Shown here: in pieces, positions 1 through 64,000 of the stretch
Position numbering within the stretch: position 1 is the first letter of the stretch
Layout of the letters: each line of letters starts with the position of its first letter
IMG/VR virus record: IMGVR_UViG_3300037408_000437
Coordinates: 3,897 to 67,896 of that record
DNA length: 64,000 nt
Reading direction: 5' to 3' (one strand)
Source of the DNA: a virus
Taxonomy: Duplodnaviria > Caudoviricetes
Program-made: the position numbers and the translations under genes
The notes under the pieces: model-generated
What the model was told of the DNA's origin: nothing
Database searches by the model: none
What the model saw: only the letters and a program-made list of their open reading frames with translations

Positions 1-2
1 TA

Positions 3-383
3 ATGCAAAATATCCAAGGAGAAATGGATAAACAAATAGCAAAGATGCTAGAACTCCGAGAACAAATCCGAACCTACCAAAATAGTATCGATACTCTACA
101 ACACGATTACGACAAAATTGGAGATGAATTACTCGACAACATGGATTTACTCGGACTTAAAGCCGCTAGAACCGACCAAGCTACGCTAAGCGTATCTGAA
201 ACCACCCGACCCGGCGTAGAAGATTGGATAGCTTTCACCAGCTACGTTTTCGAAAACAAAGCTCTCGAACTTTTAGAAAGGAGACCCGCAGTCAAAGCTT
301 GTCTTGAACTCAACCAACTCGGGACTGAAATTCCCGGAATTTACTTCTTCACTAAACGCAAAGTTAACCTACGTACCCTGTGA
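3..383 (+). CDS. Conserved phage replication-module protein with N-terminal coiled coil
   Basis: 126-aa ORF; heptad-like N-terminus, then DW..F..YV...LL.RR and IPG motifs typical of small genes next to phage polA. Confidence 0.55.
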   Translation: MQNIQGEMDKQIAKMLELREQIRTYQNSIDTLQHDYDKIGDELLDNMDLLGLKAARTDQATLSVSETTRPGVEDWIAFTSYVFENKALELLERRPAVKACLELNQLGTEIPGIYFFTKRKVNLRTL

Positions 384-390
384 GACCAAC

Positions 391-1044
391 ATGACCGAAT
401 CTACTTCCACTGCTATCGCCAACATCTACGACCTCGACGAATTTAAAACTAAAATCGCCACTTCCCTATTTCCATCCATCCGTTTAAATGGAAAGCTCTT
501 TGAATTTCCTGATGGCCGCTGTACTCTAGGTCCAATTTCAGTAATCGTGCTCGATTTTCATTACTACAACACCCTCTATACCACCGCCTACAATCCAGGT
601 AAGATTGTTTCACCCGATTGCTGGGCTCTCGGTTCATCGCCAGTAGGCATGATCCCCGGCAGCGCTTGTCCTGTCCACCCTACTTGTGATGACTGTCCGA
701 AAAACCAGTGGCGTAAGGACGGGGGGAAAACGCTACCTAAGGAATGCCGTAACATGGTTCGATTCGCGGTAATCGATCCTACCGGCGACGATAAGACAAT
801 CTACCGTCTGGTTGGATCACCCATTGCCAACGGCTTATGGCAAAAGTTCGTAAAGAATCTACGCGCTAAAAACATCCATCCAAGGAGCGTGATTACCGAC
901 ATCAGCCTCGACCAGAAACGCACCGTTCCCGTGCTTGAATTTAGCTTGAAAGGCCCCCACAACTTAGATACCAGTTACATAGCCGAACGACTAAGCACAG
1001 TAATGAGCTCAAAGATGCTCGAACAACCGCCGATAGAAGCCTAG
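391..1044 (+). CDS. Putative ssDNA-binding/annealing protein with Cys cluster
   Basis: Likely start ATG 391 just after the previous stop; DCW...C..C..CP.NQW...ECRN Cys pattern; position in the replication block. Confidence 0.45.
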   Translation: MTESTSTAIANIYDLDEFKTKIATSLFPSIRLNGKLFEFPDGRCTLGPISVIVLDFHYYNTLYTTAYNPGKIVSPDCWALGSSPVGMIPGSACPVHPTCDDCPKNQWRKDGGKTLPKECRNMVRFAVIDPTGDDKTIYRLVGSPIANGLWQKFVKNLRAKNIHPRSVITDISLDQKRTVPVLEFSLKGPHNLDTSYIAERLSTVMSSKMLEQPPIEA

Positions 1045-1159
1045 TTAAACTTTGGTTCGGTATAAATCCAAAACATGCTCGGGGCTACATTGAGCGGGCT
1101 GAAACTAGATGCCATGACATACTGCCCTGGTAGCCGAACCTCTACATAGGTAAAAAATA

Positions 1160-1405
1160 ATGAAACTAAATATAAGAGTTTCTTACATAGCCACATCAGT
1201 AAGCACTTTAGAATTACCTATAAAATCTTGGAACGAAGTAAAAGAATGGTATATAAAATGGGATATTTTACACTACACCCTCGACAACGAAACTTGGAAT
1301 ACCACCCCTCTAAACTCATCTACCGATGAGATCATTGATTGGAAACGTCCAGACTCAGCTTATATTAATGACGAATTTGATAATGTCTTAGATTCATACG
1401 GCTAA
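1160..1405 (+). CDS. Hypothetical protein
   Basis: 81-aa ORF preceded by AGGT, co-oriented and tightly packed. Confidence 0.6.
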   Translation: MKLNIRVSYIATSVSTLELPIKSWNEVKEWYIKWDILHYTLDNETWNTTPLNSSTDEIIDWKRPDSAYINDEFDNVLDSYG

Positions 1406-1408
1406 ACC

Positions 1409-2137
1409 ATGCTAAAATGTATCCCTAGATCAGAAGCAACAAAACTAGGGGGAGTTGCAGCTACCTACCGAGCTCAAACTGACAACATCTACGGTACATG
1501 CCCAAGCACTTGCCCCCTAAAACCAAAGTGCCATAAAGGAGCTAAAAAACTCGATGAACCCTACCTCGAAACCGTTCTCAAAAGCGTACCACGTCACGGA
1601 ATTGCCTGGACCTATACCCATTTCCCATTGGCTACTATACAACCCTATCTATCGAAACTACCTCAGACTCAAACGACAATCAACCTATCCACTGACACCG
1701 TGGAGCAAGCCTATGAATACCAAGCCGCAGGCTACCCTACTGTCCTCGCCATCCAACGAGCCCCCCACAAACACTGGCGGCAAAACCAAACCCGATTCGT
1801 CGTATGTCCCGCCACATATAACAAAGAAGTTACGTGTTTTAACTGCGGCGGTGGCGTACCTCTGTGTGCTAGACCTAATCGTAATTACGTGGTTGTATTT
1901 CCTGCTCACGGACCTCGGAAACACTTAGTTGGTTCGCAAGATAAAGGAGGTTGCTACGGAGAGCTAGGAAATGTTAGATTACATTGGGATAACGCCAGTA
2001 AAGGCATAGGTAGGACTATCCTACAGGATAATGAAGAAATAACTATACTACCTATCTGGACTAAGCTACTCCCCAAGTACACACTACTACGACACCACAT
2101 TGTAGGGGATTTAGGATGCCTAAAGAAAGCGACATAA
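1409..2137 (+). CDS. Cys-rich phage protein (DUF7227/Gp88-like, putative metal or Fe-S binding)
   Basis: TCPSTCP..C, WTYTH, TINLS, VCPA...TC.NC...LCA...AHG, GCYG..G.V..HW and LRHH..GD motifs. Confidence 0.5.
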   Translation: MLKCIPRSEATKLGGVAATYRAQTDNIYGTCPSTCPLKPKCHKGAKKLDEPYLETVLKSVPRHGIAWTYTHFPLATIQPYLSKLPQTQTTINLSTDTVEQAYEYQAAGYPTVLAIQRAPHKHWRQNQTRFVVCPATYNKEVTCFNCGGGVPLCARPNRNYVVVFPAHGPRKHLVGSQDKGGCYGELGNVRLHWDNASKGIGRTILQDNEEITILPIWTKLLPKYTLLRHHIVGDLGCLKKAT

Positions 2138-2511
2138 CCGCTAGAATCAATAAAATGATTTCAGAGAAGTGTATAGCCTGGAAAATAAACACTACAACAA
2201 GACGGGGTATGCCTGATTGCCAGTATATAGGCCCAGAAAATAATCTATGGGTAGAATATAAACGGATAATAGGAACTCGTAAAATTCTCCACGTTTATAA
2301 ACAACTAACCGCTATCCAACTAAGCACCATAAAAAAATTAATTAAGCTTAACGAAGAAGTATGGTTAGTTATCTTCTTAAATGAAAGTATACTCATACTT
2401 CGAAACCAAGAATGGGAAAAACCAGTAGCAGTAAAACCAGAAAACCTTTATACCCCACAAAAATTAGTCAACGAAATCCACGAGTTCATAGGGGTAAAAT
2501 GTACATCTTAA
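2116..2511 (+). CDS. VRR-NUC / PD-(D/E)xK nuclease
   Basis: E.DI ... G.PD ... WVEYK catalytic pattern. Confidence 0.75.
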   Translation: MPKESDITARINKMISEKCIAWKINTTTRRGMPDCQYIGPENNLWVEYKRIIGTRKILHVYKQLTAIQLSTIKKLIKLNEEVWLVIFLNESILILRNQEWEKPVAVKPENLYTPQKLVNEIHEFIGVKCTS

Positions 2512-2566
2512 CTTTTATAGTAGTCATCGTAGTTTTAATAGTAGTCTACGATATAATAGGAGACCC

Positions 2567-2776
2567 ATGAACATAAAAGATTTACTAAAACCAATAACTG
2601 ATTTAGAAATTGAAATATTTAAAGCAAAAATAGAATTAGCTACCGAATTAGCCCGAGCAGAAATAGACCTATACAACGCCCAAATTGAAATATATAAAGC
2701 ACGTATAAACTATGAATATCAGAGACTTGCTACAAAGCCATCCGAGCCCGACCAAAGTAGAAATCGAACTCAATAA
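2567..2776 (+). CDS. Hypothetical helical protein
   Basis: AGGAG RBS; internal EIEIFKAKI/EIEIYKARI repeat. Confidence 0.5.
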   Translation: MNIKDLLKPITDLEIEIFKAKIELATELARAEIDLYNAQIEIYKARINYEYQRLATKPSEPDQSRNRTQ

Positions 2777-2969
2777 GATTTTTGAAACTGTCGATTTCGG
2801 AGAAGCCCTATTCCAAGGATGGTTCTCTATAGATTGCTACGATGAAAATAACAACCACCGCATAAGCATCATCTATCAATGGGGACACCACGATGAGTGG
2901 GTTTACACCATAACTTGGTCGGGTAAAAAACCTACTTATAATTTATTTGAACCACTCGATCCCTGGTAA
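2712..2969 (+). CDS. Hypothetical protein
   Basis: 85-aa ORF, co-oriented. Confidence 0.45.
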   Translation: MNIRDLLQSHPSPTKVEIELNKIFETVDFGEALFQGWFSIDCYDENNNHRISIIYQWGHHDEWVYTITWSGKKPTYNLFEPLDPW

Positions 2970-2975
2970 AACCTT

Positions 2976-3047
2976 GAACCGCTCGATTTCTGGTGAGATC
3001 ACCAGCCTTTCAAGCTGGCTAGACGGGTTCGATTCCCGTGCGGTTCA
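2976..3047 (+). tRNA. tRNA-Glu (anticodon TTC)
   Basis: Acceptor stem GAACCGC/GCGGTTC, D arm GATT/GATC, anticodon arm CCAGC-CTTTCAA-GCTGG, T arm ACGGG-TTCGATT-CCCGT; CCA not encoded. Confidence 0.9.
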
Positions 3048-3099
3048 TCCTATTTTTATTTTTTATTTTTATAAGAAACTAACCAACAAAATCTAACAA

Positions 3100-3636
3100 C
3101 TAGGTGGGAGGCGGGAGGCGAGGGCTCGGAGTTTCAAAAACCCAACGATAGCCTTTGTGAGTTTTTCGCTTGCCATTGCAACAAGATGAGATACTAGGTA
3201 GAAGGAATCCATAACGAGCCGCTTCGCCCATACTCGAAAACCTTAGTTGCTCGCCGGTCGTTAAGTGCGTCGCTACGATGTTTCGTCTAATTTTAGTCGT
3301 CAACCCCGTCTCGAACGCATGAATCAGATTTTGTTCACAGGTACACCACTGAAGATTTTCAACTCGGTTGTTGGTCTTGACGCCATCCAGGTGGTTGATT
3401 TGGTCATAGCAGTGCGGGTTTTCCAGGAAAGCCTCCGCAACCAGACGATGAACGACCTTATCACTTCTCGCTCCCTGGCGGAACAGGGTCACCTTCTGAT
3501 ACCCGTGAGTAATACCTATCCAAAGAGCTAGCTTCCGTCCCGGCACAGCGCCCCTGCCTGGAGCAACTCGGAAAACGTCACCTTCATCCGAAACTGCATA
3601 AAGTCCTTCGTAGCCGACCACAGGCATAGTATTCAT
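3100..3636 (-). CDS. NUMOD4-HNH-NUMOD1 homing endonuclease
   Basis: VVGYEGLYAVSDEG (NUMOD4), VHRLVAEAF...INHLDGVKTNNRVENLQW (HNH), C-terminal SISSCCNGKRKTHKGYRW. Confidence 0.9.
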   Translation of the reverse strand: MNTMPVVGYEGLYAVSDEGDVFRVAPGRGAVPGRKLALWIGITHGYQKVTLFRQGARSDKVVHRLVAEAFLENPHCYDQINHLDGVKTNNRVENLQWCTCEQNLIHAFETGLTTKIRRNIVATHLTTGEQLRFSSMGEAARYGFLLPSISSCCNGKRKTHKGYRWVFETPSPRLPPPT

Positions 3637-3810
3637 AACGAGCATTTGGCATAGTCGCAAGCGGAGCAACGTTCGCAGCCTTCGCTCTTAATGAGGCGGG
3701 ACTTACATTCAGGGCAGGATAGGGAATCGGACTGGGGGGTTTCTTCGGGGGTTACTACGCGACAACCTACAATACGTTTAGTTATAACTAACATAAACAA
3801 ACCCCACAAA

Positions 3811-3850
3811 AAGAAAAAACCCCAGAGCGCAAAGGGGAGTGCGCCCTGGG
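3811..3850 (-). terminator. Intrinsic terminator after the giant gene
   Basis: On the minus strand CCCAGGGCGCA-loop-TGCGCTCTGGG followed by GTTTTTTCTT. Confidence 0.75.
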
Positions 3851-3914
3851 ATCATCGAAATAACCACCTTGAAGGAGTTTATGATACTGCTAATTCACGG
3901 CAAACGCAAGTTTT

Positions 3915-6900
3915 TTATCGGAACATTTGCTCCAGCAACGCCCGGCGGGTGTCGGGCAACGCGCCGATGATCGGCGATATTCGCAGGATGGCGTCGGTCG
4001 TCTCCTGAGCGAGCCGGCCTTCTCCAGCACCGCCAATTTTGCGGATCATCTGATCCATCGACGTGGCAAACGGCCCAAGCAGCGCCGTGTAGACCGGGGT
4101 GCCGTAACCCGCCGAACGGTTAGCGTCCAACGCCAGTTGCAGCGGCCCGAGCAGCCCGGTTCGGCTGAGAATGTCCATGGCGTAATCCTCGGGCTCCTTC
4201 TCGCGCCGGGCGGGTTTACCCCATAGACCGTCGCGGATTTCCTCGCGCACCACGGTGCCGAGCATGGCCAGAGGGACCATCAGCGCCCACGGCAACGCCA
4301 GGATCAGTACTTTCTTGCCGTAAGAGTCGGCCCGCTGATACTCGCGCAGCATCCGGCCCATGACGACGTGCCCGTAGGACCACAGGAAGGACTTCAGGTG
4401 CCACACCACCATGGCGGCGGGGTGGCTGGCCCACAGCGGCCGCTGGGTGGCGTCGGGGTGCATCGCCGACTCCGCCACGAACTGATTGAGGGCCACTTGA
4501 ATCTTATACGCCGTGGTCTCCTGCGCCTTCTGTTCGGCCTTTTGTTGGGGGGTGTGCGCGGGATTGGGGGGCGGCGCGGTCAATTTCCCATTGAGGCCGT
4601 TGGGGTCCAACCACTTCGTCAGGACGGCGTGGGTCAGTCCGAACTGCTTCAGCAGGGCATCGGACTCGGCGCCGGGTTTAACCGCCAGCCCCTTGAACCA
4701 CTCGATGCCAGTGGCGAACGCCGTCAGCCGGGTGAGGTTGTCCAGCCACTCCATGCCGTTGTAGCGGAAGAACGTGTCGTTCAGCTTGCGAAACGTCTGG
4801 TCCATGAACGGCGTGTCCAGGTAGGCCCGGCCATACAGCCCCCGCAGGTTGTCCATGACCACCCCGTTGGCGGTGGCGATCTGGTACAGCTCGCCCTCTT
4901 TACGCATCTCGCCCAGGGCGGTGGTCAGACCCCGCCAGGACGCCCCCATGGCGCCATTGGCGCGGATGGCGGGTACGGCGAGGCCGGCCAGGTTGGTGGT
5001 CACCGCCAGGGGCAGCAGCGCCCAGTTCATGCCGGTTACGATCAGCGACGACAGACGCCGCAGGTTAGGGTCGAAGTCCGCGCCGGCCCGGCCCAGCACC
5101 GCGTCCATGGCCTTAATCATGAAGCGCAGTTGCGAGGGCGTGGCGCCTTCGGCCAGGGCGGCGTTGTACAGGATGCGCAGCTTGACGGTCTGATCCCAAC
5201 GGACCTTGAACTTGTCCGTGCCCTTCTGGGACATCCAGGAGTTCTCGTTGGAATCCCAGTACAAATTACCGTGTTTGGCCGGGTCGTGCAGCGCTGGCAC
5301 CGAACCTTGCAGGCTGTAGTCCACGCTGCCGTTGGTCGGTATGACTACCCAGGCCGCGAAACGCCGCTCGAACTCGACCCGCTTGATGAGCTGGGTGGCG
5401 TACTCCTTCATGGTGGCTTCCGGTTCCGTCGTCACCCGCAGGAACGGCAGCAGGTCAATGTCATTGACCGAAGCCAAATCGGAGTTCAGCCGGGCCAGGG
5501 CCAGGTGAGGCGCGTAGAAGCTGTAGTCCTCACCCCGATAGAGCGAAACCTCGGTCAGCAGATGGTTGTAGACTTCTTCCGCTTCGGCGGGCTTCCAGGC
5601 ATACTTGATGGTCAGCATGTCCAGAAAGTCCTGTTTGTTAGCCGTCAGGGCGTCCTTGTTCCAAATGCGCGGCAGCTCCGTGGACTGAGAGCCGACGTGC
5701 GAGTTCAGAACATCCTTGTAGTAGTCCTTCAGCCGTTCAAACAGCTTAGCCAGGTTCTTGACTTCGACCGGCGCGGTAGCGAGTTGGTTGGTGTCTCGCG
5801 CTACTACGTACCGGCGCATGAGGTCCTGCTTCTGCGAGTCGGTCAGGTTGTCGAACGCTTCGTTCACCCACAACGCCTTGCCCGCCGCCTGACGCAGCCA
5901 CGCCGGCCGGAATCCTTCAAAATAGCGGGACTGGCGGGCGAAGTCGATAGTCATATCCCGGTAGGTATACGGGGCCGGCGCGGCGGCGCCTGGCGCTCGC
6001 ACAATGAGATCGGCCAGGGCTGTCAACGCCGCCAGCGGCTTGCCGTTCGGGTCCAGCTCGGAGCGCAGCCGGGCATCCAGGGTCTTGGTAATGTGGTGGT
6101 GCAGGGACCTGGCGTGCCGCCACACTCCCCGAGCTCGGTCGGCGATAAACTTGCCCGCTCGGGTACTCTCCAGCAGTTTCTGCCCGGCGTAGTACCGAAT
6201 ACCAGGGCTGTAATCTGGAGTCGCGTTTAGCAGGGTTTCCATACCCTCTTTCAGGTCAGACAGCACGCCGTTTTGCTGCATCACCGCATTGCGGTACTGG
6301 ATAGTGGCCAGCACTCCGGACAGGAAGTTATCGACGAACTGCTTGCTGTCCTTGGTCTTGGCCCGACCAGTCTTGCCAAACAACTTGTCGTAGAACGCTT
6401 GGAGCCGGCCGAGCAAGTAGTCGATGAACTTGCGTACCATCGGCGGGCCTTTGACCTCTACCGGCTTGTCCAGCCCCAGGAGGATACGCTGCATCCGGGA
6501 GGCCACGTATTCATCCACCATCAGGTCGTCGGAGATGAGAGCGATCCTCGGTTGCCCGCCCGTGGCTTCCTTGACCAGTTGTTTCCAGACGGCGGCTTGT
6601 TTGCCTCCCGTAGCCTTCTTCAAATCAGACAGGTTGGTGCGGTAGAATACATGCCCCATCTCGTGAGCCAGTTTACCTCTTACCGTGTCGTAATCCTCAC
6701 CCTGGGTAATCAAGTAAACGTGGGGCACGTCGTCCTTGTACACGGTGAAATAGGGATCGTTCTGGGCCATGGCCACGATCTCGTCGGCCTGTTCGGTCAG
6801 CGCCAGCTCGTCGAGCAGTTGCCGGAAGGTCGGCGTTTCACCACGCTCGCGCGCCATCCGCAGCAAATCGATATGTTGCAGTACCGCAGTGGGTATACCC

Positions 6901-9900
6901 AGTTCCGACATCATCCAGTTGAACTCGCCGCGAAGCTCCGTAGTTTGTTCAGCGGTGAATTCGTTCGCGGATACGGGCTGGGCAGTAGGCAAAGGTTTCT
7001 GCTTAACCTTAAACCACTCAGATTCAGAGAGTATTGGGTTGTTATCCAGCCAGTCTTGATAATGCCGTTCGGCTTCGACTTTGGCCTTACTCGCTTCCGC
7101 GCGTTGTTCAGGGGTAACAGTCTTCGGTTCTGGTTTTACTTCAGGCGGACGGGCCGCGACTTCGGAGCCTTCCAGTTTACCTTCGCCTGGCATAGTCCGT
7201 AGCGTGGCGCTAGGCTCTTCACCAGACAACCTCCCCAGCTCCTTGGAGGTCTTTTGAACACGATATTCAATCTGTCGCCATTCTTCGCCGTATAACCGCT
7301 GATCATCCGCCGCTGACCGGTCCCAAGCAGGATCTTTGATACCGGCGCGTTCCAGGAGATCGAGTACGGCCTCACTATCGTTCAGGGCGTTGTCATCGCG
7401 TAGAGTACGATCTTGGTACACTTCACGTACTTCTGTGATTTTACTACGTGCCAAGCGTAATTTAGCGTTACGGTTAAGGAATACGTTACGTAATTTACCT
7501 ACAAACCTAGCGAGAACGTCGGGGTTGTTCAATAGGAACACATCGTCTTCCTTGGCGGGAAATCCCATGGCTTCACGGTCAGAGGCTTCTTGCCGGCGTC
7601 GGACGGTTTTTTGAAACTGCCGTTCCAACTCACTCAAATCCTCCGTTAAAGCTGCGGCTTCATTCTGTAAAGTCGCGATCTCTTTAATCAACCCTTTTAT
7701 TGAACTCTTTACTTCAAGTACGTCGCCGACAGTTACGAATTCGCGAGTCTTGGGGTCGTATTTCAGTATCCAGCCACGTAGCGGGCTGTTTTCAGGGAGG
7801 TTATCAAAATCAACCAGCGACAAATCGGTTTTTATACCGTCGGTGGTTTGGTATTTCCACATTTTCGCCGGAACAGGCTTATCGTCTTTATCTTTCCTGA
7901 TGCTGCCGTCTAAGTTTTTTAGATAAACCGGCTGATTCTTCGCGTCCTTCTTATCCACCAACTGAGTATGGGTCTCGGTGGGCATCGGCCGCAAACTGTG
8001 CGCGAGTTTAGTGCGTAATACCTCAAAGCCCTTGACCAACGCCGCGATGCGATCCATGTGGGTGCCGGAAACGGCGTCCAAGCCCCGCATGGCGGTATAG
8101 CCCACCTTTACCACGTCGTCTAGCGTCAACTCCGCCGAAGCCCCGGTGGTTAGGTGGGAAGCGTCATTTTCATGGTATTTCAGATAGGCACGGACGAACA
8201 GGTCGATAATACCACCGAAGTTATCAACCTTGATGGCGTGGTAGTTCTCAGTAACGGTGCGTTTGGTCCTCGGCTTCTGGTACGTATATAGCGGAATACC
8301 CATTTGCTCCGCAAGGGTTTTGTTGATAATGACCATGCCGCGCCCCTGAGTTTCCAGGCGCGATGGGTCTTTTACCAGACTCTCATATCGGGCTTTATCC
8401 TTGGCTCGTTGCGCAGGAGATTTCTTTTTGTCCAGCTTCGGGTCTATCAGGTCGTCGAGATTCTCTAAAAATCCTTGGTCGTTACGAAATTGAACCTTAC
8501 CTTCGAAGAACACGGCGTTATCAAAACCCATCGCCGCCAACAATGACCTGCCGAAGTCCTTGGCGCCTTCCGTCAGTCGGCGTTTACCGCCGATTAGTGG
8601 ATCGTCCTCCAACGCTTTATCGACTTCCAGTACTAATCCTTGGAGTTTATGGCGCGTGGCCGGGTCCGTGAAGTCCAAACCACGCCAATCGTCCACGGTC
8701 TGCTTGGCACTGGCGAGTGCCTGCTCCATCGCGCCAACCATGCGCTGGATTAGTGGGTGCTTCAAATTAGCTCCCGTTGAAAACACTACCCCGGAATTAC
8801 GCTTGCTGGATTCAGCCATTCGGGATGTACTGCGCCGCCGTTCCTCCACCAGGGTAGCCAACGAGTCCAGCGTGGCGCGGGACAGCCCGCCCTCCATCCG
8901 AACCAAGTCGGCGTCCGGGCCGGGTTTGGCGGTTTCCTTAACGTAGACGATTTGTCGGCCATCTGGGATTCGGTGTTGAGCCAGTTCGAACTTTACATCG
9001 AGGCCGGCCTGATTCAGCATCAGGGTACGGGTCATCAGTACGTGCTGCATCGCGGCGGGTAGCGCTTCGAACAGCGGATTTCCATAGCTGGCATCGAATC
9101 GCTCGCCCATCCGGGCGCCTTTCAAATCCAGCGAACGAGTACCGCCAGCATTGAGCAGGCTACCAGAATCCAGTTCGTCGCCCAGCGGAATCGCTTCGAC
9201 TCGCGAATATACCTGTCCTTGCCGGTCACGGGTATTTTTGCCCGCCGTCTCGAAGACCGTGGAACGTAATGCCAGAGCGTGAGATAGGGTGTCCGGGCGT
9301 TCCTGAGTTTCGAGGTCATCGTCGTAGCGTAGCGCATCAACGACATTGGTATCGACAAAATCGCTCTCTTCGGGGATGGCCTCAAGCAACCCACCATCTT
9401 CATCAGATAACGGAACCATCTCTTCGTAGCGTTCTTGGTCTGCTTCCTGACTACGCCGTTCGTTAACTAGGTCTTCTACGGTTAATTCATTGCTCTCTTT
9501 ACGTTGTAGGGCCTCATAGAGATTTACCAACGTTCGTAAGAACTGCTCACTGGAAACACGCTCGCCCAATAAATCTTGGTAAGCGAGTCGAGCCGTTCTG
9601 AGGTCCTCGGGTGCTACGTCAGGGTCGACCACTAGCTCCTGCATTACAGCTTCAAGATTTTGCCGGTCATCTACCCTGGCGAGAGCAGTGAGTACATGTT
9701 TGACTACTGTGTACTTCCCATCGGCACCCAGCGCGCGCATTTGCAGAACCGGTAAGAATTCCGAAGTGACGCCCGACAGCCCGACAGCGGTACGTAGTTT
9801 CGTTACGTAGCCACCTCCTAACTGATCCGCCAGTAAACGTTCGAGGGCGGCGTTTACCGTTGGGTTAGCGCGCTCGGTAGGCTTGGCGACGATAGCTGAA

Positions 9901-12900
9901 ATCAGAGCTTCATTGAACAATGCTTGGTTGTCTAAAGCGAATCGTGCCTGATCCACCATCGCTCGAAGAATGACGGGGTTAGTGCGTAGCGCCTTGGCGA
10001 CTTCTCCACTCAACCAGCTCGCGGGAGATGTACCAGCGGGAGCCGACTGTTCGATAGCCGCGACCAGCGCATCCCGGTATTTGGCGTCCAGTTTGGAGAA
10101 TAACCCGTTATTAACGAGATATCGGGCAAACGCATTAGGTAGGGTGTCGGGGCCGTCGTAATAAAGCCCAGCATCCATCCAATCGTAGGCGCCACGAAAC
10201 TCATCTTGATCTATCAAGTTCGCGAATGGGGTAACGATCCCACCCCCATCCATGTCCATCGCTTCCGGCACGACAGGAACTTCTTCAAGACCAAACACAG
10301 TCCTCCACCCATATAGCCACCGCCCGTCGTTACCGTCAAGCGTAATAGGGTCTTTCTGGCGTAGTTTGCGCCACTGTTCCCACCCTTTCCGAAACTTATC
10401 CAGGTCCATCAGTTTCTGGGCGTTGTCTATCCGGTCTTTTGCCGTGGCCGGCGGCCCAGGATTATCCGCAACGTATTCCAAAAACTGGGTTTTGATCGTG
10501 GCGAAGTCATCGACTTCCTCAAACAGCCGGCTCAGTTCACGCATCCACGCCCGGCGCGAATCAGTAAGCCCTGGCAGGGCTCCGAGCAGGTCGTTCAACT
10601 CCTGTTTGGCTTTCGGGCCGAGCTGCTGCCGTTCGAGCTGTAACCCCTGCTGGTAGCCCACCGCCGTACCGAAAGTCTTAGCGATGGTGGCCGCGCCGAT
10701 CAGGTCGGTCAGAGCGTTGGCCAGCTCCGGAGCCTGAACGCCCCAGGCGGCTTTCAGTTGCTGAGCGGTGAGCTGACTGAACTTAGCCAGCTCCGTGTGC
10801 CGGCGCGGACTGAACCAGGGGTATTGCTGGTCAAGCGCAAGTCGGCCTTGGGCGATTATCTGGGAAACCAGCTTGGTGCGAGTTACCTCGTCCGGCAACT
10901 TCCGCGCCGCCGCGTCGGCCTGCTCCAGCGCCTTGGCCCAGCGGTCGTAGACGGCCCAGGCGTCGAGGGAAACCACGGAGGCGTTCATCAGGTCGCGGGC
11001 CGCTCGCACTTGCTCGGTAAAATCCTTCTCACCCACGGCGTACAGCAGGCGTTGCAGCGTGGCGGTGACCTCCGGGAACCAGCCCTGGGTCTCGGCCCAC
11101 CGATGGCGGTTCCGTTCGGCGGCTTCCATCACGAACCGGGCCACGGCGGCGTTCGGGGTCCTGGCGCGCAGCAAGGAACCCTTACCCTGAGTCAGTGCCT
11201 GAATACGCTGGTACAACTGCTTGAACCGGGCCACCAGCCGGTTGATCCATCGCCTGACCAGGGGTTGCTGCTTTTCGAGGAACGTCAGTACCTGCGGGTC
11301 GTTGACTAGCACGCCGGCTATCTGGTCGGCGAGCCACTCCCGTTTGCTCAGGATGTACGGTTCGGTTTGGCCTTCGTCCACCCGCATCAACCGCGCTTTG
11401 GTCTTATCAGACATCTTCGCCGGTTCCCGCAGTTGAACGACGCGGCTGGATGTTTGGATATCCGCCGGGTCCCGGCCGGCTTGCGCTTTGTGCCAGGCCG
11501 CGTAGGCGGCGTCAACCGCATTCTTCACTTCGGGCGAAGCTTCCTCCCAAGCCTTGGTGTGGAGCCAGTGCCCCACCTCATGCCCTATCGTCGTGTAGAT
11601 GACGGTCTGGTTGGCTTTCAACTTCAGATCGTCGGGTCCCGCGCGCTCGCTAATGATCTCCAGATAATCGGGGTTGATCCAGAGAGCCGGCGTCGGTCCC
11701 GCCGGGTCCAGCGCCGCTGCCCCCGCTTCGCTCACGCCCTGGGCTTTCATAGCGTCGGTCAGCGCGGACGTAACCATCAGGTCGGGCAAGCCCAGCAGCC
11801 GGGTCAGGTCGTTGACGAACGCTTTGGCTTTCGCATGGCCCCTGGAAACCTCGGCCCTCGTGTAGACGCGTTGAGGAGCGGCAGGCGTAGGAGCGGCAGG
11901 CGTAGGAGCGGCAGGCGTAGGAGCGGCAGGCGTAGGAGCGGCAGGCGTAGGAGCGGCAGGCGCAGGAGCGGCAGGCGCAGGAGCGGCAGGCGTAGGAGCG
12001 GCGCCTAACTCTGCAAGTTTCTTTTGTAAATATGCAAAGGTCTTTGGCGCTGAAGTATCGAGCTTAGCTAGACCTGTACCAAGCCCATCTTCTGGGAGTA
12101 CAACTGAGGCCGTAGCAGGAATTTTAGCGAAAGCTTCGTCGATAGCTTTAATATTCTGATCGTACTCAGCGTCTGTCATAAACGCCGACGGTTCCATTGT
12201 AGGAGCTTTCTTTGTTGGTACGCCTATCGCATTAGGTTCTCCGCGCATCTCCTTGGCTTGGCCCCCAAACCCAACCCGACGAAGATTATCTCCAAACAGG
12301 TAAATAGTTTTAGGGTTAGCTTTAAGATCGTTACGAGTAATCCACTTTTGGTTAGCTACTTTACGCGTAGGAACGGTAGGCGTAGGAGCAGTAACGGGTT
12401 CAAGAGTCGGCGCGCGGTAGGGGTAGCCGTTTTGGTCTAAGTACTCTCGCTCGGGTTCGGCAGTAGCAGGCGTGGGAGCGGCGGGCGCTTGCTCCGTTAA
12501 CGCCGCTGTAAGGGCCGTATTAACGAATTGTTCGATGCCGGGCTGGCTTTTTTCTCGGTGCCCGGCAATATTTAATGTCTTAACTCCGGTTTGTTTAACG
12601 AAGTTCCATATCTCCCTAGCTGCCTGATGTGGGTCGCGAGATGTAATAACCAATACAGGTCGGTGCCCATCTAGTTTGGTTTGTAGCGCGCCGTTTTGCC
12701 ATTTTCCGGTTTGCGCAAAACCTATTGTCTTAGAAGTACCTACACTAGGACCCCAAACAAATGCTATGGTAGCTTCAGCATCGTTGACATTTTGAATAGT
12801 ACGAGGTACGTAATTATCGCTACTATGTTCTTTAAGGCCGAATTCCGCCCCGTATTCAGGGCGAGCGCCTTCATCAGTACGCCAACCTTTTGGTATGGTA

Positions 12901-15900
12901 CCACCTGTTTCTACCCCCAAAGCCTTAGCAGCCTTTAGGCCACCTAAATCACCCCCTGTCTGCCCTCCTGAGATAATTCGAACGACTCCTAGTTTATTAG
13001 TAGCAGCAGGCGTAGGAGCGGCAGGCGTGGCAGTGGGTAGTTGAGCTAGTACTTCAGCAAGCCTTTGCTGGGTCGGCCACTCCTCACCCCAACGAGTGCC
13101 TCGGATGTTTCCCGCGCCCTTGGCTTTTTTCTCCCCCACCAGAGCTCGGGCAAACCCGGAAGCATGGACATCTCGACTTTCCACCCCAGAGAAAAACCGC
13201 GCGCCGAGCGCATCCAGGCTTTGGAGCAAGGAGGGTCGGATGATCTTGCTCAGCTCGGCCTTCAACGCGTCGGACAAAAGCGGGATGCCGGTATCCCGGT
13301 GTTTTATCCGGCCGGTCTGCGGGTCGGGCGCGGCGCCGGGGATGGGCTCCCGAATAGTGGCGTTCCAGGCAGCGGCCAGATGACGGATGTTGAGCCGCTT
13401 AAACGCGTCCCACTGCTGGTTGTTTAACCAACCAGGCTTGTCACCCCAGCCCTGGCGGGGGCCTTGAGGAACCCCGTTGACGACGTTGGAGAAGACTTTA
13501 TGTTCGGCGAGGTCCTCGATTTCCTTGGGAGTCAGACGGTTTATGGTTTCCGTCCGAACGGCGGCATCGTCGATATCGAAGGGGGTAGTGGGCGCGGTGG
13601 GCGCGGTGGGCGCGCCTGGGGCGACTTGCCCTGTACGATTACTTATGCTACGTTCTGTTTGTCCCAGGTTGTCTCGGAGAATTTCATGGCTAGGCCCCAC
13701 AGAGTCGCTAAGTATAGAAGTATTCGGGTTAACGGCACTTGTAAGCTCGCCCACCGTACTGCCGTTGAGAACCTCGTTGGTAGGTCTTTGCTCCCCACCG
13801 AACATATTCACCATATCGACGGGGATACTCTTAATAACCTGCCCGATAATCTTCTGATTATCAGCCCCTCCGAACATACCAGCTTTCACCACTCTACCAG
13901 AGTTAGACGCATAAGCTGGGATTTCGACCGAGCCTACAAACTCAGGATGAGCGGCTACAGCGTACAGAAGATTGCTAACGAACTCGGGGTTACTAGAGGC
14001 GCTATTTGCGGCGTCTTCAAGCGACGTAAAATTCCTGTTAATGATTGTAGAAAAGACCTTACTTGGGATATTAACACCGCTAGAATCCTTTATCGAAGCG
14101 GAAAGACGGTTAGCGAAATCTCCAATACTATTAATGCCCCGAGAAGCAGCCTCTATCGTGCTCTTAAGCGAGGAGATATCTAAAGGTGGAACAGTCCCAG
14201 CAACATTCGGTGCAGTGGTTGCCCCTGGCGCCCCCACCGTCGGTGGAAGTGGAGATGGTCCGAACGCTGGAGGCGATTCAGGCGGTGGAGGTGTATCTGA
14301 AGTTGGCTCAGATACAGGAGGGCCTGCTTCAGGCGTTGCAGTCGGTTGACGAGGCTGACTGAGGTACGACGCCGCGCCGCCCGGCGCCGCGAACACGCCG
14401 CCGAAGATCATGCCGGCGACGCCGGCCTCCAAATAGCGAGTTCGGTTCTCGGGCGTGGTGAGTCGGTCGAGCAGGGGTACGGACTGGTCGGGGTTTTGTA
14501 GTTCCTGGGTGGCGACGGCAACGATTTCCTGCATCGCTTCGGTGGCACCCTCCGTCCCCATACCGCCTAGTACTCGCTTGGCGACTTCCCCCACCAGCGA
14601 CTTGGCGGCGCCAGTAGCCGCTTCCTCGGTCGCGCCGCCCAGCAGTTTGGCCAGCGGAGCCACGGCGTAATGCAGCGCGGCCGTGTCCAACAAGCCGGCC
14701 ACCGCGCCGCCCGCCAGTGACAGACCGGGGCTGACCTGCTCCGGGCCGTAGGCCTGTTTGGTGTCTTCGTAGATGTGGCCGGCTTCCAACGTGGTCGAAC
14801 CCAGCCAGGCGCCCGGCAGCGCCGCGCGGCCCGCGTACATGCGCCGCAGCCAGGCTTCCGGGTTGGTGGCGACTCGGTGGGCGGCGGCGTAAATCTCGCC
14901 CGGCGACGCGTTGACGCCGGCCGCGCCCAGCCGCTTGACGGCCTGCGCCGCCAGCGTCTTTTCAGCCTGCTTGATCGCCAGCCCCCGCAACATGCCGGCG
15001 CCGGTCGCTTCAGCGGCGCCAGCCACGCCAGCCCGCGCCGCCAGGTTGCCCAGCGCCGCCGTTCCGACGCCGCGCGCCGCCAGCCCAGCCACCGTACCTA
15101 TTCCGGACGTAGCCACGGCGGTGCCCAGCATGGCCAGGGTGCTGGGTACGGCTTCGCCCAGCGTCTCCAGCCCCCACTGCAAGGCGTTGACCTTGCCCTC
15201 CCAGGCGTCCTCCAGAGTACCGACTTTGGGGATGGCCCGCGCCTTGGCGTCGTGCTCCATGTAGCCGGCTTCGCCGGTACGCTGCAACCAGTTGGTAATC
15301 CGGTCACGTAGGGTGAGCTGGTCTTCAGGGAGATTACGAGGCTCGCGCGCTCCTTCGTTGTTCGCCAGCAAATCACCTACCGCCGACACCGTGCCGTAGG
15401 CCCCGGCCATCATGCCTTCGAGCCCGCGCGCCACGCTGGACTTGAGCGCTTCACCAGCCGTGCGGTTCTTCAGATCGAACACCACCGGCTCGGGGATATC
15501 GACCTGCGGCGCCCGGCCCTGGTAAGCGGCGATGGCCCGCTCCCGATAGTCTGGCTCGCTGAGCCGGTTGTAGCGGCGCCGGGACTCGGCGCCAAACGGG
15601 GCTACCGGCGCCTTGTTGTAGTTGGTGGAGGGCGCGACGCCTCGCTCCACCATCTGACCGTACACGCTCCGGCCTTCGGGAGTAATCTCGTCGGCTACCG
15701 TCCGGCCGTACTTGTCCTGACCGTACCGGATGGGTTTGGTGTTCGGGTTCTGCGCGAACAGTTGCGCGGAACGCGCGTAGGCCTCTTGACCTTCGGGGAT
15801 GAGTTGACCGGTTTTCTTATCCTGGAGCTCCGCCGCGTTGACGCCGTAGCCGCGAAATACCTCGCCAGAAGGGCGCGTGAAGGTATCGGCGTCGCGCATC

Positions 15901-16025
15901 ACTCCTTGGGGGGTTGACAACTGACCGTACTCGGTAGGCAGGTCTCCCGGCGTGATAGGAGAAGTCGGGCGCTCGGCAAGCTTGCGAGCGTCCAGTTCGG
16001 CCAGTCGTTCCGCGAAAGTCGGCAT
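3915..16025 (-). CDS. Giant (4036 aa) polyvalent internal-virion/ejection protein with two zincin metallopeptidase motifs, a cpYpsA-SLOG domain and a Macro-like domain
   Basis: Last gene of the structural operon; HEVGH (11568-11582) and HEMGH (6651-6665); RIISGGQTGGD...LNIAGHRE (SLOG); FGDN...G.GGQA...NAIGVPTK...GLGTG (Macro-like); Pro/Ala/Thr linkers. Confidence 0.8.
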   Translation of the reverse strand: MPTFAERLAELDARKLAERPTSPITPGDLPTEYGQLSTPQGVMRDADTFTRPSGEVFRGYGVNAAELQDKKTGQLIPEGQEAYARSAQLFAQNPNTKPIRYGQDKYGRTVADEITPEGRSVYGQMVERGVAPSTNYNKAPVAPFGAESRRRYNRLSEPDYRERAIAAYQGRAPQVDIPEPVVFDLKNRTAGEALKSSVARGLEGMMAGAYGTVSAVGDLLANNEGAREPRNLPEDQLTLRDRITNWLQRTGEAGYMEHDAKARAIPKVGTLEDAWEGKVNALQWGLETLGEAVPSTLAMLGTAVATSGIGTVAGLAARGVGTAALGNLAARAGVAGAAEATGAGMLRGLAIKQAEKTLAAQAVKRLGAAGVNASPGEIYAAAHRVATNPEAWLRRMYAGRAALPGAWLGSTTLEAGHIYEDTKQAYGPEQVSPGLSLAGGAVAGLLDTAALHYAVAPLAKLLGGATEEAATGAAKSLVGEVAKRVLGGMGTEGATEAMQEIVAVATQELQNPDQSVPLLDRLTTPENRTRYLEAGVAGMIFGGVFAAPGGAASYLSQPRQPTATPEAGPPVSEPTSDTPPPPESPPAFGPSPLPPTVGAPGATTAPNVAGTVPPLDISSLKSTIEAASRGINSIGDFANRLSASIKDSSGVNIPSKVFSTIINRNFTSLEDAANSASSNPEFVSNLLYAVAAHPEFVGSVEIPAYASNSGRVVKAGMFGGADNQKIIGQVIKSIPVDMVNMFGGEQRPTNEVLNGSTVGELTSAVNPNTSILSDSVGPSHEILRDNLGQTERSISNRTGQVAPGAPTAPTAPTTPFDIDDAAVRTETINRLTPKEIEDLAEHKVFSNVVNGVPQGPRQGWGDKPGWLNNQQWDAFKRLNIRHLAAAWNATIREPIPGAAPDPQTGRIKHRDTGIPLLSDALKAELSKIIRPSLLQSLDALGARFFSGVESRDVHASGFARALVGEKKAKGAGNIRGTRWGEEWPTQQRLAEVLAQLPTATPAAPTPAATNKLGVVRIISGGQTGGDLGGLKAAKALGVETGGTIPKGWRTDEGARPEYGAEFGLKEHSSDNYVPRTIQNVNDAEATIAFVWGPSVGTSKTIGFAQTGKWQNGALQTKLDGHRPVLVITSRDPHQAAREIWNFVKQTGVKTLNIAGHREKSQPGIEQFVNTALTAALTEQAPAAPTPATAEPEREYLDQNGYPYRAPTLEPVTAPTPTVPTRKVANQKWITRNDLKANPKTIYLFGDNLRRVGFGGQAKEMRGEPNAIGVPTKKAPTMEPSAFMTDAEYDQNIKAIDEAFAKIPATASVVLPEDGLGTGLAKLDTSAPKTFAYLQKKLAELGAAPTPAAPAPAAPAPAAPTPAAPTPAAPTPAAPTPAAPTPAAPQRVYTRAEVSRGHAKAKAFVNDLTRLLGLPDLMVTSALTDAMKAQGVSEAGAAALDPAGPTPALWINPDYLEIISERAGPDDLKLKANQTVIYTTIGHEVGHWLHTKAWEEASPEVKNAVDAAYAAWHKAQAGRDPADIQTSSRVVQLREPAKMSDKTKARLMRVDEGQTEPYILSKREWLADQIAGVLVNDPQVLTFLEKQQPLVRRWINRLVARFKQLYQRIQALTQGKGSLLRARTPNAAVARFVMEAAERNRHRWAETQGWFPEVTATLQRLLYAVGEKDFTEQVRAARDLMNASVVSLDAWAVYDRWAKALEQADAAARKLPDEVTRTKLVSQIIAQGRLALDQQYPWFSPRRHTELAKFSQLTAQQLKAAWGVQAPELANALTDLIGAATIAKTFGTAVGYQQGLQLERQQLGPKAKQELNDLLGALPGLTDSRRAWMRELSRLFEEVDDFATIKTQFLEYVADNPGPPATAKDRIDNAQKLMDLDKFRKGWEQWRKLRQKDPITLDGNDGRWLYGWRTVFGLEEVPVVPEAMDMDGGGIVTPFANLIDQDEFRGAYDWMDAGLYYDGPDTLPNAFARYLVNNGLFSKLDAKYRDALVAAIEQSAPAGTSPASWLSGEVAKALRTNPVILRAMVDQARFALDNQALFNEALISAIVAKPTERANPTVNAALERLLADQLGGGYVTKLRTAVGLSGVTSEFLPVLQMRALGADGKYTVVKHVLTALARVDDRQNLEAVMQELVVDPDVAPEDLRTARLAYQDLLGERVSSEQFLRTLVNLYEALQRKESNELTVEDLVNERRSQEADQERYEEMVPLSDEDGGLLEAIPEESDFVDTNVVDALRYDDDLETQERPDTLSHALALRSTVFETAGKNTRDRQGQVYSRVEAIPLGDELDSGSLLNAGGTRSLDLKGARMGERFDASYGNPLFEALPAAMQHVLMTRTLMLNQAGLDVKFELAQHRIPDGRQIVYVKETAKPGPDADLVRMEGGLSRATLDSLATLVEERRRSTSRMAESSKRNSGVVFSTGANLKHPLIQRMVGAMEQALASAKQTVDDWRGLDFTDPATRHKLQGLVLEVDKALEDDPLIGGKRRLTEGAKDFGRSLLAAMGFDNAVFFEGKVQFRNDQGFLENLDDLIDPKLDKKKSPAQRAKDKARYESLVKDPSRLETQGRGMVIINKTLAEQMGIPLYTYQKPRTKRTVTENYHAIKVDNFGGIIDLFVRAYLKYHENDASHLTTGASAELTLDDVVKVGYTAMRGLDAVSGTHMDRIAALVKGFEVLRTKLAHSLRPMPTETHTQLVDKKDAKNQPVYLKNLDGSIRKDKDDKPVPAKMWKYQTTDGIKTDLSLVDFDNLPENSPLRGWILKYDPKTREFVTVGDVLEVKSSIKGLIKEIATLQNEAAALTEDLSELERQFQKTVRRRQEASDREAMGFPAKEDDVFLLNNPDVLARFVGKLRNVFLNRNAKLRLARSKITEVREVYQDRTLRDDNALNDSEAVLDLLERAGIKDPAWDRSAADDQRLYGEEWRQIEYRVQKTSKELGRLSGEEPSATLRTMPGEGKLEGSEVAARPPEVKPEPKTVTPEQRAEASKAKVEAERHYQDWLDNNPILSESEWFKVKQKPLPTAQPVSANEFTAEQTTELRGEFNWMMSELGIPTAVLQHIDLLRMARERGETPTFRQLLDELALTEQADEIVAMAQNDPYFTVYKDDVPHVYLITQGEDYDTVRGKLAHEMGHVFYRTNLSDLKKATGGKQAAVWKQLVKEATGGQPRIALISDDLMVDEYVASRMQRILLGLDKPVEVKGPPMVRKFIDYLLGRLQAFYDKLFGKTGRAKTKDSKQFVDNFLSGVLATIQYRNAVMQQNGVLSDLKEGMETLLNATPDYSPGIRYYAGQKLLESTRAGKFIADRARGVWRHARSLHHHITKTLDARLRSELDPNGKPLAALTALADLIVRAPGAAAPAPYTYRDMTIDFARQSRYFEGFRPAWLRQAAGKALWVNEAFDNLTDSQKQDLMRRYVVARDTNQLATAPVEVKNLAKLFERLKDYYKDVLNSHVGSQSTELPRIWNKDALTANKQDFLDMLTIKYAWKPAEAEEVYNHLLTEVSLYRGEDYSFYAPHLALARLNSDLASVNDIDLLPFLRVTTEPEATMKEYATQLIKRVEFERRFAAWVVIPTNGSVDYSLQGSVPALHDPAKHGNLYWDSNENSWMSQKGTDKFKVRWDQTVKLRILYNAALAEGATPSQLRFMIKAMDAVLGRAGADFDPNLRRLSSLIVTGMNWALLPLAVTTNLAGLAVPAIRANGAMGASWRGLTTALGEMRKEGELYQIATANGVVMDNLRGLYGRAYLDTPFMDQTFRKLNDTFFRYNGMEWLDNLTRLTAFATGIEWFKGLAVKPGAESDALLKQFGLTHAVLTKWLDPNGLNGKLTAPPPNPAHTPQQKAEQKAQETTAYKIQVALNQFVAESAMHPDATQRPLWASHPAAMVVWHLKSFLWSYGHVVMGRMLREYQRADSYGKKVLILALPWALMVPLAMLGTVVREEIRDGLWGKPARREKEPEDYAMDILSRTGLLGPLQLALDANRSAGYGTPVYTALLGPFATSMDQMIRKIGGAGEGRLAQETTDAILRISPIIGALPDTRRALLEQMFR
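11875..12003. repeat. 15-bp tandem repeat, 8 full units plus a partial, encoding a (PAAPT/PAAPA)n linker
   Basis: GGAGCGGCAGGCG(T/C)A units read directly. Confidence 0.95.
13626..13654 (+). promoter_or_regulatory. Sigma70-like promoter for the nested HNH gene
   Basis: TTGCCC-17 bp-TACGTT with an extended -10 TG; GGAGA RBS at 13676-13680. Confidence 0.5.
13686..14183 (+). CDS. HNH homing endonuclease with C-terminal HTH repeats, nested antisense inside the giant gene
   Basis: AHR...EHIHHIDGDTLNNLPDNLLIISPSEHTSFH HNH core plus two HTH-like segments (YSVQKIANELGVTRGAI; KTVSEISNTINAPRSSLYR); RBS 5 nt before the ATG. Confidence 0.85.
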   Translation: MARPHRVAKYRSIRVNGTCKLAHRTAVENLVGRSLLPTEHIHHIDGDTLNNLPDNLLIISPSEHTSFHHSTRVRRISWDFDRAYKLRMSGYSVQKIANELGVTRGAICGVFKRRKIPVNDCRKDLTWDINTARILYRSGKTVSEISNTINAPRSSLYRALKRGDI

Positions 16026-16038
16026 GGATCAAACCTCG

Positions 16039-17832
16039 TTATGGTGCGTTCGCACCGAAATACCGCTGGAATCCCTCACCCGCGTTGGGGTCGCTAAACC
16101 ACCCGCCCGTACCTTCGTAGGCCTTACGCCAAGCGTCTAGTTGTAAATAGTCGTTGTCGGTCAGTGAATTGTTGTTGATCCGGTCTACGACGCCTGGAAT
16201 GGCTTGATTTAGCTGAGCGAGTTGCTTGCCCTCCAACCCACCCGAACCTACCATTCTTCTGGCGAAGCTTTGGATCGCGGCAGGTTGCGCCGCGCCCTTG
16301 GTCGCCTCCAGAACATTCAACCCCTGCGTCTCCTTGGCGACTTTCTGTCCGAGCTCGCGTAGGTCCTTCTGTTCGGCGTACTTCTGCTGATACGCATCCT
16401 TGCTTTGGGTGTACTCGTCGTTGGCTAGACTCCGTTGGAGCTGCCGTTCCTGAAGCCCGAGCTGAGCCTGCTGGTTCGCCCAGTTGCTGGCGAACTGCGC
16501 CGCGCCGCGCGCGTTCTCGGCGCCAGCCTTCGTTTCTTCTCCCTGAAGCCCCTTATCAGCCAAGTAAGCCTCACCAATTTGCTTGGCCGCCAGCCGGCCT
16601 GCTTTACCGCCGGCCCCGAACCGTCGGGCCGTGTCTACCGCCCCCACCATACGGTCGGCCACCACGTTGGCCGGCGTGTCGCGGTTGATGACCCGGCCGC
16701 TGGCCACGTCCAGCTTATCCGGCCCGCCGCCGATCACGTCCGTACCAAAGCTAGCCCTGGGAGACCTGGCCTCGTTCAGTTCGCGCATGGCGTCGGTAGC
16801 CCGATTCAACCGGGCTACTTCCGCCTGGGTGGCCTGGTCCTGCTCGGCGCGAGCTTGCAGATTGCGAGCGGCTTCCGCGTCGGTGGCGGCGCCGGTCCAG
16901 ATTTGTCTGGTGCGTGCATTACCGCCTACTACATCGGCGCCATAGGGGTTCTCCGCAGGAACCCGGCTAGCGATGCCGGCGACCCGTTCCTTATCAGTTT
17001 TAGGCGGAATCTGAGCTTCCCCGGTAAACCGTCGTAACGTCGCGGTGCCTTCAGGACGGGTTGCGGTAATGGTAGCGGGCCTGATGTTTTCCATGTATTT
17101 CGCTGCTGGCTGCATTCCAAGAGGTAAGGTTGGCTTCGTAGGCGGGGCAGCGGGTTCGACGGGCGGAAGTGTTTTCGCGGGGGTTGAGGGCGTAGCCAGA
17201 TTCCCGATCATCCGAGGCGAGGCACTGGCTTCCGTAGCCGTCGGAACTTTATCCTTATTAAGCGCGTTTACAGTCTCAGTAATCGAACCTACGCCGAACG
17301 GGTTATCAGCGACTTTAGCTAGGTTCTCCTGTACGGTATTAGCTAATCCTTGCCAAAACCCTTGCCCGGATTCCATTTTAGCCTGGGTTCTGCCGGCGGT
17401 ATCCAGCGCCCCTCGCGCTAGTTCCAAGCCAGTAACTGCTTTACCTGCGGTACTACCAAACCGAGTTAGCGCAGCGGGCGGCGCAGCGGGCGGCGCAGCG
17501 GGCGGCGCAGCGGGCGGCGCAGGGGGTCCTATAAACGACCGTGCGGAGTTGGACGGTAAACCTCCAGCTACCCTACTAGCCTGCTGCATAGTTTTAACCT
17601 GCGCGATGCCTGCGGCGTTAGAATTAGACGGCGTAACCGGTGGAGGCGTAAAAGACCCAGCCAGTGGCTTAACTTGATTTAAGTTAAGACTTCCTTGAGC
17701 GGGGGGTGGGGCAGGCGGCTGAGCCGGGGCGCGAAAGTTTAGAAGCCCTTGGGCAGGCGGCGTAACCGGCGGGGGAGGGGTTACTGTAGGGTTAATCCCT
17801 TGTTTAAAGGGTGGCTTTGGTCTTTTGGCCAT
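16039..17832 (-). CDS. Probable internal virion / DNA ejection protein
   Basis: 597 aa, Ala/Pro/Gly-rich, immediately upstream of the giant gene. Confidence 0.55.
   Translation of the reverse strand: MAKRPKPPFKQGINPTVTPPPPVTPPAQGLLNFRAPAQPPAPPPAQGSLNLNQVKPLAGSFTPPPVTPSNSNAAGIAQVKTMQQASRVAGGLPSNSARSFIGPPAPPAAPPAAPPAAPPAALTRFGSTAGKAVTGLELARGALDTAGRTQAKMESGQGFWQGLANTVQENLAKVADNPFGVGSITETVNALNKDKVPTATEASASPRMIGNLATPSTPAKTLPPVEPAAPPTKPTLPLGMQPAAKYMENIRPATITATRPEGTATLRRFTGEAQIPPKTDKERVAGIASRVPAENPYGADVVGGNARTRQIWTGAATDAEAARNLQARAEQDQATQAEVARLNRATDAMRELNEARSPRASFGTDVIGGGPDKLDVASGRVINRDTPANVVADRMVGAVDTARRFGAGGKAGRLAAKQIGEAYLADKGLQGEETKAGAENARGAAQFASNWANQQAQLGLQERQLQRSLANDEYTQSKDAYQQKYAEQKDLRELGQKVAKETQGLNVLEATKGAAQPAAIQSFARRMVGSGGLEGKQLAQLNQAIPGVVDRINNNSLTDNDYLQLDAWRKAYEGTGGWFSDPNAGEGFQRYFGANAP
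17469..17522. repeat. 12-bp tandem repeat x4 (PPAA linker)
   Basis: GCGCAGCGGGCG units. Confidence 0.9.
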
Positions 17833-17867
17833 GATGGCGCCTTTAGTAAAGGGTTAACGGGGGTTAC

Positions 17868-18095
17868 TTAAATGTCGTCCAGTTGTTTCTTACGGCGGGT
17901 TATCGAGCCTCGGACCGTATCTCGTCCGGGGACATTTAGAAAATCCGCCGCCATGTTGGCCTTCTGTCGAGTAGACGGCGCGGCTATGGTTTTAGGTGCA
18001 ACCGCTGCTACTTTTGGGCTGGGAGGGGTCTTTTTAGACTCGTCATAGGCCCGCTTCGCTTTGATACCAGCACCGATAAGTTTACCTATTGGCAT
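17868..18095 (-). CDS. Small basic protein, probably virion-associated
   Basis: 75 aa, Lys/Arg-rich, GAGGTG RBS. Confidence 0.55.
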   Translation of the reverse strand: MPIGKLIGAGIKAKRAYDESKKTPPSPKVAAVAPKTIAAPSTRQKANMAADFLNVPGRDTVRGSITRRKKQLDDI

Positions 18096-18118
18096 AAATC
18101 ACCTCATACAAGTTTACA

Positions 18119-20038
18119 CTACTCTTCTTCCGAAAGCACCGCCGCCGCGATGCCGTTAGCCGCCGACATGGCTCCTGTCGCCATATTCGCCATAATATTA
18201 GCGCCCTGGGCATTAACTTCAGCGATAGCCCGGAGCCGCTCCAGCGCGACCTTCATCAATTCGACGTTGCGTTCCTGCGTGAGTTCGTAAGCATCCAACT
18301 GCCCTTCCTGCTTTTTCGCCTGGAACTCAAACTCGGATTGTGTTTCTCGCAGCGCCAGCTTGGCATCGGCAAGGGCGTTGTCGGCGATGACTTCGTACTT
18401 CTTTAACTCGTAGGCGTTTTCTAAAGATTCCTTCTCCAACACCGTAATCGCCGCCTTAACCCGCAGTTCAAACTCCTCAATAATCGCCTCGTTGCGAGTA
18501 GATTCCGCTTCAACGACCGACTGTTTGGTTTCCAGCAGTTGCAAGAAACCACGCACTTTAGCTTCGTAGCCCTCTACCTTTTTAAGTTGCCCTTGCACCT
18601 TGGCCACGTCGCCGTCGATGTTGGCGACTCGGGCGGCGATTTGTGCTTCATGCGCGTCGATACGAGCGCTGTAGGCTTTTACCAGTAGCACGAAGCGCTC
18701 CACCCCGAATTGCTTGAACCGTACCTCCCCACGCGCCGCTGCCACCAGCGAAGCATACAGCGCTACTTTATTCTGGGCGTTGGCTGCTTGGGATTGGTAG
18801 GTCTGGATCGTGGCAGCGTCGTTATCCTGCTTGGACTCTTCTACTTGCAAATTGGCGCGAGCGACCTCATACGTCAGCAGTGCCACCGTCAAGTTAGCTT
18901 CAAACAGTTTAAGCTGTGCTTCTGCCCGCTGGAAGTCGATATCCTGCTTCGTAAAATTTTCAGCTTCATACTGCGCCAGCAACGCGGCAACCGACGCCTT
19001 GGCATACGCCAGAGCTTGCTGGTGGGCTTCCAGCACCAAACCTATCTCATCGGATTTGAGCTTCTGCATCGCCGAAATGAAGCTGGCTAGCAGTTCGCCA
19101 CACGCCTCGAAGAACGCTAGCGCCAGTTCCGAAGTCTGTGCGTCTACCGCATTGCCAGCGTCAGCCGCCCAGGCATCAGCCAGTTGGGCGACGACAGTCT
19201 GCCTTGCCAGTTGCACCGCTGCCGGCAACTCCCAACCCGACCGATCTGTCAGCGCCGCAGCTGCCCGTGCCCGTTCGTCGGCCAGTCGAATAGTCATTCG
19301 AGTGCGAATATCATCTTGAAACGCCAGCACCGCGCTCTGCTTGGCGGCCAAGCGGGCGGAGATAACCTCCAGCGCCGCCGGCAATACCGCATCCAAAGTG
19401 GTCCGCGTCCATTCACGCAGTTCTGACAACAGGTCGTCCAGCCCAGGAATGTTACCGATCCCGCCGAAGATGGCGGACTTGAACCGGGCGAACGCTGCGT
19501 CGAATACTTCTGGATCGAAAGCAACGGTCGTATCGATAGCCGCGAAAGCGGGTGCTGAGACCGATAGGCTTACTGAATCCACGGCGGACATTGCCAGGAA
19601 GTTGGGCGTGAAAGTGGATTCAGTATTAGGAATAGCTGGTAAAGTTTGATCGTCACCCGCGTTGGGAACGGAGGCGAAGAACGCCGGGATTCCCGCTACG
19701 TCGGGATAGTTGAAACTCGGAAACGTCAGGGTTGGGAACGGTGTGGTCGGGACGTAAACCCTGACAACATCCTGTTTTTGGGTATCAGGTACGTCTTCAA
19801 ATTCCACTTCTGGGAAATCAGGAAAGCCCGGCGGAGGGGGATCGTTTGGCGCAAAGTTAAAGCCGTTGTTTGGTTGCCACCCAAATCCTTCGGGCGCATA
19901 TGGAGGATCAGGAAATTCTATTTCCTCTTCCAGCGCGGCGACTGCCTCGCTTACCAAAATATCTGCACTAGCAGCCAACGAAGATGCTGCGCTGGTAGCG
20001 TGGGATAACAGCGTGGAGATATCAGAATCAGCACTCAT
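18119..20038 (-). CDS. Coiled-coil virion/ejection protein (paralog A)
   Basis: 639 aa; Pro-rich N-terminal third then long helical region; W.LP motif. Confidence 0.6.
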   Translation of the reverse strand: MSADSDISTLLSHATSAASSLAASADILVSEAVAALEEEIEFPDPPYAPEGFGWQPNNGFNFAPNDPPPPGFPDFPEVEFEDVPDTQKQDVVRVYVPTTPFPTLTFPSFNYPDVAGIPAFFASVPNAGDDQTLPAIPNTESTFTPNFLAMSAVDSVSLSVSAPAFAAIDTTVAFDPEVFDAAFARFKSAIFGGIGNIPGLDDLLSELREWTRTTLDAVLPAALEVISARLAAKQSAVLAFQDDIRTRMTIRLADERARAAAALTDRSGWELPAAVQLARQTVVAQLADAWAADAGNAVDAQTSELALAFFEACGELLASFISAMQKLKSDEIGLVLEAHQQALAYAKASVAALLAQYEAENFTKQDIDFQRAEAQLKLFEANLTVALLTYEVARANLQVEESKQDNDAATIQTYQSQAANAQNKVALYASLVAAARGEVRFKQFGVERFVLLVKAYSARIDAHEAQIAARVANIDGDVAKVQGQLKKVEGYEAKVRGFLQLLETKQSVVEAESTRNEAIIEEFELRVKAAITVLEKESLENAYELKKYEVIADNALADAKLALRETQSEFEFQAKKQEGQLDAYELTQERNVELMKVALERLRAIAEVNAQGANIMANMATGAMSAANGIAAAVLSEEE

Positions 20039-20041
20039 GGC

Positions 20042-21922
20042 CTATGCCTCTGCTAGCAATTCGGTGGTTCCCACGGCATTCAGCCCGGAGTAAGCCGCTT
20101 GCGCGATTCCGCCCAGCGTGCTCGCTCCTTGCGCCATGATCCGTCCCTGCGCGATAGCCTGATCGAGCGCCACGGCATGAATTTGCAGATTCTTTAACAA
20201 CGCCAGTTGATCTTCTTTCATCTCGTTCTGGGCGTTGAATAACGCCGTTTGATCCGCTAAATCCTGGTTAGCAAGAGTTAAATATTGTTCCTGCACCTCA
20301 GCGTCGAATCCTTTCACAAGTGCTCGCACCGCCAGATCGACGTTGCGGTCTACTTCACGCAACCACTGAACCGACGCGCCGGTTTGGGAATTGTAAGCGC
20401 CTAGTATCTGCTTCATCTCGTTAGCGCGAGCGCGGACCTTTATCAACGTCGCCCGCGCCAGAGACTGCTGCGCCTGCATTTCCGCTTCGTACAGTTTGGC
20501 TTCAGCAAGTTCGCCATCCGCCTTAGCCAAGTCGCCCTTGATCCTCGCCCGCAGCGCGGTATGTTCGGCAGTGGCGGCTTTTAACCGGGCTTGGTATGCC
20601 TGTACTTCCGCGTCGAACCGGGCAAAGTCTAGCTTGCGCCAATCCTGGTCTACCAGCAGATAATCAAGTTGCGTCTCGAATAACTTGACTCGGTTCTCGA
20701 TAAACTGAAAAGCAGTTTCGTCGATTCGTGCCTGGTTTTTATTATACGTCGATTTGAGCTTGTTGTTGGCGACCTGAATCGATAGCTTTTCCAGTTTGGT
20801 CTTTTCGATCTTCACCCTATCCTCAGTGCGACGGACTTGGGTTTCGTTGTATCGCACCAGCATTTGCAGTTCCCGTTCCTTGAACTTGAGAACTCGCAAC
20901 GCCAGGTCCAGCGTTTCGCTCGCGCCTTCCAGCGCCAGCAACAGCCCTTTCATTCGCCAGGACGCTTCCTGGCTTTGCAGCCGTAACGCCGCTTCCGCCA
21001 TGCTCAATGCCGCTCGCAACGCCCACTGTACGTGCTTGACTTCCTGCTGCTGGCGAGCGTTAGCGGTCTTGGCGGCGGCTTGCGCCAGAGCCTGCAAGGT
21101 TTGCAGTTCCAGCCGTAATTCCGCATAGCCGCGTTGCCCGGACGGCAGTCCGGTTATACCACCCGGCCCGGTGTCGATTTGGTCCAGCGCGGCATACCGC
21201 TTGTCGTAGGCGTCTTGCTGGGCTTGCTCGTAGGTCTGGGTTTCCCAGGTGTCCGGCAAGCCCGGCTCCGATCCGTCGAGAATTCCACGCAACCGTTGTT
21301 GCAGCGCCGCTTCCATCGGTAGCAGGGTGGTGCGAAGGCGCTGGAAATAGTCAGTCCATTCCGCGAACGCATCGTCCATCAAGTCGATGCCGGTTTCGTA
21401 CTCGCTGAAAAAATCGCCATCGAACTCAGTAAAGGTCGGCAGCGGTACGTCAGGCGGGTCTCCGCTCGTCACATCGACCGACACTTCAGTAGGAACCGTC
21501 GCGACCGGGGGTAACAGCGTATCCAGTTCAGGCGCTACCGGAATGACGGTTAGCGGCGTGATGGCTGGTGGCGTGTCCGTGAACTCGGCGGGCTCGGTTA
21601 AAGTAGGATAAGAGAAGTTGGGGAACGATAGAGTTGGTTTGGTCCCAGTAAACGTATCGGTAATATCGGTCAATTCCTGCAAGTCATCCATTTCTGGCAA
21701 CTCTAGGTCCGTTATACCAGGAACGCTCGGCGGTCTGGGCAGCCGACTAGCATCCACTAAATTCTGATCAACCTCGTACTCAAGCGCGGCGGCAGCCGGA
21801 GTACGCAAGGTCTGCGCTGTTTCGTCGGCGGCTTTGATAAGCGAATATGCCGAATTCCGATAAGATGTGGATAGGCTTTGTAAACTTGACAACAAACCAC
21901 TAATAGCCGATGAAGCGCTCAA
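20042..21922 (-). CDS. Coiled-coil virion/ejection protein (paralog B)
   Basis: 626 aa; same architecture as the neighbouring gene. Confidence 0.6.
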   Translation of the reverse strand: MSASSAISGLLSSLQSLSTSYRNSAYSLIKAADETAQTLRTPAAAALEYEVDQNLVDASRLPRPPSVPGITDLELPEMDDLQELTDITDTFTGTKPTLSFPNFSYPTLTEPAEFTDTPPAITPLTVIPVAPELDTLLPPVATVPTEVSVDVTSGDPPDVPLPTFTEFDGDFFSEYETGIDLMDDAFAEWTDYFQRLRTTLLPMEAALQQRLRGILDGSEPGLPDTWETQTYEQAQQDAYDKRYAALDQIDTGPGGITGLPSGQRGYAELRLELQTLQALAQAAAKTANARQQQEVKHVQWALRAALSMAEAALRLQSQEASWRMKGLLLALEGASETLDLALRVLKFKERELQMLVRYNETQVRRTEDRVKIEKTKLEKLSIQVANNKLKSTYNKNQARIDETAFQFIENRVKLFETQLDYLLVDQDWRKLDFARFDAEVQAYQARLKAATAEHTALRARIKGDLAKADGELAEAKLYEAEMQAQQSLARATLIKVRARANEMKQILGAYNSQTGASVQWLREVDRNVDLAVRALVKGFDAEVQEQYLTLANQDLADQTALFNAQNEMKEDQLALLKNLQIHAVALDQAIAQGRIMAQGASTLGGIAQAAYSGLNAVGTTELLAEA

Positions 21923-24354
21923 CGTGGCCTCCTCGATAGCGGATAAACAGAAATTTCAACACCACCTACATCCAGCCGCCCGCCGTCCCGATTCTCCAGG
22001 ACCAGCCCGAGCGAGTGGAAGGTAATGCCGCGTCCGACCTTAACTCGGTGGGTGCCCATGCCGGGCGAGGCGTCGGTGCTGGTCTGGTACGTCCAGGACG
22101 CGACTTCATCCTGAACGAGCGTCAGAGTAACGCCGTCGTCCTCGCGGGTGTTCAGATAAACCACCCCATCCAGCCGCTTCGCCAGATAAGTGCCAAACTG
22201 CTGTGGTGCGAATCGGATAGTGGCAGCGATGGCGGTGCCGCTGTCGTCGTCGCCGTCCAGTCTGATCAGCGCTCCATCCCGCAGTCCGTACAGCCTGCCA
22301 TGTGCGGTTACCAGCTTATCAAATGCGCCTAGCAGCAGTTGCGTGACTGCGCCGGTTGACAGGTTGATAGCGTAGGTGGTTTCGGTGGTGGCTCCGGCGG
22401 TGGCTCCGTCGAGGTACCCATACGCAGTCCAAGCCGGCAAAGTCGCCGTGCCGGTCACCCAACTGCCGTTCAGTACGTCGCCGGTTGCCGTCCACGGAGA
22501 GAGCGTCACCGCGCCCGATACGATACTGCCTGTCGTGACGGTTCCCGATCCTATCCAGCGCGGCAGCGTCGCGCTCCCACTCAGCCGGGCGGGATTGCTT
22601 ACCGTACCACTAGCCACCCATACCGGGAAAGTGACTTCGGCAACCGCTCCGGTATTTCCTGCCGCCGTCCACACGGGCAGCGTTACGGATGCTCTAGCTA
22701 TTGTCTGAGTCTGAATGGTCCCGCTTGCAGTCCACTCGGAAAGTTCAACCGACCCAGTAACCCAGCCCGGCGAAGTAACCGTACCTGCCACCGTCCATTC
22801 CGGCAATTCCGACTTCCCACTTACTCCTACCCACCCGTCAGCCGTCCATTGCGACAGCGTGACGGTACCGCTAATCCCACTTTGGCTTATCTCTCCGTCG
22901 GCGGTCCAGTCAGGAAATGTTACCGAGCCAGTCAAAAAGATTGGTTCTATAGAGGGTGAAGCCGATGGACTAACAGATGGTGATTGTGATGGTGATAAAG
23001 ATGGAGATAGCGATGAGCTAGCCGATGGTGACGCAGATGGAGACTTTGATGGACTACTAGATGGAGAAAAAGATGGAGATACAGAAGGTGATAATGACGG
23101 TGACTCAGAAGGACTTTCAGAAGGTGATAATGACGGTGACTCAGAAGGACCTTCAGAAGGACTTAACGACGCAGATGGAGATTGAGATGAACTAATGGAC
23201 GGGCTTAGTGAAGAAGATGGAGATTCAGATGGACTAATGGACGGGCTTAGTGAAGAAGATGGAGATTCAGATGGACTAATGGACGGGCTTAGTGAAGAAG
23301 ATGGAGATTCAGATGGACTAAGTGACGGGCTAATAGAAGCCGACGGTGACTCCGATGGAGACTGCGATGGAGACAAACTTGCAGATGGAGATTGAGAAGG
23401 ACTTAACGACGCAGATGGAGATTGAGAAGGACTTACCGAAGGAGACCCAGAAGGGGCACTGTCTTTATAAGGATGGTCAGATGGAAGATCGGCCTCTAAT
23501 CCCCATTTGTGGGCAAGATAACCTTCCATGCGTTGTCGGTCGTCATCAGACAACGCATCTGCTACCGCTACAATCTCTAAAATTCTTCCACTATGGTAGG
23601 TTGTTGCTCTTCTTCCAATATAAACCATCGTTGCGCCAGAAGCTAAAGACGGCGCGGTTTGTGGACTCCCTACTAAACTCCCTCTAATCCAGAGTGTTGC
23701 ATTAGAAGAATCACGCTTTAATGCACTAATAAATACGCCAGTCGAAGTATTAGCCGTTCCGTGAGTATTATAACCGGAAAGGGTTGATCCAAGCGCTGAA
23801 TAACGAACATTATCTGTAAACCATTGTAGTGCATAAGGTGGAGCATTTACTGAATCTCCACCAATACACAGCGTCATAGTTCCAGATGAGGCTCGACCAA
23901 ATACCTCAAACACAGTCATATTTGTACTGAGTGGTAATCCTTTATCAGTATTAATTCTTGCTAAATTATCGTTTGATCCATCAAAACTAACTGCATTTAA
24001 ACCATTAACGACTTCTGTTTCATATGTTGGCTGGCTACTAGAGGTTCCGTTTGTCCAATGCCTTGCATTACCACTCTTATCATCCCATTGACTGACCTTG
24101 CCACTACTCAGCGTGATTGTCCCAGCATCTGCGGCATCCAGCCACAGTGCGGTAGTAATTTCAGCAGGAGTCCATGTCGCAGAAGGACTAACAGACGGTG
24201 ATAACGACGGCGATAGAGATGCCGATGGGGATTGTGAAGGACTTATTGATGGACTTAAAGATGCCGATGGACTTACAGATGGACTTTCTGACGGACTAAG
24301 AGATGCTGATTGAGACAACGATGAAGATTCTGAAGGACTTGGCGAAGCAGCCAT
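21919..24354 (-). CDS. Tail protein with Ser/Pro repeat linkers and a LamG/ConA-like domain
   Basis: (SPSxS)n tracts; LWLDAAD...SQWDDKSGN...RMEGYLAHKWGL domain; C-terminal YAINL.TGAVT...FGT..KR module. Confidence 0.7.
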   Translation of the reverse strand: MAASPSPSESSSLSQSASLSPSESPSVSPSASLSPSISPSQSPSASLSPSLSPSVSPSATWTPAEITTALWLDAADAGTITLSSGKVSQWDDKSGNARHWTNGTSSSQPTYETEVVNGLNAVSFDGSNDNLARINTDKGLPLSTNMTVFEVFGRASSGTMTLCIGGDSVNAPPYALQWFTDNVRYSALGSTLSGYNTHGTANTSTGVFISALKRDSSNATLWIRGSLVGSPQTAPSLASGATMVYIGRRATTYHSGRILEIVAVADALSDDDRQRMEGYLAHKWGLEADLPSDHPYKDSAPSGSPSVSPSQSPSASLSPSQSPSASLSPSQSPSESPSASISPSLSPSESPSSSLSPSISPSESPSSSLSPSISPSESPSSSLSPSISSSQSPSASLSPSEGPSESPSLSPSESPSESPSLSPSVSPSFSPSSSPSKSPSASPSASSSLSPSLSPSQSPSVSPSASPSIEPIFLTGSVTFPDWTADGEISQSGISGTVTLSQWTADGWVGVSGKSELPEWTVAGTVTSPGWVTGSVELSEWTASGTIQTQTIARASVTLPVWTAAGNTGAVAEVTFPVWVASGTVSNPARLSGSATLPRWIGSGTVTTGSIVSGAVTLSPWTATGDVLNGSWVTGTATLPAWTAYGYLDGATAGATTETTYAINLSTGAVTQLLLGAFDKLVTAHGRLYGLRDGALIRLDGDDDSGTAIAATIRFAPQQFGTYLAKRLDGVVYLNTREDDGVTLTLVQDEVASWTYQTSTDASPGMGTHRVKVGRGITFHSLGLVLENRDGGRLDVGGVEISVYPLSRRPR
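22947..23455. repeat. Ser/Pro-encoding repeat tract including a 42-bp unit x3 (23191-23321)
   Basis: ACTAATGGACGGGCTTAGTGAAGAAGATGGAGATTCAGATGG repeated three times; second SPS tract near 24183-24354. Confidence 0.9.
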
Positions 24355-24356
24355 TA

Positions 24357-26687
24357 TTATTTACTCCATCTGATCGGATAGATGTCAGGGTCAGATATTC
24401 TAAAAGTAACCCCAGAAAATGAAGTACTAAAAGCTAGAAGCGCAACCGTATCAATGGTCTGGCCTTTTACGTTACAATACGATGCTTTTGCTGATTGCAT
24501 ATCGCTAAAACTGTCCTCCTGATACATCCAAATGCTGGTTCTAGTTGCTGGATTAGGGTCAGCTTTGGTTGCTAAATGCGTTTCTTCCCAATCAAAGCAA
24601 CATGAATAAGACCCAAAGATTCCTGCCGAAGCATAATAGGCGTCATCAGGTAAAAATACCCGTGCAGGTTTATTGTGCTCTGGAGCATTTTTATAAACAA
24701 ATACATAATCATTAACGTTTTTACTAGGAGATGCTGGATCGGCACCAAAAACCGTTGTTTGACTATCAAAATCCGACAAATTAGCAATTTGTTCCGATGC
24801 AATAACTCTATCCGTACCTTCTGTAAGTAGATGAAGTTTTGCAGTTATACTATCACTAGCTGACGTATATCCATTCTCCGTTTGAGTCATATTCTGGTAA
24901 TAATCCCCGTCAATCCGACCGCCTTCATCATCAACAAAGTCGGTATTTAGCCGTTTATAGAAAAAATTTTCTGAATCATATTCAACATTATGAGTATGTT
25001 CTGCTGTTATATAGGCAGCAGTTTTCATAGCTGCGTTTAAATAACGAATTTGACCTATATATCCGTTAGCAGAAAAAGAACTTTCATCAGTATACGTATT
25101 GTGGCTATTATAATATGCTCTACCCCTAAGAAAAAATCCTTGGTTATAGTAATCGTAATTGTCATACCAGTTTCTTTCTTCACTGTTACCTATTCCAGTA
25201 GACGAATAATCAGTCAGCGTAAAACGATATTCATCTTCATTAAAAACAATATCTACTTTTATATTATCAGTTATTTCATACTCTAAATCAATTTCAGTAC
25301 CACCATACCTATGTAATACAGTTTGAAATGCAAAAACGCCAGAAGTTTTACTCCCCTCTGGAGGTGGGTGTGGTAAATACATAATATAAACAAGCGGTAT
25401 ATTATAACTATCAAGAGTGCTAGGTGTACCAGTGGTAATATTACTGGCTATTACTTTATATTCTATAGTAGATTCCATATTAACAAATCGTAATTCTTCT
25501 CCAACGTAATAAACAGCAATAGGAACATTAGAAGTAACTGTACTAACAAATGTTCTTGTATCGCCATTGAGTTCATTTGTTTGTTCATCATTACCAACGA
25601 AAAACTCATCTCGTAATGTTTCTAAACTCCAAGTTCCTTCCCCATCAATCATAATTTCATATTCTTTTAGTACAATCCCCCTAAATTTCGTTATTCCCTG
25701 ACCTTCTATCTCTCGAAATTCGTAATACAAACCCGCAAATCTTTTCCCAGACTCGCTAAATTTCCACACAAAGTTAGCCGGTATATCAACTAAACCATAA
25801 ACTTGATTGATTGATTCTAATACGAACGCCAATTCGGAATTTTTATATAATACAATCAAAAATCCGCCAGAAGCTATTACAGTCAGTATACTCTCTTCAT
25901 AAAATCCAACTCCACAAACATACCCATAGAGTATTGGAAAGCCAATCGCTACCTCTTTATTACAATAAACTACAGGACTAAGCACCCGTCTACTAGTAGA
26001 CCCATCTCCATTAGGATGTGCATAAGCAAAACCATAACATAGTTTTAGCTCATTATCATATAGAAGATATGGATTATATACAGCTAAATCCGCAGTTTTA
26101 CCTTCCAAGTGAACTTCAGAAGAAGTTTGGAATAATATGGGCGCAGGAAAATCCCCGCGTTCAGTATGCCAAAACGAATATACTTTTTTGTTACTGGCTA
26201 TATAAAATTGATTTCCTACATTAAAATAATCTCTTCCATTTTTTATTACATATTCATCCTGCTTAGGTGGGACTTTATATGCAAGCTCCGTAAAAAACCG
26301 TTCAGGGGTATCTTTTTGTATCTGTGGTAAATCGTCAGGATCAACAAGAGGTAGTTCTTCAATGCGTTCCAGCAACCATGGGGTTTCTTTTTTTATGATA
26401 GAATTATAACTATAAAAGAATCCGAATGGATAAGCGTTATTTCGTTGAGAATAAACAAAACGCCTGGTTAAGACATTTTCTGCTTCAATCCAGACCTTAC
26501 AAATCCCATTTAGCTGCCCAGCTAAAGGAAAAATATTCTCTACACGAATCTTAACATTTGATCCCAGTTGATAAACCTTGCTAACAATCTTTAAATTATA
26601 ACACGCCCGCGCCAGTTTCTTGGCAATACCGACCCAAGGCGTTGCCGCCGCCGGGTCGCCAAGGAACAAAACGCGGGGGTGGATCAC
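24357..26687 (-). CDS. AT-rich tail / possible receptor-binding protein
   Basis: 776 aa in the tail module; Tyr/Asn/Phe-rich; visibly more AT-rich than its flanks. Confidence 0.5.
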   Translation of the reverse strand: MIHPRVLFLGDPAAATPWVGIAKKLARACYNLKIVSKVYQLGSNVKIRVENIFPLAGQLNGICKVWIEAENVLTRRFVYSQRNNAYPFGFFYSYNSIIKKETPWLLERIEELPLVDPDDLPQIQKDTPERFFTELAYKVPPKQDEYVIKNGRDYFNVGNQFYIASNKKVYSFWHTERGDFPAPILFQTSSEVHLEGKTADLAVYNPYLLYDNELKLCYGFAYAHPNGDGSTSRRVLSPVVYCNKEVAIGFPILYGYVCGVGFYEESILTVIASGGFLIVLYKNSELAFVLESINQVYGLVDIPANFVWKFSESGKRFAGLYYEFREIEGQGITKFRGIVLKEYEIMIDGEGTWSLETLRDEFFVGNDEQTNELNGDTRTFVSTVTSNVPIAVYYVGEELRFVNMESTIEYKVIASNITTGTPSTLDSYNIPLVYIMYLPHPPPEGSKTSGVFAFQTVLHRYGGTEIDLEYEITDNIKVDIVFNEDEYRFTLTDYSSTGIGNSEERNWYDNYDYYNQGFFLRGRAYYNSHNTYTDESSFSANGYIGQIRYLNAAMKTAAYITAEHTHNVEYDSENFFYKRLNTDFVDDEGGRIDGDYYQNMTQTENGYTSASDSITAKLHLLTEGTDRVIASEQIANLSDFDSQTTVFGADPASPSKNVNDYVFVYKNAPEHNKPARVFLPDDAYYASAGIFGSYSCCFDWEETHLATKADPNPATRTSIWMYQEDSFSDMQSAKASYCNVKGQTIDTVALLAFSTSFSGVTFRISDPDIYPIRWSK

Positions 26688-27454
26688 GGGAAGGTAATCG
26701 TCACTGCATCGAAGGTCGAGGTTCCGCCTACGGAAACCGTAGTGTTGGAAGCATCCAGTTCCGCGCCGGAAGTGGCAATCCGCATGTCGATACGTGGCAG
26801 CGTAGTCGAAATGCCCAGATCATCAGTAGCCGCACCCATCCACCTTACATAGCCCATGGTGCCCGCCGCGATCCCGATCATCTGCCAGGTTTGCCCAGAG
26901 TGCTTGGTAATCGCCCCGGAAGCCGCCACGTTCCACATAAGCCCGTTGGTTATGCCATACCCAACCTCAACCGCCGCCGCCGTGGCCGCCGACACATACA
27001 CTTCAGTCACGGTCTTAAAGGTGTTGGTGGTGTATACTGTAGTATTATTAGGGCCTTGTATATATTCGATGACTGCTTCGTCATCATCGCCCGTGCCGGT
27101 GATACGGAAGATTTTGGCTGACTCGTTACCAGTTCCATAGATAGAAACATAATACCCTACGCCCAGCGTACCTGCCGTTATTCCGTTAAGCGTAATAGTC
27201 CCCGGTGCGGCCGGACTAGATGACAGGCATACTCCATCGCGGTCGGTGGTTTGATACGACCCCCAGGCATAGGTACCGCCACTAGCAGTAACCTTACCAA
27301 GCAGAGTCCCGGTCGCGGCGGCATCGGCGGAAGCCGGTTGGGTGCCGCTGTAGACGTGCCCTATGCCACCTTTTAAAGACTTGGTAATCGTGCCATGCCC
27401 GCGAACGGAATTAAGAGCCTGATTTTTCAAGGCAGTAGAAATATATAAAGCCAT
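26684..27454 (-). CDS. Virion structural (tail) protein
   Basis: VYSGTQPASADAAATGTLL...GYVRW...TITFP family pattern; GAGGT RBS. Confidence 0.6.
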   Translation of the reverse strand: MALYISTALKNQALNSVRGHGTITKSLKGGIGHVYSGTQPASADAAATGTLLGKVTASGGTYAWGSYQTTDRDGVCLSSSPAAPGTITLNGITAGTLGVGYYVSIYGTGNESAKIFRITGTGDDDEAVIEYIQGPNNTTVYTTNTFKTVTEVYVSAATAAAVEVGYGITNGLMWNVAASGAITKHSGQTWQMIGIAAGTMGYVRWMGAATDDLGISTTLPRIDMRIATSGAELDASNTTVSVGGTSTFDAVTITFP

Positions 27455-27486
27455 CGTCAATACCTCATTTCGCCGTCACGGCGATC

Positions 27487-27512
27487 AAAAAAAGAGTCAG
27501 GTAATTCCCTGA
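27487..27512 (-). terminator. Putative intrinsic terminator
   Basis: TCAGG-GAATTA-CCTGA followed by CTCTTTTTTT on the minus strand. Confidence 0.5.
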
Positions 27513-27522
27513 ACGTGGGTTA

Positions 27523-28539
27523 TCAATTAATCGTGCCTGCTGCCGTCCATGCAGAAAATACTACCGTTCCAGATGTATATAGAACGCTGTACGGTATTAC
27601 TGATAAGGGGACATAAGGTTGCGCGCCGCGTCGAGTGGTCACCGCGCCAGTCTGTTGCACCACCGCATAGCGGCTGCCCTGGTAATCTAACATTGCTGCC
27701 GTCACTGTATTACGTTCGGTAATTGCTAGTTGCTTGTCCGTCAGATTTTCAAATGGTGCCGCCTTACACAGCCCGCGCTCTGACCAGAAGAACACTACAT
27801 CACGCTCGTCATAAACCAGACCATTCAGCGGAACGCCGTACTCCGCCACGCGAGTTAGTGGGCCGTCGTAAGGGTCTAGGTAAACCGCTCGGTCGGTAGC
27901 GATAACGAACGCCGAACTGGTATCCGCGAGTAAGGTAATCCGCCCGGCGAACAACTGATACTCACGCTCCAGCCGGAACTCGTGAGGGTATCCAGGCCGA
28001 CTCAGGTACAGCACGCTCCGATCACGCTCATCTTCCCAAGCTGCCACGGCAACCTGATCGCGGCGGACTCCTAGCAGGTTTCCCGGAGGCGGCGGATAAC
28101 TTATAGGATCGCCCACCGGGTAAGTATCAGTCGGCGCGGCTGGACATAACGACCCCCACGCAACGGCGCGGTCAGGATAAATCGCCCAGCGGGTCGTATC
28201 GCTCAACAAGAAGATGGCATATCCCAACTCTGCCCACTGAAACGGCGCGCCAGTTATCCCGGTGTGCAGAATCGTCGAGACCCCCTGATCGTCAATCTGC
28301 ACTAGCCGGTCGCTGGCATCGATAGCCAGCAAGCGCCCGTCCCGCGTTCCGTGAACGTCCTTTAATCCGGAGCCGGCGAAAGCGGTCAACCCAGGCCGGC
28401 GAGTCAGGAAACTGGCGTCGTCGCATAGCACGTTGTCGGCTTGCAGTTGCCATTCCAGCCCCAGTCGAATCGGGTCTATTCGGTTGTTTAAACCCTTGAA
28501 CCCATCTACCTTGGGAAACTGGCGAGGTTCGTCAGCCAT
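27523..28539 (-). CDS. Tail nozzle/stabilisation-like protein
   Basis: N-terminal GFKGLNN motif and predicted beta-rich body typical of podovirus nozzle proteins. Confidence 0.55.
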   Translation of the reverse strand: MADEPRQFPKVDGFKGLNNRIDPIRLGLEWQLQADNVLCDDASFLTRRPGLTAFAGSGLKDVHGTRDGRLLAIDASDRLVQIDDQGVSTILHTGITGAPFQWAELGYAIFLLSDTTRWAIYPDRAVAWGSLCPAAPTDTYPVGDPISYPPPPGNLLGVRRDQVAVAAWEDERDRSVLYLSRPGYPHEFRLEREYQLFAGRITLLADTSSAFVIATDRAVYLDPYDGPLTRVAEYGVPLNGLVYDERDVVFFWSERGLCKAAPFENLTDKQLAITERNTVTAAMLDYQGSRYAVVQQTGAVTTRRGAQPYVPLSVIPYSVLYTSGTVVFSAWTAAGTIN

Positions 28540-29491
28540 TGGCTTTCCTCAATTCATTTAATTGCCCTTCAGTCCATCCAGGTACTGGCCAAAACTTTTC
28601 AACCAGCCACGATATCGGATACTTCTGACCCTCGAAGCCGGTTTCCCAAAAGAGTTTCTTTACGTTCTTCTTAGTGGACTGAACGCCATTTAATGCGTAA
28701 GGGAAACTGAAATCACCACCCTGAGTCCTAAAGAGATGCGCATACCAGGTAGCATGATTGACCAATACTCGCCCGCCCGCTAACCATGTTTTAGCAGCTA
28801 GTTCAATACCTTGATTTCCCCAATTACCTAAAGTTTCATCGCTAAGTTTAAGCCGCCAATACGCTTCCTTCGTACACATGAAGCAACTGCCTTGCAAGCT
28901 CATAGTTTCCGTATAGCCTAGACTGTCGCGCATCACCTTAGTTTCGTGGCGATGCTTGTACTCTTCGTGATATTGGAAGTGCGGCTCGGAATCAAAACAG
29001 TACGCCCAACTCTGCGGATTGGATTTCCCTTTCCAGATCATCTTTCGTTTCCACTTATCCTTTCTACCACAACCTGGACAAGCTCCTGGCGTTGGCCCCT
29101 GGTATTGTTTGTGCCCGCACTTATAGCACTTCCAATCGAATGCCCACAGGTTCCTCATGATAGGAACGGAGGTTACATCATCGCCGACCTTGGCATGAAA
29201 GTCCAACATTTTCCGGTCAAAGCCTTCATCGAACGAGCAGTGGGCGTCCACCTTCATAAAGTAGCGTCCAGATGCCAGCCGCGCGGCGTAGTTCGTCGCC
29301 GCCCGCATCCCTACCGAGTTTCCAGTGTGGAAGATATTAACGCGAGGATGCTGCGGTATCTCAGGTTTCGCCCACTCACCATCCAGGACTGCGATGATCT
29401 CCGTTTCCGCTCGACTATTTTTCAGCGCATCTTCGATGGTGCGCTGGAGGAACATTTCAGAGCGGGATGGAATTAAAATTGATAGTTCCAT
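28532..29491 (-). CDS. GT2-family glycosyltransferase with Zn-ribbon insert
   Basis: LSILIPSRSE, VLDG, MKVDAH (DxH), QGSCF, GIELAAK; CYKC...CPGC insert. Confidence 0.85.
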   Translation of the reverse strand: MELSILIPSRSEMFLQRTIEDALKNSRAETEIIAVLDGEWAKPEIPQHPRVNIFHTGNSVGMRAATNYAARLASGRYFMKVDAHCSFDEGFDRKMLDFHAKVGDDVTSVPIMRNLWAFDWKCYKCGHKQYQGPTPGACPGCGRKDKWKRKMIWKGKSNPQSWAYCFDSEPHFQYHEEYKHRHETKVMRDSLGYTETMSLQGSCFMCTKEAYWRLKLSDETLGNWGNQGIELAAKTWLAGGRVLVNHATWYAHLFRTQGGDFSFPYALNGVQSTKKNVKKLFWETGFEGQKYPISWLVEKFWPVPGWTEGQLNELRKANG

Positions 29492-29492
29492 A

Positions 29493-30038
29493 CTACTTAT
29501 CAAAATACCAAGACGGTTGACGATCATCACGAATCGGGTTTTCTTTATCCCATTCGGTAAGTTTAAGAGCGCATCCGTGTTCATTTACATATTCGTCTAC
29601 TGCACGAATTACTCCAAGCTTCCCACTTTGCGATTTGTAGTAGTCGTGCCCTGATACAATCCCGCCGGGCCTGACCTTTGGGGTCCACGCTAGTAGATCG
29701 TCTTTTACCGCTTCATACGAATGATCGGCGTCGATGAAGACAAAATCCAAAGATTCGTCTTTAACAGTCTTCGCTACATCAACACTCTTGCCACGGATAA
29801 TCGTTACGTTGGGGTAGCGAGAAAGCGTTTCCACCGCCAGTGGGTATGCGCGTTCCCGCCAGGTTCTAATCGCCCACGAATCGACACAGAGCAGGTTAAG
29901 ATTAGGGATAGTATCCAGCAACAGCCTGGAGTAATATCCAACGTAAACACCAATCTCAGCACCTTTTGTATAGTCCCGGCGGGCAAATTCTTTTGCGAGT
30001 TCTGTTCGGTTTTTCAAAAGCAAAGAACTTCTGTGCAT
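29493..30038 (-). CDS. Class I SAM-dependent methyltransferase (Methyltransf_24-like)
   Basis: GAEIGVYVG, CVDSW, FVFIDADHSYEAV..D, GGIVSGHDY. Confidence 0.9.
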   Translation of the reverse strand: MHRSSLLLKNRTELAKEFARRDYTKGAEIGVYVGYYSRLLLDTIPNLNLLCVDSWAIRTWRERAYPLAVETLSRYPNVTIIRGKSVDVAKTVKDESLDFVFIDADHSYEAVKDDLLAWTPKVRPGGIVSGHDYYKSQSGKLGVIRAVDEYVNEHGCALKLTEWDKENPIRDDRQPSWYFDK

Positions 30039-30718
30039 TGTAATTCCTGCTGAACGAGCCGCCACGGCTTATCCCATCCTGGTAGATTTTCAATAACATC
30101 CTCTCGCCAATTAACAGGCTTTCTCACAAAATCAGCATAATTTAACTTCGGCTGAGTCATCGACCGAGTATGCCGGATATCAATGTTCGGGTACTCGGAG
30201 CGCCATTCTTCCTTTAAAGCCAACTCTCCTTCCTTGTTAAACTTTCCCGGCTCGTAGCCCATCGACCGCGCCCACACCGGATTGCCAAACGTCGGCAACT
30301 GATCGTAACCACGCTTTTCAATAATCCTTAGTCGATTCAGGTAGAACTCCAAAGCTAATTCCCGATTAACACATAATCCTGATACCGAAGCATGGTGATC
30401 GTATGTAATCACCTTGCGGGAGTAGTAATCCCAGCGCCACACATTCACGTTATAATAAAAAGTGTCATCTTTAGGCGGAACGAACTCAAAGTGCGACGGG
30501 TGATATAAAATGTCATGCTCACAGAAAAACACGTATGTTTCTTTAGCACGCTCTAAGCAGTCATAAATCTGCTTGAACATGCTAATCGCACCGATCTTAT
30601 CAACTATTGTGTCATTCACGGTGATTGGCAAACCTGCTTTTTGCAGTTGCCGCCAACAGCCTTCCTTGATTTCAGGCTTTAATCGGTTCGATGTATAGTA
30701 AATAATACCTACGGACAC
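30014..30718 (-). CDS. GT-A fold glycosyltransferase-like protein
   Basis: GIIYYTSN...QIY..LE...VFFCEHDILYHPSHF pattern; start uncertain (GTG 30718 or ATG 30745). Confidence 0.7.
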   Translation of the reverse strand: MSVGIIYYTSNRLKPEIKEGCWRQLQKAGLPITVNDTIVDKIGAISMFKQIYDCLERAKETYVFFCEHDILYHPSHFEFVPPKDDTFYYNVNVWRWDYYSRKVITYDHHASVSGLCVNRELALEFYLNRLRIIEKRGYDQLPTFGNPVWARSMGYEPGKFNKEGELALKEEWRSEYPNIDIRHTRSMTQPKLNYADFVRKPVNWREDVIENLPGWDKPWRLVQQELQCTEVLCF

Positions 30719-31512
30719 GACAACCCAAACCTTTCCATCAACCATGAAAGATCGTGCTTTCGCCCTTCCCAACGGTTGTTCAGCCAATAATCCCGGCTAT
30801 AGGCGTTGCCACGCCGCACGTCTTCCCCTCGTGGCGACACTACCCGACCGAACGAGCGATGCTTGTGAGCGTACCACGCTGCTTTATTGACCATGACCTT
30901 CCCGCCGCCGAGCCAGGTCTTTAACGCAATCTCAGTACCTTCTTGCGTGAATGGTCCGTAGTTCTCCTCATCCAGCGGACCAATCCGTTGCCAATGCTCT
31001 CGGTGCATCAGGTAAAACGATCCCTGAATTACCATCGTTTCATCCAGTAGAATATCTGCTCGTTCCTTGCGTCTGGAACGCCATGTAGCGCCACCGATCT
31101 TGTCAGGGTTGTTGACTTCTAACCGCTCGTAATCAATAGGAGTAGGATCGCCTTCATAGATGCACCATTTCACTGGGTCGAGTTGATAGCGTCGTGGAAC
31201 TACGACCCAATCTTTCTGAGCCGATTCCAGTAGTACCTCGTCCCAACCATCCGACAACATGCAGTGATCGTCGATCTTCACAAGCCATTCGCCAGAAGCC
31301 AGCGACATACCCCTGTTGACATTGCCTCGCAAACCTAACCGAGTTTCATTCTTCATTATCTTTACTATCCGAGCGCCAGGAATATCTACATCCACAGCCT
31401 CAGCCATAACGATAACTTCTGGTTCCGTCCAACTCTTATCCAACACATCAAACACAGTATTCCATAAGGCCGGATCGTTGACAGTCGGGATAATTACGCT
31501 GAGCCGAACCAT
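30709..31512 (-). CDS. GT2-family glycosyltransferase
   Basis: LSVIIPT, GLRGNVNRG, VKIDDHC, QGSFY, EIALKTW. Confidence 0.85.
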   Translation of the reverse strand: MVRLSVIIPTVNDPALWNTVFDVLDKSWTEPEVIVMAEAVDVDIPGARIVKIMKNETRLGLRGNVNRGMSLASGEWLVKIDDHCMLSDGWDEVLLESAQKDWVVVPRRYQLDPVKWCIYEGDPTPIDYERLEVNNPDKIGGATWRSRRKERADILLDETMVIQGSFYLMHREHWQRIGPLDEENYGPFTQEGTEIALKTWLGGGKVMVNKAAWYAHKHRSFGRVVSPRGEDVRRGNAYSRDYWLNNRWEGRKHDLSWLMERFGLSCP

Positions 31513-32285
31513 TTTGGCCTTATCACTTCTTCGTAGTACGGACGCCAAACCTTCAACGCGTAAGCGTAACCGTCGTCGCAACGAGCGGGATTCTCTAGTG
31601 TACCTTGATTATGAGTACGCCTGAACGACACATGCTTGTGTGCAAACCAAGTCCGCTTGTTCACCAACAATATACCACCAGCTTGCCAAGTTTTAAAGAC
31701 CATTTCGTGAGAATCTTGAATCAGCGGACCATAATTATCGTGATCCAACTCGCCAATCACCTGATCCCACCACGTTCTCCGCATCATCCAGCACGAACCT
31801 TGCATCGACATGGTTTCATCCACATCTAAGTGCGCCCGCTCCCGCTCTCGCTGTCGCCAGTGCCGACCTTCAAACTTCCTGTCGCCGCTAATCTCCAGCC
31901 GCTCGTAATCCCAGTGTGGCAACGCCATGCACTCCCATTTCTCAGGGTCCAGGAAATACCGGCGTGGAGTTACGATAGCGTTTTCTTCACACGATGATAC
32001 CAACTCCACGTCATAGCCCTTAGCATACATACAATGCTCGTCGGAACGCATGATGTATTCACCTTTGGCAACCGCAACGCCGGCATTTATAGCACGACGC
32101 ATCCCGCGATTCTGTCCGAGATGTAAATACTTAACGCGTGAATCGGTGTGTACTTTATCTACCCAATATCCATCCAGCACTGGGATAATCTCTATATCCC
32201 CAGCAGAACCATCCAGTAACGATTGGATTGTTTGGTATAAGTATGGGTCTTTGTAGGAAGGAATTACAACAGAAACAAGTAACAT
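31494..32285 (-). CDS. GT2-family glycosyltransferase
   Basis: VSVVIPSYKD, VLDG, GMRRAINAG, MRSDEHC, QGSCW. Confidence 0.85.
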   Translation of the reverse strand: MLLVSVVIPSYKDPYLYQTIQSLLDGSAGDIEIIPVLDGYWVDKVHTDSRVKYLHLGQNRGMRRAINAGVAVAKGEYIMRSDEHCMYAKGYDVELVSSCEENAIVTPRRYFLDPEKWECMALPHWDYERLEISGDRKFEGRHWRQRERERAHLDVDETMSMQGSCWMMRRTWWDQVIGELDHDNYGPLIQDSHEMVFKTWQAGGILLVNKRTWFAHKHVSFRRTHNQGTLENPARCDDGYAYALKVWRPYYEEVIRPKWFGSA

Positions 32286-32355
32286 TATAAGGAAACAACG
32301 CTTTCCAGGTATCGATATTGCCGATTATATTTATCTCATCGATCGTTTATGTTTA

Positions 32356-32694
32356 CTATTGGGCCGAGAGTGTAAGACCACCGGGTGCCGCTGGAACGCC
32401 AGCGGTAAAGGAAAAAGGGGCGCTATTCGCGCTTTCTCCATACGCAGGGTTACGAGCTTTGGCCGTAACAGTCTTGGCGCCAACTAGATTAAGCGGCCCC
32501 AAATCAAGTTTCATAGCCTTACCCCCAGTTACATTTATAGCGGGGGTAACAATCGGGGCAGTAATCCCAGAAATATTCACAACGAATTCAGTGGGTTGTG
32601 GAACGGTACTCGGATAAGGGTCACACACTAAGAAGGGCGCCGCCGATACCACTCCAGGAAATATTAGTAAAGATAAGGCTAACTTTTTCATCAT
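32356..32694 (-). CDS. Secreted Ig/fibronectin-III-like protein
   Basis: Signal peptide MMKKLALSLLIFPGVVSA; TVTAKARN...ES..S...PAAP FN3-like C-terminus. Confidence 0.6.
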   Translation of the reverse strand: MMKKLALSLLIFPGVVSAAPFLVCDPYPSTVPQPTEFVVNISGITAPIVTPAINVTGGKAMKLDLGPLNLVGAKTVTAKARNPAYGESANSAPFSFTAGVPAAPGGLTLSAQ

Positions 32695-32757
32695 AACAAC
32701 TCCTATTTAACAAACCCAGGTCTTTCTCCTGGGCTTGTTACCTGGGCTTATTACCTA

Positions 32758-33042
32758 TTACACCACTTCACCAGGATCAGGAATGGCATCGGGAACGATA
32801 TCATCCAGACTTTGAACCGACGTAACCAACTCGCCCAAAGCAACAACAGCCGCTTCAGGAACCTCAACGTCCGTCAGCGCCGCTTCCAGCGCGGCAATTC
32901 GATCAAGAATCTCTTGCTGGACTTTCGCCAGTTGAGTCCCTAGTCCGGTCAATACCCCACTCAGTTCGTTCAACTTCATGACGATCTCCTCGTGCTGCTT
33001 AGATAACATTGTCCAAAGAAAAAAAATCTCCATGCCTTTCAT
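32758..33042 (-). CDS. Hypothetical coiled-coil protein
   Basis: 94-aa ORF in the lysis region. Confidence 0.55.
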   Translation of the reverse strand: MKGMEIFFLWTMLSKQHEEIVMKLNELSGVLTGLGTQLAKVQQEILDRIAALEAALTDVEVPEAAVVALGELVTSVQSLDDIVPDAIPDPGEVV

Positions 33043-33075
33043 AAATCACTTCTCCATTAGTGATAAACACAGTAA

Positions 33076-33336
33076 TCATTTAGCTCTGTTGCGTGTATAC
33101 TTCTCACAATCCAGCAGTTGAAGCCCAGACTGTTGGAAACCGATGCTATGTTTAGCAATTACGTTTTGGAACTCACACAGCTCCTGGCCGTCATACGCCG
33201 TAAATCTGGGGCCGGCGTTTAAAAATGCCTTTAACCGCTCATCCTGTGCGTCCTGGATGTCTTGGTAGTTAGTCCACCAACCGAAGGCCAGCGCACCAAT
33301 GGCGGTGAAGGTAATAAGAAATAAGGCTCTATTCAT
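33076..33336 (-). CDS. Single-pass membrane protein
   Basis: N-terminal hydrophobic helix; ATGA overlap with the upstream stop. Confidence 0.55.
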   Translation of the reverse strand: MNRALFLITFTAIGALAFGWWTNYQDIQDAQDERLKAFLNAGPRFTAYDGQELCEFQNVIAKHSIGFQQSGLQLLDCEKYTRNRAK

Positions 33337-33731
33337 TGAAATCCTAACCTCGCCTTGAACGCCAGCCATACTGATAATCCAATGCCCCCGCAGATCGCGG
33401 CCAATATGGCGAAAAAGCCTTTCATGGCCGCACTACGAAACACGCCCCCAAATCGCAAATCATCGCGGAATCGCTGCAAATCCTTAGGATCATCCACGTC
33501 AACCCCAAGATGAGCGAACGCCCGATGCACCGCCATATCGACGGCCCGTTCGGCGATCAGCATCTCAATTTGTTCAAGGTTATTTTTAATGCGGTCGTCG
33601 ATGGACGACAGCTCCCTTCGCACCATTAGATCAACATTATCTAGCCGCTGCTCCAGCCGTGATAACCGGTCAGCGTTCGTGCGGTCCAATTCGTGCCGGA
33701 CAAAGGTCCGTTCGCTGTCCGGCTCGTTCAC
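33333..33731 (-). CDS. Membrane protein with C-terminal TM helix (lysis-associated)
   Basis: LGVDVDDP..LQ.F..DL.F pattern plus C-terminal hydrophobic helix. Confidence 0.55.
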   Translation of the reverse strand: MNEPDSERTFVRHELDRTNADRLSRLEQRLDNVDLMVRRELSSIDDRIKNNLEQIEMLIAERAVDMAVHRAFAHLGVDVDDPKDLQRFRDDLRFGGVFRSAAMKGFFAILAAICGGIGLSVWLAFKARLGFQ

Positions 33732-33991
33732 TGTGCAACTCCCAATACCGCCCGCAACTCCCTAACATGCTGCCAACAGGCCTGGTCGCGTTCCGCCAGC
33801 CGCGTATATGCGTCATCGGACAAGCACATCAAATCAGCGGCCATGACCGTGGGGACAGTCGGTTTGGCGGGTACAAGCCACGTAGGCACGGTCTGATATG
33901 ACTGAGGCGGACAAGCACAACCCACTAAAGCCCACACCACGATCATCATTAGCAACGTGCATACCGCAAATTTAAACATCCACACTCTCAC
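33728..33991 (-). CDS. Outer-membrane lipoprotein, o-spanin-like
   Basis: Signal peptide with lipobox LVG/C, Pro-rich periplasmic part. Confidence 0.65.
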   Translation of the reverse strand: MRVWMFKFAVCTLLMMIVVWALVGCACPPQSYQTVPTWLVPAKPTVPTVMAADLMCLSDDAYTRLAERDQACWQHVRELRAVLGVAQ

Positions 33992-34239
33992 GGCTGCCCC
34001 TCGAAATCCTTACGTTGCTTAGAGTCGATGGGCTTCTGGTTGGCTTGCCGGGCGGCTTCCAGGCGCTTGCCAGCCGCGTTCAAAGCATCATGCGCGTCCT
34101 GGATGCGGTCCCGGTCATCCTTAACCCGCCGATACATCAACCACCCGCATGATCCAGCCAGCCCCGCCACGACAACACCCGCCATAACGGACAGCATCAT
34201 CGAAAAAGACATGAAAGCACCTTTAAGCACGTTTTGCAC
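33988..34239 (-). CDS. i-spanin-like protein
   Basis: N-terminal TM helix then short coiled coil, directly upstream of the lipoprotein. Confidence 0.5.
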   Translation of the reverse strand: MQNVLKGAFMSFSMMLSVMAGVVVAGLAGSCGWLMYRRVKDDRDRIQDAHDALNAAGKRLEAARQANQKPIDSKQRKDFEGQP

Positions 34240-34391
34240 TTAGGTAAATCGTTAGCATCGATTAAAAGCGACGGCTCACGACCACGAACATGGCCGCAAA
34301 CCGAATCCGAACCCTCTTTCCTCGGTTTCCATACGTGGGCCACTCGCGAAGTTGGGGTACGTTGCCAGTTACGCTCGGACGGCCCGAACAT
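34197..34391 (-). CDS. Small Cys/His protein
   Basis: AHVW...CGH...CKTC; start uncertain. Confidence 0.35.
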   Translation of the reverse strand: MFGPSERNWQRTPTSRVAHVWKPRKEGSDSVCGHVRGREPSLLIDANDLPKCKTCLKVLSCLFR

Positions 34392-34593
34392 ACCGCACCT
34401 CCCGTCGTAACCCCAGATAGCGTACAACCCGGCGAGGCAAGGGCTCCTTACACTCAATCATGTCTAGCAACCGTCCCTCGCTGACCTGTACCTGTTCGGC
34501 CAGGCGCGGCAAGGTTTCCCGGCGCGCGGCCAAGGCCAGCAACGCAGCAACATCAAAGCTGGTTAGTAGGTTGTGTTCCACTGGTATTCTCAA
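34369..34593 (-). CDS. Small HTH-like protein
   Basis: LAEQVQVSEGRLLDM...VVRYLGL pattern. Confidence 0.4.
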   Translation of the reverse strand: MRIPVEHNLLTSFDVAALLALAARRETLPRLAEQVQVSEGRLLDMIECKEPLPRRVVRYLGLRREVRYVRAVRA

Positions 34594-34819
34594 CCCATGT
34601 CCTGCCTACCCAAACCGCCAATATAGCCGCCACCGCAACCCCGTAATCCGTCAAGGGCGCTGACTGTACCAACCAATGAACGGGTCCTAAAGTCAGTTCA
34701 AAACCGCCAGCAAAAAATCGGACGGTCAGCACAATAAAGGCGATGCCCACAAACGCCAACGTCCGTGACTCCCTACCACTAGAATCACGCGGATGGAAGA
34801 ATGACCCCCACGGCATCAT
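34553..34819 (-). CDS. Holin-like membrane protein
   Basis: Two hydrophobic helices, located in the lysis region. Confidence 0.5.
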   Translation of the reverse strand: MMPWGSFFHPRDSSGRESRTLAFVGIAFIVLTVRFFAGGFELTLGPVHWLVQSAPLTDYGVAVAAILAVWVGRTWVENTSGTQPTNQL

Positions 34820-34989
34820 AATCTCACCTTCAGCACTGGATATACGTATCGAATCAATACCACCAACAGTAGCGCAACCGGCAACACCAACACCAACTTA
34901 GCAATGATAGCCGATAACGCAATGCCGACTGGCGGCGCAATCAGCAGCAGGATCAGACAAGCAATCAAGACTTTCAGGGCTTCAAGCAT
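34816..34989 (-). CDS. Small very hydrophobic protein (holin/antiholin candidate), not in the ORF track
   Basis: My translation: MLEALKVLIACLILLLIAPPVGIALSAIIAKLVLVLPVALLLVVLIRYVYPVLKVRL; fills the gap with an ATGA overlap. Confidence 0.55.
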   Translation of the reverse strand: MLEALKVLIACLILLLIAPPVGIALSAIIAKLVLVLPVALLLVVLIRYVYPVLKVRL

Positions 34990-35183
34990 TTCGCCTCCAG
35001 TTTCGCAACGCGCGCATAAATCTCATTCATGTCTTCGTGATAGGTCGCCTCCATCAGCCTAAACTTCGCCTCGATGGATGGCGTCTTACAAAACTCACAG
35101 TTGGTGTCGCCGTGCTTGTGTGGTTTAGCCTGAGCACGCAGCACGCCGGTCAATTCCCGGATAGCTTCAACAAGAGTTTTCAC
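34974..35183 (-). CDS. Hypothetical protein
   Basis: 69 aa, GTGA overlap with the endolysin stop. Confidence 0.5.
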   Translation of the reverse strand: MKTLVEAIRELTGVLRAQAKPHKHGDTNCEFCKTPSIEAKFRLMEATYHEDMNEIYARVAKLEAKCLKP

Positions 35184-35620
35184 TGCAAACCGATTTTATA
35201 GAAAAGATGACTTCCAAACCGCTGTCCAACTCGACCTTTAGCCCATGTTGGGGGCCAACTTTTCGCGTATTCAGGACGTAGTATCGTGTGGTAATGATCC
35301 GCGCCATCGGTAGGGTCAGGAATCTCATCATCAAGCACAGCATAAGCTAATTGATACAGCTCCCCAAGCTGCTCCCTGGTTCGCGTCCTTACTCGCGAGG
35401 CTTGCTTGTCCCACCAGCACGAGAATTGGTTACGATCCAGGCATACCGCCTCTATCGTATCGTCTGGAATTCCATCCCGCTGGCGACTCCACCAACCCGG
35501 ATTCTCAGCACGATTGCGAATCACCCAAGCTACCGCGATTTGCCCCTCACGAGGCTCGCCACGACACTCACCCCATAGCGTCCTTGCCATGGCTAATACG
35601 TCTTCAGGTCTATACTTCAC
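35180..35620 (-). CDS. Endolysin, SleB/Hydrolase_2 cell-wall hydrolase
   Basis: ARTLWGECRGE...AVAWVIRNR...QFSCW...DPTDGADHYH. Confidence 0.9.
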   Translation of the reverse strand: MKYRPEDVLAMARTLWGECRGEPREGQIAVAWVIRNRAENPGWWSRQRDGIPDDTIEAVCLDRNQFSCWWDKQASRVRTRTREQLGELYQLAYAVLDDEIPDPTDGADHYHTILRPEYAKSWPPTWAKGRVGQRFGSHLFYKIGLQ

Positions 35621-35835
35621 GTTGATTCCCAATTACCGATACTTTCATAGTTTCCTACAACTGGCCTACTAAAAGAAAGACCAGCATCTCGCAAATCGTA
35701 GAAATCGCACAGTCCAGGAAATTCAGGACGATCCGCCGCACAGTAATACACATCAGGATCGTTATCCACAAAGCTCGTACACTTACTACACTGAAGCTGT
35801 GAAGGCTCTATTCGTTTAGCGATAAAGCCTTTCAC
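35617..35835 (-). CDS. Small Cys-rich protein
   Basis: CSKC...YC...C motif. Confidence 0.45.
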   Translation of the reverse strand: MKGFIAKRIEPSQLQCSKCTSFVDNDPDVYYCAADRPEFPGLCDFYDLRDAGLSFSRPVVGNYESIGNWEST

Positions 35836-36410
35836 GAGAACTCACTGACCGTGCCGACGGGTAAAAGTTGGTAATGAAAGTCAAAACTAAGCAGCCCAAC
35901 CCTGGAAGCATCCACCGTACTGGTATCTTTCAATCCCAGATTGCAGATGAAGATCATACTTGGCCCCAGATCGGCTGTCGCCATGGTAATGTCGCCCAGG
36001 CTGGTGATTTGATGGATGCGAATTTCGGCGGAACCGGTAGTCGTATAAGTATCGGCGGTCAGCGTCGTTTCCGAACTGGCATACGTCGCTCCTACCTTGG
36101 CCACCACATAGCGCAACTCCCAAATGACCGTCCGGCCGGTGGTCGGCTCAGCGATGAAGGTCCAGTGAACGTGCGGGCGAAACGTGAGGGTACCGGAAGC
36201 GGGAATATACAGGTCGTGCGGGATTTGCAGGCTGGTATAAATTCGATCCCCACCAGCAAGCACCGGAATCCGCAATTCATTATCATCGCTTCCAGTCTCC
36301 GCGATGAAATCCGTGGTATAGCTCGGCGCGGCGGCACCCTGCCCGGCGGCGTGCGCCGGGCACAGAGCGTCATTCCAAACGATGGGCAATCCGGCTTGAA
36401 CGACTGGCAT
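35832..36410 (-). CDS. Virion structural (tail) protein
   Basis: LQIPHD...HVHW...WEL.Y pattern; follows the fibre-like gene. Confidence 0.55.
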   Translation of the reverse strand: MPVVQAGLPIVWNDALCPAHAAGQGAAAPSYTTDFIAETGSDDNELRIPVLAGGDRIYTSLQIPHDLYIPASGTLTFRPHVHWTFIAEPTTGRTVIWELRYVVAKVGATYASSETTLTADTYTTTGSAEIRIHQITSLGDITMATADLGPSMIFICNLGLKDTSTVDASRVGLLSFDFHYQLLPVGTVSEFS

Positions 36411-36411
36411 G

Positions 36412-37155
36412 TTAGAAGCTCCAGGAACCGACCGAGGCGGTCGCAACCCATTCCGTGGCGTTAATACACTCCAACGTAACAGAGCTTCCGACCGTGGCGC
36501 TGGTAATGCTGCCAGCCGCCGCTGTCACACTCGATCCGATTCGAATGGTATCATCGGCACCCGCAGTGATCGTAAGAGTTTGTGCGGCCTGCACGTAGAA
36601 CTTAAAGATCAAACTAGGCGAAGTCTTCGCGGTGGGTAGCGTGACCGCCGCGCCGTCGCCGTCCCCCTCATTGGTATATAGGGTACCGGAATCGGTACTG
36701 GCTGGGCTAGCCGTAGTCGTTACGGCAGTAACCGTATTCCCAGATACCAGTTGAGCAACGTGTACGACTTGCCCGTTATATCCTAATGCCAGCCGCCCGT
36801 CGGCGTCGAAGTTCAGGAACGAAACTTTAGTACCAGCCACCTGTGCGGCGAAAGTTACGTCGATGTCTTCGGTGCCGGACCCGGTATCGGTGGCAGCGAC
36901 AGTGATATCAAAATTCACATCGCTATCCGAGCAACTGGAGTCCTTAAACTCGATAACCGGAGTAGCATCCGAGATCGTAGTATCGCCCAGCGTAGCTGTG
37001 GCCGCCGCTAAAGTAAGAACGTCAGCCGCTCCAGTACCGTCCGTAAGTGCATATAGCTCGGTAAAATTGTCGTTGCACTTATCCAACGACGCTCGCAGCG
37101 TATCCCCAGTGCCGTCATCGGCAAGGGTACCAATATTAATCGTTTGCTTGGCCAT
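36412..37155 (-). CDS. Tail fibre / baseplate-wedge-like protein
   Basis: N-terminal KQTINIG...DDGTGDTLRA...K.NDNFTELY motif (T4 gp9/10-type). Confidence 0.7.
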   Translation of the reverse strand: MAKQTINIGTLADDGTGDTLRASLDKCNDNFTELYALTDGTGAADVLTLAAATATLGDTTISDATPVIEFKDSSCSDSDVNFDITVAATDTGSGTEDIDVTFAAQVAGTKVSFLNFDADGRLALGYNGQVVHVAQLVSGNTVTAVTTTASPASTDSGTLYTNEGDGDGAAVTLPTAKTSPSLIFKFYVQAAQTLTITAGADDTIRIGSSVTAAAGSITSATVGSSVTLECINATEWVATASVGSWSF

Positions 37156-37166
37156 TTAGTGACTCT

Positions 37167-37316
37167 CTACGGCGTAACCGTCGCATCAGCGGTAATCGCA
37201 GTCGAATCTACCATAAAATTGGTATTATCGGCTGTCAAGGGAAGTCCGGCACCAGGAACGGTGATAGGGGGTCCGAAATAACGGATCAGGCTATTGTACA
37301 GAATCCCCACGATCAT
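37167..37316 (-). CDS. 49-aa tail-associated peptide, not in the ORF track
   Basis: My translation ends LTADNTNFMVDSTAITADATVTP; ATGA overlap with the upstream gene. Confidence 0.55.
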   Translation of the reverse strand: MIVGILYNSLIRYFGPPITVPGAGLPLTADNTNFMVDSTAITADATVTP

Positions 37317-37951
37317 GTTGGCGACTCCACCACCCGCAGCGTGGCCGTGCCTGATGCGAACGAAGTAATCTTCAGTCGGATCAGCGGAAACGGAATGGAC
37401 GCGACGAGACCAGCGCTAACAGTCTTGGCAGTTAGCGTTCCATCAGATAACGCCTGTATAGCGGTATCGGCTTCACCGCCTATCAAAGACCGCACACCAT
37501 ACTGTACTTCGTAAGTAAGGCTGGCTCCGGAAGATAGCTCAACCGCGATACCTTTCGTCGGGTAGTCAGGGTTCAAAACTACCCAGGCAGTTTCCAGCGC
37601 GTTGCTATTACCAACCGTCACGTTAGTACCAACCGCACCGTCCACGGCGACTCGGGTTACCGTCTTGAAACTGGTTAGGGCTGTAACCGTGCCAGCATTA
37701 GGACCGGCGATTTCTTCAGAAAGCGAACGACCAAACCGGGACGTACCGTACAAGGTAAAAGTCAGCGCTCTAAGATCGGCGGCGCTATACAGCGTCACTC
37801 GTTGCTGCTCGCCAAACGTGGCGATACCGCCCGACGCCAGGGCTCCGTTAATCACCAGGTTGCCGGCGCCAGCCGTGGTTTGTGCTTGGCAGACCCCATC
37901 AGCGTCTAGCGCTGTGGGTGCCGCTACATAGCTGATGGGGGTTCTGTCCAT
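37313..37951 (-). CDS. Virion structural protein
   Basis: 212 aa, beta-rich, Thr/Gly/Ala-rich. Confidence 0.6.
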   Translation of the reverse strand: MDRTPISYVAAPTALDADGVCQAQTTAGAGNLVINGALASGGIATFGEQQRVTLYSAADLRALTFTLYGTSRFGRSLSEEIAGPNAGTVTALTSFKTVTRVAVDGAVGTNVTVGNSNALETAWVVLNPDYPTKGIAVELSSGASLTYEVQYGVRSLIGGEADTAIQALSDGTLTAKTVSAGLVASIPFPLIRLKITSFASGTATLRVVESPT

Positions 37952-37957
37952 TAGTGG

Positions 37958-38746
37958 TTAGCCCGCGTATTGAGCGATACCAACGAGGCCAGCTTCGGTA
38001 CTGGGCGCGGTAACGTGGTAGTAAGCGACGACCGCAGTTCCGGCGAGAGACGAGTTCAAATCGATGGTGCCGCGCACGTCGCCGGTAGTGGCGGTGGCGG
38101 TGGTGGCGTCGGCCTTGACCACGGTGGCGCGAGTGGACTCATGCACCCCAGCCAACGAAGCCTGGATGAAGTCGCCGGTACCAGTCAGCACGTAAGGCAG
38201 GCCCAGCACGTCGCCGGTACCGACTTTCACGGTATCGGTGGTAACATTGCCCGCCGAATAGATGGCGATGGACGAGATGTATTTAAACGCTTTTTTGCCG
38301 GCAGCCGCGCTATCCCCAGACGCGATGGTGACCTGCTCCACCATCTTGGCCTTGTAGATGTCATAACCGGTGACCGTAAATACCGTATCAGCAGCGGCGG
38401 TACTGGTGGCAAAAATCAAATTGCGAGCCGCGTCCAAAGTCCACACCGAGACGGTAGCACCGGTATTGGTAGTGATGGTAGTGGCGGCGGGAATGCTGGG
38501 GTTGTCGGTCGGTGTCGAACCGTTGGTGGCGGGGGTATAGGTCTTGGTACTGTTATTCGGCAGTTCCGTACTGGTCGCGTCGTCGATCAACAGATCGTCG
38601 TCGCTAGCGGCGGGCGAGCCGAGCGAGCTGCGGGTCAGAAAACAAATTGGAACGCCGCGAGAAGCGTTATTGGCTTGCCGCGTTAAGCGGTTGCTGCCTC
38701 TGCCGTAATAGACGCTGGTAGCTTCAGTAAGATTGTGCGTGGACAT
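37958..38746 (-). CDS. Virion structural protein
   Basis: 262 aa; FK.I..I...V.VGTGDVLGLP motif. Confidence 0.6.
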   Translation of the reverse strand: MSTHNLTEATSVYYGRGSNRLTRQANNASRGVPICFLTRSSLGSPAASDDDLLIDDATSTELPNNSTKTYTPATNGSTPTDNPSIPAATTITTNTGATVSVWTLDAARNLIFATSTAAADTVFTVTGYDIYKAKMVEQVTIASGDSAAAGKKAFKYISSIAIYSAGNVTTDTVKVGTGDVLGLPYVLTGTGDFIQASLAGVHESTRATVVKADATTATATTGDVRGTIDLNSSLAGTAVVAYYHVTAPSTEAGLVGIAQYAG

Positions 38747-38789
38747 AGTTAACTCCAGTCAAAACAGACCGCCCGTGAAACGAGCAGAG

Positions 38790-39506
38790 TTAGTAATAAT
38801 AACCGCTGGTACGTAAGGGCTTGTTAGCTACGTCCTTGCGCACCGCTAGTAATTTGAGATTAACGGGTTCTCCAACCCTTGACCGAAACCGCTCCATGGC
38901 GGTGTTGGCCGCTTCCAGATTGAGGGTGTCGGCGTCGCGTTTGGAAAACGCCAGATAGGATGCGTAGAGTAGGAGGTCTTCAAAGAAGAGATCGTCCAAC
39001 TCCAAATACTTACCTCCGGCAGCCACCGCCGAATCCCAAGTAAGGTCTTCCAACGGCAACCGCTTTACCGTCAGCTCCAGGGTGCCAGCGGCGGTGGGAG
39101 CGGCGATCAGCGTGAGGCTATGCAGGCTCCCGTCCTCGACGTAGTACAACGTCGTATCAGGCGCCACGTAGGATTGCGTATCGATATCGTCCCGATAATT
39201 ACGTTTTATCAGAACGTCGTCGGCCCCGGTAACGTAGGCCCGCTCCACCGCGAGGATCAGCGGGTCCAGGTCGTAGGTAGCCGTACCAGCGACAAGCGTG
39301 ATGCTGCACAAATCGCTGGTGGAATCGACAATCGGATGCCGGCGGCAGGTTTCTTTCTGCGCTTCGTTCAGGTAGGTAACGAGTTCGTCGTTCTTCCACA
39401 GGCAGCCAGCATCGCTGGTTTGCCAATAGTTGGAACCTGAATCGCCACCGAAGTCATCCAAACGTTGGCGCAGTCTGGTAACCGCCGTCAGCACCGATAT
39501 AGTCAT
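38790..39506 (-). CDS. Head-tail adaptor protein
   Basis: RLRQRL.D...W.NDELVTYLNEAQ adaptor pattern downstream of the capsid genes. Confidence 0.7.
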   Translation of the reverse strand: MTISVLTAVTRLRQRLDDFGGDSGSNYWQTSDAGCLWKNDELVTYLNEAQKETCRRHPIVDSTSDLCSITLVAGTATYDLDPLILAVERAYVTGADDVLIKRNYRDDIDTQSYVAPDTTLYYVEDGSLHSLTLIAAPTAAGTLELTVKRLPLEDLTWDSAVAAGGKYLELDDLFFEDLLLYASYLAFSKRDADTLNLEAANTAMERFRSRVGEPVNLKLLAVRKDVANKPLRTSGYYY

Positions 39507-39587
39507 TTACTTACCCTTTTTCGGCCCCTTGTTGGGCTTGCTGGGTTTGCTCATGGGCTTGCCCATCGGTTTGGGTTTGCAGGCCAT
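39507..39587 (-). CDS. 26-aa Lys/Pro-rich micropeptide, not in the ORF track
   Basis: MACKPKPMGKPMSKPSKPNKGPKKGK; ATG 1 nt after the upstream stop; its TAA abuts the adaptor ATG. Confidence 0.65.
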   Translation of the reverse strand: MACKPKPMGKPMSKPSKPNKGPKKGK

Positions 39588-39588
39588 C

Positions 39589-40005
39589 TCAATCACCTTC
39601 GAAGATGTACAGCAGAACGGCGGTGATCGCGCCGGTAGCCGCCGCGCCGCCAACAGTACCGGTCAGATAGGTCTTGACCGTGTTCTTGATCGGCGAGAAG
39701 TAGTACGCCACCGAAGCACCAGCGGACGTATCGCTATCAGTCGCGAAAGCAGCGGCCTCGGGAGACAGTGTATCGCCGGAATTAACCTTGCGGTAACCCA
39801 GGGTCAGCGTGGTGCTGCCGCCCAGGGCCGCGTTGGTCAGAATCAAGCCGACCACCCGAGCGTTCTCGGGAATCTGGCCCAGCAGCACCACGTCGCCAAC
39901 TTGGGCGGCGGCGAAGGTGTAAGTATAAACCGCTGCGGACAGCGATCCAAAAGCCCCGGTGTAGGTAATGTCGCGCCGGGCGTTTACAGCATTCAAATCA
40001 GCCAT
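39589..40005 (-). CDS. Capsid decoration/accessory protein
   Basis: GGAGA RBS before MADLNA; GDVVLLG.IP.NARV pattern. Confidence 0.6.
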   Translation of the reverse strand: MADLNAVNARRDITYTGAFGSLSAAVYTYTFAAAQVGDVVLLGQIPENARVVGLILTNAALGGSTTLTLGYRKVNSGDTLSPEAAAFATDSDTSAGASVAYYFSPIKNTVKTYLTGTVGGAAATGAITAVLLYIFEGD

Positions 40006-40136
40006 GCGTATTCTCCAAAGAGTGGGCCGGCGCCGCCAGCCCCTCTTACAGTATCTCAAAAGAAATTTCCAAAAAAAGTTGCTTGGGTACGCTATTTGGT
40101 GCTATCCTAAGCATAACTCACTACCTGGACCCGTTT

Positions 40137-40703
40137 ATGCGCGCTACTTACGGCCTTCGCCCCATTCTATCCATGTCCGAAGCTCAACGAGCTAAGTTCT
40201 GGAGCAGGGTAGCTATTACCGAGCCTGATGCCTGTCACAACTGGACCGGCTTCATAAACCCCTGTGGCTACGGACTTTGGTCCGTATACTGGGAAGACAA
40301 CGCTCGGTCGTCCTTTCTCGCCCATCGAATAGCTTACGCACTATCCTACGAAGAGCCGCCCCCCTACAACCGAGGAGATAATTGCGTGATCCACACTTGC
40401 GACAACCCCAGATGCTGCAATCCAAGGCATCTAGTTATCGGCTCTCACAAAGAAAACATGCAAGACTGCACGCAAAAAGGACGCAACTATTTCAAACGCA
40501 TCCCTAGACACGGGTCCAAGAACCCGGCAGCACGTCTCAACGAAGACCAGGTTCGGGCGATCAAAACCCAAATGGCCTCTATCGAACGTGGAGCCGGGCG
40601 GCGGAAAGCCCAAGAGGCCCTCGCCGTTGCCCATAAAGTACGCGTCGGCACCATACGGGCTATTTGCGAAGGGCGTAACTGGGCTCATATCCAAATAGCG
40701 TAA
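40137..40703 (+). CDS. HNH homing endonuclease, antisense to the late operon
   Basis: FWSRV...CHNWTG...AHRIAY...VIHTCDNPRCCNPRHL..GSHKENMQD; start uncertain (40083-40173). Confidence 0.9.
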   Translation: MRATYGLRPILSMSEAQRAKFWSRVAITEPDACHNWTGFINPCGYGLWSVYWEDNARSSFLAHRIAYALSYEEPPPYNRGDNCVIHTCDNPRCCNPRHLVIGSHKENMQDCTQKGRNYFKRIPRHGSKNPAARLNEDQVRAIKTQMASIERGAGRRKAQEALAVAHKVRVGTIRAICEGRNWAHIQIA

Positions 40704-40708
40704 CAAAA

Positions 40709-41980
40709 TCAGAGCAAGGTTACCTTGGACGGATCGGGTGCAACGCTATCGATAACACAAATTCCATTGTCGTAAGTAGCCCCAGTCTTGCTGGCGAACC
40801 GCAGCTTGGCGTAGCCAGTGATGGCCGCGATGGACGCCTCGAAGCAATTGTCATGGTCACTAGTCTCTTCGTGCCAGTTAAAGTGCGTGCCCGAGCGGGT
40901 ATCCTTGCCGAACGCCTCGGCCAGACCTTGCGAACCCAGCAGAATGCACCGCTCCACGGCGTAGTTCGCCACGTCGGCGCCGCCCAGGTCAGCCGGCACG
41001 GTCGAGGTGGTGGTGGCAAACGTGTCGGCGCTAGTGGCCACGGTAACGGCGGTACCCGGATTGAAGCGGATCGGCAGGTTAACCTTCTTCACCATGATGC
41101 CGTTCCACATACCAACCTCACCCCGGAACAGCGGGTTGCTGGCGCTACGCTCGCGAGCGTTCATCTGGAACAGCCGCAGGGACTTCTCGGAGCTCTGCCG
41201 AACCAGGTTGTGGTAAACCCGAGGCGGAACCAGCAGCACGTACATCGGACTATCGGGGGCCGAAGCGTCGCCCTCGAACTGCACCGGCTGCATGGGCACG
41301 TCCATCTCGTCGATGGAGGCGCGCAGCTTGTCCAGGTCATCCAGGGTCAGGTAATCAGTGGCGGAGAAGGTCGCCATGCTGGTGGCCTGGCCGGCGTAGA
41401 AGTGCCGGTTGTAGGTCGGCGCCAGCACGGAGTTCACCATGATCTCGGCGAACTCGGCATGGGAACTCAGCGGGACCACCCACTCCTTGGTGTTATGGTC
41501 GCCACGCGCGCCGGCCATGTGGACCAGCTTGACTTGATCAGCAAACCGGGCGTACCAGCCGGCCAGGGCCGCGCGGCCCACGGTGCGCAGGTCGTGCTCG
41601 GTGCGATGCTGGGTCATGCGCCCGCCCGCGTCGATACCGCCACGGCACTGGTTCAGTGTCATGGTCATGACGTTGCTGGACAGGTCCATCATGCGGCCGG
41701 TCAGCTTCCGATCACCCATGGTCGGGATGCCTTCGATCAGGTTGAAGGCGTCAAGCTGAATGGTGTCGCCACCGCCCTTGGACAGGTCGGTGATGCGGAC
41801 GATGGGGTAGTTGCGGTCGGTCTCCATCCGCTCCAGCGTGGCGGTGGCCGAACTCAGCTTGGGGGCCGGGCCGGTCAGACGCTGGGAGAGGGAAGGAGCC
41901 TTGCAATACTCGGCGAATACGGCTGCACCAAAGATTTTTCTCGCGAGTGGATGGCCTACCGGGATTGTGGTTTGACTCAC
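40709..41980 (-). CDS. Major capsid protein (N4-gp56/DUF4043 type)
   Basis: GTG start after GAGGA; RITDLSKGGGDTI, GRMTQHRT.HDLR, PLFRGEVGMWNGI..K. Confidence 0.9.
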   Translation of the reverse strand: MSQTTIPVGHPLARKIFGAAVFAEYCKAPSLSQRLTGPAPKLSSATATLERMETDRNYPIVRITDLSKGGGDTIQLDAFNLIEGIPTMGDRKLTGRMMDLSSNVMTMTLNQCRGGIDAGGRMTQHRTEHDLRTVGRAALAGWYARFADQVKLVHMAGARGDHNTKEWVVPLSSHAEFAEIMVNSVLAPTYNRHFYAGQATSMATFSATDYLTLDDLDKLRASIDEMDVPMQPVQFEGDASAPDSPMYVLLVPPRVYHNLVRQSSEKSLRLFQMNARERSASNPLFRGEVGMWNGIMVKKVNLPIRFNPGTAVTVATSADTFATTTSTVPADLGGADVANYAVERCILLGSQGLAEAFGKDTRSGTHFNWHEETSDHDNCFEASIAAITGYAKLRFASKTGATYDNGICVIDSVAPDPSKVTLL

Positions 41981-42035
41981 TTTGTAGTTCCTCAAAAAAG
42001 ATTTATAACAAACCGTCTCACGACGGTTACCTAGA

Positions 42036-42668
42036 TTACTTCTTAGCGCGGATACTTTCCAACGCTACAGTGTGCAATTCGGAAGCAGCTTCTACTGTAC
42101 TGGCGGAACCTAAGTATTTCTTGGTCCCGCGTTCCTTAATATAAGCCTTATATCGCTTCCCTTTTTTCCAGACCCCGACAACACCTGTCGCGGAGTTATA
42201 GACCGGCCTGGCGTTTCCCGCCTGTTGGTACCGATCTGCCCAAACACAGTTATCGGGGCCGTAGCCACGTTCATTATCTACTCGTTCGAGAGTTAACCCC
42301 TCCGGGCGAGGACCCATATCCGCATAGAATTTATCGAAGCTATGCCACTCCGGACAAACTTTTATACCCCGACCCCCGTAATTAGGGTAATTAGGGTCAT
42401 TCGGTTTATTACATCGATCCAGCATATGGTACCACGTCCGATACTCGGGGGTACCCGTCATGCCGTGAGTACGGCTTCTAGCACCTATAACTTGAGTCCG
42501 ATAACATCCACAAGATGTTATCGAACCCCTAGTAAGATGCCCTGTCCTAACTACTTTTGTTTTGCCACACTCACAGCGGCACAACCAAGCAGTTCTAATT
42601 CCTAAGTTCTCAGCTCTCTCCACCACGGTAAGCCGGTCAAATACCTTCCCTACCAAATCAATCTTCAT
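42036..42668 (-). CDS. HNH homing endonuclease with AP2-like C-terminus
   Basis: WLCRCECG, SCGC, YGGRGIKVC, TLERVDN..GY..DNC.WA, C-terminal GV..K...Y.A.I...YLG. Confidence 0.9.
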   Translation of the reverse strand: MKIDLVGKVFDRLTVVERAENLGIRTAWLCRCECGKTKVVRTGHLTRGSITSCGCYRTQVIGARSRTHGMTGTPEYRTWYHMLDRCNKPNDPNYPNYGGRGIKVCPEWHSFDKFYADMGPRPEGLTLERVDNERGYGPDNCVWADRYQQAGNARPVYNSATGVVGVWKKGKRYKAYIKERGTKKYLGSASTVEAASELHTVALESIRAKK

Positions 42669-42795
42669 TATCTCTCAGCCTTCAGAAATCGCCTACTTAG
42701 GGAACCACTGGCAAGTGGTAGGCTTTTCCACCTTTCGCCCCGTCGGGCTAGCCAGTAGTATTTTAAATCAGATTCGGTCTATCTCTCGACAGTCC

Positions 42796-43902
42796 TTAAC
42801 GCGAAAACTGATACAGGTAATCCTTTAAAGCTTCCGGGGTCAGCGTCAGCATGTGCTGCTGCAACTGCGACGGGCTCATCCGTTCAATCTTTTCGATTTC
42901 GGTGATCGCCGGAGGCTGACCGCTGGCCGCGATGTCCGTCATGCTGAGCGGGACGCCGGGGGCGGCGGGCTTCGCCGGAGCGGAAGTCGGCTTGACCGAA
43001 GGAGCCGCCACGGCCCCCACCTGGTCGGAGTGAGGCGACTTGCCGTGCAACGCTTCCACCTTGCCTGGCAACGCCGCTACCCGTTCGGCCCAACTCAACT
43101 TGGCGTAAGCCGGGTCTTCCTGCATCAAGTACTGGTGCAACTTGACGCTATAGTCGAAGTATGGCGACTTCGAATCCGCCTGCCACGCCGTCATCAACGG
43201 CGATTGGTCTATGGCGGCTTGAATCTGCTCGCCCTCCGAGGCCTGCTCCACTTGAGCGGCCCGTTCCAGCCGGGCTTGCAGCTCGGCGGTGACCCGCTGC
43301 TGCTCGACCATGGCTTTGTGCTGGGCGCGCAGAAGTTCGTCCTGCCGCTCGGCCCGGCGCGCCGCCAGCAATGTTTGGCGCAGCACGTCGGCGGGGTCCT
43401 CGCCCCATTCCTGCTGGTACTTGGCAATCCGAGCCTCGTCGGCATCGGTAAGCGTCACAGGAGCATCCAGGAGCGTCTGGAACGTGTCGGCGGCGGGCGT
43501 GGCTGGCTCGATAGGGGTTCCAGCAACCGGAGCCGCAGGCGGCGTCTGCGCGGCCCTGGCGGTCATTTCCGCCAACTGGCGTTGCAGTTCTTGCGCGGCT
43601 TGTTCAGCCTGGCGCGCCCGTTCCCGCGCATCCTTTAATACGGAGTGCGGGATGTAATGCTGGCCATCCGCCGTAAGCACGGGGGCCTCCACGTCGGCCT
43701 TGGGTTCCTCGGCCTTGAGTTCCTCGGCCTTGAGTTCCTCGGCCTTGGGTTCCTCGGCCTTGACGAACCGCCCGAGATCGTCGCGCGGCGGCGTAACCTC
43801 TTCGGCCTTGGGTTCTTCCGATTCAGGAACCCCAGCGGCCAAAGCGGCCAACTCATCCGGGGAAACAGGCCATGTAGTGGAGTCGTTCAGATCAATCGCC
43901 AT
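42796..43902 (-). CDS. Capsid scaffolding protein
   Basis: Between portal and capsid; acidic N-terminus, RDD.GRF, DG.H.IP..VL..AR. Confidence 0.8.
   Translation of the reverse strand: MAIDLNDSTTWPVSPDELAALAAGVPESEEPKAEEVTPPRDDLGRFVKAEEPKAEELKAEELKAEEPKADVEAPVLTADGQHYIPHSVLKDARERARQAEQAAQELQRQLAEMTARAAQTPPAAPVAGTPIEPATPAADTFQTLLDAPVTLTDADEARIAKYQQEWGEDPADVLRQTLLAARRAERQDELLRAQHKAMVEQQRVTAELQARLERAAQVEQASEGEQIQAAIDQSPLMTAWQADSKSPYFDYSVKLHQYLMQEDPAYAKLSWAERVAALPGKVEALHGKSPHSDQVGAVAAPSVKPTSAPAKPAAPGVPLSMTDIAASGQPPAITEIEKIERMSPSQLQQHMLTLTPEALKDYLYQFSR
43695..43762. repeat. 15-bp tandem repeat (AEE[P/L]K)
   Basis: CGGCCTTG(G/A)GTTCCT x4 plus a partial unit. Confidence 0.9.
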
Positions 43903-44035
43903 ACTTCACCTCTATATCGCCGAGAAGCGGGTTAATACTTGAATCCCTCGAAGGGGAGATAAAACACAAATAAAGCGCCATACAGCACTTCTATATCGCG
44001 GCTCATAACCCCTTTTAGGGAGATAAAACTACTAA

Positions 44036-46213
44036 TTATCGAGCGGGCTTTTTCGCCGGAGGCTTCCGGTGTCCAGCCAACCCGGTTGAAACCGGTTTAG
44101 GTCGGTTTTGAATCTCGTATTTCTTGATTTCGGCATCGGCCTGACGCTGGCGCTCTGAATCAGCCAACTTCATCTGGCCTTCCATCATCTTGCTTTGGCG
44201 GTTGGCTTCGCGCTCCCCGGCCGACTTTTCCACGTCCAAAACCCGGTCGGTAATATCGAGGGAGTGCCTATCGCGTTCCAAGGCAAGACGGTCTTGATCC
44301 AGGATCATGCCCTGGCGAATCTTGTCGGCCTCGGCCTTGAGCTTTTCAGCCTTGGCTTGCTGTTCGAGCAGCGCCATTTGCTGCTGCTGCATCATGAGCT
44401 GGTTCTGCATGTCAACGAGCTGTTGCTGCTGGGCCGCCGCCGCGTTATGCTCGGGCGACGTGCCGCCCTGCCCGCTGACTTTAGCGATGAGCTGCGCCAT
44501 TTCTTCCTTCTGCGGCAAGTCGGACGCGCGGATAACGATGTGCGCGACGGCCACCTGCATTTCGGGAGGCAGGCTCTTAAGCACTTCGGTAAGATTCTTG
44601 AACTGTTGCGCCCGGTACGTCGGCGTGTCGGGGGTATCCTGAAGCGCGACCTTCAACATCAACTGCGGCACCTGGTTGGTAATCTCGCCGACCTCGGTGC
44701 GCTGGTTGAACGTGTACGACCGCCGTTCACCGGCAAAATCGTAACTCACCCGCTGTTCGCGAGCCCCCATGTCCGCCACGATCAGCGACAGCAACAACTC
44801 GCCGACCTTAACCCGCGCCCCGATGTAGTTGTCGTTTAGGTTGGCCAGCGTGGTGGCGCCCTGTTCCACCAGGGAGTTGATGGCGACGCCGGAATCCGCG
44901 CCAGGCACCGCTTTCCCCAGCATGGACTGGTACACGCCAGCGGCGTCCTGAATGGCCTGCGTGGCGTCCTTGAGTACCTGGAACTGCTGCTGCGACAACT
45001 GAAAATCGGACTCGACCCGCAACGCATCCATGTTCTTGTTACGCCGGTTCGGGTCCAGCAGAATGACGGCATCGGGCCGGGACGCCTGCTCCAGCACTTC
45101 GGACCAGGGCCGCTCGGAAGCGTCGGAATCCGCGATGATGCGTTTGGCGCTCAGCAGCCACATCATGCGCGACAGCCGGGCGTTAACTTCCATCTGCGGA
45201 CTCACCATGCGCCTGATTAAACCATAGGGCGCGCCGGTCCGAGATTCGCGGAACCCGAAGAACGGTACGTAGGGAAAATCGTTATGGGGGTACGGACTGG
45301 GTAAATCCGCCAACCGAATGGGGCCGGCCCACCAGGACAGGCGTGGAACCGGAACCACGAACTCTTCCAGGGTCGCCAAGCCGGCGCGCAACAGCGCTTC
45401 GTGCATGGCGTTGGTCGAGTCCAACACCACTAGAGCGTCCGAATCCCTCAGCCGTAACACCTTCCGGCGTTGGTAGTGGCGGTACCAGACCTCGGACAAC
45501 CGGACACGCACTCGCGAGGCTCCGTAGTCCATCCACTCCCGCAGCGCCAGCCCGGTATCGCGGAACGCCGTGAAATCCGACAACGTTTCGTCGTCGGACG
45601 TATCGTCGTACCCCAAGTCCCAATCGGCCCAGGCTCTACCGGTTTCATCCAGCGTCTTGCTCTTGCCAGGAAAGTACAGCTTGGCGATGTCGAGGTCCAT
45701 CCAGCGGTGCCGGACCAGGTAGCGCGCGTCCGACAAATCCGGCTCCTGCGCCCGCCAGTCCCAGTACATCTCCCGCCAGTTGACCCGGCGAACTCGGTAC
45801 GAAGCCCCAAGCGGGTTATGGTTGCGCGCCACCTCCACCCAGCCCAGCCCGATCTTGGTCTGGTCGTCGTAGGCGTCGGAGCAAGCCCGGTCGGCCCCGG
45901 ACGTGCGCTCGTGCTGCTTCATCAACGCGGACAGCGCCAGGCTCATGTCGAAGTCGATATCGGACTCGGCGGCGATCTTCCAGTCCCGCTTGTTCTTGGC
46001 CTCCATGCCCAGCACAAGATCGATGGTCGGGCCGATCAAATTACGGATCAGCGGCGGCTGGTTACGCTCGCCCATTACCGCCAGCGTGGTGGAGTCCAGT
46101 TGCAGCCCGTCGTAAAAATCGGCCTCGTTGTTGGCGCGCGCGCGCCAGCTAGGTTCGTCCTTTAGGTCCGACAGGATATCTTCCAACTGGGTCTGCGTTA
46201 ACTTATCCGCCAC
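44036..46213 (-). CDS. Portal protein (933W/P22-like)
   Basis: WR..A..E.DFYDG.Q, NLIGPTIDLVLGME, GLGWVE, PYVPF.G.R, Q.E.N.R.S; C-terminal coiled barrel. Confidence 0.92.
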   Translation of the reverse strand: MADKLTQTQLEDILSDLKDEPSWRARANNEADFYDGLQLDSTTLAVMGERNQPPLIRNLIGPTIDLVLGMEAKNKRDWKIAAESDIDFDMSLALSALMKQHERTSGADRACSDAYDDQTKIGLGWVEVARNHNPLGASYRVRRVNWREMYWDWRAQEPDLSDARYLVRHRWMDLDIAKLYFPGKSKTLDETGRAWADWDLGYDDTSDDETLSDFTAFRDTGLALREWMDYGASRVRVRLSEVWYRHYQRRKVLRLRDSDALVVLDSTNAMHEALLRAGLATLEEFVVPVPRLSWWAGPIRLADLPSPYPHNDFPYVPFFGFRESRTGAPYGLIRRMVSPQMEVNARLSRMMWLLSAKRIIADSDASERPWSEVLEQASRPDAVILLDPNRRNKNMDALRVESDFQLSQQQFQVLKDATQAIQDAAGVYQSMLGKAVPGADSGVAINSLVEQGATTLANLNDNYIGARVKVGELLLSLIVADMGAREQRVSYDFAGERRSYTFNQRTEVGEITNQVPQLMLKVALQDTPDTPTYRAQQFKNLTEVLKSLPPEMQVAVAHIVIRASDLPQKEEMAQLIAKVSGQGGTSPEHNAAAAQQQQLVDMQNQLMMQQQQMALLEQQAKAEKLKAEADKIRQGMILDQDRLALERDRHSLDITDRVLDVEKSAGEREANRQSKMMEGQMKLADSERQRQADAEIKKYEIQNRPKPVSTGLAGHRKPPAKKPAR

Positions 46214-46224
46214 GGTTCCACCAA

Positions 46225-46250
46225 TAAAAAAGCCCCCAAAAGTGGGGGCT
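46225..46250 (-). terminator. Terminator just upstream of the portal gene (tR'-like)
   Basis: AGCCCCCA-CT-TTTGGGGGCT hairpin followed by TTTTT on the minus strand. Confidence 0.65.
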
Positions 46251-46297
46251 CTTAAAAAATTTCGGACTAGAGACGACGCTTCTAGTATGAGTTTTAC

Positions 46298-46326
46298 AGG
46301 GTATATAGTGTTTACCGGTTTGTCAA
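46298..46326 (-). promoter_or_regulatory. Sigma70 late promoter candidate (pR'-like)
   Basis: TTGACA-17 bp-TACCCT on the minus strand. Confidence 0.55.
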
Positions 46327-46327
46327 G

Positions 46328-46537
46328 CTATCTGATATAACTTTTTAGCGCGGGATTTCCCGCCAGCCCGTTGTCAAACAAACGTTGGATCGCCTCGTCG
46401 TAACGACCCTCCATCAACATCGTCACCGCCTCCAACTGACCCAGATGGAGGTAGAATAAGCGGGCCTCGAACCCTTCCCGAGCCGTGTGATATCGCTCCC
46501 GAGCGGTGTGTGTAACTACCGGCGGCGTTACGCTCAT
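46328..46537 (-). CDS. Hypothetical protein
   Basis: Start MSVTPP with ATGA overlap. Confidence 0.5.
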   Translation of the reverse strand: MSVTPPVVTHTARERYHTAREGFEARLFYLHLGQLEAVTMLMEGRYDEAIQRLFDNGLAGNPALKSYIR

Positions 46538-46875
46538 CCCAACTCTCCCAGATTCTTCATCAACTGCAACCGGGCCAGGGCGCCCCACGCCAGATGCGCG
46601 GCGTGCAGCAACCGGGTCTGTGGGTCCAGCAGCTCGCCTTGGGCCTCGGCAAGCCAATGCCGCAGCATCGCATCGGTGTACCGCTCGATCCCATCCGGTA
46701 CGTGCAGCCAGCCGTGCTCGGTATACTTGGAGGCGCCGAACGTGCCCACCAGGCCAACATCCCATAAGGCATCAGCGAAATCACCGAGCACCAAACCCAG
46801 GCGATTCTTACCAGCGTCCAGCTTGGCGCCGGGGGTTTTCGGGTCTTTCAGATACGGGTCTCGTTCTTCACTCAT
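46534..46875 (-). CDS. dATP/dGTP diphosphohydrolase (DUF5664-type)
   Basis: GAKLDAGK.R, VGTFGASKY...W, RY.DAMLRHW, LLHAAH.AW.AL. Confidence 0.85.
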   Translation of the reverse strand: MSEERDPYLKDPKTPGAKLDAGKNRLGLVLGDFADALWDVGLVGTFGASKYTEHGWLHVPDGIERYTDAMLRHWLAEAQGELLDPQTRLLHAAHLAWGALARLQLMKNLGELG

Positions 46876-46883
46876 AACTGGCG

Positions 46884-47111
46884 TTACCCCCCGGTATATT
46901 CCCCGTAATAGAGATCGTTCATTAATAGCACAGCAAGTTCCTCGGAAGGAAGTTCTAAAGTAAACAACGGAGAACTCCCTAGAACCAGTTGCCGATATAT
47001 TACTCCGCCACTATCGGATGCTACGGGGTAACAAGTAATAGTAGCTCCGTCTCGTATATAAGAGCGGGTAGCTACGTATCCATAGCCTGGGGTCACCTGT
47101 TCTTCACTCAC
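46884..47111 (-). CDS. Hypothetical protein
   Basis: 75-aa co-oriented ORF. Confidence 0.5.
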   Translation of the reverse strand: MSEEQVTPGYGYVATRSYIRDGATITCYPVASDSGGVIYRQLVLGSSPLFTLELPSEELAVLLMNDLYYGEYTGG

Positions 47112-47649
47112 GCAACGTTACCCCTTCTGACTTGTTGTACGATCCGACTTTAGCATACGACCGCTCATCGGGGGCTGGCTCAGCGTCATAAAAAATAGCT
47201 TGGCCGCACCTCATGCCGGGCCGAATGCGAAGATAATGGTACTCGGACCAGTTCTTAAGCTCCAACGTCAGATTAGAGCCGTGCCACCCTGGATCGGCAA
47301 ATCCAGCGAGCGCATGATTCAAGCCTGCCCGCCCCAGCGAAGAATTCAACCTATAATTGAAGGCGACGCTTTTTGGGAGGTTAAATACTTCGCAAGTAGA
47401 CGCCAGCAAAAACATTCCCGGTGGCATAAGAAACCCAGCTTCGGTCAGCTCTACCCGGATGTAGCCGGGGAATTGTCGAGGTTTCGCAGCAAGATCGACC
47501 TGCACAATCTGGTTGTCATGCCGAGCTTCGACAAAAATAATATCACCCAGCGTCAGATCGATGCTGTTGCCGTTGATGTTTTCAGGATCAACGTTCTCGA
47601 TTACCCTGTCTTCTACGAATTTACAAAGCGTCTTGTATCCGAAGATCAT
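47104..47649 (-). CDS. dcd: dCTP deaminase
   Basis: SIDLTLG, PGMFLLAST.E, SSLGRAGL, AGFADPGW.G.LTLEL.N, GMR.GQ. Confidence 0.9.
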   Translation of the reverse strand: MIFGYKTLCKFVEDRVIENVDPENINGNSIDLTLGDIIFVEARHDNQIVQVDLAAKPRQFPGYIRVELTEAGFLMPPGMFLLASTCEVFNLPKSVAFNYRLNSSLGRAGLNHALAGFADPGWHGSNLTLELKNWSEYHYLRIRPGMRCGQAIFYDAEPAPDERSYAKVGSYNKSEGVTLRE

Positions 47650-47825
47650 TTCTGCACCGCCTCTTCAGCCTTAAGCATGTCGTACATGCCCATCAACTCA
47701 GCCCACATGGTATCGGGAATCCGGATATAGCCGTCAGTCACCTGAGACGACGAACCTTGAGTGCATTCATCCAGACTCTCCAAAAGCTCCATTAACTCAT
47801 TCAGTTGCTCGACCGTGATTAACAT
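47646..47825 (-). CDS. 59-aa acidic hypothetical protein, not in the ORF track
   Basis: My translation: MLITVEQLNELMELLESLDEC...; ATGA overlap with dcd. Confidence 0.5.
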   Translation of the reverse strand: MLITVEQLNELMELLESLDECTQGSSSQVTDGYIRIPDTMWAELMGMYDMLKAEEAVQK

Positions 47826-48370
47826 GATCCACCCCCCTCCCCTTTTTCGTTCATTATTGACCTGGTCTCAATTGTAGCAATGATACGCCGTTTACATTCG
47901 TCTACAGCTCCTACGAGCGCAGCTACAAACGCTGCGCTACCAAACTCCACCCACTCTTCATCTACGATTTGTTTAGCGTAATCTTCGCAAATCCCCACAG
48001 CCTCGATCATCGCAGCATCCCACGCGTCGCGGTTGGACTGGGGAACATCGACGTGTTCTCCGTAGTATGAAACGGCCCATTTATCAAAAGTCGTGCTACG
48101 GCCATCAGTCGAAGCCCCAGATGACCCTACAGGCGCTACCCCGACTACACGATTATGCTTATCCATCGCAGCAACACAGATAACAGGGATAAAACGGCCT
48201 TGTTCGTCGAGATAGTCGTTACCCGACTTCGGGAACGTGATGTCACCCAAATTCCAAAGACCTGCGAGAAATGGGACCCTTCGATATCCGTCATAGGATA
48301 CCTCTCCTGTCGGGTTGACTTCCCCGACGGTAACCATCATGGTAAACATCGCTGCTGCGTAGGTTTTCAT
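47819..48370 (-). CDS. Hypothetical protein
   Basis: 183 aa; AGGTAA RBS. Confidence 0.55.
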   Translation of the reverse strand: MKTYAAAMFTMMVTVGEVNPTGEVSYDGYRRVPFLAGLWNLGDITFPKSGNDYLDEQGRFIPVICVAAMDKHNRVVGVAPVGSSGASTDGRSTTFDKWAVSYYGEHVDVPQSNRDAWDAAMIEAVGICEDYAKQIVDEEWVEFGSAAFVAALVGAVDECKRRIIATIETRSIMNEKGEGGGSC

Positions 48371-48396
48371 TTACCTTTAGCCCCCTCCCAGTTGCG

Positions 48397-48420
48397 CAAA
48401 AGGCCGACGAGCGCCGGCCT
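48397..48420 (-). terminator. Terminator after the H-NS gene
   Basis: AGGCCGGCG-CT-CGTCGGCCT followed by TTT on the minus strand. Confidence 0.55.
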
Positions 48421-48443
48421 CCTGTTAAAACGATAACGTGTTA

Positions 48444-48767
48444 TCAACCCACCAGAAAATCTTCCAGCTTGGCGCCAGCGGCGATCTCGCTGGTCAGCCA
48501 CGCAGGCTGCTTGCCGCGCCCGGACCAGGCCAGGTTGGGGTCGTGCTTGGAGCGGTACTTGACAGTGGGGATAACCGGGAACAATTCAGAGAACACGGCG
48601 TAGACGGAGCGATTGGTGGTGTCGGCCAGCATTTGCAGGTCTTCCTTGATGCGGGTCTTCTGCCCTTCAACGGACTGGTTGATCTTAGCGGCCACCAATT
48701 CAGACAGGTTCAGCAGATCGTTCAACGGAAGCGCGTCGAGGTTAGCAGTGGTATCGGTCATAAACAT
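48444..48767 (-). CDS. hns: H-NS family nucleoid-associated protein
   Basis: N-terminal oligomerisation helix plus VKYR...AWSGRGKQPAWL...G.KLEDFLV DNA-binding signature. Confidence 0.92.
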   Translation of the reverse strand: MFMTDTTANLDALPLNDLLNLSELVAAKINQSVEGQKTRIKEDLQMLADTTNRSVYAVFSELFPVIPTVKYRSKHDPNLAWSGRGKQPAWLTSEIAAGAKLEDFLVG

Positions 48768-48808
48768 AGCTCCAAAAAGTTAGGTGAGGTTGTCGGTACA
48801 ACAAGCTA

Positions 48809-48837
48809 ATTATAAAACCTGAATTACTAAAAGGCAA
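48809..48837 (-). promoter_or_regulatory. Sigma70 promoter for the H-NS gene
   Basis: TTGCCT-17 bp-TATAAT. Confidence 0.75.
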
Positions 48838-48849
48838 ATTTTTATGCGT

Positions 48850-49389
48850 TCAGCGTAAATTACGACGTAGTTGGTGTAGTCCGTCCGCCACGGTAGTTTT
48901 AAGCCAGCTAAAAACTTTCATGTAGCGCATTTCCCAACGCTGGTTCCACGTCGCCGGGGATACCCCCATCATGCGAGCCCTCATCCGCTTGGAAAACTGC
49001 GCGCTAGCTCCCGACCCCCCGCAATCCTGGCACGTTCGCGTCGTGCCGCCGGCTGTAATTTCACCACGCCCTTCACAGTCTGGGCAATAAAACCGAGATC
49101 GCATCTCCCACAACGCAATGACCAACAGTTGTAAGCGGTCTTCCTGACGCAAGTTATCCGCCCCCGTCATCTCCAACTCAAACTCAGCCGCCAGCCGCGC
49201 CGCCACTCCTTGCTCGGCGTAAACCCACAACAGAATATTACCGAGCCAAGCCGGCCGTACCATGCCCAGAGCCGCCGCCAAATCGGTGGGCGCCCAGCGT
49301 TCTGGCGCCGTACCCCGTGAAGTCGGCGGACCCCAGGTACCGGCCGGCCCCAGCTTGGCCAGCCATTCCGCGAGCGTTAACGTATTCAC
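48850..49389 (-). CDS. Q-like late antiterminator with Zn finger
   Basis: GTG start after GGAGG; T.DLAAALGM, CPDCEGRG...CQDCGGSG, RAR.MGVS..TW..RW. Confidence 0.7.
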   Translation of the reverse strand: MNTLTLAEWLAKLGPAGTWGPPTSRGTAPERWAPTDLAAALGMVRPAWLGNILLWVYAEQGVAARLAAEFELEMTGADNLRQEDRLQLLVIALWEMRSRFYCPDCEGRGEITAGGTTRTCQDCGGSGASAQFSKRMRARMMGVSPATWNQRWEMRYMKVFSWLKTTVADGLHQLRRNLR

Positions 49390-50843
49390 GCCGTCCTCCA
49401 GTCGCCCCGCCGTTGATACGGCTTCAGGTTGTAATAGCCCGCCGCTTGGGCATCGTAACGAACCCGGCGTATCGGCTCCGCGAAGGTCAGCGCCAGCGAG
49501 TCCGCCCGGTCGGGCGAGCTCAACCCCCGCTTCTGCATGTCCGCCTTCGATTCGAGCTGGGTTTTGCCCCGCATGTTCAGTCCGTACTCCACCGCGATAA
49601 GCTGGCTCCGCAGTTCGTCGTTGCGGAGCAGGGATACGTTGCCGTTCAGCCATTCCTTTAATCCTCCCCACATCTCGGCCCGTTTGTTGAGGTACCGGTC
49701 GTCGTTAGGCATCGCGGCCGACTGCACGTCCACCACGCGAAAGCCAAGTTGGCGCAGTCGGTCCACTACCCCGGCTCCGAGGCCTACTCCATCCACAAAT
49801 ACCACGTCAGGATCACGAGAGTCGATCAATTCAGCGACTTTCGCGGCCGTCATCATGGTATCCAACCCGCGATACTCCGTTTGATCCACCATCCGGTTGG
49901 AGGAACGGAGAGTAATCACCGTGGCGTTTGACCCAAACCGCGCCACGTCAACCCCCATCGCCAGATAGTCGTCATCTATCTCGGGGACGACGGCGCTCAT
50001 CGCCCGGTCCACCACGTCGGTGGCGAGAAACTGCACGTCGCCGACTCGGGGGAACTGCCCGTAGACGCGCACGCGAGCAAAATCGGAGTCCTCGCCGTAA
50101 ATATCTAGCCATTCGGCGATCTGGGCCTTGTTGGTCATCCGCGCGGTGCGGGAATCGACGTGCCAGGTCTTCCAGTACCTACTGCGACGCCCAAAACACT
50201 CAAAAAACGACCCGGATGACCGGGTTGGGTTGCCCATCACCACGAAAAGTACTCCCGACGTGGTGTAGGCGCCTTCGATGGTGTCCCAAATGATGTCGGG
50301 GATGGCCGAGGCTTCATCGAAAATGACCAGAACGTCGCGGGCGTGGAGGCCGGCGAAGGCCTCCGAGTTGTGTTCCGACCAGGGAATGGCATCCGCCACC
50401 CAGGTTTCCGGGAGTTCGTTGGCGCGGTAGCTGGTCGCCATCCAGGTGAACCAGTTTCGGTTGATGAGTCGCTGGTCCCAGAGCGCCAACTCACGCCACA
50501 GCTTGGTTTGAAGCTGATTTTTGGTGTTGGCGGTCGCCACGATCCCGCAGTTGGGGCGCGTGGACATGAACCACTGAACCAGCCAGGAGGCCAGTGTGGA
50601 CTTACCCACCCCGTGGCCGCTGGCGATAGCGACGCGAGTCACCGTCTGGCTGGTTTTCAAGGCCTCGCCGATGTGGTCCATCACCTCGACTTGCCAAGCA
50701 TCCGGCCCAGGCTGACTCGCCAACACCCCCGGCTCGGTCCATGGGTAAGCGTACCGCACGAAGCCGGTCGGGTTGTAAAAAAACCGGCCTACATCGTCGG
50801 CTATTTTGAGGTCGAGCCCGGTCAAAGCTTTGGGTTTAGCCAT
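49386..50843 (-). CDS. terL: Terminase large subunit
   Basis: Walker A ASGHGVGKS, Walker B VIFDEAS, GNP, nuclease GVDVARFG and SPDRADSL. Confidence 0.95.
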   Translation of the reverse strand: MAKPKALTGLDLKIADDVGRFFYNPTGFVRYAYPWTEPGVLASQPGPDAWQVEVMDHIGEALKTSQTVTRVAIASGHGVGKSTLASWLVQWFMSTRPNCGIVATANTKNQLQTKLWRELALWDQRLINRNWFTWMATSYRANELPETWVADAIPWSEHNSEAFAGLHARDVLVIFDEASAIPDIIWDTIEGAYTTSGVLFVVMGNPTRSSGSFFECFGRRSRYWKTWHVDSRTARMTNKAQIAEWLDIYGEDSDFARVRVYGQFPRVGDVQFLATDVVDRAMSAVVPEIDDDYLAMGVDVARFGSNATVITLRSSNRMVDQTEYRGLDTMMTAAKVAELIDSRDPDVVFVDGVGLGAGVVDRLRQLGFRVVDVQSAAMPNDDRYLNKRAEMWGGLKEWLNGNVSLLRNDELRSQLIAVEYGLNMRGKTQLESKADMQKRGLSSPDRADSLALTFAEPIRRVRYDAQAAGYYNLKPYQRRGDWRTA

Positions 50844-50850
50844 TCTATCC

Positions 50851-51720
50851 TTACAACAACACCGGTCGGTCGGTTATCAGGGGTTCGGGTATACCGTACA
50901 TCTCAAAGTCCACGGCTCGGAACGGCGGGACGCCCTCATCCGACCGGGCTGCCGTATAAGCCAGAGCTGGACACTGAGCTGTACCGTTCAGGCGTGGATG
51001 GTCTGGAGATACGTCAAGAAACTGCTGGAGCACGTTCGTATGACTGGAGTGCTGATAAACGTGCGCGTCACCAAACAGCCAGCGCAGCCCGCCAAGCGCT
51101 AACCCAGTATGCCGAACGCAGTATAACAGGAACCCCCAGGTCTGAATCCAGTTGTGGGGTACGCCGAGTAACATGTCGGCACTGCGCTGGTACGACGTGA
51201 AGTACAGCGCGCCGTCGCGAACAAACGCCTGCAAGAGCGTGGTGTGGCAAGTGGTGGGGGTGTTGGGGTTCTCGTTGAGCACAGTAATCCACGGCATGTC
51301 TGCCGGGCTCCACGTCGTCAGCACCAGCCGCCGTGACTCGGGGTGACGGCGTATCCCATCCAAAAATAATTCGATTTGATCGGTATGAACCGGGTGCCCA
51401 TGCCGCGTCCCCCGTAACTGCTCGCCATAACCGGCTACATACTCACCACTAGGGTTCAACTGGAGCTCCCACCACGGCAGCAGCTCGTCAGGGCATTTCG
51501 AGTCGCCCGACATGAACCACTCCCACTCCCGAAGCGCCAGCCGCCACGCCGTTTTGCGTAGAGTAATTAGTGGGGTGGTATGGAACAGTACCTGGGGCAA
51601 CTCGATGTGGGATTTGACGGGACCGTTACGGGATCGCCGGGTTGGCTGAGTGGAGATTTGCAACAACAGACGCCGATAAACGGCGTCAGCTGGTGGGGCT
51701 ATATCCTGGTAAGGTATCAT
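50851..51720 (-). CDS. thyA: Thymidylate synthase
   Basis: EW.WFMSG, LTTW, PTTCH (catalytic Cys), YQRSADMLLGVPHN, GDAHVY. Confidence 0.92.
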   Translation of the reverse strand: MIPYQDIAPPADAVYRRLLLQISTQPTRRSRNGPVKSHIELPQVLFHTTPLITLRKTAWRLALREWEWFMSGDSKCPDELLPWWELQLNPSGEYVAGYGEQLRGTRHGHPVHTDQIELFLDGIRRHPESRRLVLTTWSPADMPWITVLNENPNTPTTCHTTLLQAFVRDGALYFTSYQRSADMLLGVPHNWIQTWGFLLYCVRHTGLALGGLRWLFGDAHVYQHSSHTNVLQQFLDVSPDHPRLNGTAQCPALAYTAARSDEGVPPFRAVDFEMYGIPEPLITDRPVLL

Positions 51721-52172
51721 GGGTGGTTTCTAGGGCTCTGTTCACGCAGCACCTTCTGTTTCCGCCACATCCGCTGCAAGCGGACCTTTTGTAGCCACAG
51801 GGCGTGTTCGTCCAGCGCCTCCACGCCCAGCGGGGTGGGTCGCCGTTCGGCCTCCGCCCACCCCCGCTCCAGTTCCTCCCGAGCGCGGTTGGCACGTTCC
51901 TGGGCACGCTCCTGGGCACGCGGGGCCTGGTCTTGGGCCTGCTGGGCCTGGTCTTGAACCCGCTTGCTGGCCAGCCCCCAGCGGGCCAGCCGACTCGCCG
52001 ACTCCCGCTCAATCAGCCCGGCCTGGCGCAAGGCCTCAAGCGGGGGCTTCAAGGTATCGTAGGTGAGCCCGACGGCGCGGGCCAGCCGGTACGCCGTCAT
52101 CCAGTCCCCAGCCTGCTCCAGCGCGGCCAAAACGAGGGCCTCACGCTGTTCCCGTTCCTTCCTGCCTAACAC
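51717..52172 (-). CDS. Winged-helix domain protein
   Basis: WMTAYRLARAVGLT...LEAL...GLIER N-terminus; AQ(D/E)R/Q repeats. Confidence 0.5.
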   Translation of the reverse strand: MLGRKEREQREALVLAALEQAGDWMTAYRLARAVGLTYDTLKPPLEALRQAGLIERESASRLARWGLASKRVQDQAQQAQDQAPRAQERAQERANRAREELERGWAEAERRPTPLGVEALDEHALWLQKVRLQRMWRKQKVLREQSPRNHP

Positions 52173-52489
52173 CGCTCTTGCTCCTTTCTCAATTTGGCCG
52201 CCTGCTGGTACGCCGCGTCGGCGCTTGGGCTAGTCGGCCACCCGCGCAGCACCACCTTCATCGTCTGGCGTTGGGGTTTCGGCGACAGGTAGTCAGCCCG
52301 CAGGCGAGCGTTAGCCTCCGGCGTCCAGCGAAACAGCGACCGGCGCGGCAAGTTCAGGGTGTGTATCCGGCGGCTAACCCGGTCAACGGTGATGTTCAGC
52401 CGGCTGGCGATGTCAGCCAGGGGGGCGCCAGCCGCGCGCATCTCCAGGAGTATGGCGGTTTCGGCGGGGGTCCAGAGGCGTCGGTTCAC
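52166..52489 (-). CDS. HTH/Myb-like protein
   Basis: WTPAE...L..M...G....DIA..L...RV; second WTPE repeat. Confidence 0.55.
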   Translation of the reverse strand: MNRRLWTPAETAILLEMRAAGAPLADIASRLNITVDRVSRRIHTLNLPRRSLFRWTPEANARLRADYLSPKPQRQTMKVVLRGWPTSPSADAAYQQAAKLRKEQERC

Positions 52490-52896
52490 GGGCGCGTCGT
52501 CCGGGGGTTCGCGGTGAGGGGGAGGTCGTCGCAGCCGTGCGGCCAGACTCGGTCACAGGACGCGGATACCACCACAAGATCGTCAAGCTTGAGCGCGCGC
52601 AGGTGAGCGACCAGAGCTTCCTGGGCGCGAATGGATGGCGCGAACGGGTCATCCGAGGCCACGCGGACGACCACTGAAGGGTGGAGCCAGAGTGTGTAGG
52701 TTTTACTCTGGCGGGATTTATCGGTATGGTACGCCAGCAATTCCAAGTAAAGCGACTCAGGTATCTCTATCCAGCTTTCTTCCAAGGAGGCTTCGCTTTC
52801 CACGTCGCAATAAACCCTCCAATAATACTTACCGTCTTTTGTTGTAACCTGCAAGCACCCACGGTAATTTGCGCAATCTTCGAATTCGAAAATCAT
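52486..52896 (-). CDS. Hypothetical protein
   Basis: 136 aa, ATGA overlap. Confidence 0.45.
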   Translation of the reverse strand: MIFEFEDCANYRGCLQVTTKDGKYYWRVYCDVESEASLEESWIEIPESLYLELLAYHTDKSRQSKTYTLWLHPSVVVRVASDDPFAPSIRAQEALVAHLRALKLDDLVVVSASCDRVWPHGCDDLPLTANPRTTRP

Positions 52897-53126
52897 GTGG
52901 GGTACCCTTCACTACCAGCAGTGTAACTACTCTTTGGAGCAGGGACAAAAGTAAACGTTGATGATGAGTATAGTGCTTGTTGGTTCGCCGTATCGAATAC
53001 CTGTTCGGCGGCGCTCGCCATGAATAAGGATAGCTGTTCTTTATCCATGGCCCCAGAAATTAAGTAGCAATCATTAAGTACCTCAATAATCGCTATCTGC
53101 AACTTCGCTTTGTCTTTAGTTAGCAC
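52893..53126 (-). CDS. Hypothetical protein
   Basis: 77 aa, packed in operon. Confidence 0.45.
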   Translation of the reverse strand: MLTKDKAKLQIAIIEVLNDCYLISGAMDKEQLSLFMASAAEQVFDTANQQALYSSSTFTFVPAPKSSYTAGSEGYPT

Positions 53127-53331
53127 CTGTTACCACCACGGCGGACGCCAAGTTTTCTCGAACAGCCATCGGGAGAATATAAACCACCAGACAGCAAGAA
53201 ATAGAACCAGAACTATCGCTAGCGCTCCCAGACCAACGGCGTATAAGAGCCACACCGGGATGTCCAGGGTCATTCTGGCCCACCCCGATCCACCACGCCG
53301 CCAAGACCGGTACTCCGTAGGTCGTTATCAT
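53116..53331 (-). CDS. Small membrane protein
   Basis: Hydrophobic 71-aa ORF. Confidence 0.35.
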   Translation of the reverse strand: MITTYGVPVLAAWWIGVGQNDPGHPGVALIRRWSGSASDSSGSISCCLVVYILPMAVRENLASAVVVTGAN

Positions 53332-53580
53332 TCATAACACATCTCCCGGTCGAGCCTTGCTGGTATCGGGGATCGTCGCCTCGATCACCGTCCGCTGGCC
53401 CCGCCCCCAACAGGCTCGGTGGACGGCTCCACACTCCGGGCACAATAACGGGGTGGTGTGGGTGTTGTGGTTACACGACGGGTTTCCGCAGATGGGGGGT
53501 TTGAGAACGGCGCCGCAGGAGCAGAGGAACGCCTCGATGGGATCGGCGTCAATCCGCATCGGCGGTCTCCAATCCCTCAA
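53332..53580 (-). CDS. Zn-ribbon protein
   Basis: CSCG...CGNPSC...CPECG...C. Confidence 0.5.
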   Translation of the reverse strand: MRDWRPPMRIDADPIEAFLCSCGAVLKPPICGNPSCNHNTHTTPLLCPECGAVHRACWGRGQRTVIEATIPDTSKARPGDVL

Positions 53581-53944
53581 GCACGGCTTCCAGGACCTCC
53601 ACCATTATCTGAGGGTCATGCAACGCCGCGTGGTACAGCCCATCTTTAAACCCGCGCGACGGTTCGTCGCAGAGGCCTTCAAGGAACCGCTCCAGCGGAC
53701 AACCGGCGCATGAGTCCGATAAATTACGAGCATAGTACTTCAGGCACAACGCGCACGACGCGCCGTGATACATAGGGTCGATAAAGTCGCTATTACTTAC
53801 TTCGTGAGCAGTAAGGATTTCCGGCGGCAGCCCCCGCCACTTGCGCAGGGCGTGGGCCACCAGTTCCCGGTCGGAGGCTCCGCGCGCCACCACGTCTCGG
53901 GCTGAAATCGGGTAATACTCGGCTTCCCAACTTTCAAAACTCAT
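53549..53944 (-). CDS. Hypothetical phage protein
   Basis: WEAEYYP...LRKWRGL...CALC...CAGCPL pattern. Confidence 0.6.
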   Translation of the reverse strand: MSFESWEAEYYPISARDVVARGASDRELVAHALRKWRGLPPEILTAHEVSNSDFIDPMYHGASCALCLKYYARNLSDSCAGCPLERFLEGLCDEPSRGFKDGLYHAALHDPQIMVEVLEAVLEGLETADAD

Positions 53945-53947
53945 GGG

Positions 53948-54181
53948 TCAGGCCACTTGGGGTTGGTGGGGCGGTGGAGCGACGGGCTGGGGGAGCGACG
54001 CGGGTCTGGCAACGGCGCGAGCCAGCCGCCAGCCTTGACAACCCTGCTTGCCACAGTCGCACGCCACGGCATCGAAGCCGCTGGCGGTGATGGCGTCCCA
54101 GGGTATGGACGAGTGGTTCTGGCGATGCCTGATCCACATCTCCCGAGTAAGCGGCGTGGGGGTGGCATTGAAGAGTTTCAT
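53948..54181 (-). CDS. Hypothetical Cys-containing protein
   Basis: CDCG..GC.GW; ATGA overlap with terS. Confidence 0.5.
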   Translation of the reverse strand: MKLFNATPTPLTREMWIRHRQNHSSIPWDAITASGFDAVACDCGKQGCQGWRLARAVARPASLPQPVAPPPHQPQVA

Positions 54182-55008
54182 GGTCCGTCCTCCAGGTCCA
54201 TAACCGTTCGTTCGACGTACTCGGTTCGTTCGATGCGCAGGTGCTCGTGGTGAGCTGGGTGGGGCTGGTGAGTCAGGGCTGGCCGGTCGGGTGGGTTCAG
54301 ATCGATCAGCGCGGCCTGGGCGCGAGAGCGGGCTTGCTCCAGCCGGTCAACGATGCTGATATCAACCTGCACGTCGAGTTTCTCGGCCAGCAGTCCCTGG
54401 TGCTTGGCCAACAGCTCCAGGGCCTTGAGCTTATCGACGCCCTTTACCTTCACGGAAGTAGTCCCGTCACGGGCCGTGGTGTGGGTGATCTCCGTCACGA
54501 TACCCCGTTTGGCGCGCGGCAGGGACTCGGAAGGGATCATGGAGGGCCGGCCATCGGCGTCCCAGGACATCACGTCGGTGAGGTCGCCCATGGCCAGATT
54601 ATAGAGCTGGCGGAGGGTCAGCTCCGGCGCCAGGTCAATGGGGCCTTCGTTGGTGTCGAGCAGCAGCCGGACCAGGAGCATGACCGGATGCCGGGGGTCG
54701 CGGGTCATGGCGAGGCGCAAGGAACTGGCGAGCTTCCCGGCTCGGTCTGGGTCGAGGGTATTCGCTTCGGCCAACGCCTCGACGGCCTGCTCGTAATTGA
54801 ATCCGCAGTACACCAGGGCCATGGCCAGGAGCTTTTCCAGCATGGCGGCCGGGGCCTGGTTGGGACCCACCAGGGCGGCATCCAGGAGCTCGGGTTGGAA
54901 CCCCATGTCGCGGAGCACGCGACGTAGCGTCAGGAAGCGGGCGACCAGCGCCTGGCGACGGGTGGGATCGCGGAGGGTGAGCAGGTCCAGGCGAGCGATA
55001 TCGAGCAT
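54178..55008 (-). CDS. terS: Terminase small subunit
   Basis: LA.GD.TD...WD..G...LP...I.EI...DG...VKV...DKLKALELLAKHQG. Confidence 0.75.
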   Translation of the reverse strand: MLDIARLDLLTLRDPTRRQALVARFLTLRRVLRDMGFQPELLDAALVGPNQAPAAMLEKLLAMALVYCGFNYEQAVEALAEANTLDPDRAGKLASSLRLAMTRDPRHPVMLLVRLLLDTNEGPIDLAPELTLRQLYNLAMGDLTDVMSWDADGRPSMIPSESLPRAKRGIVTEITHTTARDGTTSVKVKGVDKLKALELLAKHQGLLAEKLDVQVDISIVDRLEQARSRAQAALIDLNPPDRPALTHQPHPAHHEHLRIERTEYVERTVMDLEDGP

Positions 55009-55215
55009 TTACGGCGGGGTCTCGGGCGCGGTGGCGCGGCGTCCGTCGGGGCCCGGGGGTAACTCCTCGACGACGTGTACGCCTTCCACCGGTTTCCAGA
55101 AGTGGTTCCCGTACAGATTGGAGAGTTTAACGTAGAGCCCGGAAGGAGAGTATTCCAGGATATAGCACTCGATGGGGTCGAGGCCGCGAGAGCTAATTAA
55201 CACACGTCTGTTCAT
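55009..55215 (-). CDS. Hypothetical protein, first gene of the leftward operon
   Basis: Directly downstream of a consensus promoter; its stop abuts the terS ATG. Confidence 0.55.
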   Translation of the reverse strand: MNRRVLISSRGLDPIECYILEYSPSGLYVKLSNLYGNHFWKPVEGVHVVEELPPGPDGRRATAPETPP

Positions 55216-55221
55216 GCGGGA

Positions 55222-55250
55222 ATTATAAGAGATACCTTGTAGGTTGTAAA
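55222..55250 (-). promoter_or_regulatory. Sigma70 promoter for the leftward operon
   Basis: TTTACA-17 bp-TATAAT. Confidence 0.75.
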
Positions 55251-55390
55251 GGATTTTCTTCGTGCGTAGAACTATACCCCAGGATTTTTGGCACCTTCTA
55301 TAGGTAGTCCTAATTCCGGTCCGGGGTACCCCCCCTGGGGGTCACTCGGCCTTCGGCCTCGCCACTCCCGTCGATTGCTGGGTGCAACAA

Positions 55391-55436
55391 GGGGGCTATG
55401 CCGTCTGGAGTCGTGGCAATTCCGCCGAGGAGATTG
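55391..55436 (+). repeat. Early-gene leader repeat copy 1 (right arm plus RBS only)
   Basis: GGGGGCTATGCCGTCTGGAGTCGTGGCAATTCCGCCGAGGAG. Confidence 0.85.
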
Positions 55437-55790
55437 ATGATGAACGACTTTACCTTCGACCCAGCACCCGACTACGTTACCGATATAGAGTGGGGTTTCA
55501 CGCGTCGTGACGAGCAGGGGCTTGCTTATGACAGCTCGTTAGCTATCCCTGAGAGCATGGCACCGCAGTTCGTAGTCTTGCCCGAGGGCGCGTACAAGGG
55601 ATTAAGCAAGCTGGCCTGGCAAATCCGTAAGCTCGAAGCCAAACGCTTCAACACGCCCGTGATGCAAGTGAGTTGGCGCAGAGCGTTGTGGCTGGCTGTG
55701 CTGATCTCAGGGCGGCGGCACAACACCAACTCATGGTTGATGCTCGGCGTCCAGCAAGGGTTCGCCAAAGGCTACCTGGCTTGGTGCTAA
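55437..55790 (+). CDS. Early hypothetical protein
   Basis: ATG after the GAGGAG of leader copy 1. Confidence 0.6.
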   Translation: MMNDFTFDPAPDYVTDIEWGFTRRDEQGLAYDSSLAIPESMAPQFVVLPEGAYKGLSKLAWQIRKLEAKRFNTPVMQVSWRRALWLAVLISGRRHNTNSWLMLGVQQGFAKGYLAWC

Positions 55791-55795
55791 CCCAT

Positions 55796-55860
55796 AACGG
55801 CACGGTCCTTCAGGGGGCCGTGCCGTTTGGTGTTGTGGTACTAACAACAGGAGAGCAGAG
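55796..55860 (+). repeat. Early-gene leader repeat copy 2 (hairpin plus RBS)
   Basis: AACGGCACGGTCC-TTCA-GGGGGCCGTGCCGTT then GTTGTGGTA...CAGGAG. Confidence 0.9.
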
Positions 55861-56088
55861 ATGAACAAACCCTGGTACGAGCGAATGAAGACGGTAAGTA
55901 AGGAGGAGTATGACAGGCGCTTCACACCTTGGAATCATGGACGGTATGAGGCGGAGCGGTTGGAGTCATCTGGCGTACCGCCGGGGGTAAGGATAAGCGA
56001 CAGAACTACCGGCCGGATGTTGGCCGGTTGGGATAAAGATCGAGACGGAACCATCCGTTACTGGGTGGTGAAAGGGGAGCGGAAATGA
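55861..56088 (+). CDS. Early hypothetical protein
   Basis: 75 aa after leader copy 2. Confidence 0.6.
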   Translation: MNKPWYERMKTVSKEEYDRRFTPWNHGRYEAERLESSGVPPGVRISDRTTGRMLAGWDKDRDGTIRYWVVKGERK

Positions 56089-56318
56089 AAATTTCTTTTA
56101 AAGGTCACAGCCTTCGGGTCACCGACCAAGCGGCGGCGGATGCCTTGATTCCCAAGGCTCAGCGGACGGACGGGCTGTACCGGTTCCTCATCTCAGGGGA
56201 TAAAATCCTCCTGTGCTTAGGGAACACGGTGATGGCTGCGGCTCCCCTGAGCCAGCCAGAATTTCGCGTGGTTATTGAACGGGAGGACGGTGGCAGTTTG
56301 ACGCCGCCGGCTCCTTAA
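56085..56318 (+). CDS. Early hypothetical protein
   Basis: ATGA overlap, GGAG RBS. Confidence 0.55.
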   Translation: MKISFKGHSLRVTDQAAADALIPKAQRTDGLYRFLISGDKILLCLGNTVMAAAPLSQPEFRVVIEREDGGSLTPPAP

Positions 56319-56330
56319 CATCAGTAGGAG

Positions 56331-56579
56331 ATGACTATGAGCAAGAAGAAAGTGCAGTTCGCGCACGCAACGCGGGTACCTGGTGTACGGTGGCCGGGTG
56401 GATCGATCACCTACATACAAGGTTGTGTCCCCCTGACGGCGCGAGAAGTCCGGAAGATCATGCCCTGGAGCAAGATAAAGCTCCTGAAGAAGTCGCACAA
56501 CCGGGGGGCGGCTGGGGCTATGAAGGGTGTGTACATCGTCCCGGTGGGCTGGGACCACTGGGTCCGTGGTCTGGAGTGA
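56331..56579 (+). CDS. Early hypothetical basic protein
   Basis: AGGAG RBS, 82 aa. Confidence 0.55.
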   Translation: MTMSKKKVQFAHATRVPGVRWPGGSITYIQGCVPLTAREVRKIMPWSKIKLLKKSHNRGAAGAMKGVYIVPVGWDHWVRGLE

Positions 56580-56584
56580 CATCA

Positions 56585-56643
56585 GACGGCGCGGTCCTTC
56601 AGGGGGCCGTGCCGTTTTTCGTCGTGGTATTAACAACAGGAGT
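56585..56643 (+). repeat. Early-gene leader repeat copy 3
   Basis: GACGGCGCGGTCC-TTCA-GGGGGCCGTGCCGTT then CGTCGTGGTATTAACAACAGGAG. Confidence 0.9.
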
Positions 56644-56844
56644 ATGACCATGGATAATTCAATCCCCAACGCAGCCCGCCTCGCACGCCTCGCTGGCGTG
56701 CCCTGCCCTGCCCTCAACCAGGAAGATTTCTCGTTTGTGATCTGGGAAGACGGCCCTGACTGGGGCCACATCGACGTAGTTCGAAACAAGGTAACCCGCT
56801 GGAACCCTGAAACCCAGCGGCACGAGCGGATTTACCCAACCTAA
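56644..56844 (+). CDS. Early hypothetical protein
   Basis: MTMDNSIPN... after leader copy 3. Confidence 0.55.
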   Translation: MTMDNSIPNAARLARLAGVPCPALNQEDFSFVIWEDGPDWGHIDVVRNKVTRWNPETQRHERIYPT

Positions 56845-56848
56845 TCTT

Positions 56849-56923
56849 AGACGGCACAGTTCCCAGGTTCATCAGGGGGCTGTGCCGTCTGGTGTTGTGG
56901 CAATTCCGCCGAGGAGAGCAGTC
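56849..56923 (+). repeat. Early-gene leader repeat copy 4
   Basis: AGACGGCACAGTTCCC-loop-GGGGGCTGTGCCGTCT then GTTGTGGCAATTCCGCCGAGGAG. Confidence 0.9.
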
Positions 56924-57199
56924 ATGAGAGTTAAAGCTATGCAATTTAAGGCTTGGCCTGTCGATGAGGGCGAAATGGGTATCCGCCTGGACGTGGATGT
57001 TGACCGCGAGGCGGACCTTCCGCCGTGCCCCGGGCTGGGCGGCTGGAAGAAAGCCGGGTCCGGGATTTGGTGGACCAGGATCAAAGGACAGGCGGCCATG
57101 GACCTGGCGGCAGTGCTGTCCGGGTCGCCTGACGGATGGTTTCAGGACGTTATGGTCACCATGGACGGCGACCGGCTGGCGGGGATTGTTCCCGCCTAA
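56924..57199 (+). CDS. Early hypothetical protein
   Basis: MRVKAMQF... after leader copy 4. Confidence 0.6.
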   Translation: MRVKAMQFKAWPVDEGEMGIRLDVDVDREADLPPCPGLGGWKKAGSGIWWTRIKGQAAMDLAAVLSGSPDGWFQDVMVTMDGDRLAGIVPA

Positions 57200-57244
57200 C
57201 ACGCCGTCGCCTCAATAATCCCAGACAAGAGGTCTAGCAACCAA

Positions 57245-57269
57245 GCCCGCCAGGGATGGCAGGTTTTTT
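57245..57269 (+). terminator. Intrinsic terminator ending the first early cluster
   Basis: CCCGCCA-GGGA-TGGCAGG followed by TTTTTT. Confidence 0.6.
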
Positions 57270-58397
57270 GTTTAGGGGTGCCACCGTGCTCGTCGCTTCG
57301 CGCCGAGCAATATAGTTAAAAACTATCGAGGGTCGCTCGGCCTTCGGCCTCGGCCTATCGCACGGCCGGCGACGACCGAACGCGGCGGCCCCAAGAGCGC
57401 GGGTGAGGGGGCGCGTCCGTGGGATGGGCTAAGTAACCGGCCGTGGGGGCGCGTCCGTGGGACGGGCTAGGTAACCGGCCATAGCTAAAGGCTATCGCGG
57501 GGCTGGCGGAGCGATAGTCCTAGCCTATCGCGGTGGCCGAGCCAGCAAAATCCACCCCGAACAGCCGTGGCAAGGGCAGGGATAGCAGGGAAACAGGAGG
57601 AAAACTCGGCCTTCGGCCTCGGAGAAAATAAATTTTATACAGGGATGTGACGGTGTGTCTAGGTTGCGAAGGGTGCGTGGGTGGGGGGGAGCATGGGTGG
57701 GACAGATTACTAGAATATTAAAGTTTGCTCATATACATTTATGTATATATAACACATTATGCAGGGTTTTTAGGGGGTAGCAGGTAACTCGTTGATATTG
57801 TTGCTATATATGCGCGCGTGAGGGTGGCGATAGTTAAAAGCTATCGGAAAGTAAATCTCGATAGCTTGTAATACACGTAATACAGTAGCAAATCGCCCTT
57901 TTTCAGAGCTCACCGCTCGGCAACAGATAAACCCTCGTTTCAGAAGGTATATACCCTGTTTAATTAGTATTTATTACCTTAATCTTAACTAAATAAAAAT
58001 ATAAAAACATAAAAAAAGAATAAACAAACACACGCTGTTATCATCTGTAACCTTTTTCTCTGTTTTCTTCTTCTTCTTCTTCTTCTTTTTATATATATGC
58101 TAAGTAAAGATAAATTAGCACATAAAAAAAAATCGACATAAACATCCTAGAAAGAATCAATAACTTACTTGTAGTTATAAAGCCTATCACCGATACGCTA
58201 CATACAAGCCATTGATTTATAACAAGTCACTTTTTCTCATTTTTATAACTCATTGATTTTCCTTGTAACTCTATTTTTCGCTTTCTGTACAAGCATCTTT
58301 GATGCCAACTCAAATTGCACACCTGCTGAACCTCAAGCTTAGCCCGCACTCGCTCAGCCATATCCTCACTTCTGTTACGCTTCACAACATCCAACCA
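57270..58397. other. About 1.1-kb non-coding region: candidate origin, terminus or packaging region
   Basis: No convincing ORF; GC-rich repeats and palindromes followed by an AT-rich tract and a (CTT)n run near 58063-58090. Confidence 0.55.
57407..57480. repeat. 36-bp direct repeat x2 (period 38)
   Basis: GGGGGCGCGTCCGTGGGA(T/C)GGGCTA(A/G)GTAACCGGCC. Confidence 0.95.
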
Positions 58398-58447
58398 GGG
58401 GGTCATGCCGTCTTGCTTGGTGATCTTACCCATATAAGGAGCCCCTT
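58398..58447 (+). repeat. Early-gene leader repeat copy 5 (right arm only)
   Basis: GGGGGTCATGCCGTC...AAGGAG. Confidence 0.7.
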
Positions 58448-58573
58448 ATGAACTTCGAACACTTCGTCGATCCCGCCTTCGAGCAATTCATGCTCGCCCT
58501 CCACCTATTTATCCAGGCAGACAGGGATTTTTCTCTGTTAAAAACTACCCATTACCATTCGAGGATACTCTGA
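58448..58573 (+). CDS. 41-aa early peptide, not in the ORF track
   Basis: MNFEHFVDPAFEQF...; AAGGAG RBS; TGATG overlap with the next gene. Confidence 0.55.
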   Translation: MNFEHFVDPAFEQFMLALHLFIQADRDFSLLKTTHYHSRIL

Positions 58574-58776
58574 TGATCTTAGAACGAGGTATCGCCTTAC
58601 GTACCACAGTCGTTGACGACGGTGAAGAGTTTTACATCACCGTAACACGCTTCCCCAACTGCATCATTTCCCGATATGTACAAGATTATCGAGGACGTGT
58701 ATTGGAACACACCCCCTACTGCTGCCACCAAGAATTCGAGCGATTAATTGACCTAATAAAGGGAGCATCACAATGA
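58573..58776 (+). CDS. Early hypothetical protein
   Basis: GAGG RBS, stop-start overlap. Confidence 0.55.
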   Translation: MILERGIALRTTVVDDGEEFYITVTRFPNCIISRYVQDYRGRVLEHTPYCCHQEFERLIDLIKGASQ

Positions 58777-58940
58777 ACACCACCACCCTCAATCCAAGAA
58801 GTAACCGAACCTACCAGAAACGCCAGCTCTACCGTTGGTACCTACGCCAGCATTTCCATCTAAAGGCTTTCTTATTCCACCTCTTCCTGAAATATGTCCT
58901 ATACCGAACGTTTTACCGAGTAGTCACCAATCGCCCCTAA
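58773..58940 (+). CDS. 55-aa basic/aromatic peptide, not in the ORF track
   Basis: GGAG RBS, ATGA overlap. Confidence 0.45.
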   Translation: MNTTTLNPRSNRTYQKRQLYRWYLRQHFHLKAFLFHLFLKYVLYRTFYRVVTNRP

Positions 58941-58947
58941 CACAACC

Positions 58948-59032
58948 CGGCATAACTCCCAAATTTCATAAGGGGGTTATGCCGTCTTTAATTATGGTAC
59001 TAATACCACATCCTGTTACCGGAGTTTCCATC
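58948..59032 (+). repeat. Early-gene leader repeat copy 6
   Basis: CGGCATAACTCCC-loop-GGGGGTTATGCCG then TATGGTACTAA...GGAG. Confidence 0.85.
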
Positions 59033-60016
59033 ATGCCTACTGCTATGCAAATCGCTCTTGAAACCGCTGGCTACAACGATTCCAATATTATCCACGCTCA
59101 GTTCGCTTCCGAAGACCCGGAAGAGTTTGAATCCGAGAGCACCTGCGCGCTCGGCCACGAAGACGCTATGAATCAACCAAACACCAGTATCATCTCCTGG
59201 GATTTGGTAAGCAACGAACGTGGTCGCCTGAATCAAGAGCTACCAGCCCTGGAAGCCGATCTACCCAAGCTCAAGCAGGCCTCAGCCCAAATCGAAGCGA
59301 AGTTCAACAATCATCTGGCAATCAGTAAACGCCAGCAGGAGGAAGTGGCCTACATGGCCAATAACTTAGGGTTTATGGACGCTACTCAAACCCAACGTTA
59401 TCAGGAACTCCAACAAGCGCAGCTCACCAGCCGGACACTGGAACTGAAAATGCGCCAGGAACTCGCCCAAGTACGCGGCAAGCTCCAAACGATCCTAGGC
59501 GAAATCGAGTACACCAAGATCGTAAACGATCTCGATCCCGATGAACTCGATTGGGTACGATTCCCATGCAGTCCATTCGACCACGTTCTCATCACGGGTC
59601 TCTGCTATGCCATAAGAGATCGAATCCACAATCGGATCGTCTCAAACCAATTCGAACGGGAAGCCATCGAAGCTCGGCTCGCCACGCTCCAGTCTCAAAG
59701 CGCCTTGGAGCACTGTGAATCCATTAGACTGGAAAGTAATCTGTCTCAAGCCGATGAGCTTTACTCTCAGTTAGGGCGCCTCGATGATGAGACCGATAAA
59801 CTCCGTCGCTACTCCATGATCTACCGCCTGGTGGCTCACATCACCGCGAAGGAATTGACCAAGGAAGAACTTCAATACAAAGTCGGTTTCCCACCGCGCT
59901 CAACAGCACAGATTCGAGCCGCGTGGATCGAGTCACGCGCCAAGAAAGCCGAAACTCGGTTGGCCCAAAGCCGACAGAAGTCAGCAACCACCAACGCGTT
60001 TTTTGATATCTCGTGA
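59033..60016 (+). CDS. Coiled-coil early protein
   Basis: Start MPTAMQ after leader copy 6; 327 aa, Glu/Gln/Leu-rich. Confidence 0.65.
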   Translation: MPTAMQIALETAGYNDSNIIHAQFASEDPEEFESESTCALGHEDAMNQPNTSIISWDLVSNERGRLNQELPALEADLPKLKQASAQIEAKFNNHLAISKRQQEEVAYMANNLGFMDATQTQRYQELQQAQLTSRTLELKMRQELAQVRGKLQTILGEIEYTKIVNDLDPDELDWVRFPCSPFDHVLITGLCYAIRDRIHNRIVSNQFEREAIEARLATLQSQSALEHCESIRLESNLSQADELYSQLGRLDDETDKLRRYSMIYRLVAHITAKELTKEELQYKVGFPPRSTAQIRAAWIESRAKKAETRLAQSRQKSATTNAFFDIS

Positions 60017-60026
60017 GGTAATCACC

Positions 60027-60155
60027 ATGCCGATTCATAACGAATTTGGACGAATTATGTTCTTTGTATACACCAGTAAGTTCGAAGAATTCACTCAGTA
60101 TATGGTATTTGACGATACCAATTACCTGATAGCCGTCCACACCGTCTATAAATAA
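60027..60155 (+). CDS. 42-aa peptide, not in the ORF track
   Basis: GAGGT RBS; MPIHNEFGRIMFF... Confidence 0.5.
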   Translation: MPIHNEFGRIMFFVYTSKFEEFTQYMVFDDTNYLIAVHTVYK

Positions 60156-60166
60156 CCACCACCACC

Positions 60167-60231
60167 ACGGCATAGCTCCCAACAGGGGGTTATGCCGTCT
60201 TTCGTCGTGGCAACCACACTAGGAGACCACC
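60167..60231 (+). repeat. Early-gene leader repeat copy 7
   Basis: ACGGCATAGCTCCC-AACA-GGGGGTTATGCCGT then CGTCGTGGCAA...AGGAG. Confidence 0.9.
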
Positions 60232-60429
60232 ATGGCTACGTTCAATGAAAATAGTTTCTGGAAGCAGTTTGAAGCCGCGCCCGTCGGCACCACCTTCCGG
60301 CATCCCCGAGACGGCTACATCATGAAAACCGGGGTTGGGACCCGACGCAGTGGATGGTCCCCACAAAACCTGAACACCAAATTCGCTAAGGAGCTCAACA
60401 AGCGTTGGACTCCCACCACCTTCAAGTAA
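60232..60429 (+). CDS. Early hypothetical protein
   Basis: 65 aa after leader copy 7. Confidence 0.6.
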   Translation: MATFNENSFWKQFEAAPVGTTFRHPRDGYIMKTGVGTRRSGWSPQNLNTKFAKELNKRWTPTTFK

Positions 60430-60802
60430 CCCACCCATGGACAAGCCCGCCAGAAGATGGTAGGCTTGTCCATATCTCTGTTACACCCCAAAACCCCGGC
60501 GATATCCGTGGGAGACGCATGACATAGAAGTTTGGAGATAAAATGAACCCCATCCTCTACACATTACGTTATCTTCTGCTACTCGCCCACACCGGATTTG
60601 AGCAAAATTATTGAGATCAGGTCTTCATGAATGATCTCTACATTAAATTCCTAACCGCCGCTGACGCCAAGCTAACCGAGCTCAATAAAAATGACCGCAC
60701 TTGATTAGATGCACCAATACGCTAGATGCCGGTTTCTACTGGAAACCACCCCATATTCCTCAAGAATCACCCTCGATCTATTCGGACTAGGAGTATAAAC
60801 CC

Positions 60803-61276
60803 ATGTGGACTGGATTCATGGACATGCACAGCGGTGGCGACACTAAAATAGAGCCATACGAATACATTTTCATAGAAGCCCCAGAAGACGAAGCAAAAGT
60901 AATCTTCTACAACCGCTTCCATCGCAACCCAGAACGGATAACCTGCACGTGCTGTGGTGGGGACTATAGCATTACCACCTACCCCAACCTAGCGCAAGCA
61001 ACAGCCTATGAACGCGGCTGCGCATATGGTTACATAAACGCTAACGGCATTGAAATAACTCCTGATGACTGGTACGCACTGCCCCTTAGGCAACAACATG
61101 AATGGAAAGGCCAATACCTCGAACGTGAAAACTACAGAAACCACAAATACCTAACACTAGAAGAATATATGGAATGCAATGACGTACTGTTTATCCCTGC
61201 TTCGTGCATCGAACCACACGAAAGACAGGGCGAAATTCCATCAGAAGGTTATATATGGATCGAATCAAATGACTGA
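60803..61276 (+). CDS. Conserved phage protein with CxCC motif
   Basis: FMDMHSGG..K.EPYEYIFIEA...RNP.R.TC.CCG.DY; AGGAG RBS. Confidence 0.65.
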   Translation: MWTGFMDMHSGGDTKIEPYEYIFIEAPEDEAKVIFYNRFHRNPERITCTCCGGDYSITTYPNLAQATAYERGCAYGYINANGIEITPDDWYALPLRQQHEWKGQYLERENYRNHKYLTLEEYMECNDVLFIPASCIEPHERQGEIPSEGYIWIESND

Positions 61277-64000
61277 CACGACCTTCATCGATTTCGAAAC
61301 CCATTACACTCAGGACTATAATCTCAAGAAATTAAATTACTACCAATATATACAAGACCATAGATTTAGTATTCTAGGCGCGGCCATTATTCATAACAAC
61401 GAGCCCGCTCAATGGTTAACTGGCCTTGACCTCGCCACACTCCTGGATGAACTACGATACAACCCGCCCGAAGCCGTCGTAGCCCATAATACCCTATTCG
61501 ATGGCCTCATCCTCACCCAGCTCGGCGTCACCACCGAGCTATGGGTAGACACACTCAGCATGGCCAGAGCCCTGTTGCCCCCTGGCACCCCACTAAGCCT
61601 GGATGCCCTGGCCAAACGCTACCACCTGGGCCAGAAACTGGAAGGTCTGCCGATGGGCATAGCCTCGTGGGACGAACTCTCTCCCGAGGCCCAGCGCCGC
61701 CTGAAGGTCTACGCCATTAATGACGTGGAGCTCCTTCAAAAGCTCTATCAAACCCTCGCGCCACAATTCCCAAGCCAGGAGTTTGAATTAATCGACCTAA
61801 CCCTGCGAATGGCATTCAAACCTCATTTGCAACTCAACATGCCATTAGCCCAACAACTCCTAGCATCCGTGGGGGACCGAAAAACCAGACTCATCAATGA
61901 ATCAGGGCTCTCGGAAAAAGTATTATCCTCGAACAAACAGTTCTCTGAGTGGCTCCTAGCAAACAACTATGACGTACCAATGAAGGTTTCCCCGACTACC
62001 GGTAAACAAACTCCGGCCCTCGGCAAATCCGACCAAGCCTTCCTCGATCTTCTCGAAGATAACCCAGAACTCGAACCCGTCATCGAAGCCCGGTTAGCCG
62101 TTAAATCCACTCTGGAAACCACTCGCTTAACCACGCTCATCGAAACTCAGCAACTCATGAGAGGCGTCCCGGTCCCCTTAAAATACTACGGCGGACATAC
62201 TGGTCGCTGGAGTGGATTGTTCTATAACCTTCAAAACTTACCTAAAAAATCCGAAATCCGTAATACCCTGGAAGCCCCAGAAGGAGAAACCCTCATTATC
62301 GTTGATAGCAGCGCCATCGAGGCCCGAGTTCTAGCCTGGCTAACTGGTCAGGAATTTGCCTTGACCGCATACAAAAATAACGAGGACCTCTACAAGGTCA
62401 TGGCGGGTAAAATATATAACAAAGAACCCACCAAAGTAACTAAGGATGAACGCACCTTAGGTAAAATCGCGGTACTTGGATGCCTAGCATCAGATACCCA
62501 AGTATTGACAGATATGGGATGGAAGCCTATAATCGCAGTATCAATTTCCGACAAACTATGGGATGGTGTATCGTGGGTAAGGCACAAAGGCTTGATTTAC
62601 CAGGGTCAACAGACAGTAATAACGCAACACGGCGTAACCATGACCCCCGATCACCTCGTTCTGACGCCCGTAGGTTGGCGCAAATGGGAGGACACCCATA
62701 CAAACCATTCCCTTATGGACTCGGCGACAAAATTGGTGAATTTACCATCAAAGGCTGGGAGCAAAGATTCACCTCTTCGGGCCGCAGTAATGGCTGGCAT
62801 CCAATCGTGGTTTGTTCATGTGGTTGGACCGGCATGGTACTCCGTGAAAACCTTATTAAAGGAAAAACTACCCGTTGTAATACCTGCGCTAAACGTAAAT
62901 CAACAGATACTCGAAAACATTATTGGGGTTATGCGGAAATACTCCCGGATAACAACCACCGAACTCGCCTACTCAACCGACTCTCTTCCTGCATCGGACG
63001 CTGCCATTGCCCAACCAACACATACTACCACCACTATGGAGAGCGAGGAATATCCGTATACCAACCATGGAGAGAAGATCGCGGGACCTTTCTCAACTAC
63101 GTTCAAACGCTTCCTGACTGGGATATCCCAGAATATGAACTGGATCGCATCAACGTGGATGGCAATTACGAACCAGGTAATATCCGATTCGTATCCAAAT
63201 CAACCAACCTTTGTAACAAACGAAAAGTCCCCACACTCCAATATAGAATCACAGAACTCGAACAAGAAAATACCCGTCTACGATCTGAGCTATTGCGGAC
63301 CAAACAACAGATTTACGATCTTGAGCAACAAAGGACCGCTATTAGTACATAATTGCGGCTATGGAATGGGATTCAACAAATTCGTTCTTACCTGTAAAAC
63401 TTACGGAGTGACAATATCCGAAGAACTCGCCCAAACAACCATAGATACTTACCGAGAAACCTATAACCTAGTTCGTAATCTCTGGCGTACCTTCAATTCT
63501 TATATCCAGATAATGACTACCGATTTCGCTGAAAAATCAGGTAAAACCCCGTGGCTTAAATATACCGCACCTAACGAAACCCCGTGGCTTGAATATACCG
63601 CATCTAACGAAACCCTAACAACCCTGATATTCACAACTGAAAAAATTAGATTACCAAATGGACTCGCTCTCCATTATCCTAATCTACACCAAAACAACCA
63701 AGGAGAATATGTTTACGGACTTAAAAACAGCATTAAAAAAGTCTATGGCGCAAAAGTCGTCGAAAACATAGTACAAGCCCTAGCCCGTAACATCATCGCC
63801 AAACAAATGCTAGACGCCTATAAAACGCTACCGGGTACACTCGTACTATCCGTTCACGACGAGATAGTAGTCAGTACAAAAACCCAACACGCCGAATCAG
63901 TTTTACAAGACCTTATAACCATCATGAAAACTCCACCTAATTGGGCCAGCACTTGCCCTCTCGATGCCGAAGGCTCGATCTCCAAATTCTACAAGAAGTA
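61269..64000 (+). CDS. polA: Family A DNA polymerase with 3'-5' exonuclease, intein-containing; runs to the window edge, not in the ORF track
   Basis: My translation: IDFETH, AHNTLFD, YAINDV (exonuclease); HTGRWSG, NLQNLP, DSSAIEARVLAW (motif A), KIAVLG|CGYG (motif B, split by the intein), ENIVQALAR, SVHDEIV (motif C). Confidence 0.95.
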   Translation, partial: MTDTTFIDFETHYTQDYNLKKLNYYQYIQDHRFSILGAAIIHNNEPAQWLTGLDLATLLDELRYNPPEAVVAHNTLFDGLILTQLGVTTELWVDTLSMARALLPPGTPLSLDALAKRYHLGQKLEGLPMGIASWDELSPEAQRRLKVYAINDVELLQKLYQTLAPQFPSQEFELIDLTLRMAFKPHLQLNMPLAQQLLASVGDRKTRLINESGLSEKVLSSNKQFSEWLLANNYDVPMKVSPTTGKQTPALGKSDQAFLDLLEDNPELEPVIEARLAVKSTLETTRLTTLIETQQLMRGVPVPLKYYGGHTGRWSGLFYNLQNLPKKSEIRNTLEAPEGETLIIVDSSAIEARVLAWLTGQEFALTAYKNNEDLYKVMAGKIYNKEPTKVTKDERTLGKIAVLGCLASDTQVLTDMGWKPIIAVSISDKLWDGVSWVRHKGLIYQGQQTVITQHGVTMTPDHLVLTPVGWRKWEDTHTNHSLMDSATKLVNLPSKAGSKDSPLRAAVMAGIQSWFVHVVGPAWYSVKTLLKEKLPVVIPALNVNQQILENIIGVMRKYSRITTTELAYSTDSLPASDAAIAQPTHTTTTMESEEYPYTNHGEKIAGPFSTTFKRFLTGISQNMNWIASTWMAITNQVISDSYPNQPTFVTNEKSPHSNIESQNSNKKIPVYDLSYCGPNNRFTILSNKGPLLVHNCGYGMGFNKFVLTCKTYGVTISEELAQTTIDTYRETYNLVRNLWRTFNSYIQIMTTDFAEKSGKTPWLKYTAPNETPWLEYTASNETLTTLIFTTEKIRLPNGLALHYPNLHQNNQGEYVYGLKNSIKKVYGAKVVENIVQALARNIIAKQMLDAYKTLPGTLVLSVHDEIVVSTKTQHAESVLQDLITIMKTPPNWASTCPLDAEGSISKFYKK
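62481..63353 (+). mobile_element. 291-aa intein in polymerase motif B, with no in-frame endonuclease
   Basis: Block A CLASDTQVLTDMGWKPI, block B TPDHLV, block F VYDLSYCGPNNRF, block G LVHN followed by extein Cys; frame checked stop-free codon by codon. Confidence 0.93.
62684..63352 (+). CDS. HNH homing endonuclease in the -1 frame inside the intein
   Basis: CSCG...C..C, YG.RGISV...W, ELDRINVDGNYEPGNIRFV...N..NKR; ORF open from ATG 62480; AGGT RBS before ATG 62684. Confidence 0.88.
   Translation: MGGHPYKPFPYGLGDKIGEFTIKGWEQRFTSSGRSNGWHPIVVCSCGWTGMVLRENLIKGKTTRCNTCAKRKSTDTRKHYWGYAEILPDNNHRTRLLNRLSSCIGRCHCPTNTYYHHYGERGISVYQPWREDRGTFLNYVQTLPDWDIPEYELDRINVDGNYEPGNIRFVSKSTNLCNKRKVPTLQYRITELEQENTRLRSELLRTKQQIYDLEQQRTAIST
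63544..63614. repeat. 33-bp in-frame tandem duplication in polA
   Basis: AAACCCCGTGGCTT(A/G)AATATACCGCA(C/T)CTAACG x2, encoding TPWLKYTAPNE/TPWLEYTASNE. Confidence 0.95.

Follow-up and report, generated by a model that had tools for sequence, protein, structure and literature searches.

How can a complete homing endonuclease gene reside inside a giant phage gene without destroying it? The question is raised by a 64,000-nucleotide stretch of DNA from a virus of the Caudoviricetes (positions 3,897 to 67,896 of IMG/VR record IMGVR_UViG_3300037408_000437; the whole stretch is called the window here), in which an HNH gene on the + strand lies within the open reading frame of a 4036-aa protein encoded on the - strand. 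An initial annotation had suggested that the endonuclease avoids disrupting its host gene by being read as a tolerated linker in the opposite frame, a third route besides introns and inteins. Is the HNH gene genuine? Is the giant frame read across it, or is the block removed? Is the arrangement peculiar to this phage? The evidence makes it likely that the block at 13626-14183 is a homing-endonuclease cassette that is read through antisense in a flexible linker of the giant gene.

The HNH ORF (13686..14183, + strand) runs from an ATG at 13686 to a TAA at 14183, and its translation is an intact 165-aa protein with the motif EHIHHIDGD..NN...NL...EH, as the initial annotation had described. Pfam recognizes HNH_3 (37.7 bits, cut-off 24.8) and PHROG matches the protein to HNH families with E down to 1.7e-14. 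The I-HmuI-like HNH_3 catalytic domain occupies about residues 20-64 and is followed by two helix-turn-helix (HTH) modules; the HTH repeats seen at the outset are thus confirmed by Pfam (HTH_7, 36.1 bits, cut-off 23.8) and by structural matches to resolvase/transposase HTH domains (Z 5.5-6.1). All 11 HNH family members compared, the window's copy among them, share the catalytic and metal-ligand residues H42, H43, N51, N55 and H64. The AF2 model of the protein has a pLDDT of 86.4, and VIA-align superposes its residues 1-73 on I-HmuI (1u3e) with Z 8.1 and an rmsd of 2.4 Å over 72 aligned residues. I-HmuI is the top structural match, with the runner-up at Z 6.4; Foldseek by itself returns the same comparison weakly (E 0.024). 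The protein (P0001) is about 31% identical to annotated phage HNH homing endonucleases and matches 13 Mycobacterium phage records. A Shine-Dalgarno-like GGAGA (13675..13679, + strand), also picked out earlier, is present 5 nt before the ATG. Upstream lies a low-GC cassette leader (13626..13685, + strand), and the GC content of the whole block is 0.44-0.49 vs 0.59-0.66 in its flanks.

The host gene (3915..16025, - strand) is an ORF without an internal stop, so that the claim of a frame remaining open across the HNH gene holds. Its 4036-aa product is a polyvalent virion protein with an SNase-like N-terminus (Pfam SNase, 7e-4), a cpYpsA SLOG domain (2.5e-26), DUF7831 (4.9e-41) and two HExxH zincin motifs; towards its C-terminus, residues 3634-3984 match a PHROG virion structural protein (1.8e-17) and mark a structural region. 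One HExxH coincides with a weak Peptidase_M48 match and the second is visible in the translation. A giant ORF, unrelated domains, linkers and zincin motifs are thus all found in this gene, as expected for polyvalent proteins. The read-through segment, residues 615-780 (13686..14183, - strand), is the HNH gene translated in antisense, codon for codon; it starts with a Leu (antisense of TAA) and finishes with a His (antisense of ATG). Its position between Pro/Thr/Ala linkers, as originally proposed, is evident in the translation: upstream is a Pro/Thr/Ala/Gly-rich linker of about residues 559-614 (14184..14351, - strand), and downstream the linker VAPGAPTAPTAPTTP, residues 801-815 (13581..13625, - strand). 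The host homologues P0003-P0005 likewise carry long variable Pro/Ala/Thr-rich linkers past residue about 545.

How does the giant frame stay open? The HNH and host frames are exactly codon-aligned on opposite strands (relative frame 0), and therefore only the sense codons TTA, CTA and TCA in the HNH gene create stops in the host frame. The HNH gene encodes 14 Leu and 14 Ser and has none of these codons. Under the codon usage of the host gene the chance of this is about 0.036, and so stop avoidance in the window taken alone is only moderately improbable. The count is also zero in every nested copy (19 with DNA, the window included); multiplied over the first 11 copies, the chance probabilities give about 4e-22, and one phage among them with a GC content of 0.39 has a P of 3e-5 by itself. 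Free-standing HNH relatives contain 4.6 TTA/CTA/TCA per 100 codons, whereas the nested lineage contains none. Avoidance of these codons by synonymous choice makes the cassette translationally transparent to the host ribosome, and only translation of the host frame makes sense of its complete freedom from stops in all 19 copies.

The same layout recurs in other contigs, which confirms that antisense nesting of HNH genes in giant polyvalent genes is recurrent and not confined to this phage. Contigs of IMG/VR, Logan and GTDB supply 18 further copies with DNA, the closest relatives of the HNH, and all are antisense-nested; the 19 copies share one relative frame and the HNH is intact in each. One additional nested copy is known from protein only. 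The window's HNH is 30-45% identical to the 18 copies, and in a separate comparison 28-41% identical to the ten from IMG/VR and Logan; the Pfam HNH_3 cut-off is passed by 11 of the 11 copies tested, the window's among them. Each of the best IMG/VR relatives (L008-L015 and L018) lies in relative frame 0 inside a host open frame, these frames measuring from 667 aa (where a contig end cuts one off) to >3972 aa, and the best 8 GTDB matches (116-194 bits) are nested likewise. When the antisense peptide was searched against 1.84 billion representative proteins it matched two other giant proteins, P0010 (E 6e-22) and P0011; opposite P0011 lies an intact 201-aa HNH (L007). Shine-Dalgarno sequences comparable to or stronger than the window's precede nested HNH genes (AAGGAGG in L018, GGAGGA in L012), though not every copy has one. 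The other host genes are also giant polyvalent-protein genes, of varying architecture and with varying insertion positions; their domains include LPD1/3/5/23/38, ART-PolyVal, InPase and RadC, and the window's own host protein has no LPD family match in Pfam. Several searches came back empty: blastn of 12900-15000 against 50,697 phage records, a word-based protein search with the HNH (in which its own called copy was absent too) and a profile of the host-frame peptides against proteins of 458-2000 aa, a length range that makes this last result weak evidence. Neither the HNH nor the N-terminus of the giant protein, scanned against IMG/VR, returned a close relative of the window phage.

Has the cassette moved? 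The nested copies occupy different, non-homologous sites, and these scattered positions point to mobility. Even the closest HNH pair (L013 and L018, 53% identity) has no flank similarity. L009 and P0010 are 59% identical over 1650 aa, with the HNH block on opposite sides of the shared stretch. In L088 the cassette splits an InPase loop (HYGYIR / KGKDGDHVD) whose sequence runs uninterrupted in L015, which gives the family a filled and an empty version of one homologous site. Presence and absence at a defined site is the hallmark of homing, and for the family a cassette-free counterpart of the kind that the initial annotation had called for thus exists; for the window itself, only three homologues cover host region 380-1010 (P0003-P0005, 42-45% identity), and all three are block-free and too divergent to define its insertion site. 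In the pair L007/L091 an intact HNH (60% identity) stands at a shared site in host flanks that have diverged to 54-59% identity; here the cassette has been co-inherited at one site.

Which of the two frames is under selection? A very improbable reading makes the host-frame segment a real selected domain and the HNH-like ORF its by-product or an ancient fossil. The host-frame peptides can indeed be aligned across giant proteins, as in the match to P0010, and the first 80 residues of the segment are predicted to be helical with pLDDT 72-87. The substitutions argue otherwise, running about 3-4 to 1 in favour of the HNH frame: in 8 pairs, 281 differing codons are synonymous for the HNH frame only vs 87 for the host frame only, and between the window and the 18 copies the counts are 494 vs 133, a signal that for the window is largely ancestral. 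Identity at HNH codon positions 1, 2 and 3 is 0.48, 0.59 and 0.40, and the sense (HNH) frame keeps 38% amino-acid identity vs 26% for the antisense frame, with sense exceeding antisense in every pair. As a control for additional constraint on the host frame, the ratio of antisense to sense identity is 0.78 for nested vs 0.56-0.64 for free-standing pairs, in an underpowered comparison of few pairs. At equal alignment depth the AF2 model of the host-frame segment reaches a pLDDT of 59.2, with zero residues at or above 90, vs 86.4 for the HNH frame; against the PDB it has no fold match, returning only generic four-helix bundles with E>1, and Pfam finds no domain in residues 615-780, in contrast to the HNH_3 matches of all copies tested. 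The conserved IPVDxVN of the host frame (IPVDMVNMF in the window) simply mirrors the HNH motif E(H/E)(I/V)HHI(D/N)GD, here EHIHHIDGD. Purifying selection thus falls mainly on the HNH frame, the host frame seemingly being constrained mainly to stay open, and the two-frame comparison that the initial annotation had proposed comes out on the side of the endonuclease and not of the giant gene. There is likewise only a very slim chance that the block is removed by a group I/II intron, an intein or translational bypass, which would render the open host frame irrelevant. Such removal could draw on a 22-nt inverted repeat that brackets the cassette and could pair in the host mRNA: its left arm (13604..13625) abuts the cassette and is complementary at 19 of 22 positions to its right arm (14218..14239), and no other inverted repeat in the 12.1-kb gene reaches 19/22. 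The 592 nt between the arms are not a multiple of 3, though, and no such repeat was seen around the other nested copies. Rfam 15 has zero matches in 12500-15500 at E<=1, hence no intron model; Pfam finds no Hint/intein domain in the host protein; and the block termini (LDISS...GPSH|EIL), Leu/Ser...His followed by varied residues, are unlike the intein pattern of Cys/Ser/Thr...His-Asn plus a nucleophile. The absence of intron and intein signals reported from the start therefore stands, and an intron would not require the open host frame that all 19 copies keep. As a family hallmark, or as the mark of a terminal-inverted-repeat transposon, the inverted repeat was rejected, since the window alone has it; an inversion between its arms has no support and would leave the HNH and host frames out of register.

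Is the HNH of the window phage still at work? The cassette may have arrived as proposed and the HNH now be unexpressed or inactive, a relic that persists as a harmless spacer from which deletions must be in-frame; we regard this as possible, though on the doubtful side. In other family members a zinc ribbon precedes the HNH core, with columns conserved at 90% or more, and the window's copy alone lacks them, which makes its present activity uncertain. In stop-to-stop translations compared by eye, the leader reads ...ATFCLSQVVSENF in the HNH frame, at the distance from the G/KYR motif that FCSxxC, the second half of the zinc ribbon, has in relatives; we read this sequence, whose FC lies upstream of the present ATG, as the vestige of a truncated ribbon. 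The copy also scores lower against the HNH family profile (167 bits vs 209-240 bits for relatives). In a quick and poorly resolved tree its branch is long and falls just beyond the main nested cluster. Nor was a convincing promoter found. The candidate TTGCCC-17-TACGTT of the initial annotation did not hold up, as it agrees with the consensus at only 7/12 positions and was not returned by a consensus promoter scan, which gave one unremarkable site elsewhere (13477-13504). That candidate falls inside the leader at 13626..13685. These features suggest that the window's copy may be weakened, retired or inactive. Against retirement, the ORF is complete with its Shine-Dalgarno sequence and ATG, its invariant catalytic residues and both HTH modules, its AF2 model is confident, and it shares the HNH-frame signature against the 18 relatives, even if this is largely inherited from ancestors. 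At the other extreme, the nuclease might be domesticated, benefiting the phage by cutting competitors or through marker exclusion, or antisense transcription might tune the giant gene. The intact HNH of L007/L091 has been kept, while its flanks diverged, for longer than expected of a fixed, purely selfish gene that does not reinvade, and 19 of 19 copies are intact. A cyclical reinvasion model accounts for intact copies too, however, and the scattered insertion sites speak for mobility, so that domestication seems unlikely. The reading of a mobile HNH tolerated as an opposite-strand spacer, by comparison, is supported by its recurrence, by stop avoidance, by selection on the HNH frame, by the lack of intron and intein signals and by the empty homologous site in a relative.

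How does this arrangement compare with known systems? The window's protein resembles I-HmuI in having an HNH_3 core followed by HTH DNA-binding modules, but the gene for I-HmuI lies within a group I intron and its typical relatives lie between genes. Endonuclease insertions can also split genes, as mobE does in nrdA of Aeromonas phage Aeh1 and mobA in the gene 60 bypass cassette of T4. Such splitting, like the placement of free-standing endonuclease genes between other genes, is a further known route. As in the window, a free-standing endonuclease gene occupies an essential coding region and the function of the host survives, but there the host is split into two ORFs or relies on ribosomal bypass, whereas the window ORF is single and read through. 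The hosts belong to a type of protein that Iyer et al. reportedly described in 2017 as polyvalent proteins of phages and conjugative elements (LPD, ART-PolyVal and InPase families). The window host and the other hosts examined are giant, multi-domain and linker-joined in the same way, but the antisense HNH cassette is a separate gene and not a described in-frame domain.

The nearest precedent is the 'hidden HNH', an in-ORF, unspliced insertion in phage methylases published in 2023 and 2025 (PMC9957025, PMC11855218). In the ShiLan domain, a hidden HNH insertion in actinobacteriophage DNA methylase genes described by Arsenault, Gosselin & Gogarten in 2025, the host-frame product is poorly structured and the alternate frame folds as an HNH (PMC11855218). 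The window shares this contrast between the frames, as well as an HNH gene within a host ORF whose frame is stop-free and that lacks intron and intein features, and the HNH domains are homologous: nested L013 is 41% identical to the insert of ShiLan gp65 (E 2e-17), and also matches many other phage methylase genes. The differences are in orientation, host and domain content. In ShiLan and in Cr-LKS3 the HNH is on the strand of the host, in the third frame, whereas in the window it is codon-aligned on the opposite strand, and the text of the ShiLan paper does not contain the words 'reverse', 'antisense', 'opposite strand' or 'complement' (PMC11855218). The ShiLan host is a methylase and not a giant polyvalent virion protein, and ShiLan has a zinc-finger part that is absent from the window's copy. 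Since a ShiLan-type HNH shares the strand of its host gene and the window's HNH lies on the other one, the element is filed here, from sequence comparison, as a variant of the ShiLan-type hidden HNH and not as a member sensu stricto. The novelty lies in the antisense orientation and in the class of host gene. The third route of the initial annotation is thus supported insofar as an HNH is tolerated through opposite-strand read-through, but not as a previously unknown way of hiding an endonuclease in a coding frame (PMC9957025, PMC11855218).

How, then, would the cassette work? In the proposed explanation it consists of a short leader and an I-HmuI-like HNH gene with HTH modules, belonging to the ShiLan HNH family. 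To the host ribosome it would amount to a poorly structured spacer of about 166 residues. An HNH gene on the opposite strand needs its own promoter and cannot depend on internal initiation on the host mRNA; it would be transcribed from a + strand promoter and translated from the GGAGA/ATG. The cassette would spread, or would once have spread, by cleavage of cassette-free alleles followed by recombinational repair. Polyvalent hosts may be favoured because their beads-on-a-string architecture, possibly with zincin-mediated processing, tolerates an extra spacer. The balance tips slightly towards a broader view, in which a homing lineage is confined to the frames of other genes, free of TTA, CTA and TCA and invisible to the ribosome, colonizing with its own promoter giant virion-protein genes that could not otherwise be interrupted and, in another antisense frame, DNA methylase genes.

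The locus indicates that a mobile endonuclease gene can inhabit an essential 12-kb gene without an intron, an intein or a split of the gene, its reverse complement being free of stops. It provides a natural, long-lived and fully embedded antisense overlapping pair in which the selected frame can be told, and suggests a design principle for overlapping 'transparent' cassettes: if three codons are avoided, the aligned antisense frame stays open. It also exposes an annotation blind spot, as the nested HNH is uncalled in protein databases, where the giant ORF alone appears. Antisense nesting has arisen repeatedly in uncultured phages, and with it the 'hidden HNH' idea of 2025 comes to cover the opposite strand as well as a very large, new class of host genes. 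If the broader view of a frame-confined homing lineage is true, the same-strand ShiLan arrangement and the antisense form would be two solutions reached by one HNH family, both systematically missed by gene callers.

The window, the greater part of a 67.9-kb IMG/VR viral record, holds an HNH endonuclease ORF (13686, ATG, to 14183, TAA, + strand) inside a giant gene read from the - strand (3915..16025), whose 4036 codons are unbroken by a stop. The 165-aa product scores above the Pfam gathering thresholds of both HNH_3 (37.7 bits vs 24.8) and HTH_7 (36.1 vs 23.8), matches several PHROG HNH families (best E 1.7e-14) and shares ~31% identity with annotated phage HNH homing endonucleases, bearing out the complete antisense gene described in the initial annotation. 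Also as described there, the overlapped host residues 615-780 are seen in translation to be Ser/Asn/Ile-rich, with Pro/Thr/Ala linkers on either side, and a Shine-Dalgarno-like GGAGA lies 5 nt upstream of the ATG. The proposed -35/-10 promoter is not supported: it matches only 7/12 consensus positions, and a consensus scan did not return the pair. The block has a GC of 0.44-0.49 vs 0.59-0.66 in its flanks and is abutted by a 22-nt inverted repeat (19/22; arms at 13604-13625 and 14218-14239), and no other inverted repeat reaching 19/22 occurs in the 12.1-kb giant gene. Both arms code for a GAPGA-type linker, the DNA of which is quasi-palindromic; this repeat was not seen around the other nested copies. 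Two domains of the giant protein, cpYpsA SLOG and DUF7831 (12020-12974, - strand), likewise lie in DNA of GC 0.45-0.49 flanked by PTPAA-type linkers, which suggests cassette-wise gain of in-frame domains.

Could the block be an intron or an intein? Both are very unlikely: Rfam gave no match within 12500-15500 at E<=1, Pfam found no Hint domain in the host protein, and the host-frame block starts with Leu (the antisense of a stop codon) and ends with His (the antisense of ATG), followed by varied residues. The earlier remark that no such signals are visible therefore stands.

Is the arrangement found elsewhere? An exhaustive phmmer search of 1.84 billion representatives with the host-frame peptide returned only two proteins, both giant, P0010 (4842 aa, E 6e-22) and P0011 (3766 aa); on L007, the contig with the P0011 gene, an intact 201-aa HNH and HTH ORF lies opposite the matching stretch. 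When IMG/VR was scanned with an HNH alignment, the best matches (L008-L015, L018) were all antisense in the same relative frame as in the window, their host open frames ranging between 667 aa, truncated where the contig ends, and >3972 aa, and one of them lies in a phage of GC 0.39. A profile search of GTDB contigs gave the same picture, with the best 8 matches (116-194 bits) all nested as in the window, in host frames that run, contig ends permitting, from 1661 aa to >4270 aa; the matches that follow score at most 112 bits and none lies in a giant frame. Weaker HNH matches on three GTDB contigs (L128, L167, L164) sit in long same-strand open frames, 2213 aa in L128, and are candidates for in-frame HNH domains or for overprints on the same strand. 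The nested copies total 19 with DNA, plus P0010, and the HNH_3 cut-off is passed by 10/10 copies in a Pfam scan that covered the non-window IMG/VR and Logan ones. The host genes encode polyvalent proteins with LPD1/3/5/23/38, ART-PolyVal, InPase, RadC and Eco57I/SNF2-like domains, and the block falls outside the matched Pfam stretches in every host scanned.

How is the host frame kept open, and which frame is under selection? The two frames are exactly codon-aligned, HNH codon position 1 facing host position 3, so that host-frame stops arise from sense TTA, CTA and TCA only. None of the 14 Leu and 14 Ser residues of the window HNH is encoded by one of these codons (chance ~0.036 with the host gene's own codon usage). 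They are absent from 19/19 nested copies and occur at 4.6 per 100 codons in free-standing relatives; the product of the chance probabilities over the first 11 copies is ~4e-22. Selection on the giant-gene frame alone, which the initial annotation had named as evidence against its reading, is the opposite of what was found: codons differing synonymously in one frame only favour the HNH by 281 vs 87 in the 8 closest pairs, and by 494 vs 133 between the window and the 18 other copies. Across 11 copies, mean amino-acid identity is 38% in the HNH frame vs 26% in the host frame, BLOSUM62 per column is 1.78 vs 0.84, and the nucleotides at positions 1/2/3 of the HNH codons are identical at rates of 0.48/0.59/0.40. 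AlphaFold2 at identical 11-sequence depth gives a mean pLDDT of 86.4 vs 59.2; residues 1-73 of the HNH-frame model match I-HmuI (Z 8.1), no residue of the host-frame model reaches pLDDT 90, and no PDB match was found for it. Because the identity, BLOSUM62, synonymous-codon and pLDDT tests all favour the HNH frame, the HNH protein is the conserved product, the host frame apparently being essentially only kept open. It is possible, if rather unlikely, that the window's own copy is weakened or retired, because it has lost the CxxC...FCSxxC zinc ribbon that starts all other family members (a vestigial FC persists upstream of the present ATG, its spacing unchanged), scores below them against the family profile and sits on a long branch of a poorly resolved tree. 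Its catalytic residues, both HTH modules, Shine-Dalgarno sequence and start codon are intact.

The cassettes occupy varied sites. The closest HNH pair, L013/L018, is 53% identical with no detectable flank similarity, and in L009 and P0010, 59% identical over ~1650 aa, the block lies on opposite sides of the shared region. In L088 the cassette (L088:7851-8588), bounded by the HNH stop codon at one end and by a point ~27 nt before the ATG at the other, breaks a conserved InPase loop of the polyvalent protein between HYGYIR and KGKDGDHVD; the loop is continuous in L015 (empty site, host residues 1431-1434), which has its own cassette ~80 residues upstream of the same InPase module. Persistence is seen as well: the same site, flanks 54-59% identical and HNH proteins 60% identical in L007 and L091 show long co-inheritance of both intact frames. 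No close relative of the window phage that could define its empty site was found in the collections searched.

The window has two further HNH_3-type genes, one just downstream of the giant gene (3100-3669, -) and one within a long - strand gene array (40083-40703, +); neither is closely related to the nested HNH. The giant protein has a homologue, P0004, encoded on L006; there the final 69 nt of the giant gene are overlapped by a gene on the other strand that resembles IS605 OrfB/TnpB (L006:13567-15297, -). Within the window's DNA polymerase A ORF (61179-63998, +), a 290-aa alternate-frame ORF (62480-63352, +) carries the HNH-like sequence motif ELDRINVDGNYEPGNIRF. Pfam returned no HNH family for it at E<=1e-3 and just a match below threshold, to INO80F; should the ORF be genuine, the phage's own genome would also contain a same-strand hidden nuclease of the ShiLan type.

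Methylase genes of mycobacteriophages can carry an insertion called the ShiLan domain, neither intron nor intein, which leaves the host frame without stops and conceals, on the same strand, a third-frame HNH (PMC11855218). The words 'reverse', 'antisense', 'opposite strand' and 'complement' do not appear in the text of that paper, and a literature search found nothing closer. On three IMG/VR contigs (L053:7357-9660, L080:7369-8937, L066:7408-9882), HNH ORFs lie antisense in N6_N4 DNA methylase ORFs (Pfam E 1e-23 to 1e-28), related to the giant-gene HNHs and differing in relative frame. In each of them the insertion falls at the equivalent methylase loop, just before a GRWP(A/S)N / RRFPAN motif, with G(G)INI(D/E) immediately preceding the block in L053 and L066 and a GC of 0.35 at one locus; they form an antisense counterpart to the ShiLan insertion. 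The nested antisense family is homologous to the ShiLan HNH: that of L013 is 41% identical to the ShiLan gp65 insert (E 2e-17) and also matches many other phage methylase genes. Since the ShiLan and cyanophage Cr-LKS3 HNHs share the strand of their host gene, unlike that of the window, the window case is an antisense variant of the known hidden-HNH layout, and its host gene is of a class new to that layout.

Follow-up and report, generated by a model that had tools for sequence, protein, structure and literature searches.

A short composite element is repeated in the two rightward gene clusters of an uncultured podovirus-like phage, where it probably forms a boundary between expression units, in the manner of the promoter-early stem-loops (PeSLs) of T4-type myoviruses. 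The element was found in a 64-kb window, i.e. the whole stretch of viral DNA that was analysed. Covariation between its arms supports a strand-specific nucleic-acid structure, and sequence comparison with relatives supports a role as marker of gene-cassette borders. Its parts in termination, initiation and timing of expression are those that we infer below.

The phage was podovirus-like, with a genome of ~73 kb encoding a P22-type portal, Phage_capsid_3, a family A DNA polymerase, rIIA/rIIB and a 4036-aa virion protein. Two rightward clusters of small ORFan genes were each closed by a canonical terminator (T1 and T2), and none of the cassette proteins had a match in PHROGs, Pfam or PADLOC. A part in host takeover, proposed for these ORFs in an earlier note, is therefore conjectural. 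Judging from their position, these genes may be expressed early. Of the proteins scanned, none was recognised as a phage RNA polymerase, the 4036-aa virion protein had no RNA polymerase match or motif, and no integrase was present among the scanned proteins, a subset of the ORFs.

To locate the element, the window was searched for its right (descending) arm, GGGGGYYRTGCCGT, with at most one mismatch. Eight matches were obtained, seven of them on the + strand (55391, 55813, 56602, 56875, 58398, 58972 and 60185, all within 55391–60198), and the eighth, on the − strand, corresponded to the left arm of copy 7. The chance expectation by shuffling was 0.24, and eight matches were reached in none of 100 shuffles. 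No further copies were present in the whole virus record, nor in the 5.3 kb unique to a fuller contig (L013). Left arms were located at 55796, 56585, 56849, 58948 and 60167, and none adjoined copies 1 and 5. An earlier note, made from the sequence alone, had claimed seven copies with these left arms; pattern search and shuffles confirmed this, and its description of copies 1 and 5 as having no left arm was correct. The order that it described (hairpin, RTGGYA-type box, AGGAG-type site and ATG) was also seen, copy 5 having a different box (Table 1). A covariance model search, proposed in the same note, was run with a model trained on nine copies, copies 2 and 3 being outside the training set. 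On the + strand, the five window hairpins scored 42–79 bits, as against only 17–27 bits for the reverse complements. Copy 1 scored 19.3 bits and copy 5 only 11.5 bits (E 2.6), indicating that copy 5 was a marginal member. Membership comprised five full hairpins (13–17 bp), copy 1 as a clear arm-less member and copy 5 as a weak partial one. The model is of practical use in locating cassette borders in relatives.

Table 1. Copies of the element and ends of the two clusters (window coordinates).
Feature	Position	Strand	Details
Copy 1, arm-less	55391–55442	+	right arm 55391–55404; 8-nt spacer; GTGGCA 55413–55418; AGGAG 55428–55432
Gene A (116 aa)	ATG 55440	+	headed by copy 1
Copy 2, full element	55796–55863	+	hairpin 55796–55827; 14 bp; loop UCAG
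Copy 2 leader	GTGGTA 55835–55840; AGGAG 55849–55853; ATG 55861	+	heads three-gene unit B, C, D
Copy 3, full element	56585–56652	+	hairpin 56585–56617, then UUUUUCG; 42.5 bits
Copy 3 leader	GTGGTA 56624–56629; AGGAG 56638–56642; ATG 56650	+	gene E, 64 aa
Copy 4, full element	56847–56926	+	hairpin 56847–56892; 17 bp; 10-nt loop; 76.7 bits
Copy 4 leader	GTGGCA 56897–56902; ribosome-binding site; ATG 56924	+	gene F, 91 aa
Cluster 1 end	57223–57273	+	AGAC 57223–57226, a 4-nt left-arm remnant (direct reading)
Terminator T1	57246–57263	+	CCCGCC-AGGGAT-GGCAGG plus UUUUUUGUUU; closes cluster 1
Copy 5, weak partial	58398–58450	+	cluster 2 head; 14-nt right-arm match (exact); 8-nt spacer
Copy 5 leader	ATG 58448	+	GTGATC in place of RTGGYA; AAGGAG inside small palindrome
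Copy 6, full element	58948–59035	+	hairpin 58948–58984; 13 bp; 11-nt loop; 78.9 bits
Copy 6 leader	ATGGTA 58994–58999; GGAG; ATG 59033	+	long leader; 327-aa gene
Copy 7, full element	60167–60234	+	hairpin 60167–60198; 14 bp; loop AACA; 63.9 bits
Copy 7 leader	GTGGCA 60207–60212; AGGAG; ATG 60232	+	65-aa gene
Terminator-like hairpin T2	60439–60482	+	GGACAAGCC ... GGCTTGTCC; inverted repeat I4; closes cluster 2

Copy 1 was 93% identical to copy 4 over 44 nt (repeat family D2), and its arm-less state was also kept in relatives L010, L079 and L080. An 80-nt segment at copy 2 folded at −36.2 kcal/mol (z −4.1; model score 46.6 bits). Copy 5 overlapped a possible − strand ORF (58227–58433), and its counterparts in L010 and L079 were degenerate (GGAGGCTATACCGT and GGAGGCCATGCCGT). 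Orthologues of copy 6 were present in L010 and L075, and those of copy 7 (L010 and L076) had compensatory stem changes. T2 was kept in L010, L076 and L077.

Pairing was counted in 14 hairpin copies from six loci. In these few, close relatives, with an alignment fitted to the covariance model, 96.9% of pair cells were paired, as against ~45% in slid controls. Two-sided changes were found at five pairs (15 cells), and the covariation score was 0.433 versus 0.288 in shuffles, none of 500 shuffles being as high. Orthologues of copies 6 and 7 (W6/R6 and W7/R7/T7; R, L010; T, L076) differed by double changes, and V2 had C-G at pair 6 replacing A-U. Stems of 13–17 bp were perfectly paired around loops of 4–11 nt, with energies of −20 to −28 kcal/mol. 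The mean folding energy was −25.0 kcal/mol for the + strand versus −19.6 for the − strand, the former being more stable in 12 of the 14 copies; model scores were 36–82 bits on the + strand versus 17–34 bits for the reverse complements. All of the ~28 G-U wobbles lay on the + strand, indicating that the hairpin was a + sense RNA structure. Variable loops with covarying stems, taken earlier as a sign of RNA or single-stranded DNA structure, were thus borne out by compensatory changes and by wobbles on one strand.

These data bear on two readings at the DNA level. Inverted repeats are found directly before the gene starts, and a small ribbon-helix-helix-like gene adjoins cluster 1 in L080, as might be expected if each repeat were a double-stranded operator bound by a dimeric phage repressor controlling each unit. 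Such an operator is extremely unlikely, however, as the distance between half-sites varies (4–11 bp), the arms covary among copies within the same genome, a variation incompatible with binding by a single protein, G-T wobbles spoil the symmetry and arm-less copies would be single half-sites. G-T pairs solely on the + strand are also compatible with a folded + strand DNA, either an N4-like hairpin promoter or an attC-type site for a site-specific recombinase, and an arm-less copy at the 5′ edge of the array with an orphan left arm at the 3′ edge (in L079) is loosely attI/attC-like. N4 promoters have stems of 5–7 bp and 3-nt loops, much shorter than the present hairpins, and no virion RNA polymerase signature was seen in the 4036-aa protein or elsewhere among the scanned proteins. 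Integron attC sites are imperfect inverted repeats with a GTTRRRY core and have an integron integrase in their vicinity; the arms lack this core, and the subset of ORFs scanned contained no integrase. A single-stranded DNA structure is on these grounds very unlikely.

The stem base was GC-rich (CGGC/GCCG in 13 of 14 copies) within an arm consensus ACGGCAYRG.../...CYRTGCCGT. Hairpins started 4–11 nt past the preceding gene's stop codon and were followed by 4–6 U in the first 8 nt; U5–U6 runs were seen in W3 (copy 3), R7 and T7, and UUUUAUCUU in S6a and S6b (L075). Copies 1 and 4 had poor U-tracts (UCUGG). In the composite boundary that we favour, the + sense hairpin would act as an intrinsic terminator or attenuator of the upstream unit and also protect the 3′ end of its message, and T1 and T2 would close the clusters. 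Intrinsic terminators have a GC-rich stem, a loop of 3–10 nt and a U run that begins right at the stem. A GC-rich stem with a small loop and a U-containing tract, in sense RNA just past a stop codon, resembles such a terminator or attenuator. Unlike an intrinsic terminator, the element has a broken U-tract in many copies; its descending arm and the box beyond it show sequence conservation and occur even where the ascending arm is missing; and separate canonical terminators are used at the cluster ends. None of the hairpin elements was called by a consensus terminator scan.

The layout also resembles that of T7 R0.3 to R1.3, where conserved hairpins lie among small early genes and one terminator closes the cluster, and T7 early RNase III sites had been offered as an analogue. 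By that model, one polycistronic RNA per cluster would start at one upstream promoter, and RNase III would cut the hairpins or RNase E the U-rich spacer; this would leave stable messages that end in a hairpin, with translation as the only role of the conserved leader. A T7-like order of small genes with hairpins between them and one strong terminator per cluster end, internal U-tracts weaker than that of T1, weak sigma-70-like sites upstream of cluster 1 and the sense-strand RNA structure all agree with it. The RNase III sites of T7, however, form longer and irregular helices that span about two turns and usually contain internal loops. The analogy was not supported, the window stems being short, GC-rich, perfectly paired without internal loops and followed by U-containing tracts, more like a terminator or attenuator. 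Moreover, the window has arm-less copies and a fixed spacing to the downstream box, and the model leaves unexplained both the right arm and box at hairpin-less cluster heads and the fixed 8-nt distance to YRTGG; nor did the sigma-70 scan call any candidate promoter upstream of cluster 2. We regard T7-like processing as rather unlikely, cleavage by RNase III being possible but less likely.

The spacer between arm and box was 8 nt in 21 of 21 copies. The box, YRTGG(Y)(A), was followed by an A/C-rich leader, the ribosome-binding site and ATG, with a variable distance (8 to ~30 nt) between box and ribosome-binding site. In the arm-less copies W1, R1, U1 and V1, the arm, spacer, box and leader were kept and the sequence directly upstream diverged. 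The missing left arm of copies 1 and 5 was most informative, since there the right arm and box persist alone. In the favoured reading the descending arm, spacer and box would make up a separate unit-start signal, retained without its partner arm at both cluster heads. The free-standing box of a more distant relative, L081 (see below), is in line with such independence. There are roughly even odds that this right half directs transcription initiation by the host polymerase via an unrecognised specificity factor; alternatively, it may be an RNA-level signal, namely a pause 10 nt past the hairpin, a processing/stability signal or a translation signal.

A consensus scan called no sigma-70-type promoter on the + strand at any element or adjoining either cluster head, and it did find one (TTTACA-17-TATAAT) for the leftward operon. 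By eye, no TAnnnT hexamer with a matching −35 was seen in the 20–45 nt from stem to ribosome-binding site, and the right half matched none of the sigma-70, extended −10, sigma-54 or ECF consensus sequences and had no conserved A at position 2 of a −10 hexamer. Upstream of cluster 1, the scan gave a weak sigma-70-like site (TTAACA-18-AATTAT, 55197–55226) and inspection by eye a second candidate (TTGGCA-17-TAATTC, ~55283–55311). Either could drive cluster 1 as a single operon, and copy 1, which has no left arm, could be a relic maintained through gene conversion from internal copies.

More tentatively, the G-run, 8-nt spacer and YRTGG may constitute a new kind of promoter that this phage family employs for the rightward ORFan clusters, and onto which, in the lineage of the window, the terminator of the preceding unit was built by evolution of a complementary left arm; we hold this to be possible but doubtful. 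Its reader would be either the host RNA polymerase, redirected by a phage factor that is co-injected or made very early, or a polymerase invisible to profiles, and one 30-nt stretch would both end one unit and start the next. Because the unit-start half is conserved with fixed geometry, matches no known promoter consensus and is accompanied by no recognisable polymerase, transcript mapping could uncover a novel means of directing transcription.

The constant spacer also suggested a hairpin-stabilised pause or a translation-coupled attenuator, in which the ribosome ending the upstream gene 4–11 nt before the stem would melt the left arm and so set read-through versus termination. In hairpin-dependent pauses and the Y(−1)G(+1) elemental pause, a pyrimidine-G lies ~10–11 nt from the stem base. 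The 8-nt spacer of the 21 copies followed by YRTGG places a pyrimidine-G at this distance, a putative pause geometry, and stop codons are very near the left arm. Against this, arm-less copies carry the box without a hairpin and there is no upstream G at −10, making a pause or attenuator of this kind decidedly unlikely.

Gene-content differences among four relatives fell exactly at the repeats, as anticipated when a comparison of gene gain and loss at the elements was proposed. Unrelated genes sat between conserved elements, and cluster 1 of the window and of L010 had in common only the elements, the terminator and gene C, whose position differed between the two. R1 of L010 was a hybrid, the flank of copy 1 being joined to a copy-2-type leader and gene C. 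L075 contained an extra 76-aa gene flanked by two near-identical elements of the copy 6 type. In L079, a whole orphan left arm (AGACGGCACAGCTCCC) was fused to T1, and in the window the AGAC remnant before T1 lay between remnants of two gene ends, the 3′ end of gene C on its upstream side and that of L010 gene I on its downstream side. The joints lay at differing positions (within the right arm, at the edge of the loop and at 4 nt of the left arm), and this variation speaks against a single fixed point of crossover. As the same 60–75 bp precedes unrelated genes, the repeat is probably also a substrate for homologous and illegitimate recombination, by which cassettes would be shuffled.

The best known analogue of the window element is the PeSL of T4-type myoviruses (Arbiol et al. 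2010, PMC2839356; Comeau et al. 2014, PMC4122927), in line with the T4-type stem-loop cassettes named in the earlier note. As defined there, a PeSL joins a stem-loop terminator to a directly following early promoter of sigma-70-like type (−35, about 17 nt, −10), with Shine-Dalgarno sequence and start codon at its 3′ end, and it mediates modular shuffling. Promoter and terminator activity and recombination mini-circles of PeSLs were studied by reporter fusions and inverse PCR (PMC2839356). Both elements are short composite motifs in a single orientation, repeated before small ORFan genes, with the order stem-loop, unit-start signal, Shine-Dalgarno and ATG. Both lie in variable regions where close relatives differ by motif-bounded insertions, deletions or replacements, and the extra gene between two motifs in L075 has the topology expected of cassette insertion. 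The window element differs in having no sigma-70-type −35/−10 between stem and ribosome-binding site, in a unit-start sequence that overlaps the descending arm (in PeSLs the signal follows the stem), in longer, sequence-conserved stems and in belonging to a podovirus-like phage unrelated to T4-like myoviruses. In the literature searched, T4-like myoviruses and a single cyanophage were the only phages for which composite terminator/start cassettes shuffling ORFans had been described. The present case is a clean cassette system in an unrelated, uncultured podovirus-like lineage. It includes copies that lack one arm, an arm left on its own and several rearrangements that can be dated, and it suggests that modular exchange at regulatory repeats is a general route of accessory-gene turnover in phages.

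A family-level relative, L081, had a synteny like that of the window: two rightward ORFan clusters, divergent from the small-terminase side and separated by an AT-rich gap, and then the DNA polymerase gene. Similarity of its repeated box to the window element was not above composition-matched chance (23 of 300 shuffles as high), and no sigma-70 promoter was called at its units. This different, conserved 41-nt box began with a G-run ~45–50 nt before the first ATG of each unit and, unlike the window element, had no partner arm. It stood alone, 60–240 nt downstream of separate canonical terminators (AGCCCCC-TTCG-GGGGGCU6), and a degenerate copy headed cluster 2.

The window held two clusters of small genes, each closed by a terminator-like hairpin, and the DNA polymerase gene lay beyond cluster 2 and T2 (see the table of features). 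The sequence GGGGGYYRTGCCGT occurred seven times on the + strand against 0.24 expected by chance, and no further occurrence was found elsewhere in the phage when the whole record and a fuller contig were searched. In copies 2, 3, 4, 6 and 7 a complementary left arm was present; the resulting stems measured 13-17 bp and the loops 4-11 nt, and the hairpin alone had a folding energy of -23 to -27 kcal/mol. The spacer between arm and box (RTGGYA, but GTGATC in copy 5) was exactly 8 nt in all copies, and beyond the box lay a leader poor in G and rich in A and C, then an AGGAG-type site and the ATG. Copy 1, without an adjacent left arm, shared 93% identity with copy 4 over the stretch from the G-run through the ribosome-binding site, and copy 5 was a mere 14-nt match with a poor box (11.5 bits with a covariance model). 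The count of seven repeats in the earlier note, with left arms missing from copies 1 and 5, was thus borne out. A long-range partner for copy 1 (CCGGGGUACCCCCC at 55322) was rejected (fold z -0.7 against shuffles, pairing not conserved in the relative L080), as was an upstream ORF using the right arm's conserved RTG as its start, which was in frame with the gene in three of seven copies, the chance expectation. Copy 5 was overlapped by a - strand ORF divergent from cluster 2, which was open in the window and in the relatives L010 and L079; its N-terminal 47 aa were conserved and its third-position bias was weak. Near copy 5, the palindrome AAGGAGCCCCTT gave a ribosome-binding site on both strands.

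Features of the window in and around the two gene clusters
Feature	Position	Direction	Remarks
Leftward promoter, near-consensus sigma-70	55250-55222	leftward	TTTACA-17-TATAAT; structural and nucleotide-metabolism genes run from it
Cluster 1, small genes	55440-57199	rightward	
Cluster 2, small genes	58448-60429	rightward	
T1, terminator-like hairpin	57246		end of cluster 1
T2, terminator-like hairpin	60439		end of cluster 2
12-mer CAAGCCCGCCAG	57240-57251, 60442-60453		common to T1 and T2 regions despite differing stems
Non-coding stretch between clusters	57270-58230		1 kb; repeats and AT-rich core
38-nt direct repeats	57400, 57438		two copies
GATAG-N7-CTATC palindromes	57309-57849		four copies
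Mini-hairpin repeat CTCGGCCTTCGGCCTCG	55346-55361, 57337-57352, 57607-57621		GGCC-UUC-GGCC
ORF overlapping copy 5	58227-58433	- strand	68 aa
DNA polymerase gene	61269-64000		910 aa

The phage is podovirus-like, with a P22-type portal, a Phage_capsid_3 capsid (at most 41% identical to those of deposited phages), a large terminase and a 4036-aa virion protein, as well as a family A DNA polymerase, rIIA/rIIB, a helicase, thymidylate synthase, an H-NS-like gene and a Q-like protein. The H-NS gene and the consensus sigma-70 promoters point to a proteobacterial host. The region had no blastn match among 50,697 phage records, an Rfam scan of 54000-62000 (E up to 1) gave nothing, and neither did the DNA polymerase as bait in IMG/VR. 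The IMG/VR record (67.9 kb, 64 kb of it in the window) stopped at the polymerase stop codon and resumed at rIIB; ~5.3 kb encoding an exonuclease, a primase and rIIA was absent from it but present in two contigs of 73.2 kb each that are otherwise near-identical to it (L013, 12733-17950, and L014); the record, although labelled "100% complete", therefore does not cover the entire genome. The phage is present in the samples JGI 3300037458, 3300037524 and 3300042932 and GCA_025490975/995 and GCA_025491015. The DNA polymerase was 603-605 aa long in the relatives L010 (10001-11818), L076 and L077, indicating an insertion of ~300 aa in the window's gene. In a related phage contig (L083, 868-2016), an IS605 OrfB/TnpB (Cas12f-like) gene was inserted immediately 5' of the DNA polymerase gene.

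Relatives were obtained through protein look-ups, which gave five related loci, most of them short: L010, a 71.4-kb contig (polymerase 87% identical over 43% of the window's insertion-bearing polymerase), L079 and L080 (small terminases 95% and 58% identical to the window's), and L075 and L076 (66% and ~75% identity in a 327-aa protein). Fourteen additional copies, full or partial, came from them; L083-L086 had no usable early region. In a covariance-model search, as suggested in the earlier note, a model trained on nine copies recovered three held-out copies from the window and relatives at 36-47 bits; the copies in L079 and L080 were recovered later, at 43 bits. Pattern scans of IMG/VR found a single unrelated chance match within a gene and none afterwards. 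Fifty-nine single matches in metagenome contigs were discarded, being about the number expected by chance for a 35-bit pattern, and left arms and similar leaders were absent from all of them. L080, the more distant relative, carried an additional 54-aa gene ahead of cluster 1 (967-1131, - strand of the locus) with its own TTGACA-type promoter; judging by sequence, its product looks like a ribbon-helix-helix regulator.

Standard pairs filled 96.9% of the pair cells in the 14 hairpin copies, and both sides had changed in five of 14 pairs (15 cells). The covariation score was 0.433 vs 0.288 in shuffles (0 of 500 as high), and sliding the partner by 1-3 columns lowered pairing to ~45%. Pairs were counted on model-fitted alignments, which are biased towards structure, because MAFFT alone misaligned three short-stem copies; an independent fold of each copy gave the same table. 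Several double changes separated orthologues (W, R, T and V denoting copies of the window, L010, L076 and L080), namely pair 9 in W6 vs R6, pairs 7-9 among W7, R7 and T7, and pair 6, C-G in V2, and therefore were not one inherited event. About 28 cells were non-Watson-Crick, all but three or four of them G-U on the + strand; their - strand equivalents were A-C mismatches, and the - strand fold was weaker by 5.4 kcal/mol on average, indicating selection of the structure in the + sense, that of the genes. These results point to an RNA structure: the covariation claimed for the stems held, and of the two explanations offered for it, RNA or ssDNA, selection in the + sense points to the former. A second small hairpin involving RTGG was discarded, since its pairings, found in many copies and sometimes including the start codon (W3, W7, R7 and T7), differed in register and nothing consistent emerged.

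Cluster 2 of L010 was collinear with that of the window at ~73% identity, and in cluster 1 alignment was limited to the elements and the terminator. The sole cluster 1 protein family in common, C, took a different position in each phage.

Order of elements (numbers) and genes (letters) in cluster 1
Phage	Order
Window	1 A 2 B C D 3 E 4 F
L079	1 A' 2 B' C
L010	1 C G 2 H 3 I
L080	1 A-like 2 C

The comparison of relatives for gene gain or loss at the repeats, also proposed earlier, located breakpoints at the elements in L010, L075 and L079. The first L010 element combined the upstream flank of copy 1 with the leader of copy 2, immediately followed by gene C, and reflects a deletion between right arms. 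L075 had an additional 76-aa gene between two near-identical elements, ahead of the 327-aa gene. The T1 hairpin of L079 was joined directly, via a common CCC, to a complete left arm (AGACGGCACAGCTCCC); at the matching site of the window only AGAC was left, flanked by remnants of the 3' ends of gene C and of L010 gene I. The joints lay at different points of the element, which fits recombination through homology and microhomology, not the action of a site-specific enzyme. The cassette proteins were ORFans, and we infer the terms "host takeover" and "early" from position. Beyond the final cassette of L010's cluster 2, a 37-bp direct repeat (9560-9672) bracketed the end of an additional 87-aa gene; the hairpin element was not at the borders of this gain.

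An arm-less copy was kept at the head of cluster 1 in four lineages (window, L079, L010 and L080), with conservation starting sharply at the G-run and the DNA 5' of it diverging. Because the arm-to-box distance was constant while that from the box to the ribosome-binding site ranged from 8 to ~30 nt, the right arm and box behave like a signal whose geometry is set internally and not like a passive half-stem. A consensus scan called no sigma-70-type promoter on the + strand near either cluster head, and inspection by eye did not support reading the box as a sigma-54, ECF or extended -10 signal, as spacing or key bases failed. No RNA polymerase was found among the phage proteins scanned (Pfam, PHROGs, PDB sequences and a motif search), nor any polymerase match in the other large proteins. 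An N4-like reading, suggested by the 4036-aa protein, was also rejected: Pfam, PHROGs and PDB gave only SLOG, DUF7831, nuclease and zincin motifs, and neither DxDGD nor a T7-like motif was present. Our preferred reading, given about an even chance, is that the right arm and box are an initiation signal of unknown specificity; overlapping the hairpin in the window's lineage, they would initiate transcription of each unit. The main alternative is a role at the RNA level: a pause at the U of RTGG that depends on the hairpin, or a signal for processing, stability or translation.

The hairpin began 4-11 nt 3' of the preceding gene's stop codon; its stem base was GC-rich and invariant, and the tracts after the stem contained U, good in UUUUUCG and UUUUUUA and poor in UCUGG. 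These are terminator features, yet a consensus terminator scan did not call the internal hairpins, and different, canonical terminators stood at both cluster ends; we therefore read the internal hairpins as likely leaky terminators or attenuators, which would also protect 3' ends. Processing by RNase III, the first analogue named in the earlier note, is possible, but these stems, being short and perfectly paired, do not resemble the T7 sites.

A family-level relative, L081, had the same gene order as the window and a 45% identical polymerase. Each of its early units had a canonical terminator and, 60-240 nt further on, a conserved 41-nt box ahead of the ATG, with a G-run at its start and CAACCCACAGGAG at its end; no sigma-70 promoter was called here either. 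This box differed from the window's, and its similarity to the element was not significant; hence it serves as an analogy only. By that analogy, terminator and unit-start box would be separable modules in this phage family, separate in L081 but overlapping in the window. The closest described system is the promoter-early stem-loop (PeSL) of T4-type phages, in which a stem-loop terminator immediately precedes an early promoter of the sigma-70-like kind, followed by a Shine-Dalgarno sequence and ATG; PeSLs recur in hyperplastic ORFan regions, and their part in driving modular shuffling and mini-circle formation has been demonstrated (PMC2839356, PMC4122927). The element resembles PeSLs in layout and evolutionary effect. 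It is not a member of that class, because the sigma-70 promoter, a defining PeSL feature, is missing, the phage is unrelated to T4-type phages, and stem and start signal overlap instead of abutting.

The stretch between the clusters, with ~400 nt of very low GC and (CTT)n beyond its palindromes, could be either an origin of replication or the physical ends of the genome. The mini-hairpin repeat lay on the borders of this region and also 5' of copy 1. It was tandemly expanded in L010 (5165-5270, 6538 and 6630), and L081 had a look-alike, GGGCTTCGCCC.

Follow-up and report, generated by a model that had tools for sequence, protein, structure and literature searches.

The polymerase gene and its intein

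The window analyzed here is a stretch of 64,000 nt from a virus of Caudoviricetes (record IMGVR_UViG_3300037408_000437, positions 3,897 to 67,896). At its downstream end lies a PolA gene that is interrupted in polymerase motif B by an intein, and within the intein a second gene is read in the -1 frame (Table 1). The database protein P0003 (910 aa) is identical to the PolA of the window.

In frame 0, the first Cys of the intein is encoded at 62481-62483 and the terminal Asn at 63351-63353 (...VHN/C), with 291 codons and no stop between the splice points; the Cys at +1 (63354-63356) is an extein residue and does not belong to the intein. The sequence-only reading had placed a 291-codon C...HN/C intein in motif B, and its coordinates are exact. 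Both class-1 nucleophiles are present (Cys at the intein start and Cys at +1), and in 40 relatives C1 is invariant with either C or S at +1. The block B motif TPDH corresponds to intein residues 55-58 and the final HN to residues 290-291; C1, T55, H58, D268, H290, and N291 are invariant across the 40 relatives. Since the host gene is essential and the catalytic residues are conserved, we infer that the intein is removed by protein splicing.

The AlphaFold model of the frame-0 intein is confident (pLDDT at least 89) only at residues 1-90 and 260-291, and the linker in between, with pLDDT values of 36-47, has no secondary structure. In Foldseek searches, the HINT parts match the gp41-1, DnaB, DnaX, and RecA mini-inteins (probability 1.00, E 4e-4). 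A Pfam search of the frame-0 intein gave no match, in keeping with the earlier remark that no endonuclease motif occurs in the intein's own frame. The middle, described there as rich in Thr and Ser, contains 21% Ser+Thr vs. 13% in the N-extein.

Table 1. Features of the interrupted PolA gene (positions in the window)
Feature	Position	Strand	Basis or remark
PolA N-extein, 3'-5' exonuclease and polymerase domain to motif B, ...ERTLGKIAVLG	61269..62480	+	Pfam DNA_pol_A (E 4.9e-29), DNA_pol_A_exo1
Class-1 intein, frame 0, 291 codons	62481..63353	+	Cys1, block B TPDH, terminal His-Asn
N-terminal splicing (HINT) half, intein codons 1-90	62481..62750	+	pLDDT 89-98; Foldseek; frame-0 identity
Perfect sigma-70 consensus TTGACA-17-TATAAT	62505..62533	+	Inside intein codons 9-18 (VLT...PII)
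Nested endonuclease-like gene, -1 frame	62558..63352	+	phrog_374; -1-frame conservation; AlphaFold
Only segment covered by metatranscriptome contigs (two libraries)	62561..62796		Runs X5 and X6, one 234-nt contig each, 0 differences
Frame-0 read-through linker, intein codons 93-254	62757..63242	+	Stop-free; no amino-acid constraint; no predicted structure
C-terminal splicing half, blocks F and G, ...VHN	63258..63353	+	pLDDT 89-97; frame-0 identity 0.56 vs. 0.24 in the -1 frame
PolA C-extein, CGYGMG... to ...KFYKK	63354..64000	+	Stop codon truncated by window end; intein-free relatives

A second reading frame within the intein

The -1 frame is open, as had been noticed, from ATG 62480 to the TAA at 63350-63352 (290 aa, no internal stop), and the opening actually extends back to 62465, before the intein; the third frame has many stops across the intein. 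The conserved core of the nested gene spans about 62705-63244. At the 3' end, the TAA is embedded in the CAT-AAT of the intein's His-Asn, a stop used by 28 of the 42 relatives, and here the proposed co-extension of the two reading frames stands. It does not at the 5' end, where ATG 62480 adjoins the start of the intein by coincidence; a -1 frame that opens with the intein's first base is seen in only four of the 42 family members.

The two-frame layout is more than chance. When the nested ORF is shuffled among synonymous codons, frame 0 is stop-free in 0.4% of the trials with permuted codons and in 0.045% with extein codon usage, so that for the window alone the probability of frame 0 staying open is P = 0.004 to 0.0005. 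In the reciprocal shuffles of the intein frame, the -1 frame stays open in at most 0.005% of the trials.

Conservation of the two-frame layout

The same layout is present in 40 non-redundant relatives from different metagenomes, which answers the suggestion that inteins be searched for nucleases in alternative frames. A long host ORF carries the nested ORF in its -1 frame in the best 38 of 80 IMG/VR matches, in three weaker ones, and at three further metagenome loci; the host ORFs are 610-1207 aa long, except for one copy with an upstream stop (492 aa), and most junctions read K..LG/C...HN/CGYGMG. At E<1e-30, the family comprises 164 clusters (50% identity). Many isolate phages, chiefly Salmonella Jerseyvirus, also have the layout beneath their polymerase gene, and the nested gene is unannotated in both annotated records inspected. 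At the DNA level, blastn found no relative of the present polymerase region among isolate phages, and peptide patterns from the whole polymerase gave no close relative in IMG/VR.

Frame 0 is free of stops in all 42 inteins examined, with 3-30 stops in the third frame. In the -1 frame, stops are confined to the first ~40 codons and the region from codon ~260 on, with none between. In free-standing relatives of the nested gene, the equivalent of frame 0 contains 1-11 stops, apart from one short match of 83 codons.

Amino-acid conservation changes frame along the element. The mean pairwise identity in frame 0 is 0.49 in the N-terminal splicing half, 0.24 in the core, and 0.56 in the C-terminal splicing half; the corresponding values in the -1 frame are 0.26, 0.49, and 0.24, and the third frame stays at about 0.22-0.25 (in the linker region 0.22 vs. 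0.24 for frame 0). The most variable codon position is position 3 of frame 0 in the splicing halves and position 3 of the -1 frame in the core. For both amino-acid conservation and the wobble position, the change of frame comes at intein codons ~75 and ~260. Judged from these patterns among the 40 non-redundant relatives, purifying selection tracks the -1 frame in the middle of the intein and the host frame at its ends, which bears out the frame-specific selection expected of a dual-coding element.

The same two switch points are where a sequencing or assembly artefact would have to lie: two compensating indels, near codons 75 and 260, could formally mask a conventional in-frame fusion of intein and HNH nuclease, and the source run is not independent support for the layout. 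The probability of such an artefact is next to nil. The layout recurs in the relatives and isolate phages described above, every one of these has a stop-free core in frame 0 (an artefact would not demand this), contigs matching the locus have no indels, and a search of weak sensitivity among 5.8 billion proteins returned no long in-frame fusion. A read-level frameshift error, named beforehand as grounds for rejecting the dual-coding interpretation, is effectively refuted by the 40 relatives.

The predicted product of the nested gene

AlphaFold folds the -1 product with a pLDDT of 92.5. The predicted protein begins with a beta domain that bears a Cys4 zinc ribbon, followed by a core with the motifs YGxRGI...DRI(D/N)...YEPGN and a C-terminal coiled-coil helix. 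Against PHROGs, residues 82-250 match phrog_374 (E 4.6e-29), with further matches to phrog_3377 and phrog_2081, all labeled "HNH endonuclease"; the predicted protein is a complete member of the phage family that carries this label. Its structural neighbors in BFVD are phage proteins of the HNH/AP2 homing-endonuclease type (E to 1e-21). Relatives are also named HNH homing endonucleases in several UniProt records, but those labels, like the PHROG ones, are annotation only.

In HNH enzymes, the catalytic His sits on a particular strand of the fold. In the family alignment, the nested core has no invariant His, and an invariant Asp-Arg occupies the strand where that His is expected. The -1 product has no match in Pfam or NCBIfam, hhalign detected no profile similarity to the canonical HNH_3 gene of the same phage, a structural search of the PDB with the -1 model (Foldseek) returned nothing at E<=0.001, and the family profile gave only chance matches among PDB sequences. 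The ESM Atlas yielded only viral clusters, described as hypothetical or as "homing endonuclease family" and sharing no Pfam family. The HNH type assigned in the sequence-only reading is thus matched by the PHROG label and lacks both a Pfam match and a conserved catalytic His: the product appears homing-endonuclease-like, with HNH as a putative label. Some sub-cut-off Pfam matches of the tail of the -1 ORF (bZIP, INO80F, and others) merely reflect a helix overlapping the codons of the C-terminal splicing half and were set aside.

Probable start site and candidate expression signals

Across the family, the start of the nested ORF falls at intein codons 32-34. Of 40 sequences, 24 have an ATG at alignment column 32; in clade 2, all 14 have it at column 34, preceded in 11 by GGAGG, GGAG, or AGGAG. 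The stop-free zone of the -1 frame opens exactly at this conserved start, and the third frame has stops at many later codons. The candidates in the window are ATG 62558, GTG 62573 (at the family-conserved position), and ATG 62684; a good Shine-Dalgarno is absent at all three, and the codon at the family position is GTG, not ATG. The start at 62684, previously thought probable, is away from the conserved position, and the likely start, going by the alignment, is 62558 or 62573.

The sigma-70 site within the codons of the N-terminal splicing half is the only 12/12 match in the 64-kb window, and its predicted transcription start is near 62540. In 26 clade-1 relatives, key promoter bases fall on synonymous sites of the intein codons: TTG encodes Leu9 in 17 of 23 (against a background of 0.13), and T occupies the wobble position of codon 16 in 17 of 26 (against 0.16); the binomial tests of these biases ignore sequence relatedness. 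The nested gene is probably transcribed from this promoter in this phage. In RNA-library contigs, the only part of the 2.8-kb stretch represented is the one listed in Table 1, at a depth of only about 3; it is a weak hint of expression, with DNA carry-over possible, and the absence of contigs from the remainder carries no weight either way.

At somewhat less than even odds, we tentatively extend this to the family, where expression signals placed in synonymous sites of the splicing-domain codons would have been arrived at in two clade-specific ways, and the endonuclease would be produced with a timing of its own, apart from the polymerase message. This phage belongs to clade 1, which would use a host-type sigma-70 promoter (TTGACn-17-TATnnT) with ATG or GTG at codon 32; clade 2 would use a GGAGG Shine-Dalgarno with ATG at codon 34. 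If so, splicing residues, promoter or ribosome-binding site, and the second-frame start jointly constrain about 100 nt.

The conserved ATG at which the open zone starts (mostly behind GGAGG in clade 2) would be unneeded if the nuclease were reached by programmed -1 ribosomal frameshifting. This process, or coupled re-initiation, would yield an N-extein/N-intein/nuclease fusion and not a free protein. Slippery heptamers of the form X_XXY_YYZ occur in only four of 40 sequences, at differing codons and nowhere in the window, and a consensus promoter lies just upstream. We consider a fusion of this kind distinctly improbable, even though every member keeps the -1 frame open over the 35-45 codons that precede the conserved core (in the window from before the intein) and the candidate starts of the window have no strong Shine-Dalgarno. 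A separately expressed nested protein is the preferred reading, and the earlier proposal that nuclease expression would be uncoupled from splicing finds support in the start codon, ribosome-binding site, or promoter inside the codons of the N-terminal splicing half.

Intein-free alleles and mobility

The closest polymerases have no intein. In P0004-P0006 (76-87% identical, with P0004 at 87%), ...AVLG is joined directly to CGYGMG, and the P0004-type junction reads ...GTACTTGGATGCGGCTATGG... A different metagenome from another study (run X4) contains two exact intein-free junctions, 62480 to 63354, together with pieces of the intein. The intein is sporadically distributed among close PolA relatives. 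The distant relatives of the nested protein that were sampled are without exception free-standing phage genes of 160-290 aa.

Other joints are seen in the contigs of run X4, at 61699/61804, 62431/63513, and 63581/63774.

The nested protein could instead be a DNA-binding or targeting protein, or an inactive relic in this phage, with the intein kept by descent or with the help of another nuclease. We regard this as unlikely, given that the nested frame is under purifying selection across deep divergence, the core of the ORF is intact in 42/42 inteins examined, intein-plus and intein-minus alleles coexist, and the free-standing members are scattered with the sporadic distribution of HEGs, one of them adjoining this phage's capsid gene; the PHROG and UniProt labels agree, as labels only.

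We favor, with a probability of roughly 0.8, a non-canonical class-1 intein that carries a separately expressed homing-endonuclease-like gene in the -1 frame. Ribosomes would read the polymerase gene in frame 0 across the whole element; the HINT splicing domain would be built from the first ~90 and last ~30 intein codons, and the ~165 codons between would give a stop-free disordered linker that is lost with the intein on protein splicing. One base earlier, the same DNA would be a separate gene for a homing-endonuclease-like protein of ~220-265 aa, translated on its own from a start within the codons of the N-terminal splicing domain. This product may recognize and cut intein-free polymerase alleles, and repair would then copy in the whole intein (homing). 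As to origin, a free-standing gene may have invaded a mini-intein. The dual coding that had been attributed to such an out-of-frame invasion is borne out by the 40 relatives, by frame-specific selection, and by the free-standing distant relatives; the invasion itself we infer as history.

Relation to known systems

The concept of an intein with an out-of-frame endonuclease is already published (Gorbalenya 1998; Gogarten-lab papers 2025-26). What is new here are the sigma-70 consensus at synonymous sites and the exact intein-free alleles in another metagenome; the window adds one family member with candidate expression signals and not a new principle. In the recent literature, inteins with out-of-frame homing endonucleases are rare curiosities, whereas the PolA family is very large. 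It offers culturable systems for studying how a mini-intein and a free-standing endonuclease merge into a single mobile element, how nested genes are expressed, and how far double or triple constraint on DNA can go.

The actinophage intein paper describes a same-strand out-of-frame HEN gene in the endonuclease slot of a splicing-competent-looking intein and an in-frame middle without recognizable structure, both as here, and its authors propose an origin from a free-standing HEN. There the nuclease is endonuclease VII-like and the hosts are terminase, capsid, ThyX, and Pol III, whereas the present family is of the YGxRGI/DRI..YEPGN PHROG-374 type in PolA motif B; the architecture is there called "rare", against 164 clusters and many isolate phages here. 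The cyanobacterial dnaX intein with an out-of-frame LAGLIDADG homing endonuclease (bioRxiv 10.64898/2026.09.14.751524, where the first proposal is credited to Gorbalenya 1998) is cellular, in the +2 frame and in another host gene; the present one is in a phage, in the -1 frame of PolA.

In the ShiLan domain (PMC11855218), where actinophage DNA methylases hide an HNH gene out of frame, the host likewise reads through the insert with the HNH in another frame, and the start a few codons in and the stop in the insert's last bases are alike; but there the insert has no splicing domain and stays in the protein, and here clear HINT halves flank it. Fractured genes (Dassa et al. 2009, PMC2677866) are reported to have, as here, a free-standing-type HEG with its own expression signals between intein halves, but the host gene is in two ORFs and splicing is in trans; with frame 0 open, cis splicing is expected in PolA. 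The intein in PolA resembles an unbroken version of these fractured genes.

Annotation pipelines miss such nested genes, and inteins described as "decaying" or "mini" may need re-reading in other frames. Canonical inteins such as PI-SceI share with the present one the HINT fold, the C...HN/C chemistry, insertion in a conserved catalytic motif, and the logic of homing, but carry their LAGLIDADG or HNH domain in the intein polypeptide, whereas here the endonuclease is outside it. The PI-SceI splicing domain is among the Foldseek matches of the frame-0 intein.

The polymerase gene and its intein

The window covers the final 64 kb of an IMG/VR phage record of 67.9 kb, and its family-A DNA polymerase is identical to a 910-aa database protein (P0003). 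The nearest relatives, P0004, P0005, and P0006 (87%, 84%, and 76% identical; 603–605 aa), read ...GKIAVLG-CGYGMG... unbroken, and the window protein has 291 additional codons between this G and C. By comparison with E. coli Pol I (RRSAKAINFGLIYG), the insertion site is motif B. The intein starts with a Cys (codon at 62481), carries TPDH at residues 55–58, and ends in VHN (Asn at 63351–63353), with the extein Cys next. A Pfam search with the intein in the polymerase frame (frame 0) gave no match. Across the intein, the −1 frame is open and the third frame contains many stops. The 33-bp tandem duplication in the C-extein encodes TPWLKYTAPNE/TPWLEYTASNE, where the intein-free P0004 shows a 10-residue alignment gap.

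Features of the window discussed in the text
Feature	Position	Strand	Remarks
Canonical HNH gene	40083–40703	+	Pfam zf-His_Me_endon E = 3.3e-6, HNH_3 E = 3e-5; opposite flank of the capsid gene
Free-standing 210-aa member of the YGGRGI/(D/E)R(I/V)D..Y.P.N family	42036–42668	−	adjoins the capsid gene
Near-consensus sigma-70 site	55250	−	TTTACA-17-TATAAT, 11/12; the only other one in the window
Family-A DNA polymerase gene	61269 to window end	+	
Open −1 frame	62465 to TAA 63350–63352		
Intein	62481–63353		291 codons
Sigma-70 consensus	62505–62533		TTGACA-17-TATAAT, 12/12; intein codons 9–18
Tandem duplication	63544–63609	+	two copies of 33 bp, 2 mismatches

Two frames under separate constraint

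In 40 non-redundant inteins compared by region and frame, identity in the N-splicing part is 0.49 in frame 0, 0.26 in frame −1, and ∼0.25 in the third frame; in the C-splicing part, the values are 0.56, 0.24, and ∼0.25. In the nuclease core, the order is reversed, with 0.24 in frame 0, 0.49 in frame −1, and ∼0.22 in the third. The most variable codon position is the third position of frame 0 in the splicing halves (0.62) and the third position of frame −1 in the core (0.64). Thus, the absence of stops is the only constraint on the middle part in frame 0. With synonymous shuffling of the window alone, the probability that frame 0 stays open is 0.004 to 0.0005, and the converse is ≤5e-5.

The predicted structures agree with two-frame coding. 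The AlphaFold model of the −1 product, built with family alignments, has a mean pLDDT of 92.5. The model of the frame-0 intein is confident at residues 1–90 and 260–291 only, parts that resemble the solved mini-inteins gp41-1, DnaB, DnaX, and RecA (probability 1.00); residues 93–254 are modeled with pLDDT <50 and no secondary structure. The two-frame layout, the frame-switching selection, and the folds confirm the claim of the sequence-only reading that an endonuclease-like ORF lies in the −1 frame of the intein, and they support its interpretation as a dual-coding element.

Recurrence in other phages

Polymerases of ∼890 aa from many metagenomes align to the window protein across the entire intein, and the three inspected as DNA all contain a complete nuclease-like gene in the −1 frame. 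A profile made from these three nested proteins and that of the window led to 80 IMG/VR loci. Other inteins do carry an alternative-frame endonuclease-like gene: in 41 of the 80 (the best 38 and three more), a long host ORF (610–1207 aa, with one exception of 492 aa) contains the nested ORF in its −1 frame, with no stop in the host frame and 3–30 in the third frame. The other, more distant matches are free-standing genes with 1–11 stops in the equivalent frame, save one 83-codon match. In the exception (L084, IMG/VR 638275545), a stop closes the host frame before the middle of the intein is reached, and the near-identical sister L083 is intact; L084 could represent a damaged polymerase gene copy, or its record could contain a sequencing error. 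Most inteins sit at K..LG|C...HN|CGYGMG or another variant of PolA motif B, and a few sit elsewhere. In the polymerase P0007, a different PolA site (VEN|C...HN|C, ahead of QALAR) is occupied by a second intein of about the same length, and locus L101 has an intein of the window's family at a junction resembling that one (...CEN|C...HN|CCQAVA).

Against 1.84 billion cluster representatives, the frame-0 intein gives 2550 matches at E ≤ 1e-3 (164 at E ≤ 1e-30), the top ones mostly as one single stretch over residues 1–292; a Pfam DNA_pol_A match is present in nine of 10 sampled hosts. Relatives of the nested protein occur in 610 isolate-phage records. The best of these sit under an annotated (intein-containing) DNA polymerase, as in Salmonella Jerseyvirus, Vibrio phage 97.13, Pseudomonas phage MR14, and EBPR siphovirus 2; neither of the two annotated Jerseyvirus records that we inspected lists the nested ORF. 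An artefact or a one-off is rejected, since the layout recurs in polymerases from many metagenomes and in isolate phages.

The concept of an out-of-frame endonuclease gene in an intein is already published, and the kind has been recently recognised. The proposal that inteins hold endonuclease genes in an alternative frame or in antisense goes back, according to citing papers, to Gorbalenya (1998). A cyanobacterial dnaX intein has an out-of-frame LAGLIDADG (bioRxiv 10.64898/2026.09.14.751524), and a further report covers the splicing-less ShiLan insertion (PMC11855218); the layout is termed rare in these reports. Our literature search found no paper on this PolA intein family. New here are the exact intein-free alleles, the family-wide start position of the nested ORF, two clade-specific sets of candidate expression signals, and a caveat on the catalytic motif of the nested protein.

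Nature of the nested protein

The nested ORF had been read as an HNH enzyme. The −1 product does match PHROG families labeled HNH endonuclease (phrog_374, E = 4.6e-29, residues 82–250; also phrog_3377 and phrog_2081), but its family has no relative in Pfam, NCBIfam, or PDB sequences and no invariant His. The position that we take to be the Asp/His-His of HNH enzymes is an invariant Asp-Arg. Profile comparison with the phage's own canonical HNH_3 gene detects no similarity. Among predicted viral structures, the neighbors of the −1 model are phage HNH/AP2/“homing endonuclease” proteins, one of them from Salmonella phage LPSE1 (247 aa, 44% identity). The HNH label, which rests on the PHROG names and on the annotations of these neighbors, is doubtful, and the protein is a putative DNA-cutting enzyme. 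All 55 distant IMG/VR relatives are free-standing ordinary genes, mostly of 160–290 aa, with a common plan: G.LTV, a C.C...C..C zinc ribbon, RC.NP, YGGRGI, and DRI(D/N)..(G)NYEPGN.R(W/F)...N..N.R. The free-standing gene beside the capsid gene is a same-phage paralogue of the nested ORF, and a possible kind of donor, because the products are 28% identical (E = 1.5e-4); its tail looks AP2-like, without a Pfam match.

Candidate start and promoter signals

In 42 inteins, −1-frame stops are found up to codon ∼40 and again near the 3′ end, from codon ∼260 onward, but nowhere between; they are common at codons 4–31 and then nearly absent, and third-frame stops occur at many later codons. At the edge of this stop-free zone, alignment column 32 is ATG in 24 of 40 sequences. 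All 14 sequences of clade 2 (VL[C/S]...GWKPIE...VCH) instead carry the ATG at column 34, and in 11 of them it follows a GGAGG, GGAG, or AGGAG made by Gly-Glu-Glu codons. In the window, column 32 is a GTG (62573), and an ATG (62558) stands at column 27. The start proposed earlier, ATG 62684, falls at no family start column (column 69 is ATG in 2/40 and GTG in 4/40); nearby, 38/40 sequences have ATG, GTG, or TTG at column 66, where the window has TTG (62675). The ∼40 codons between start and core obey frame-0 constraints only, and this part of the nested protein is simply kept open. No slippery heptamer is conserved in the family.

The window contains a single 12/12 sigma-70 consensus, within the N-splicing codons. 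In clade 1 (the window's own group, n = 26), Leu9 is TTG in 17/23 (background 0.13) and codon 16 ends in T in 17/26, whatever the amino acid (background 0.16); clade 2 has neither bias. These tests ignore phylogeny, although third positions are near saturation. Two metatranscriptome libraries with different study codes (X5 and X6) each contain a single contig from the 2.8-kb stretch 61200–64000, 234 nt long and identical to 62561–62796; three more RNA runs cover smaller parts. The two contigs share both ends. They are compatible with a transcript start near 62540, a weak hint. The nested gene is probably expressed from its own start and a promoter inside the N-splicing codons.

Mobility

Run X4, a DNA data set of another study, contains contigs 90%–99% identical to the exteins, with two exact intein-free junctions, one reading ...CTTGGA|TGCGGC... 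and the other with three synonymous junction changes; a piece of the intein is also present, at lower depth. Together with the intein-free closest relatives (P0004–P0006), these junctions make up the kind of sporadic distribution that a homing element should show.
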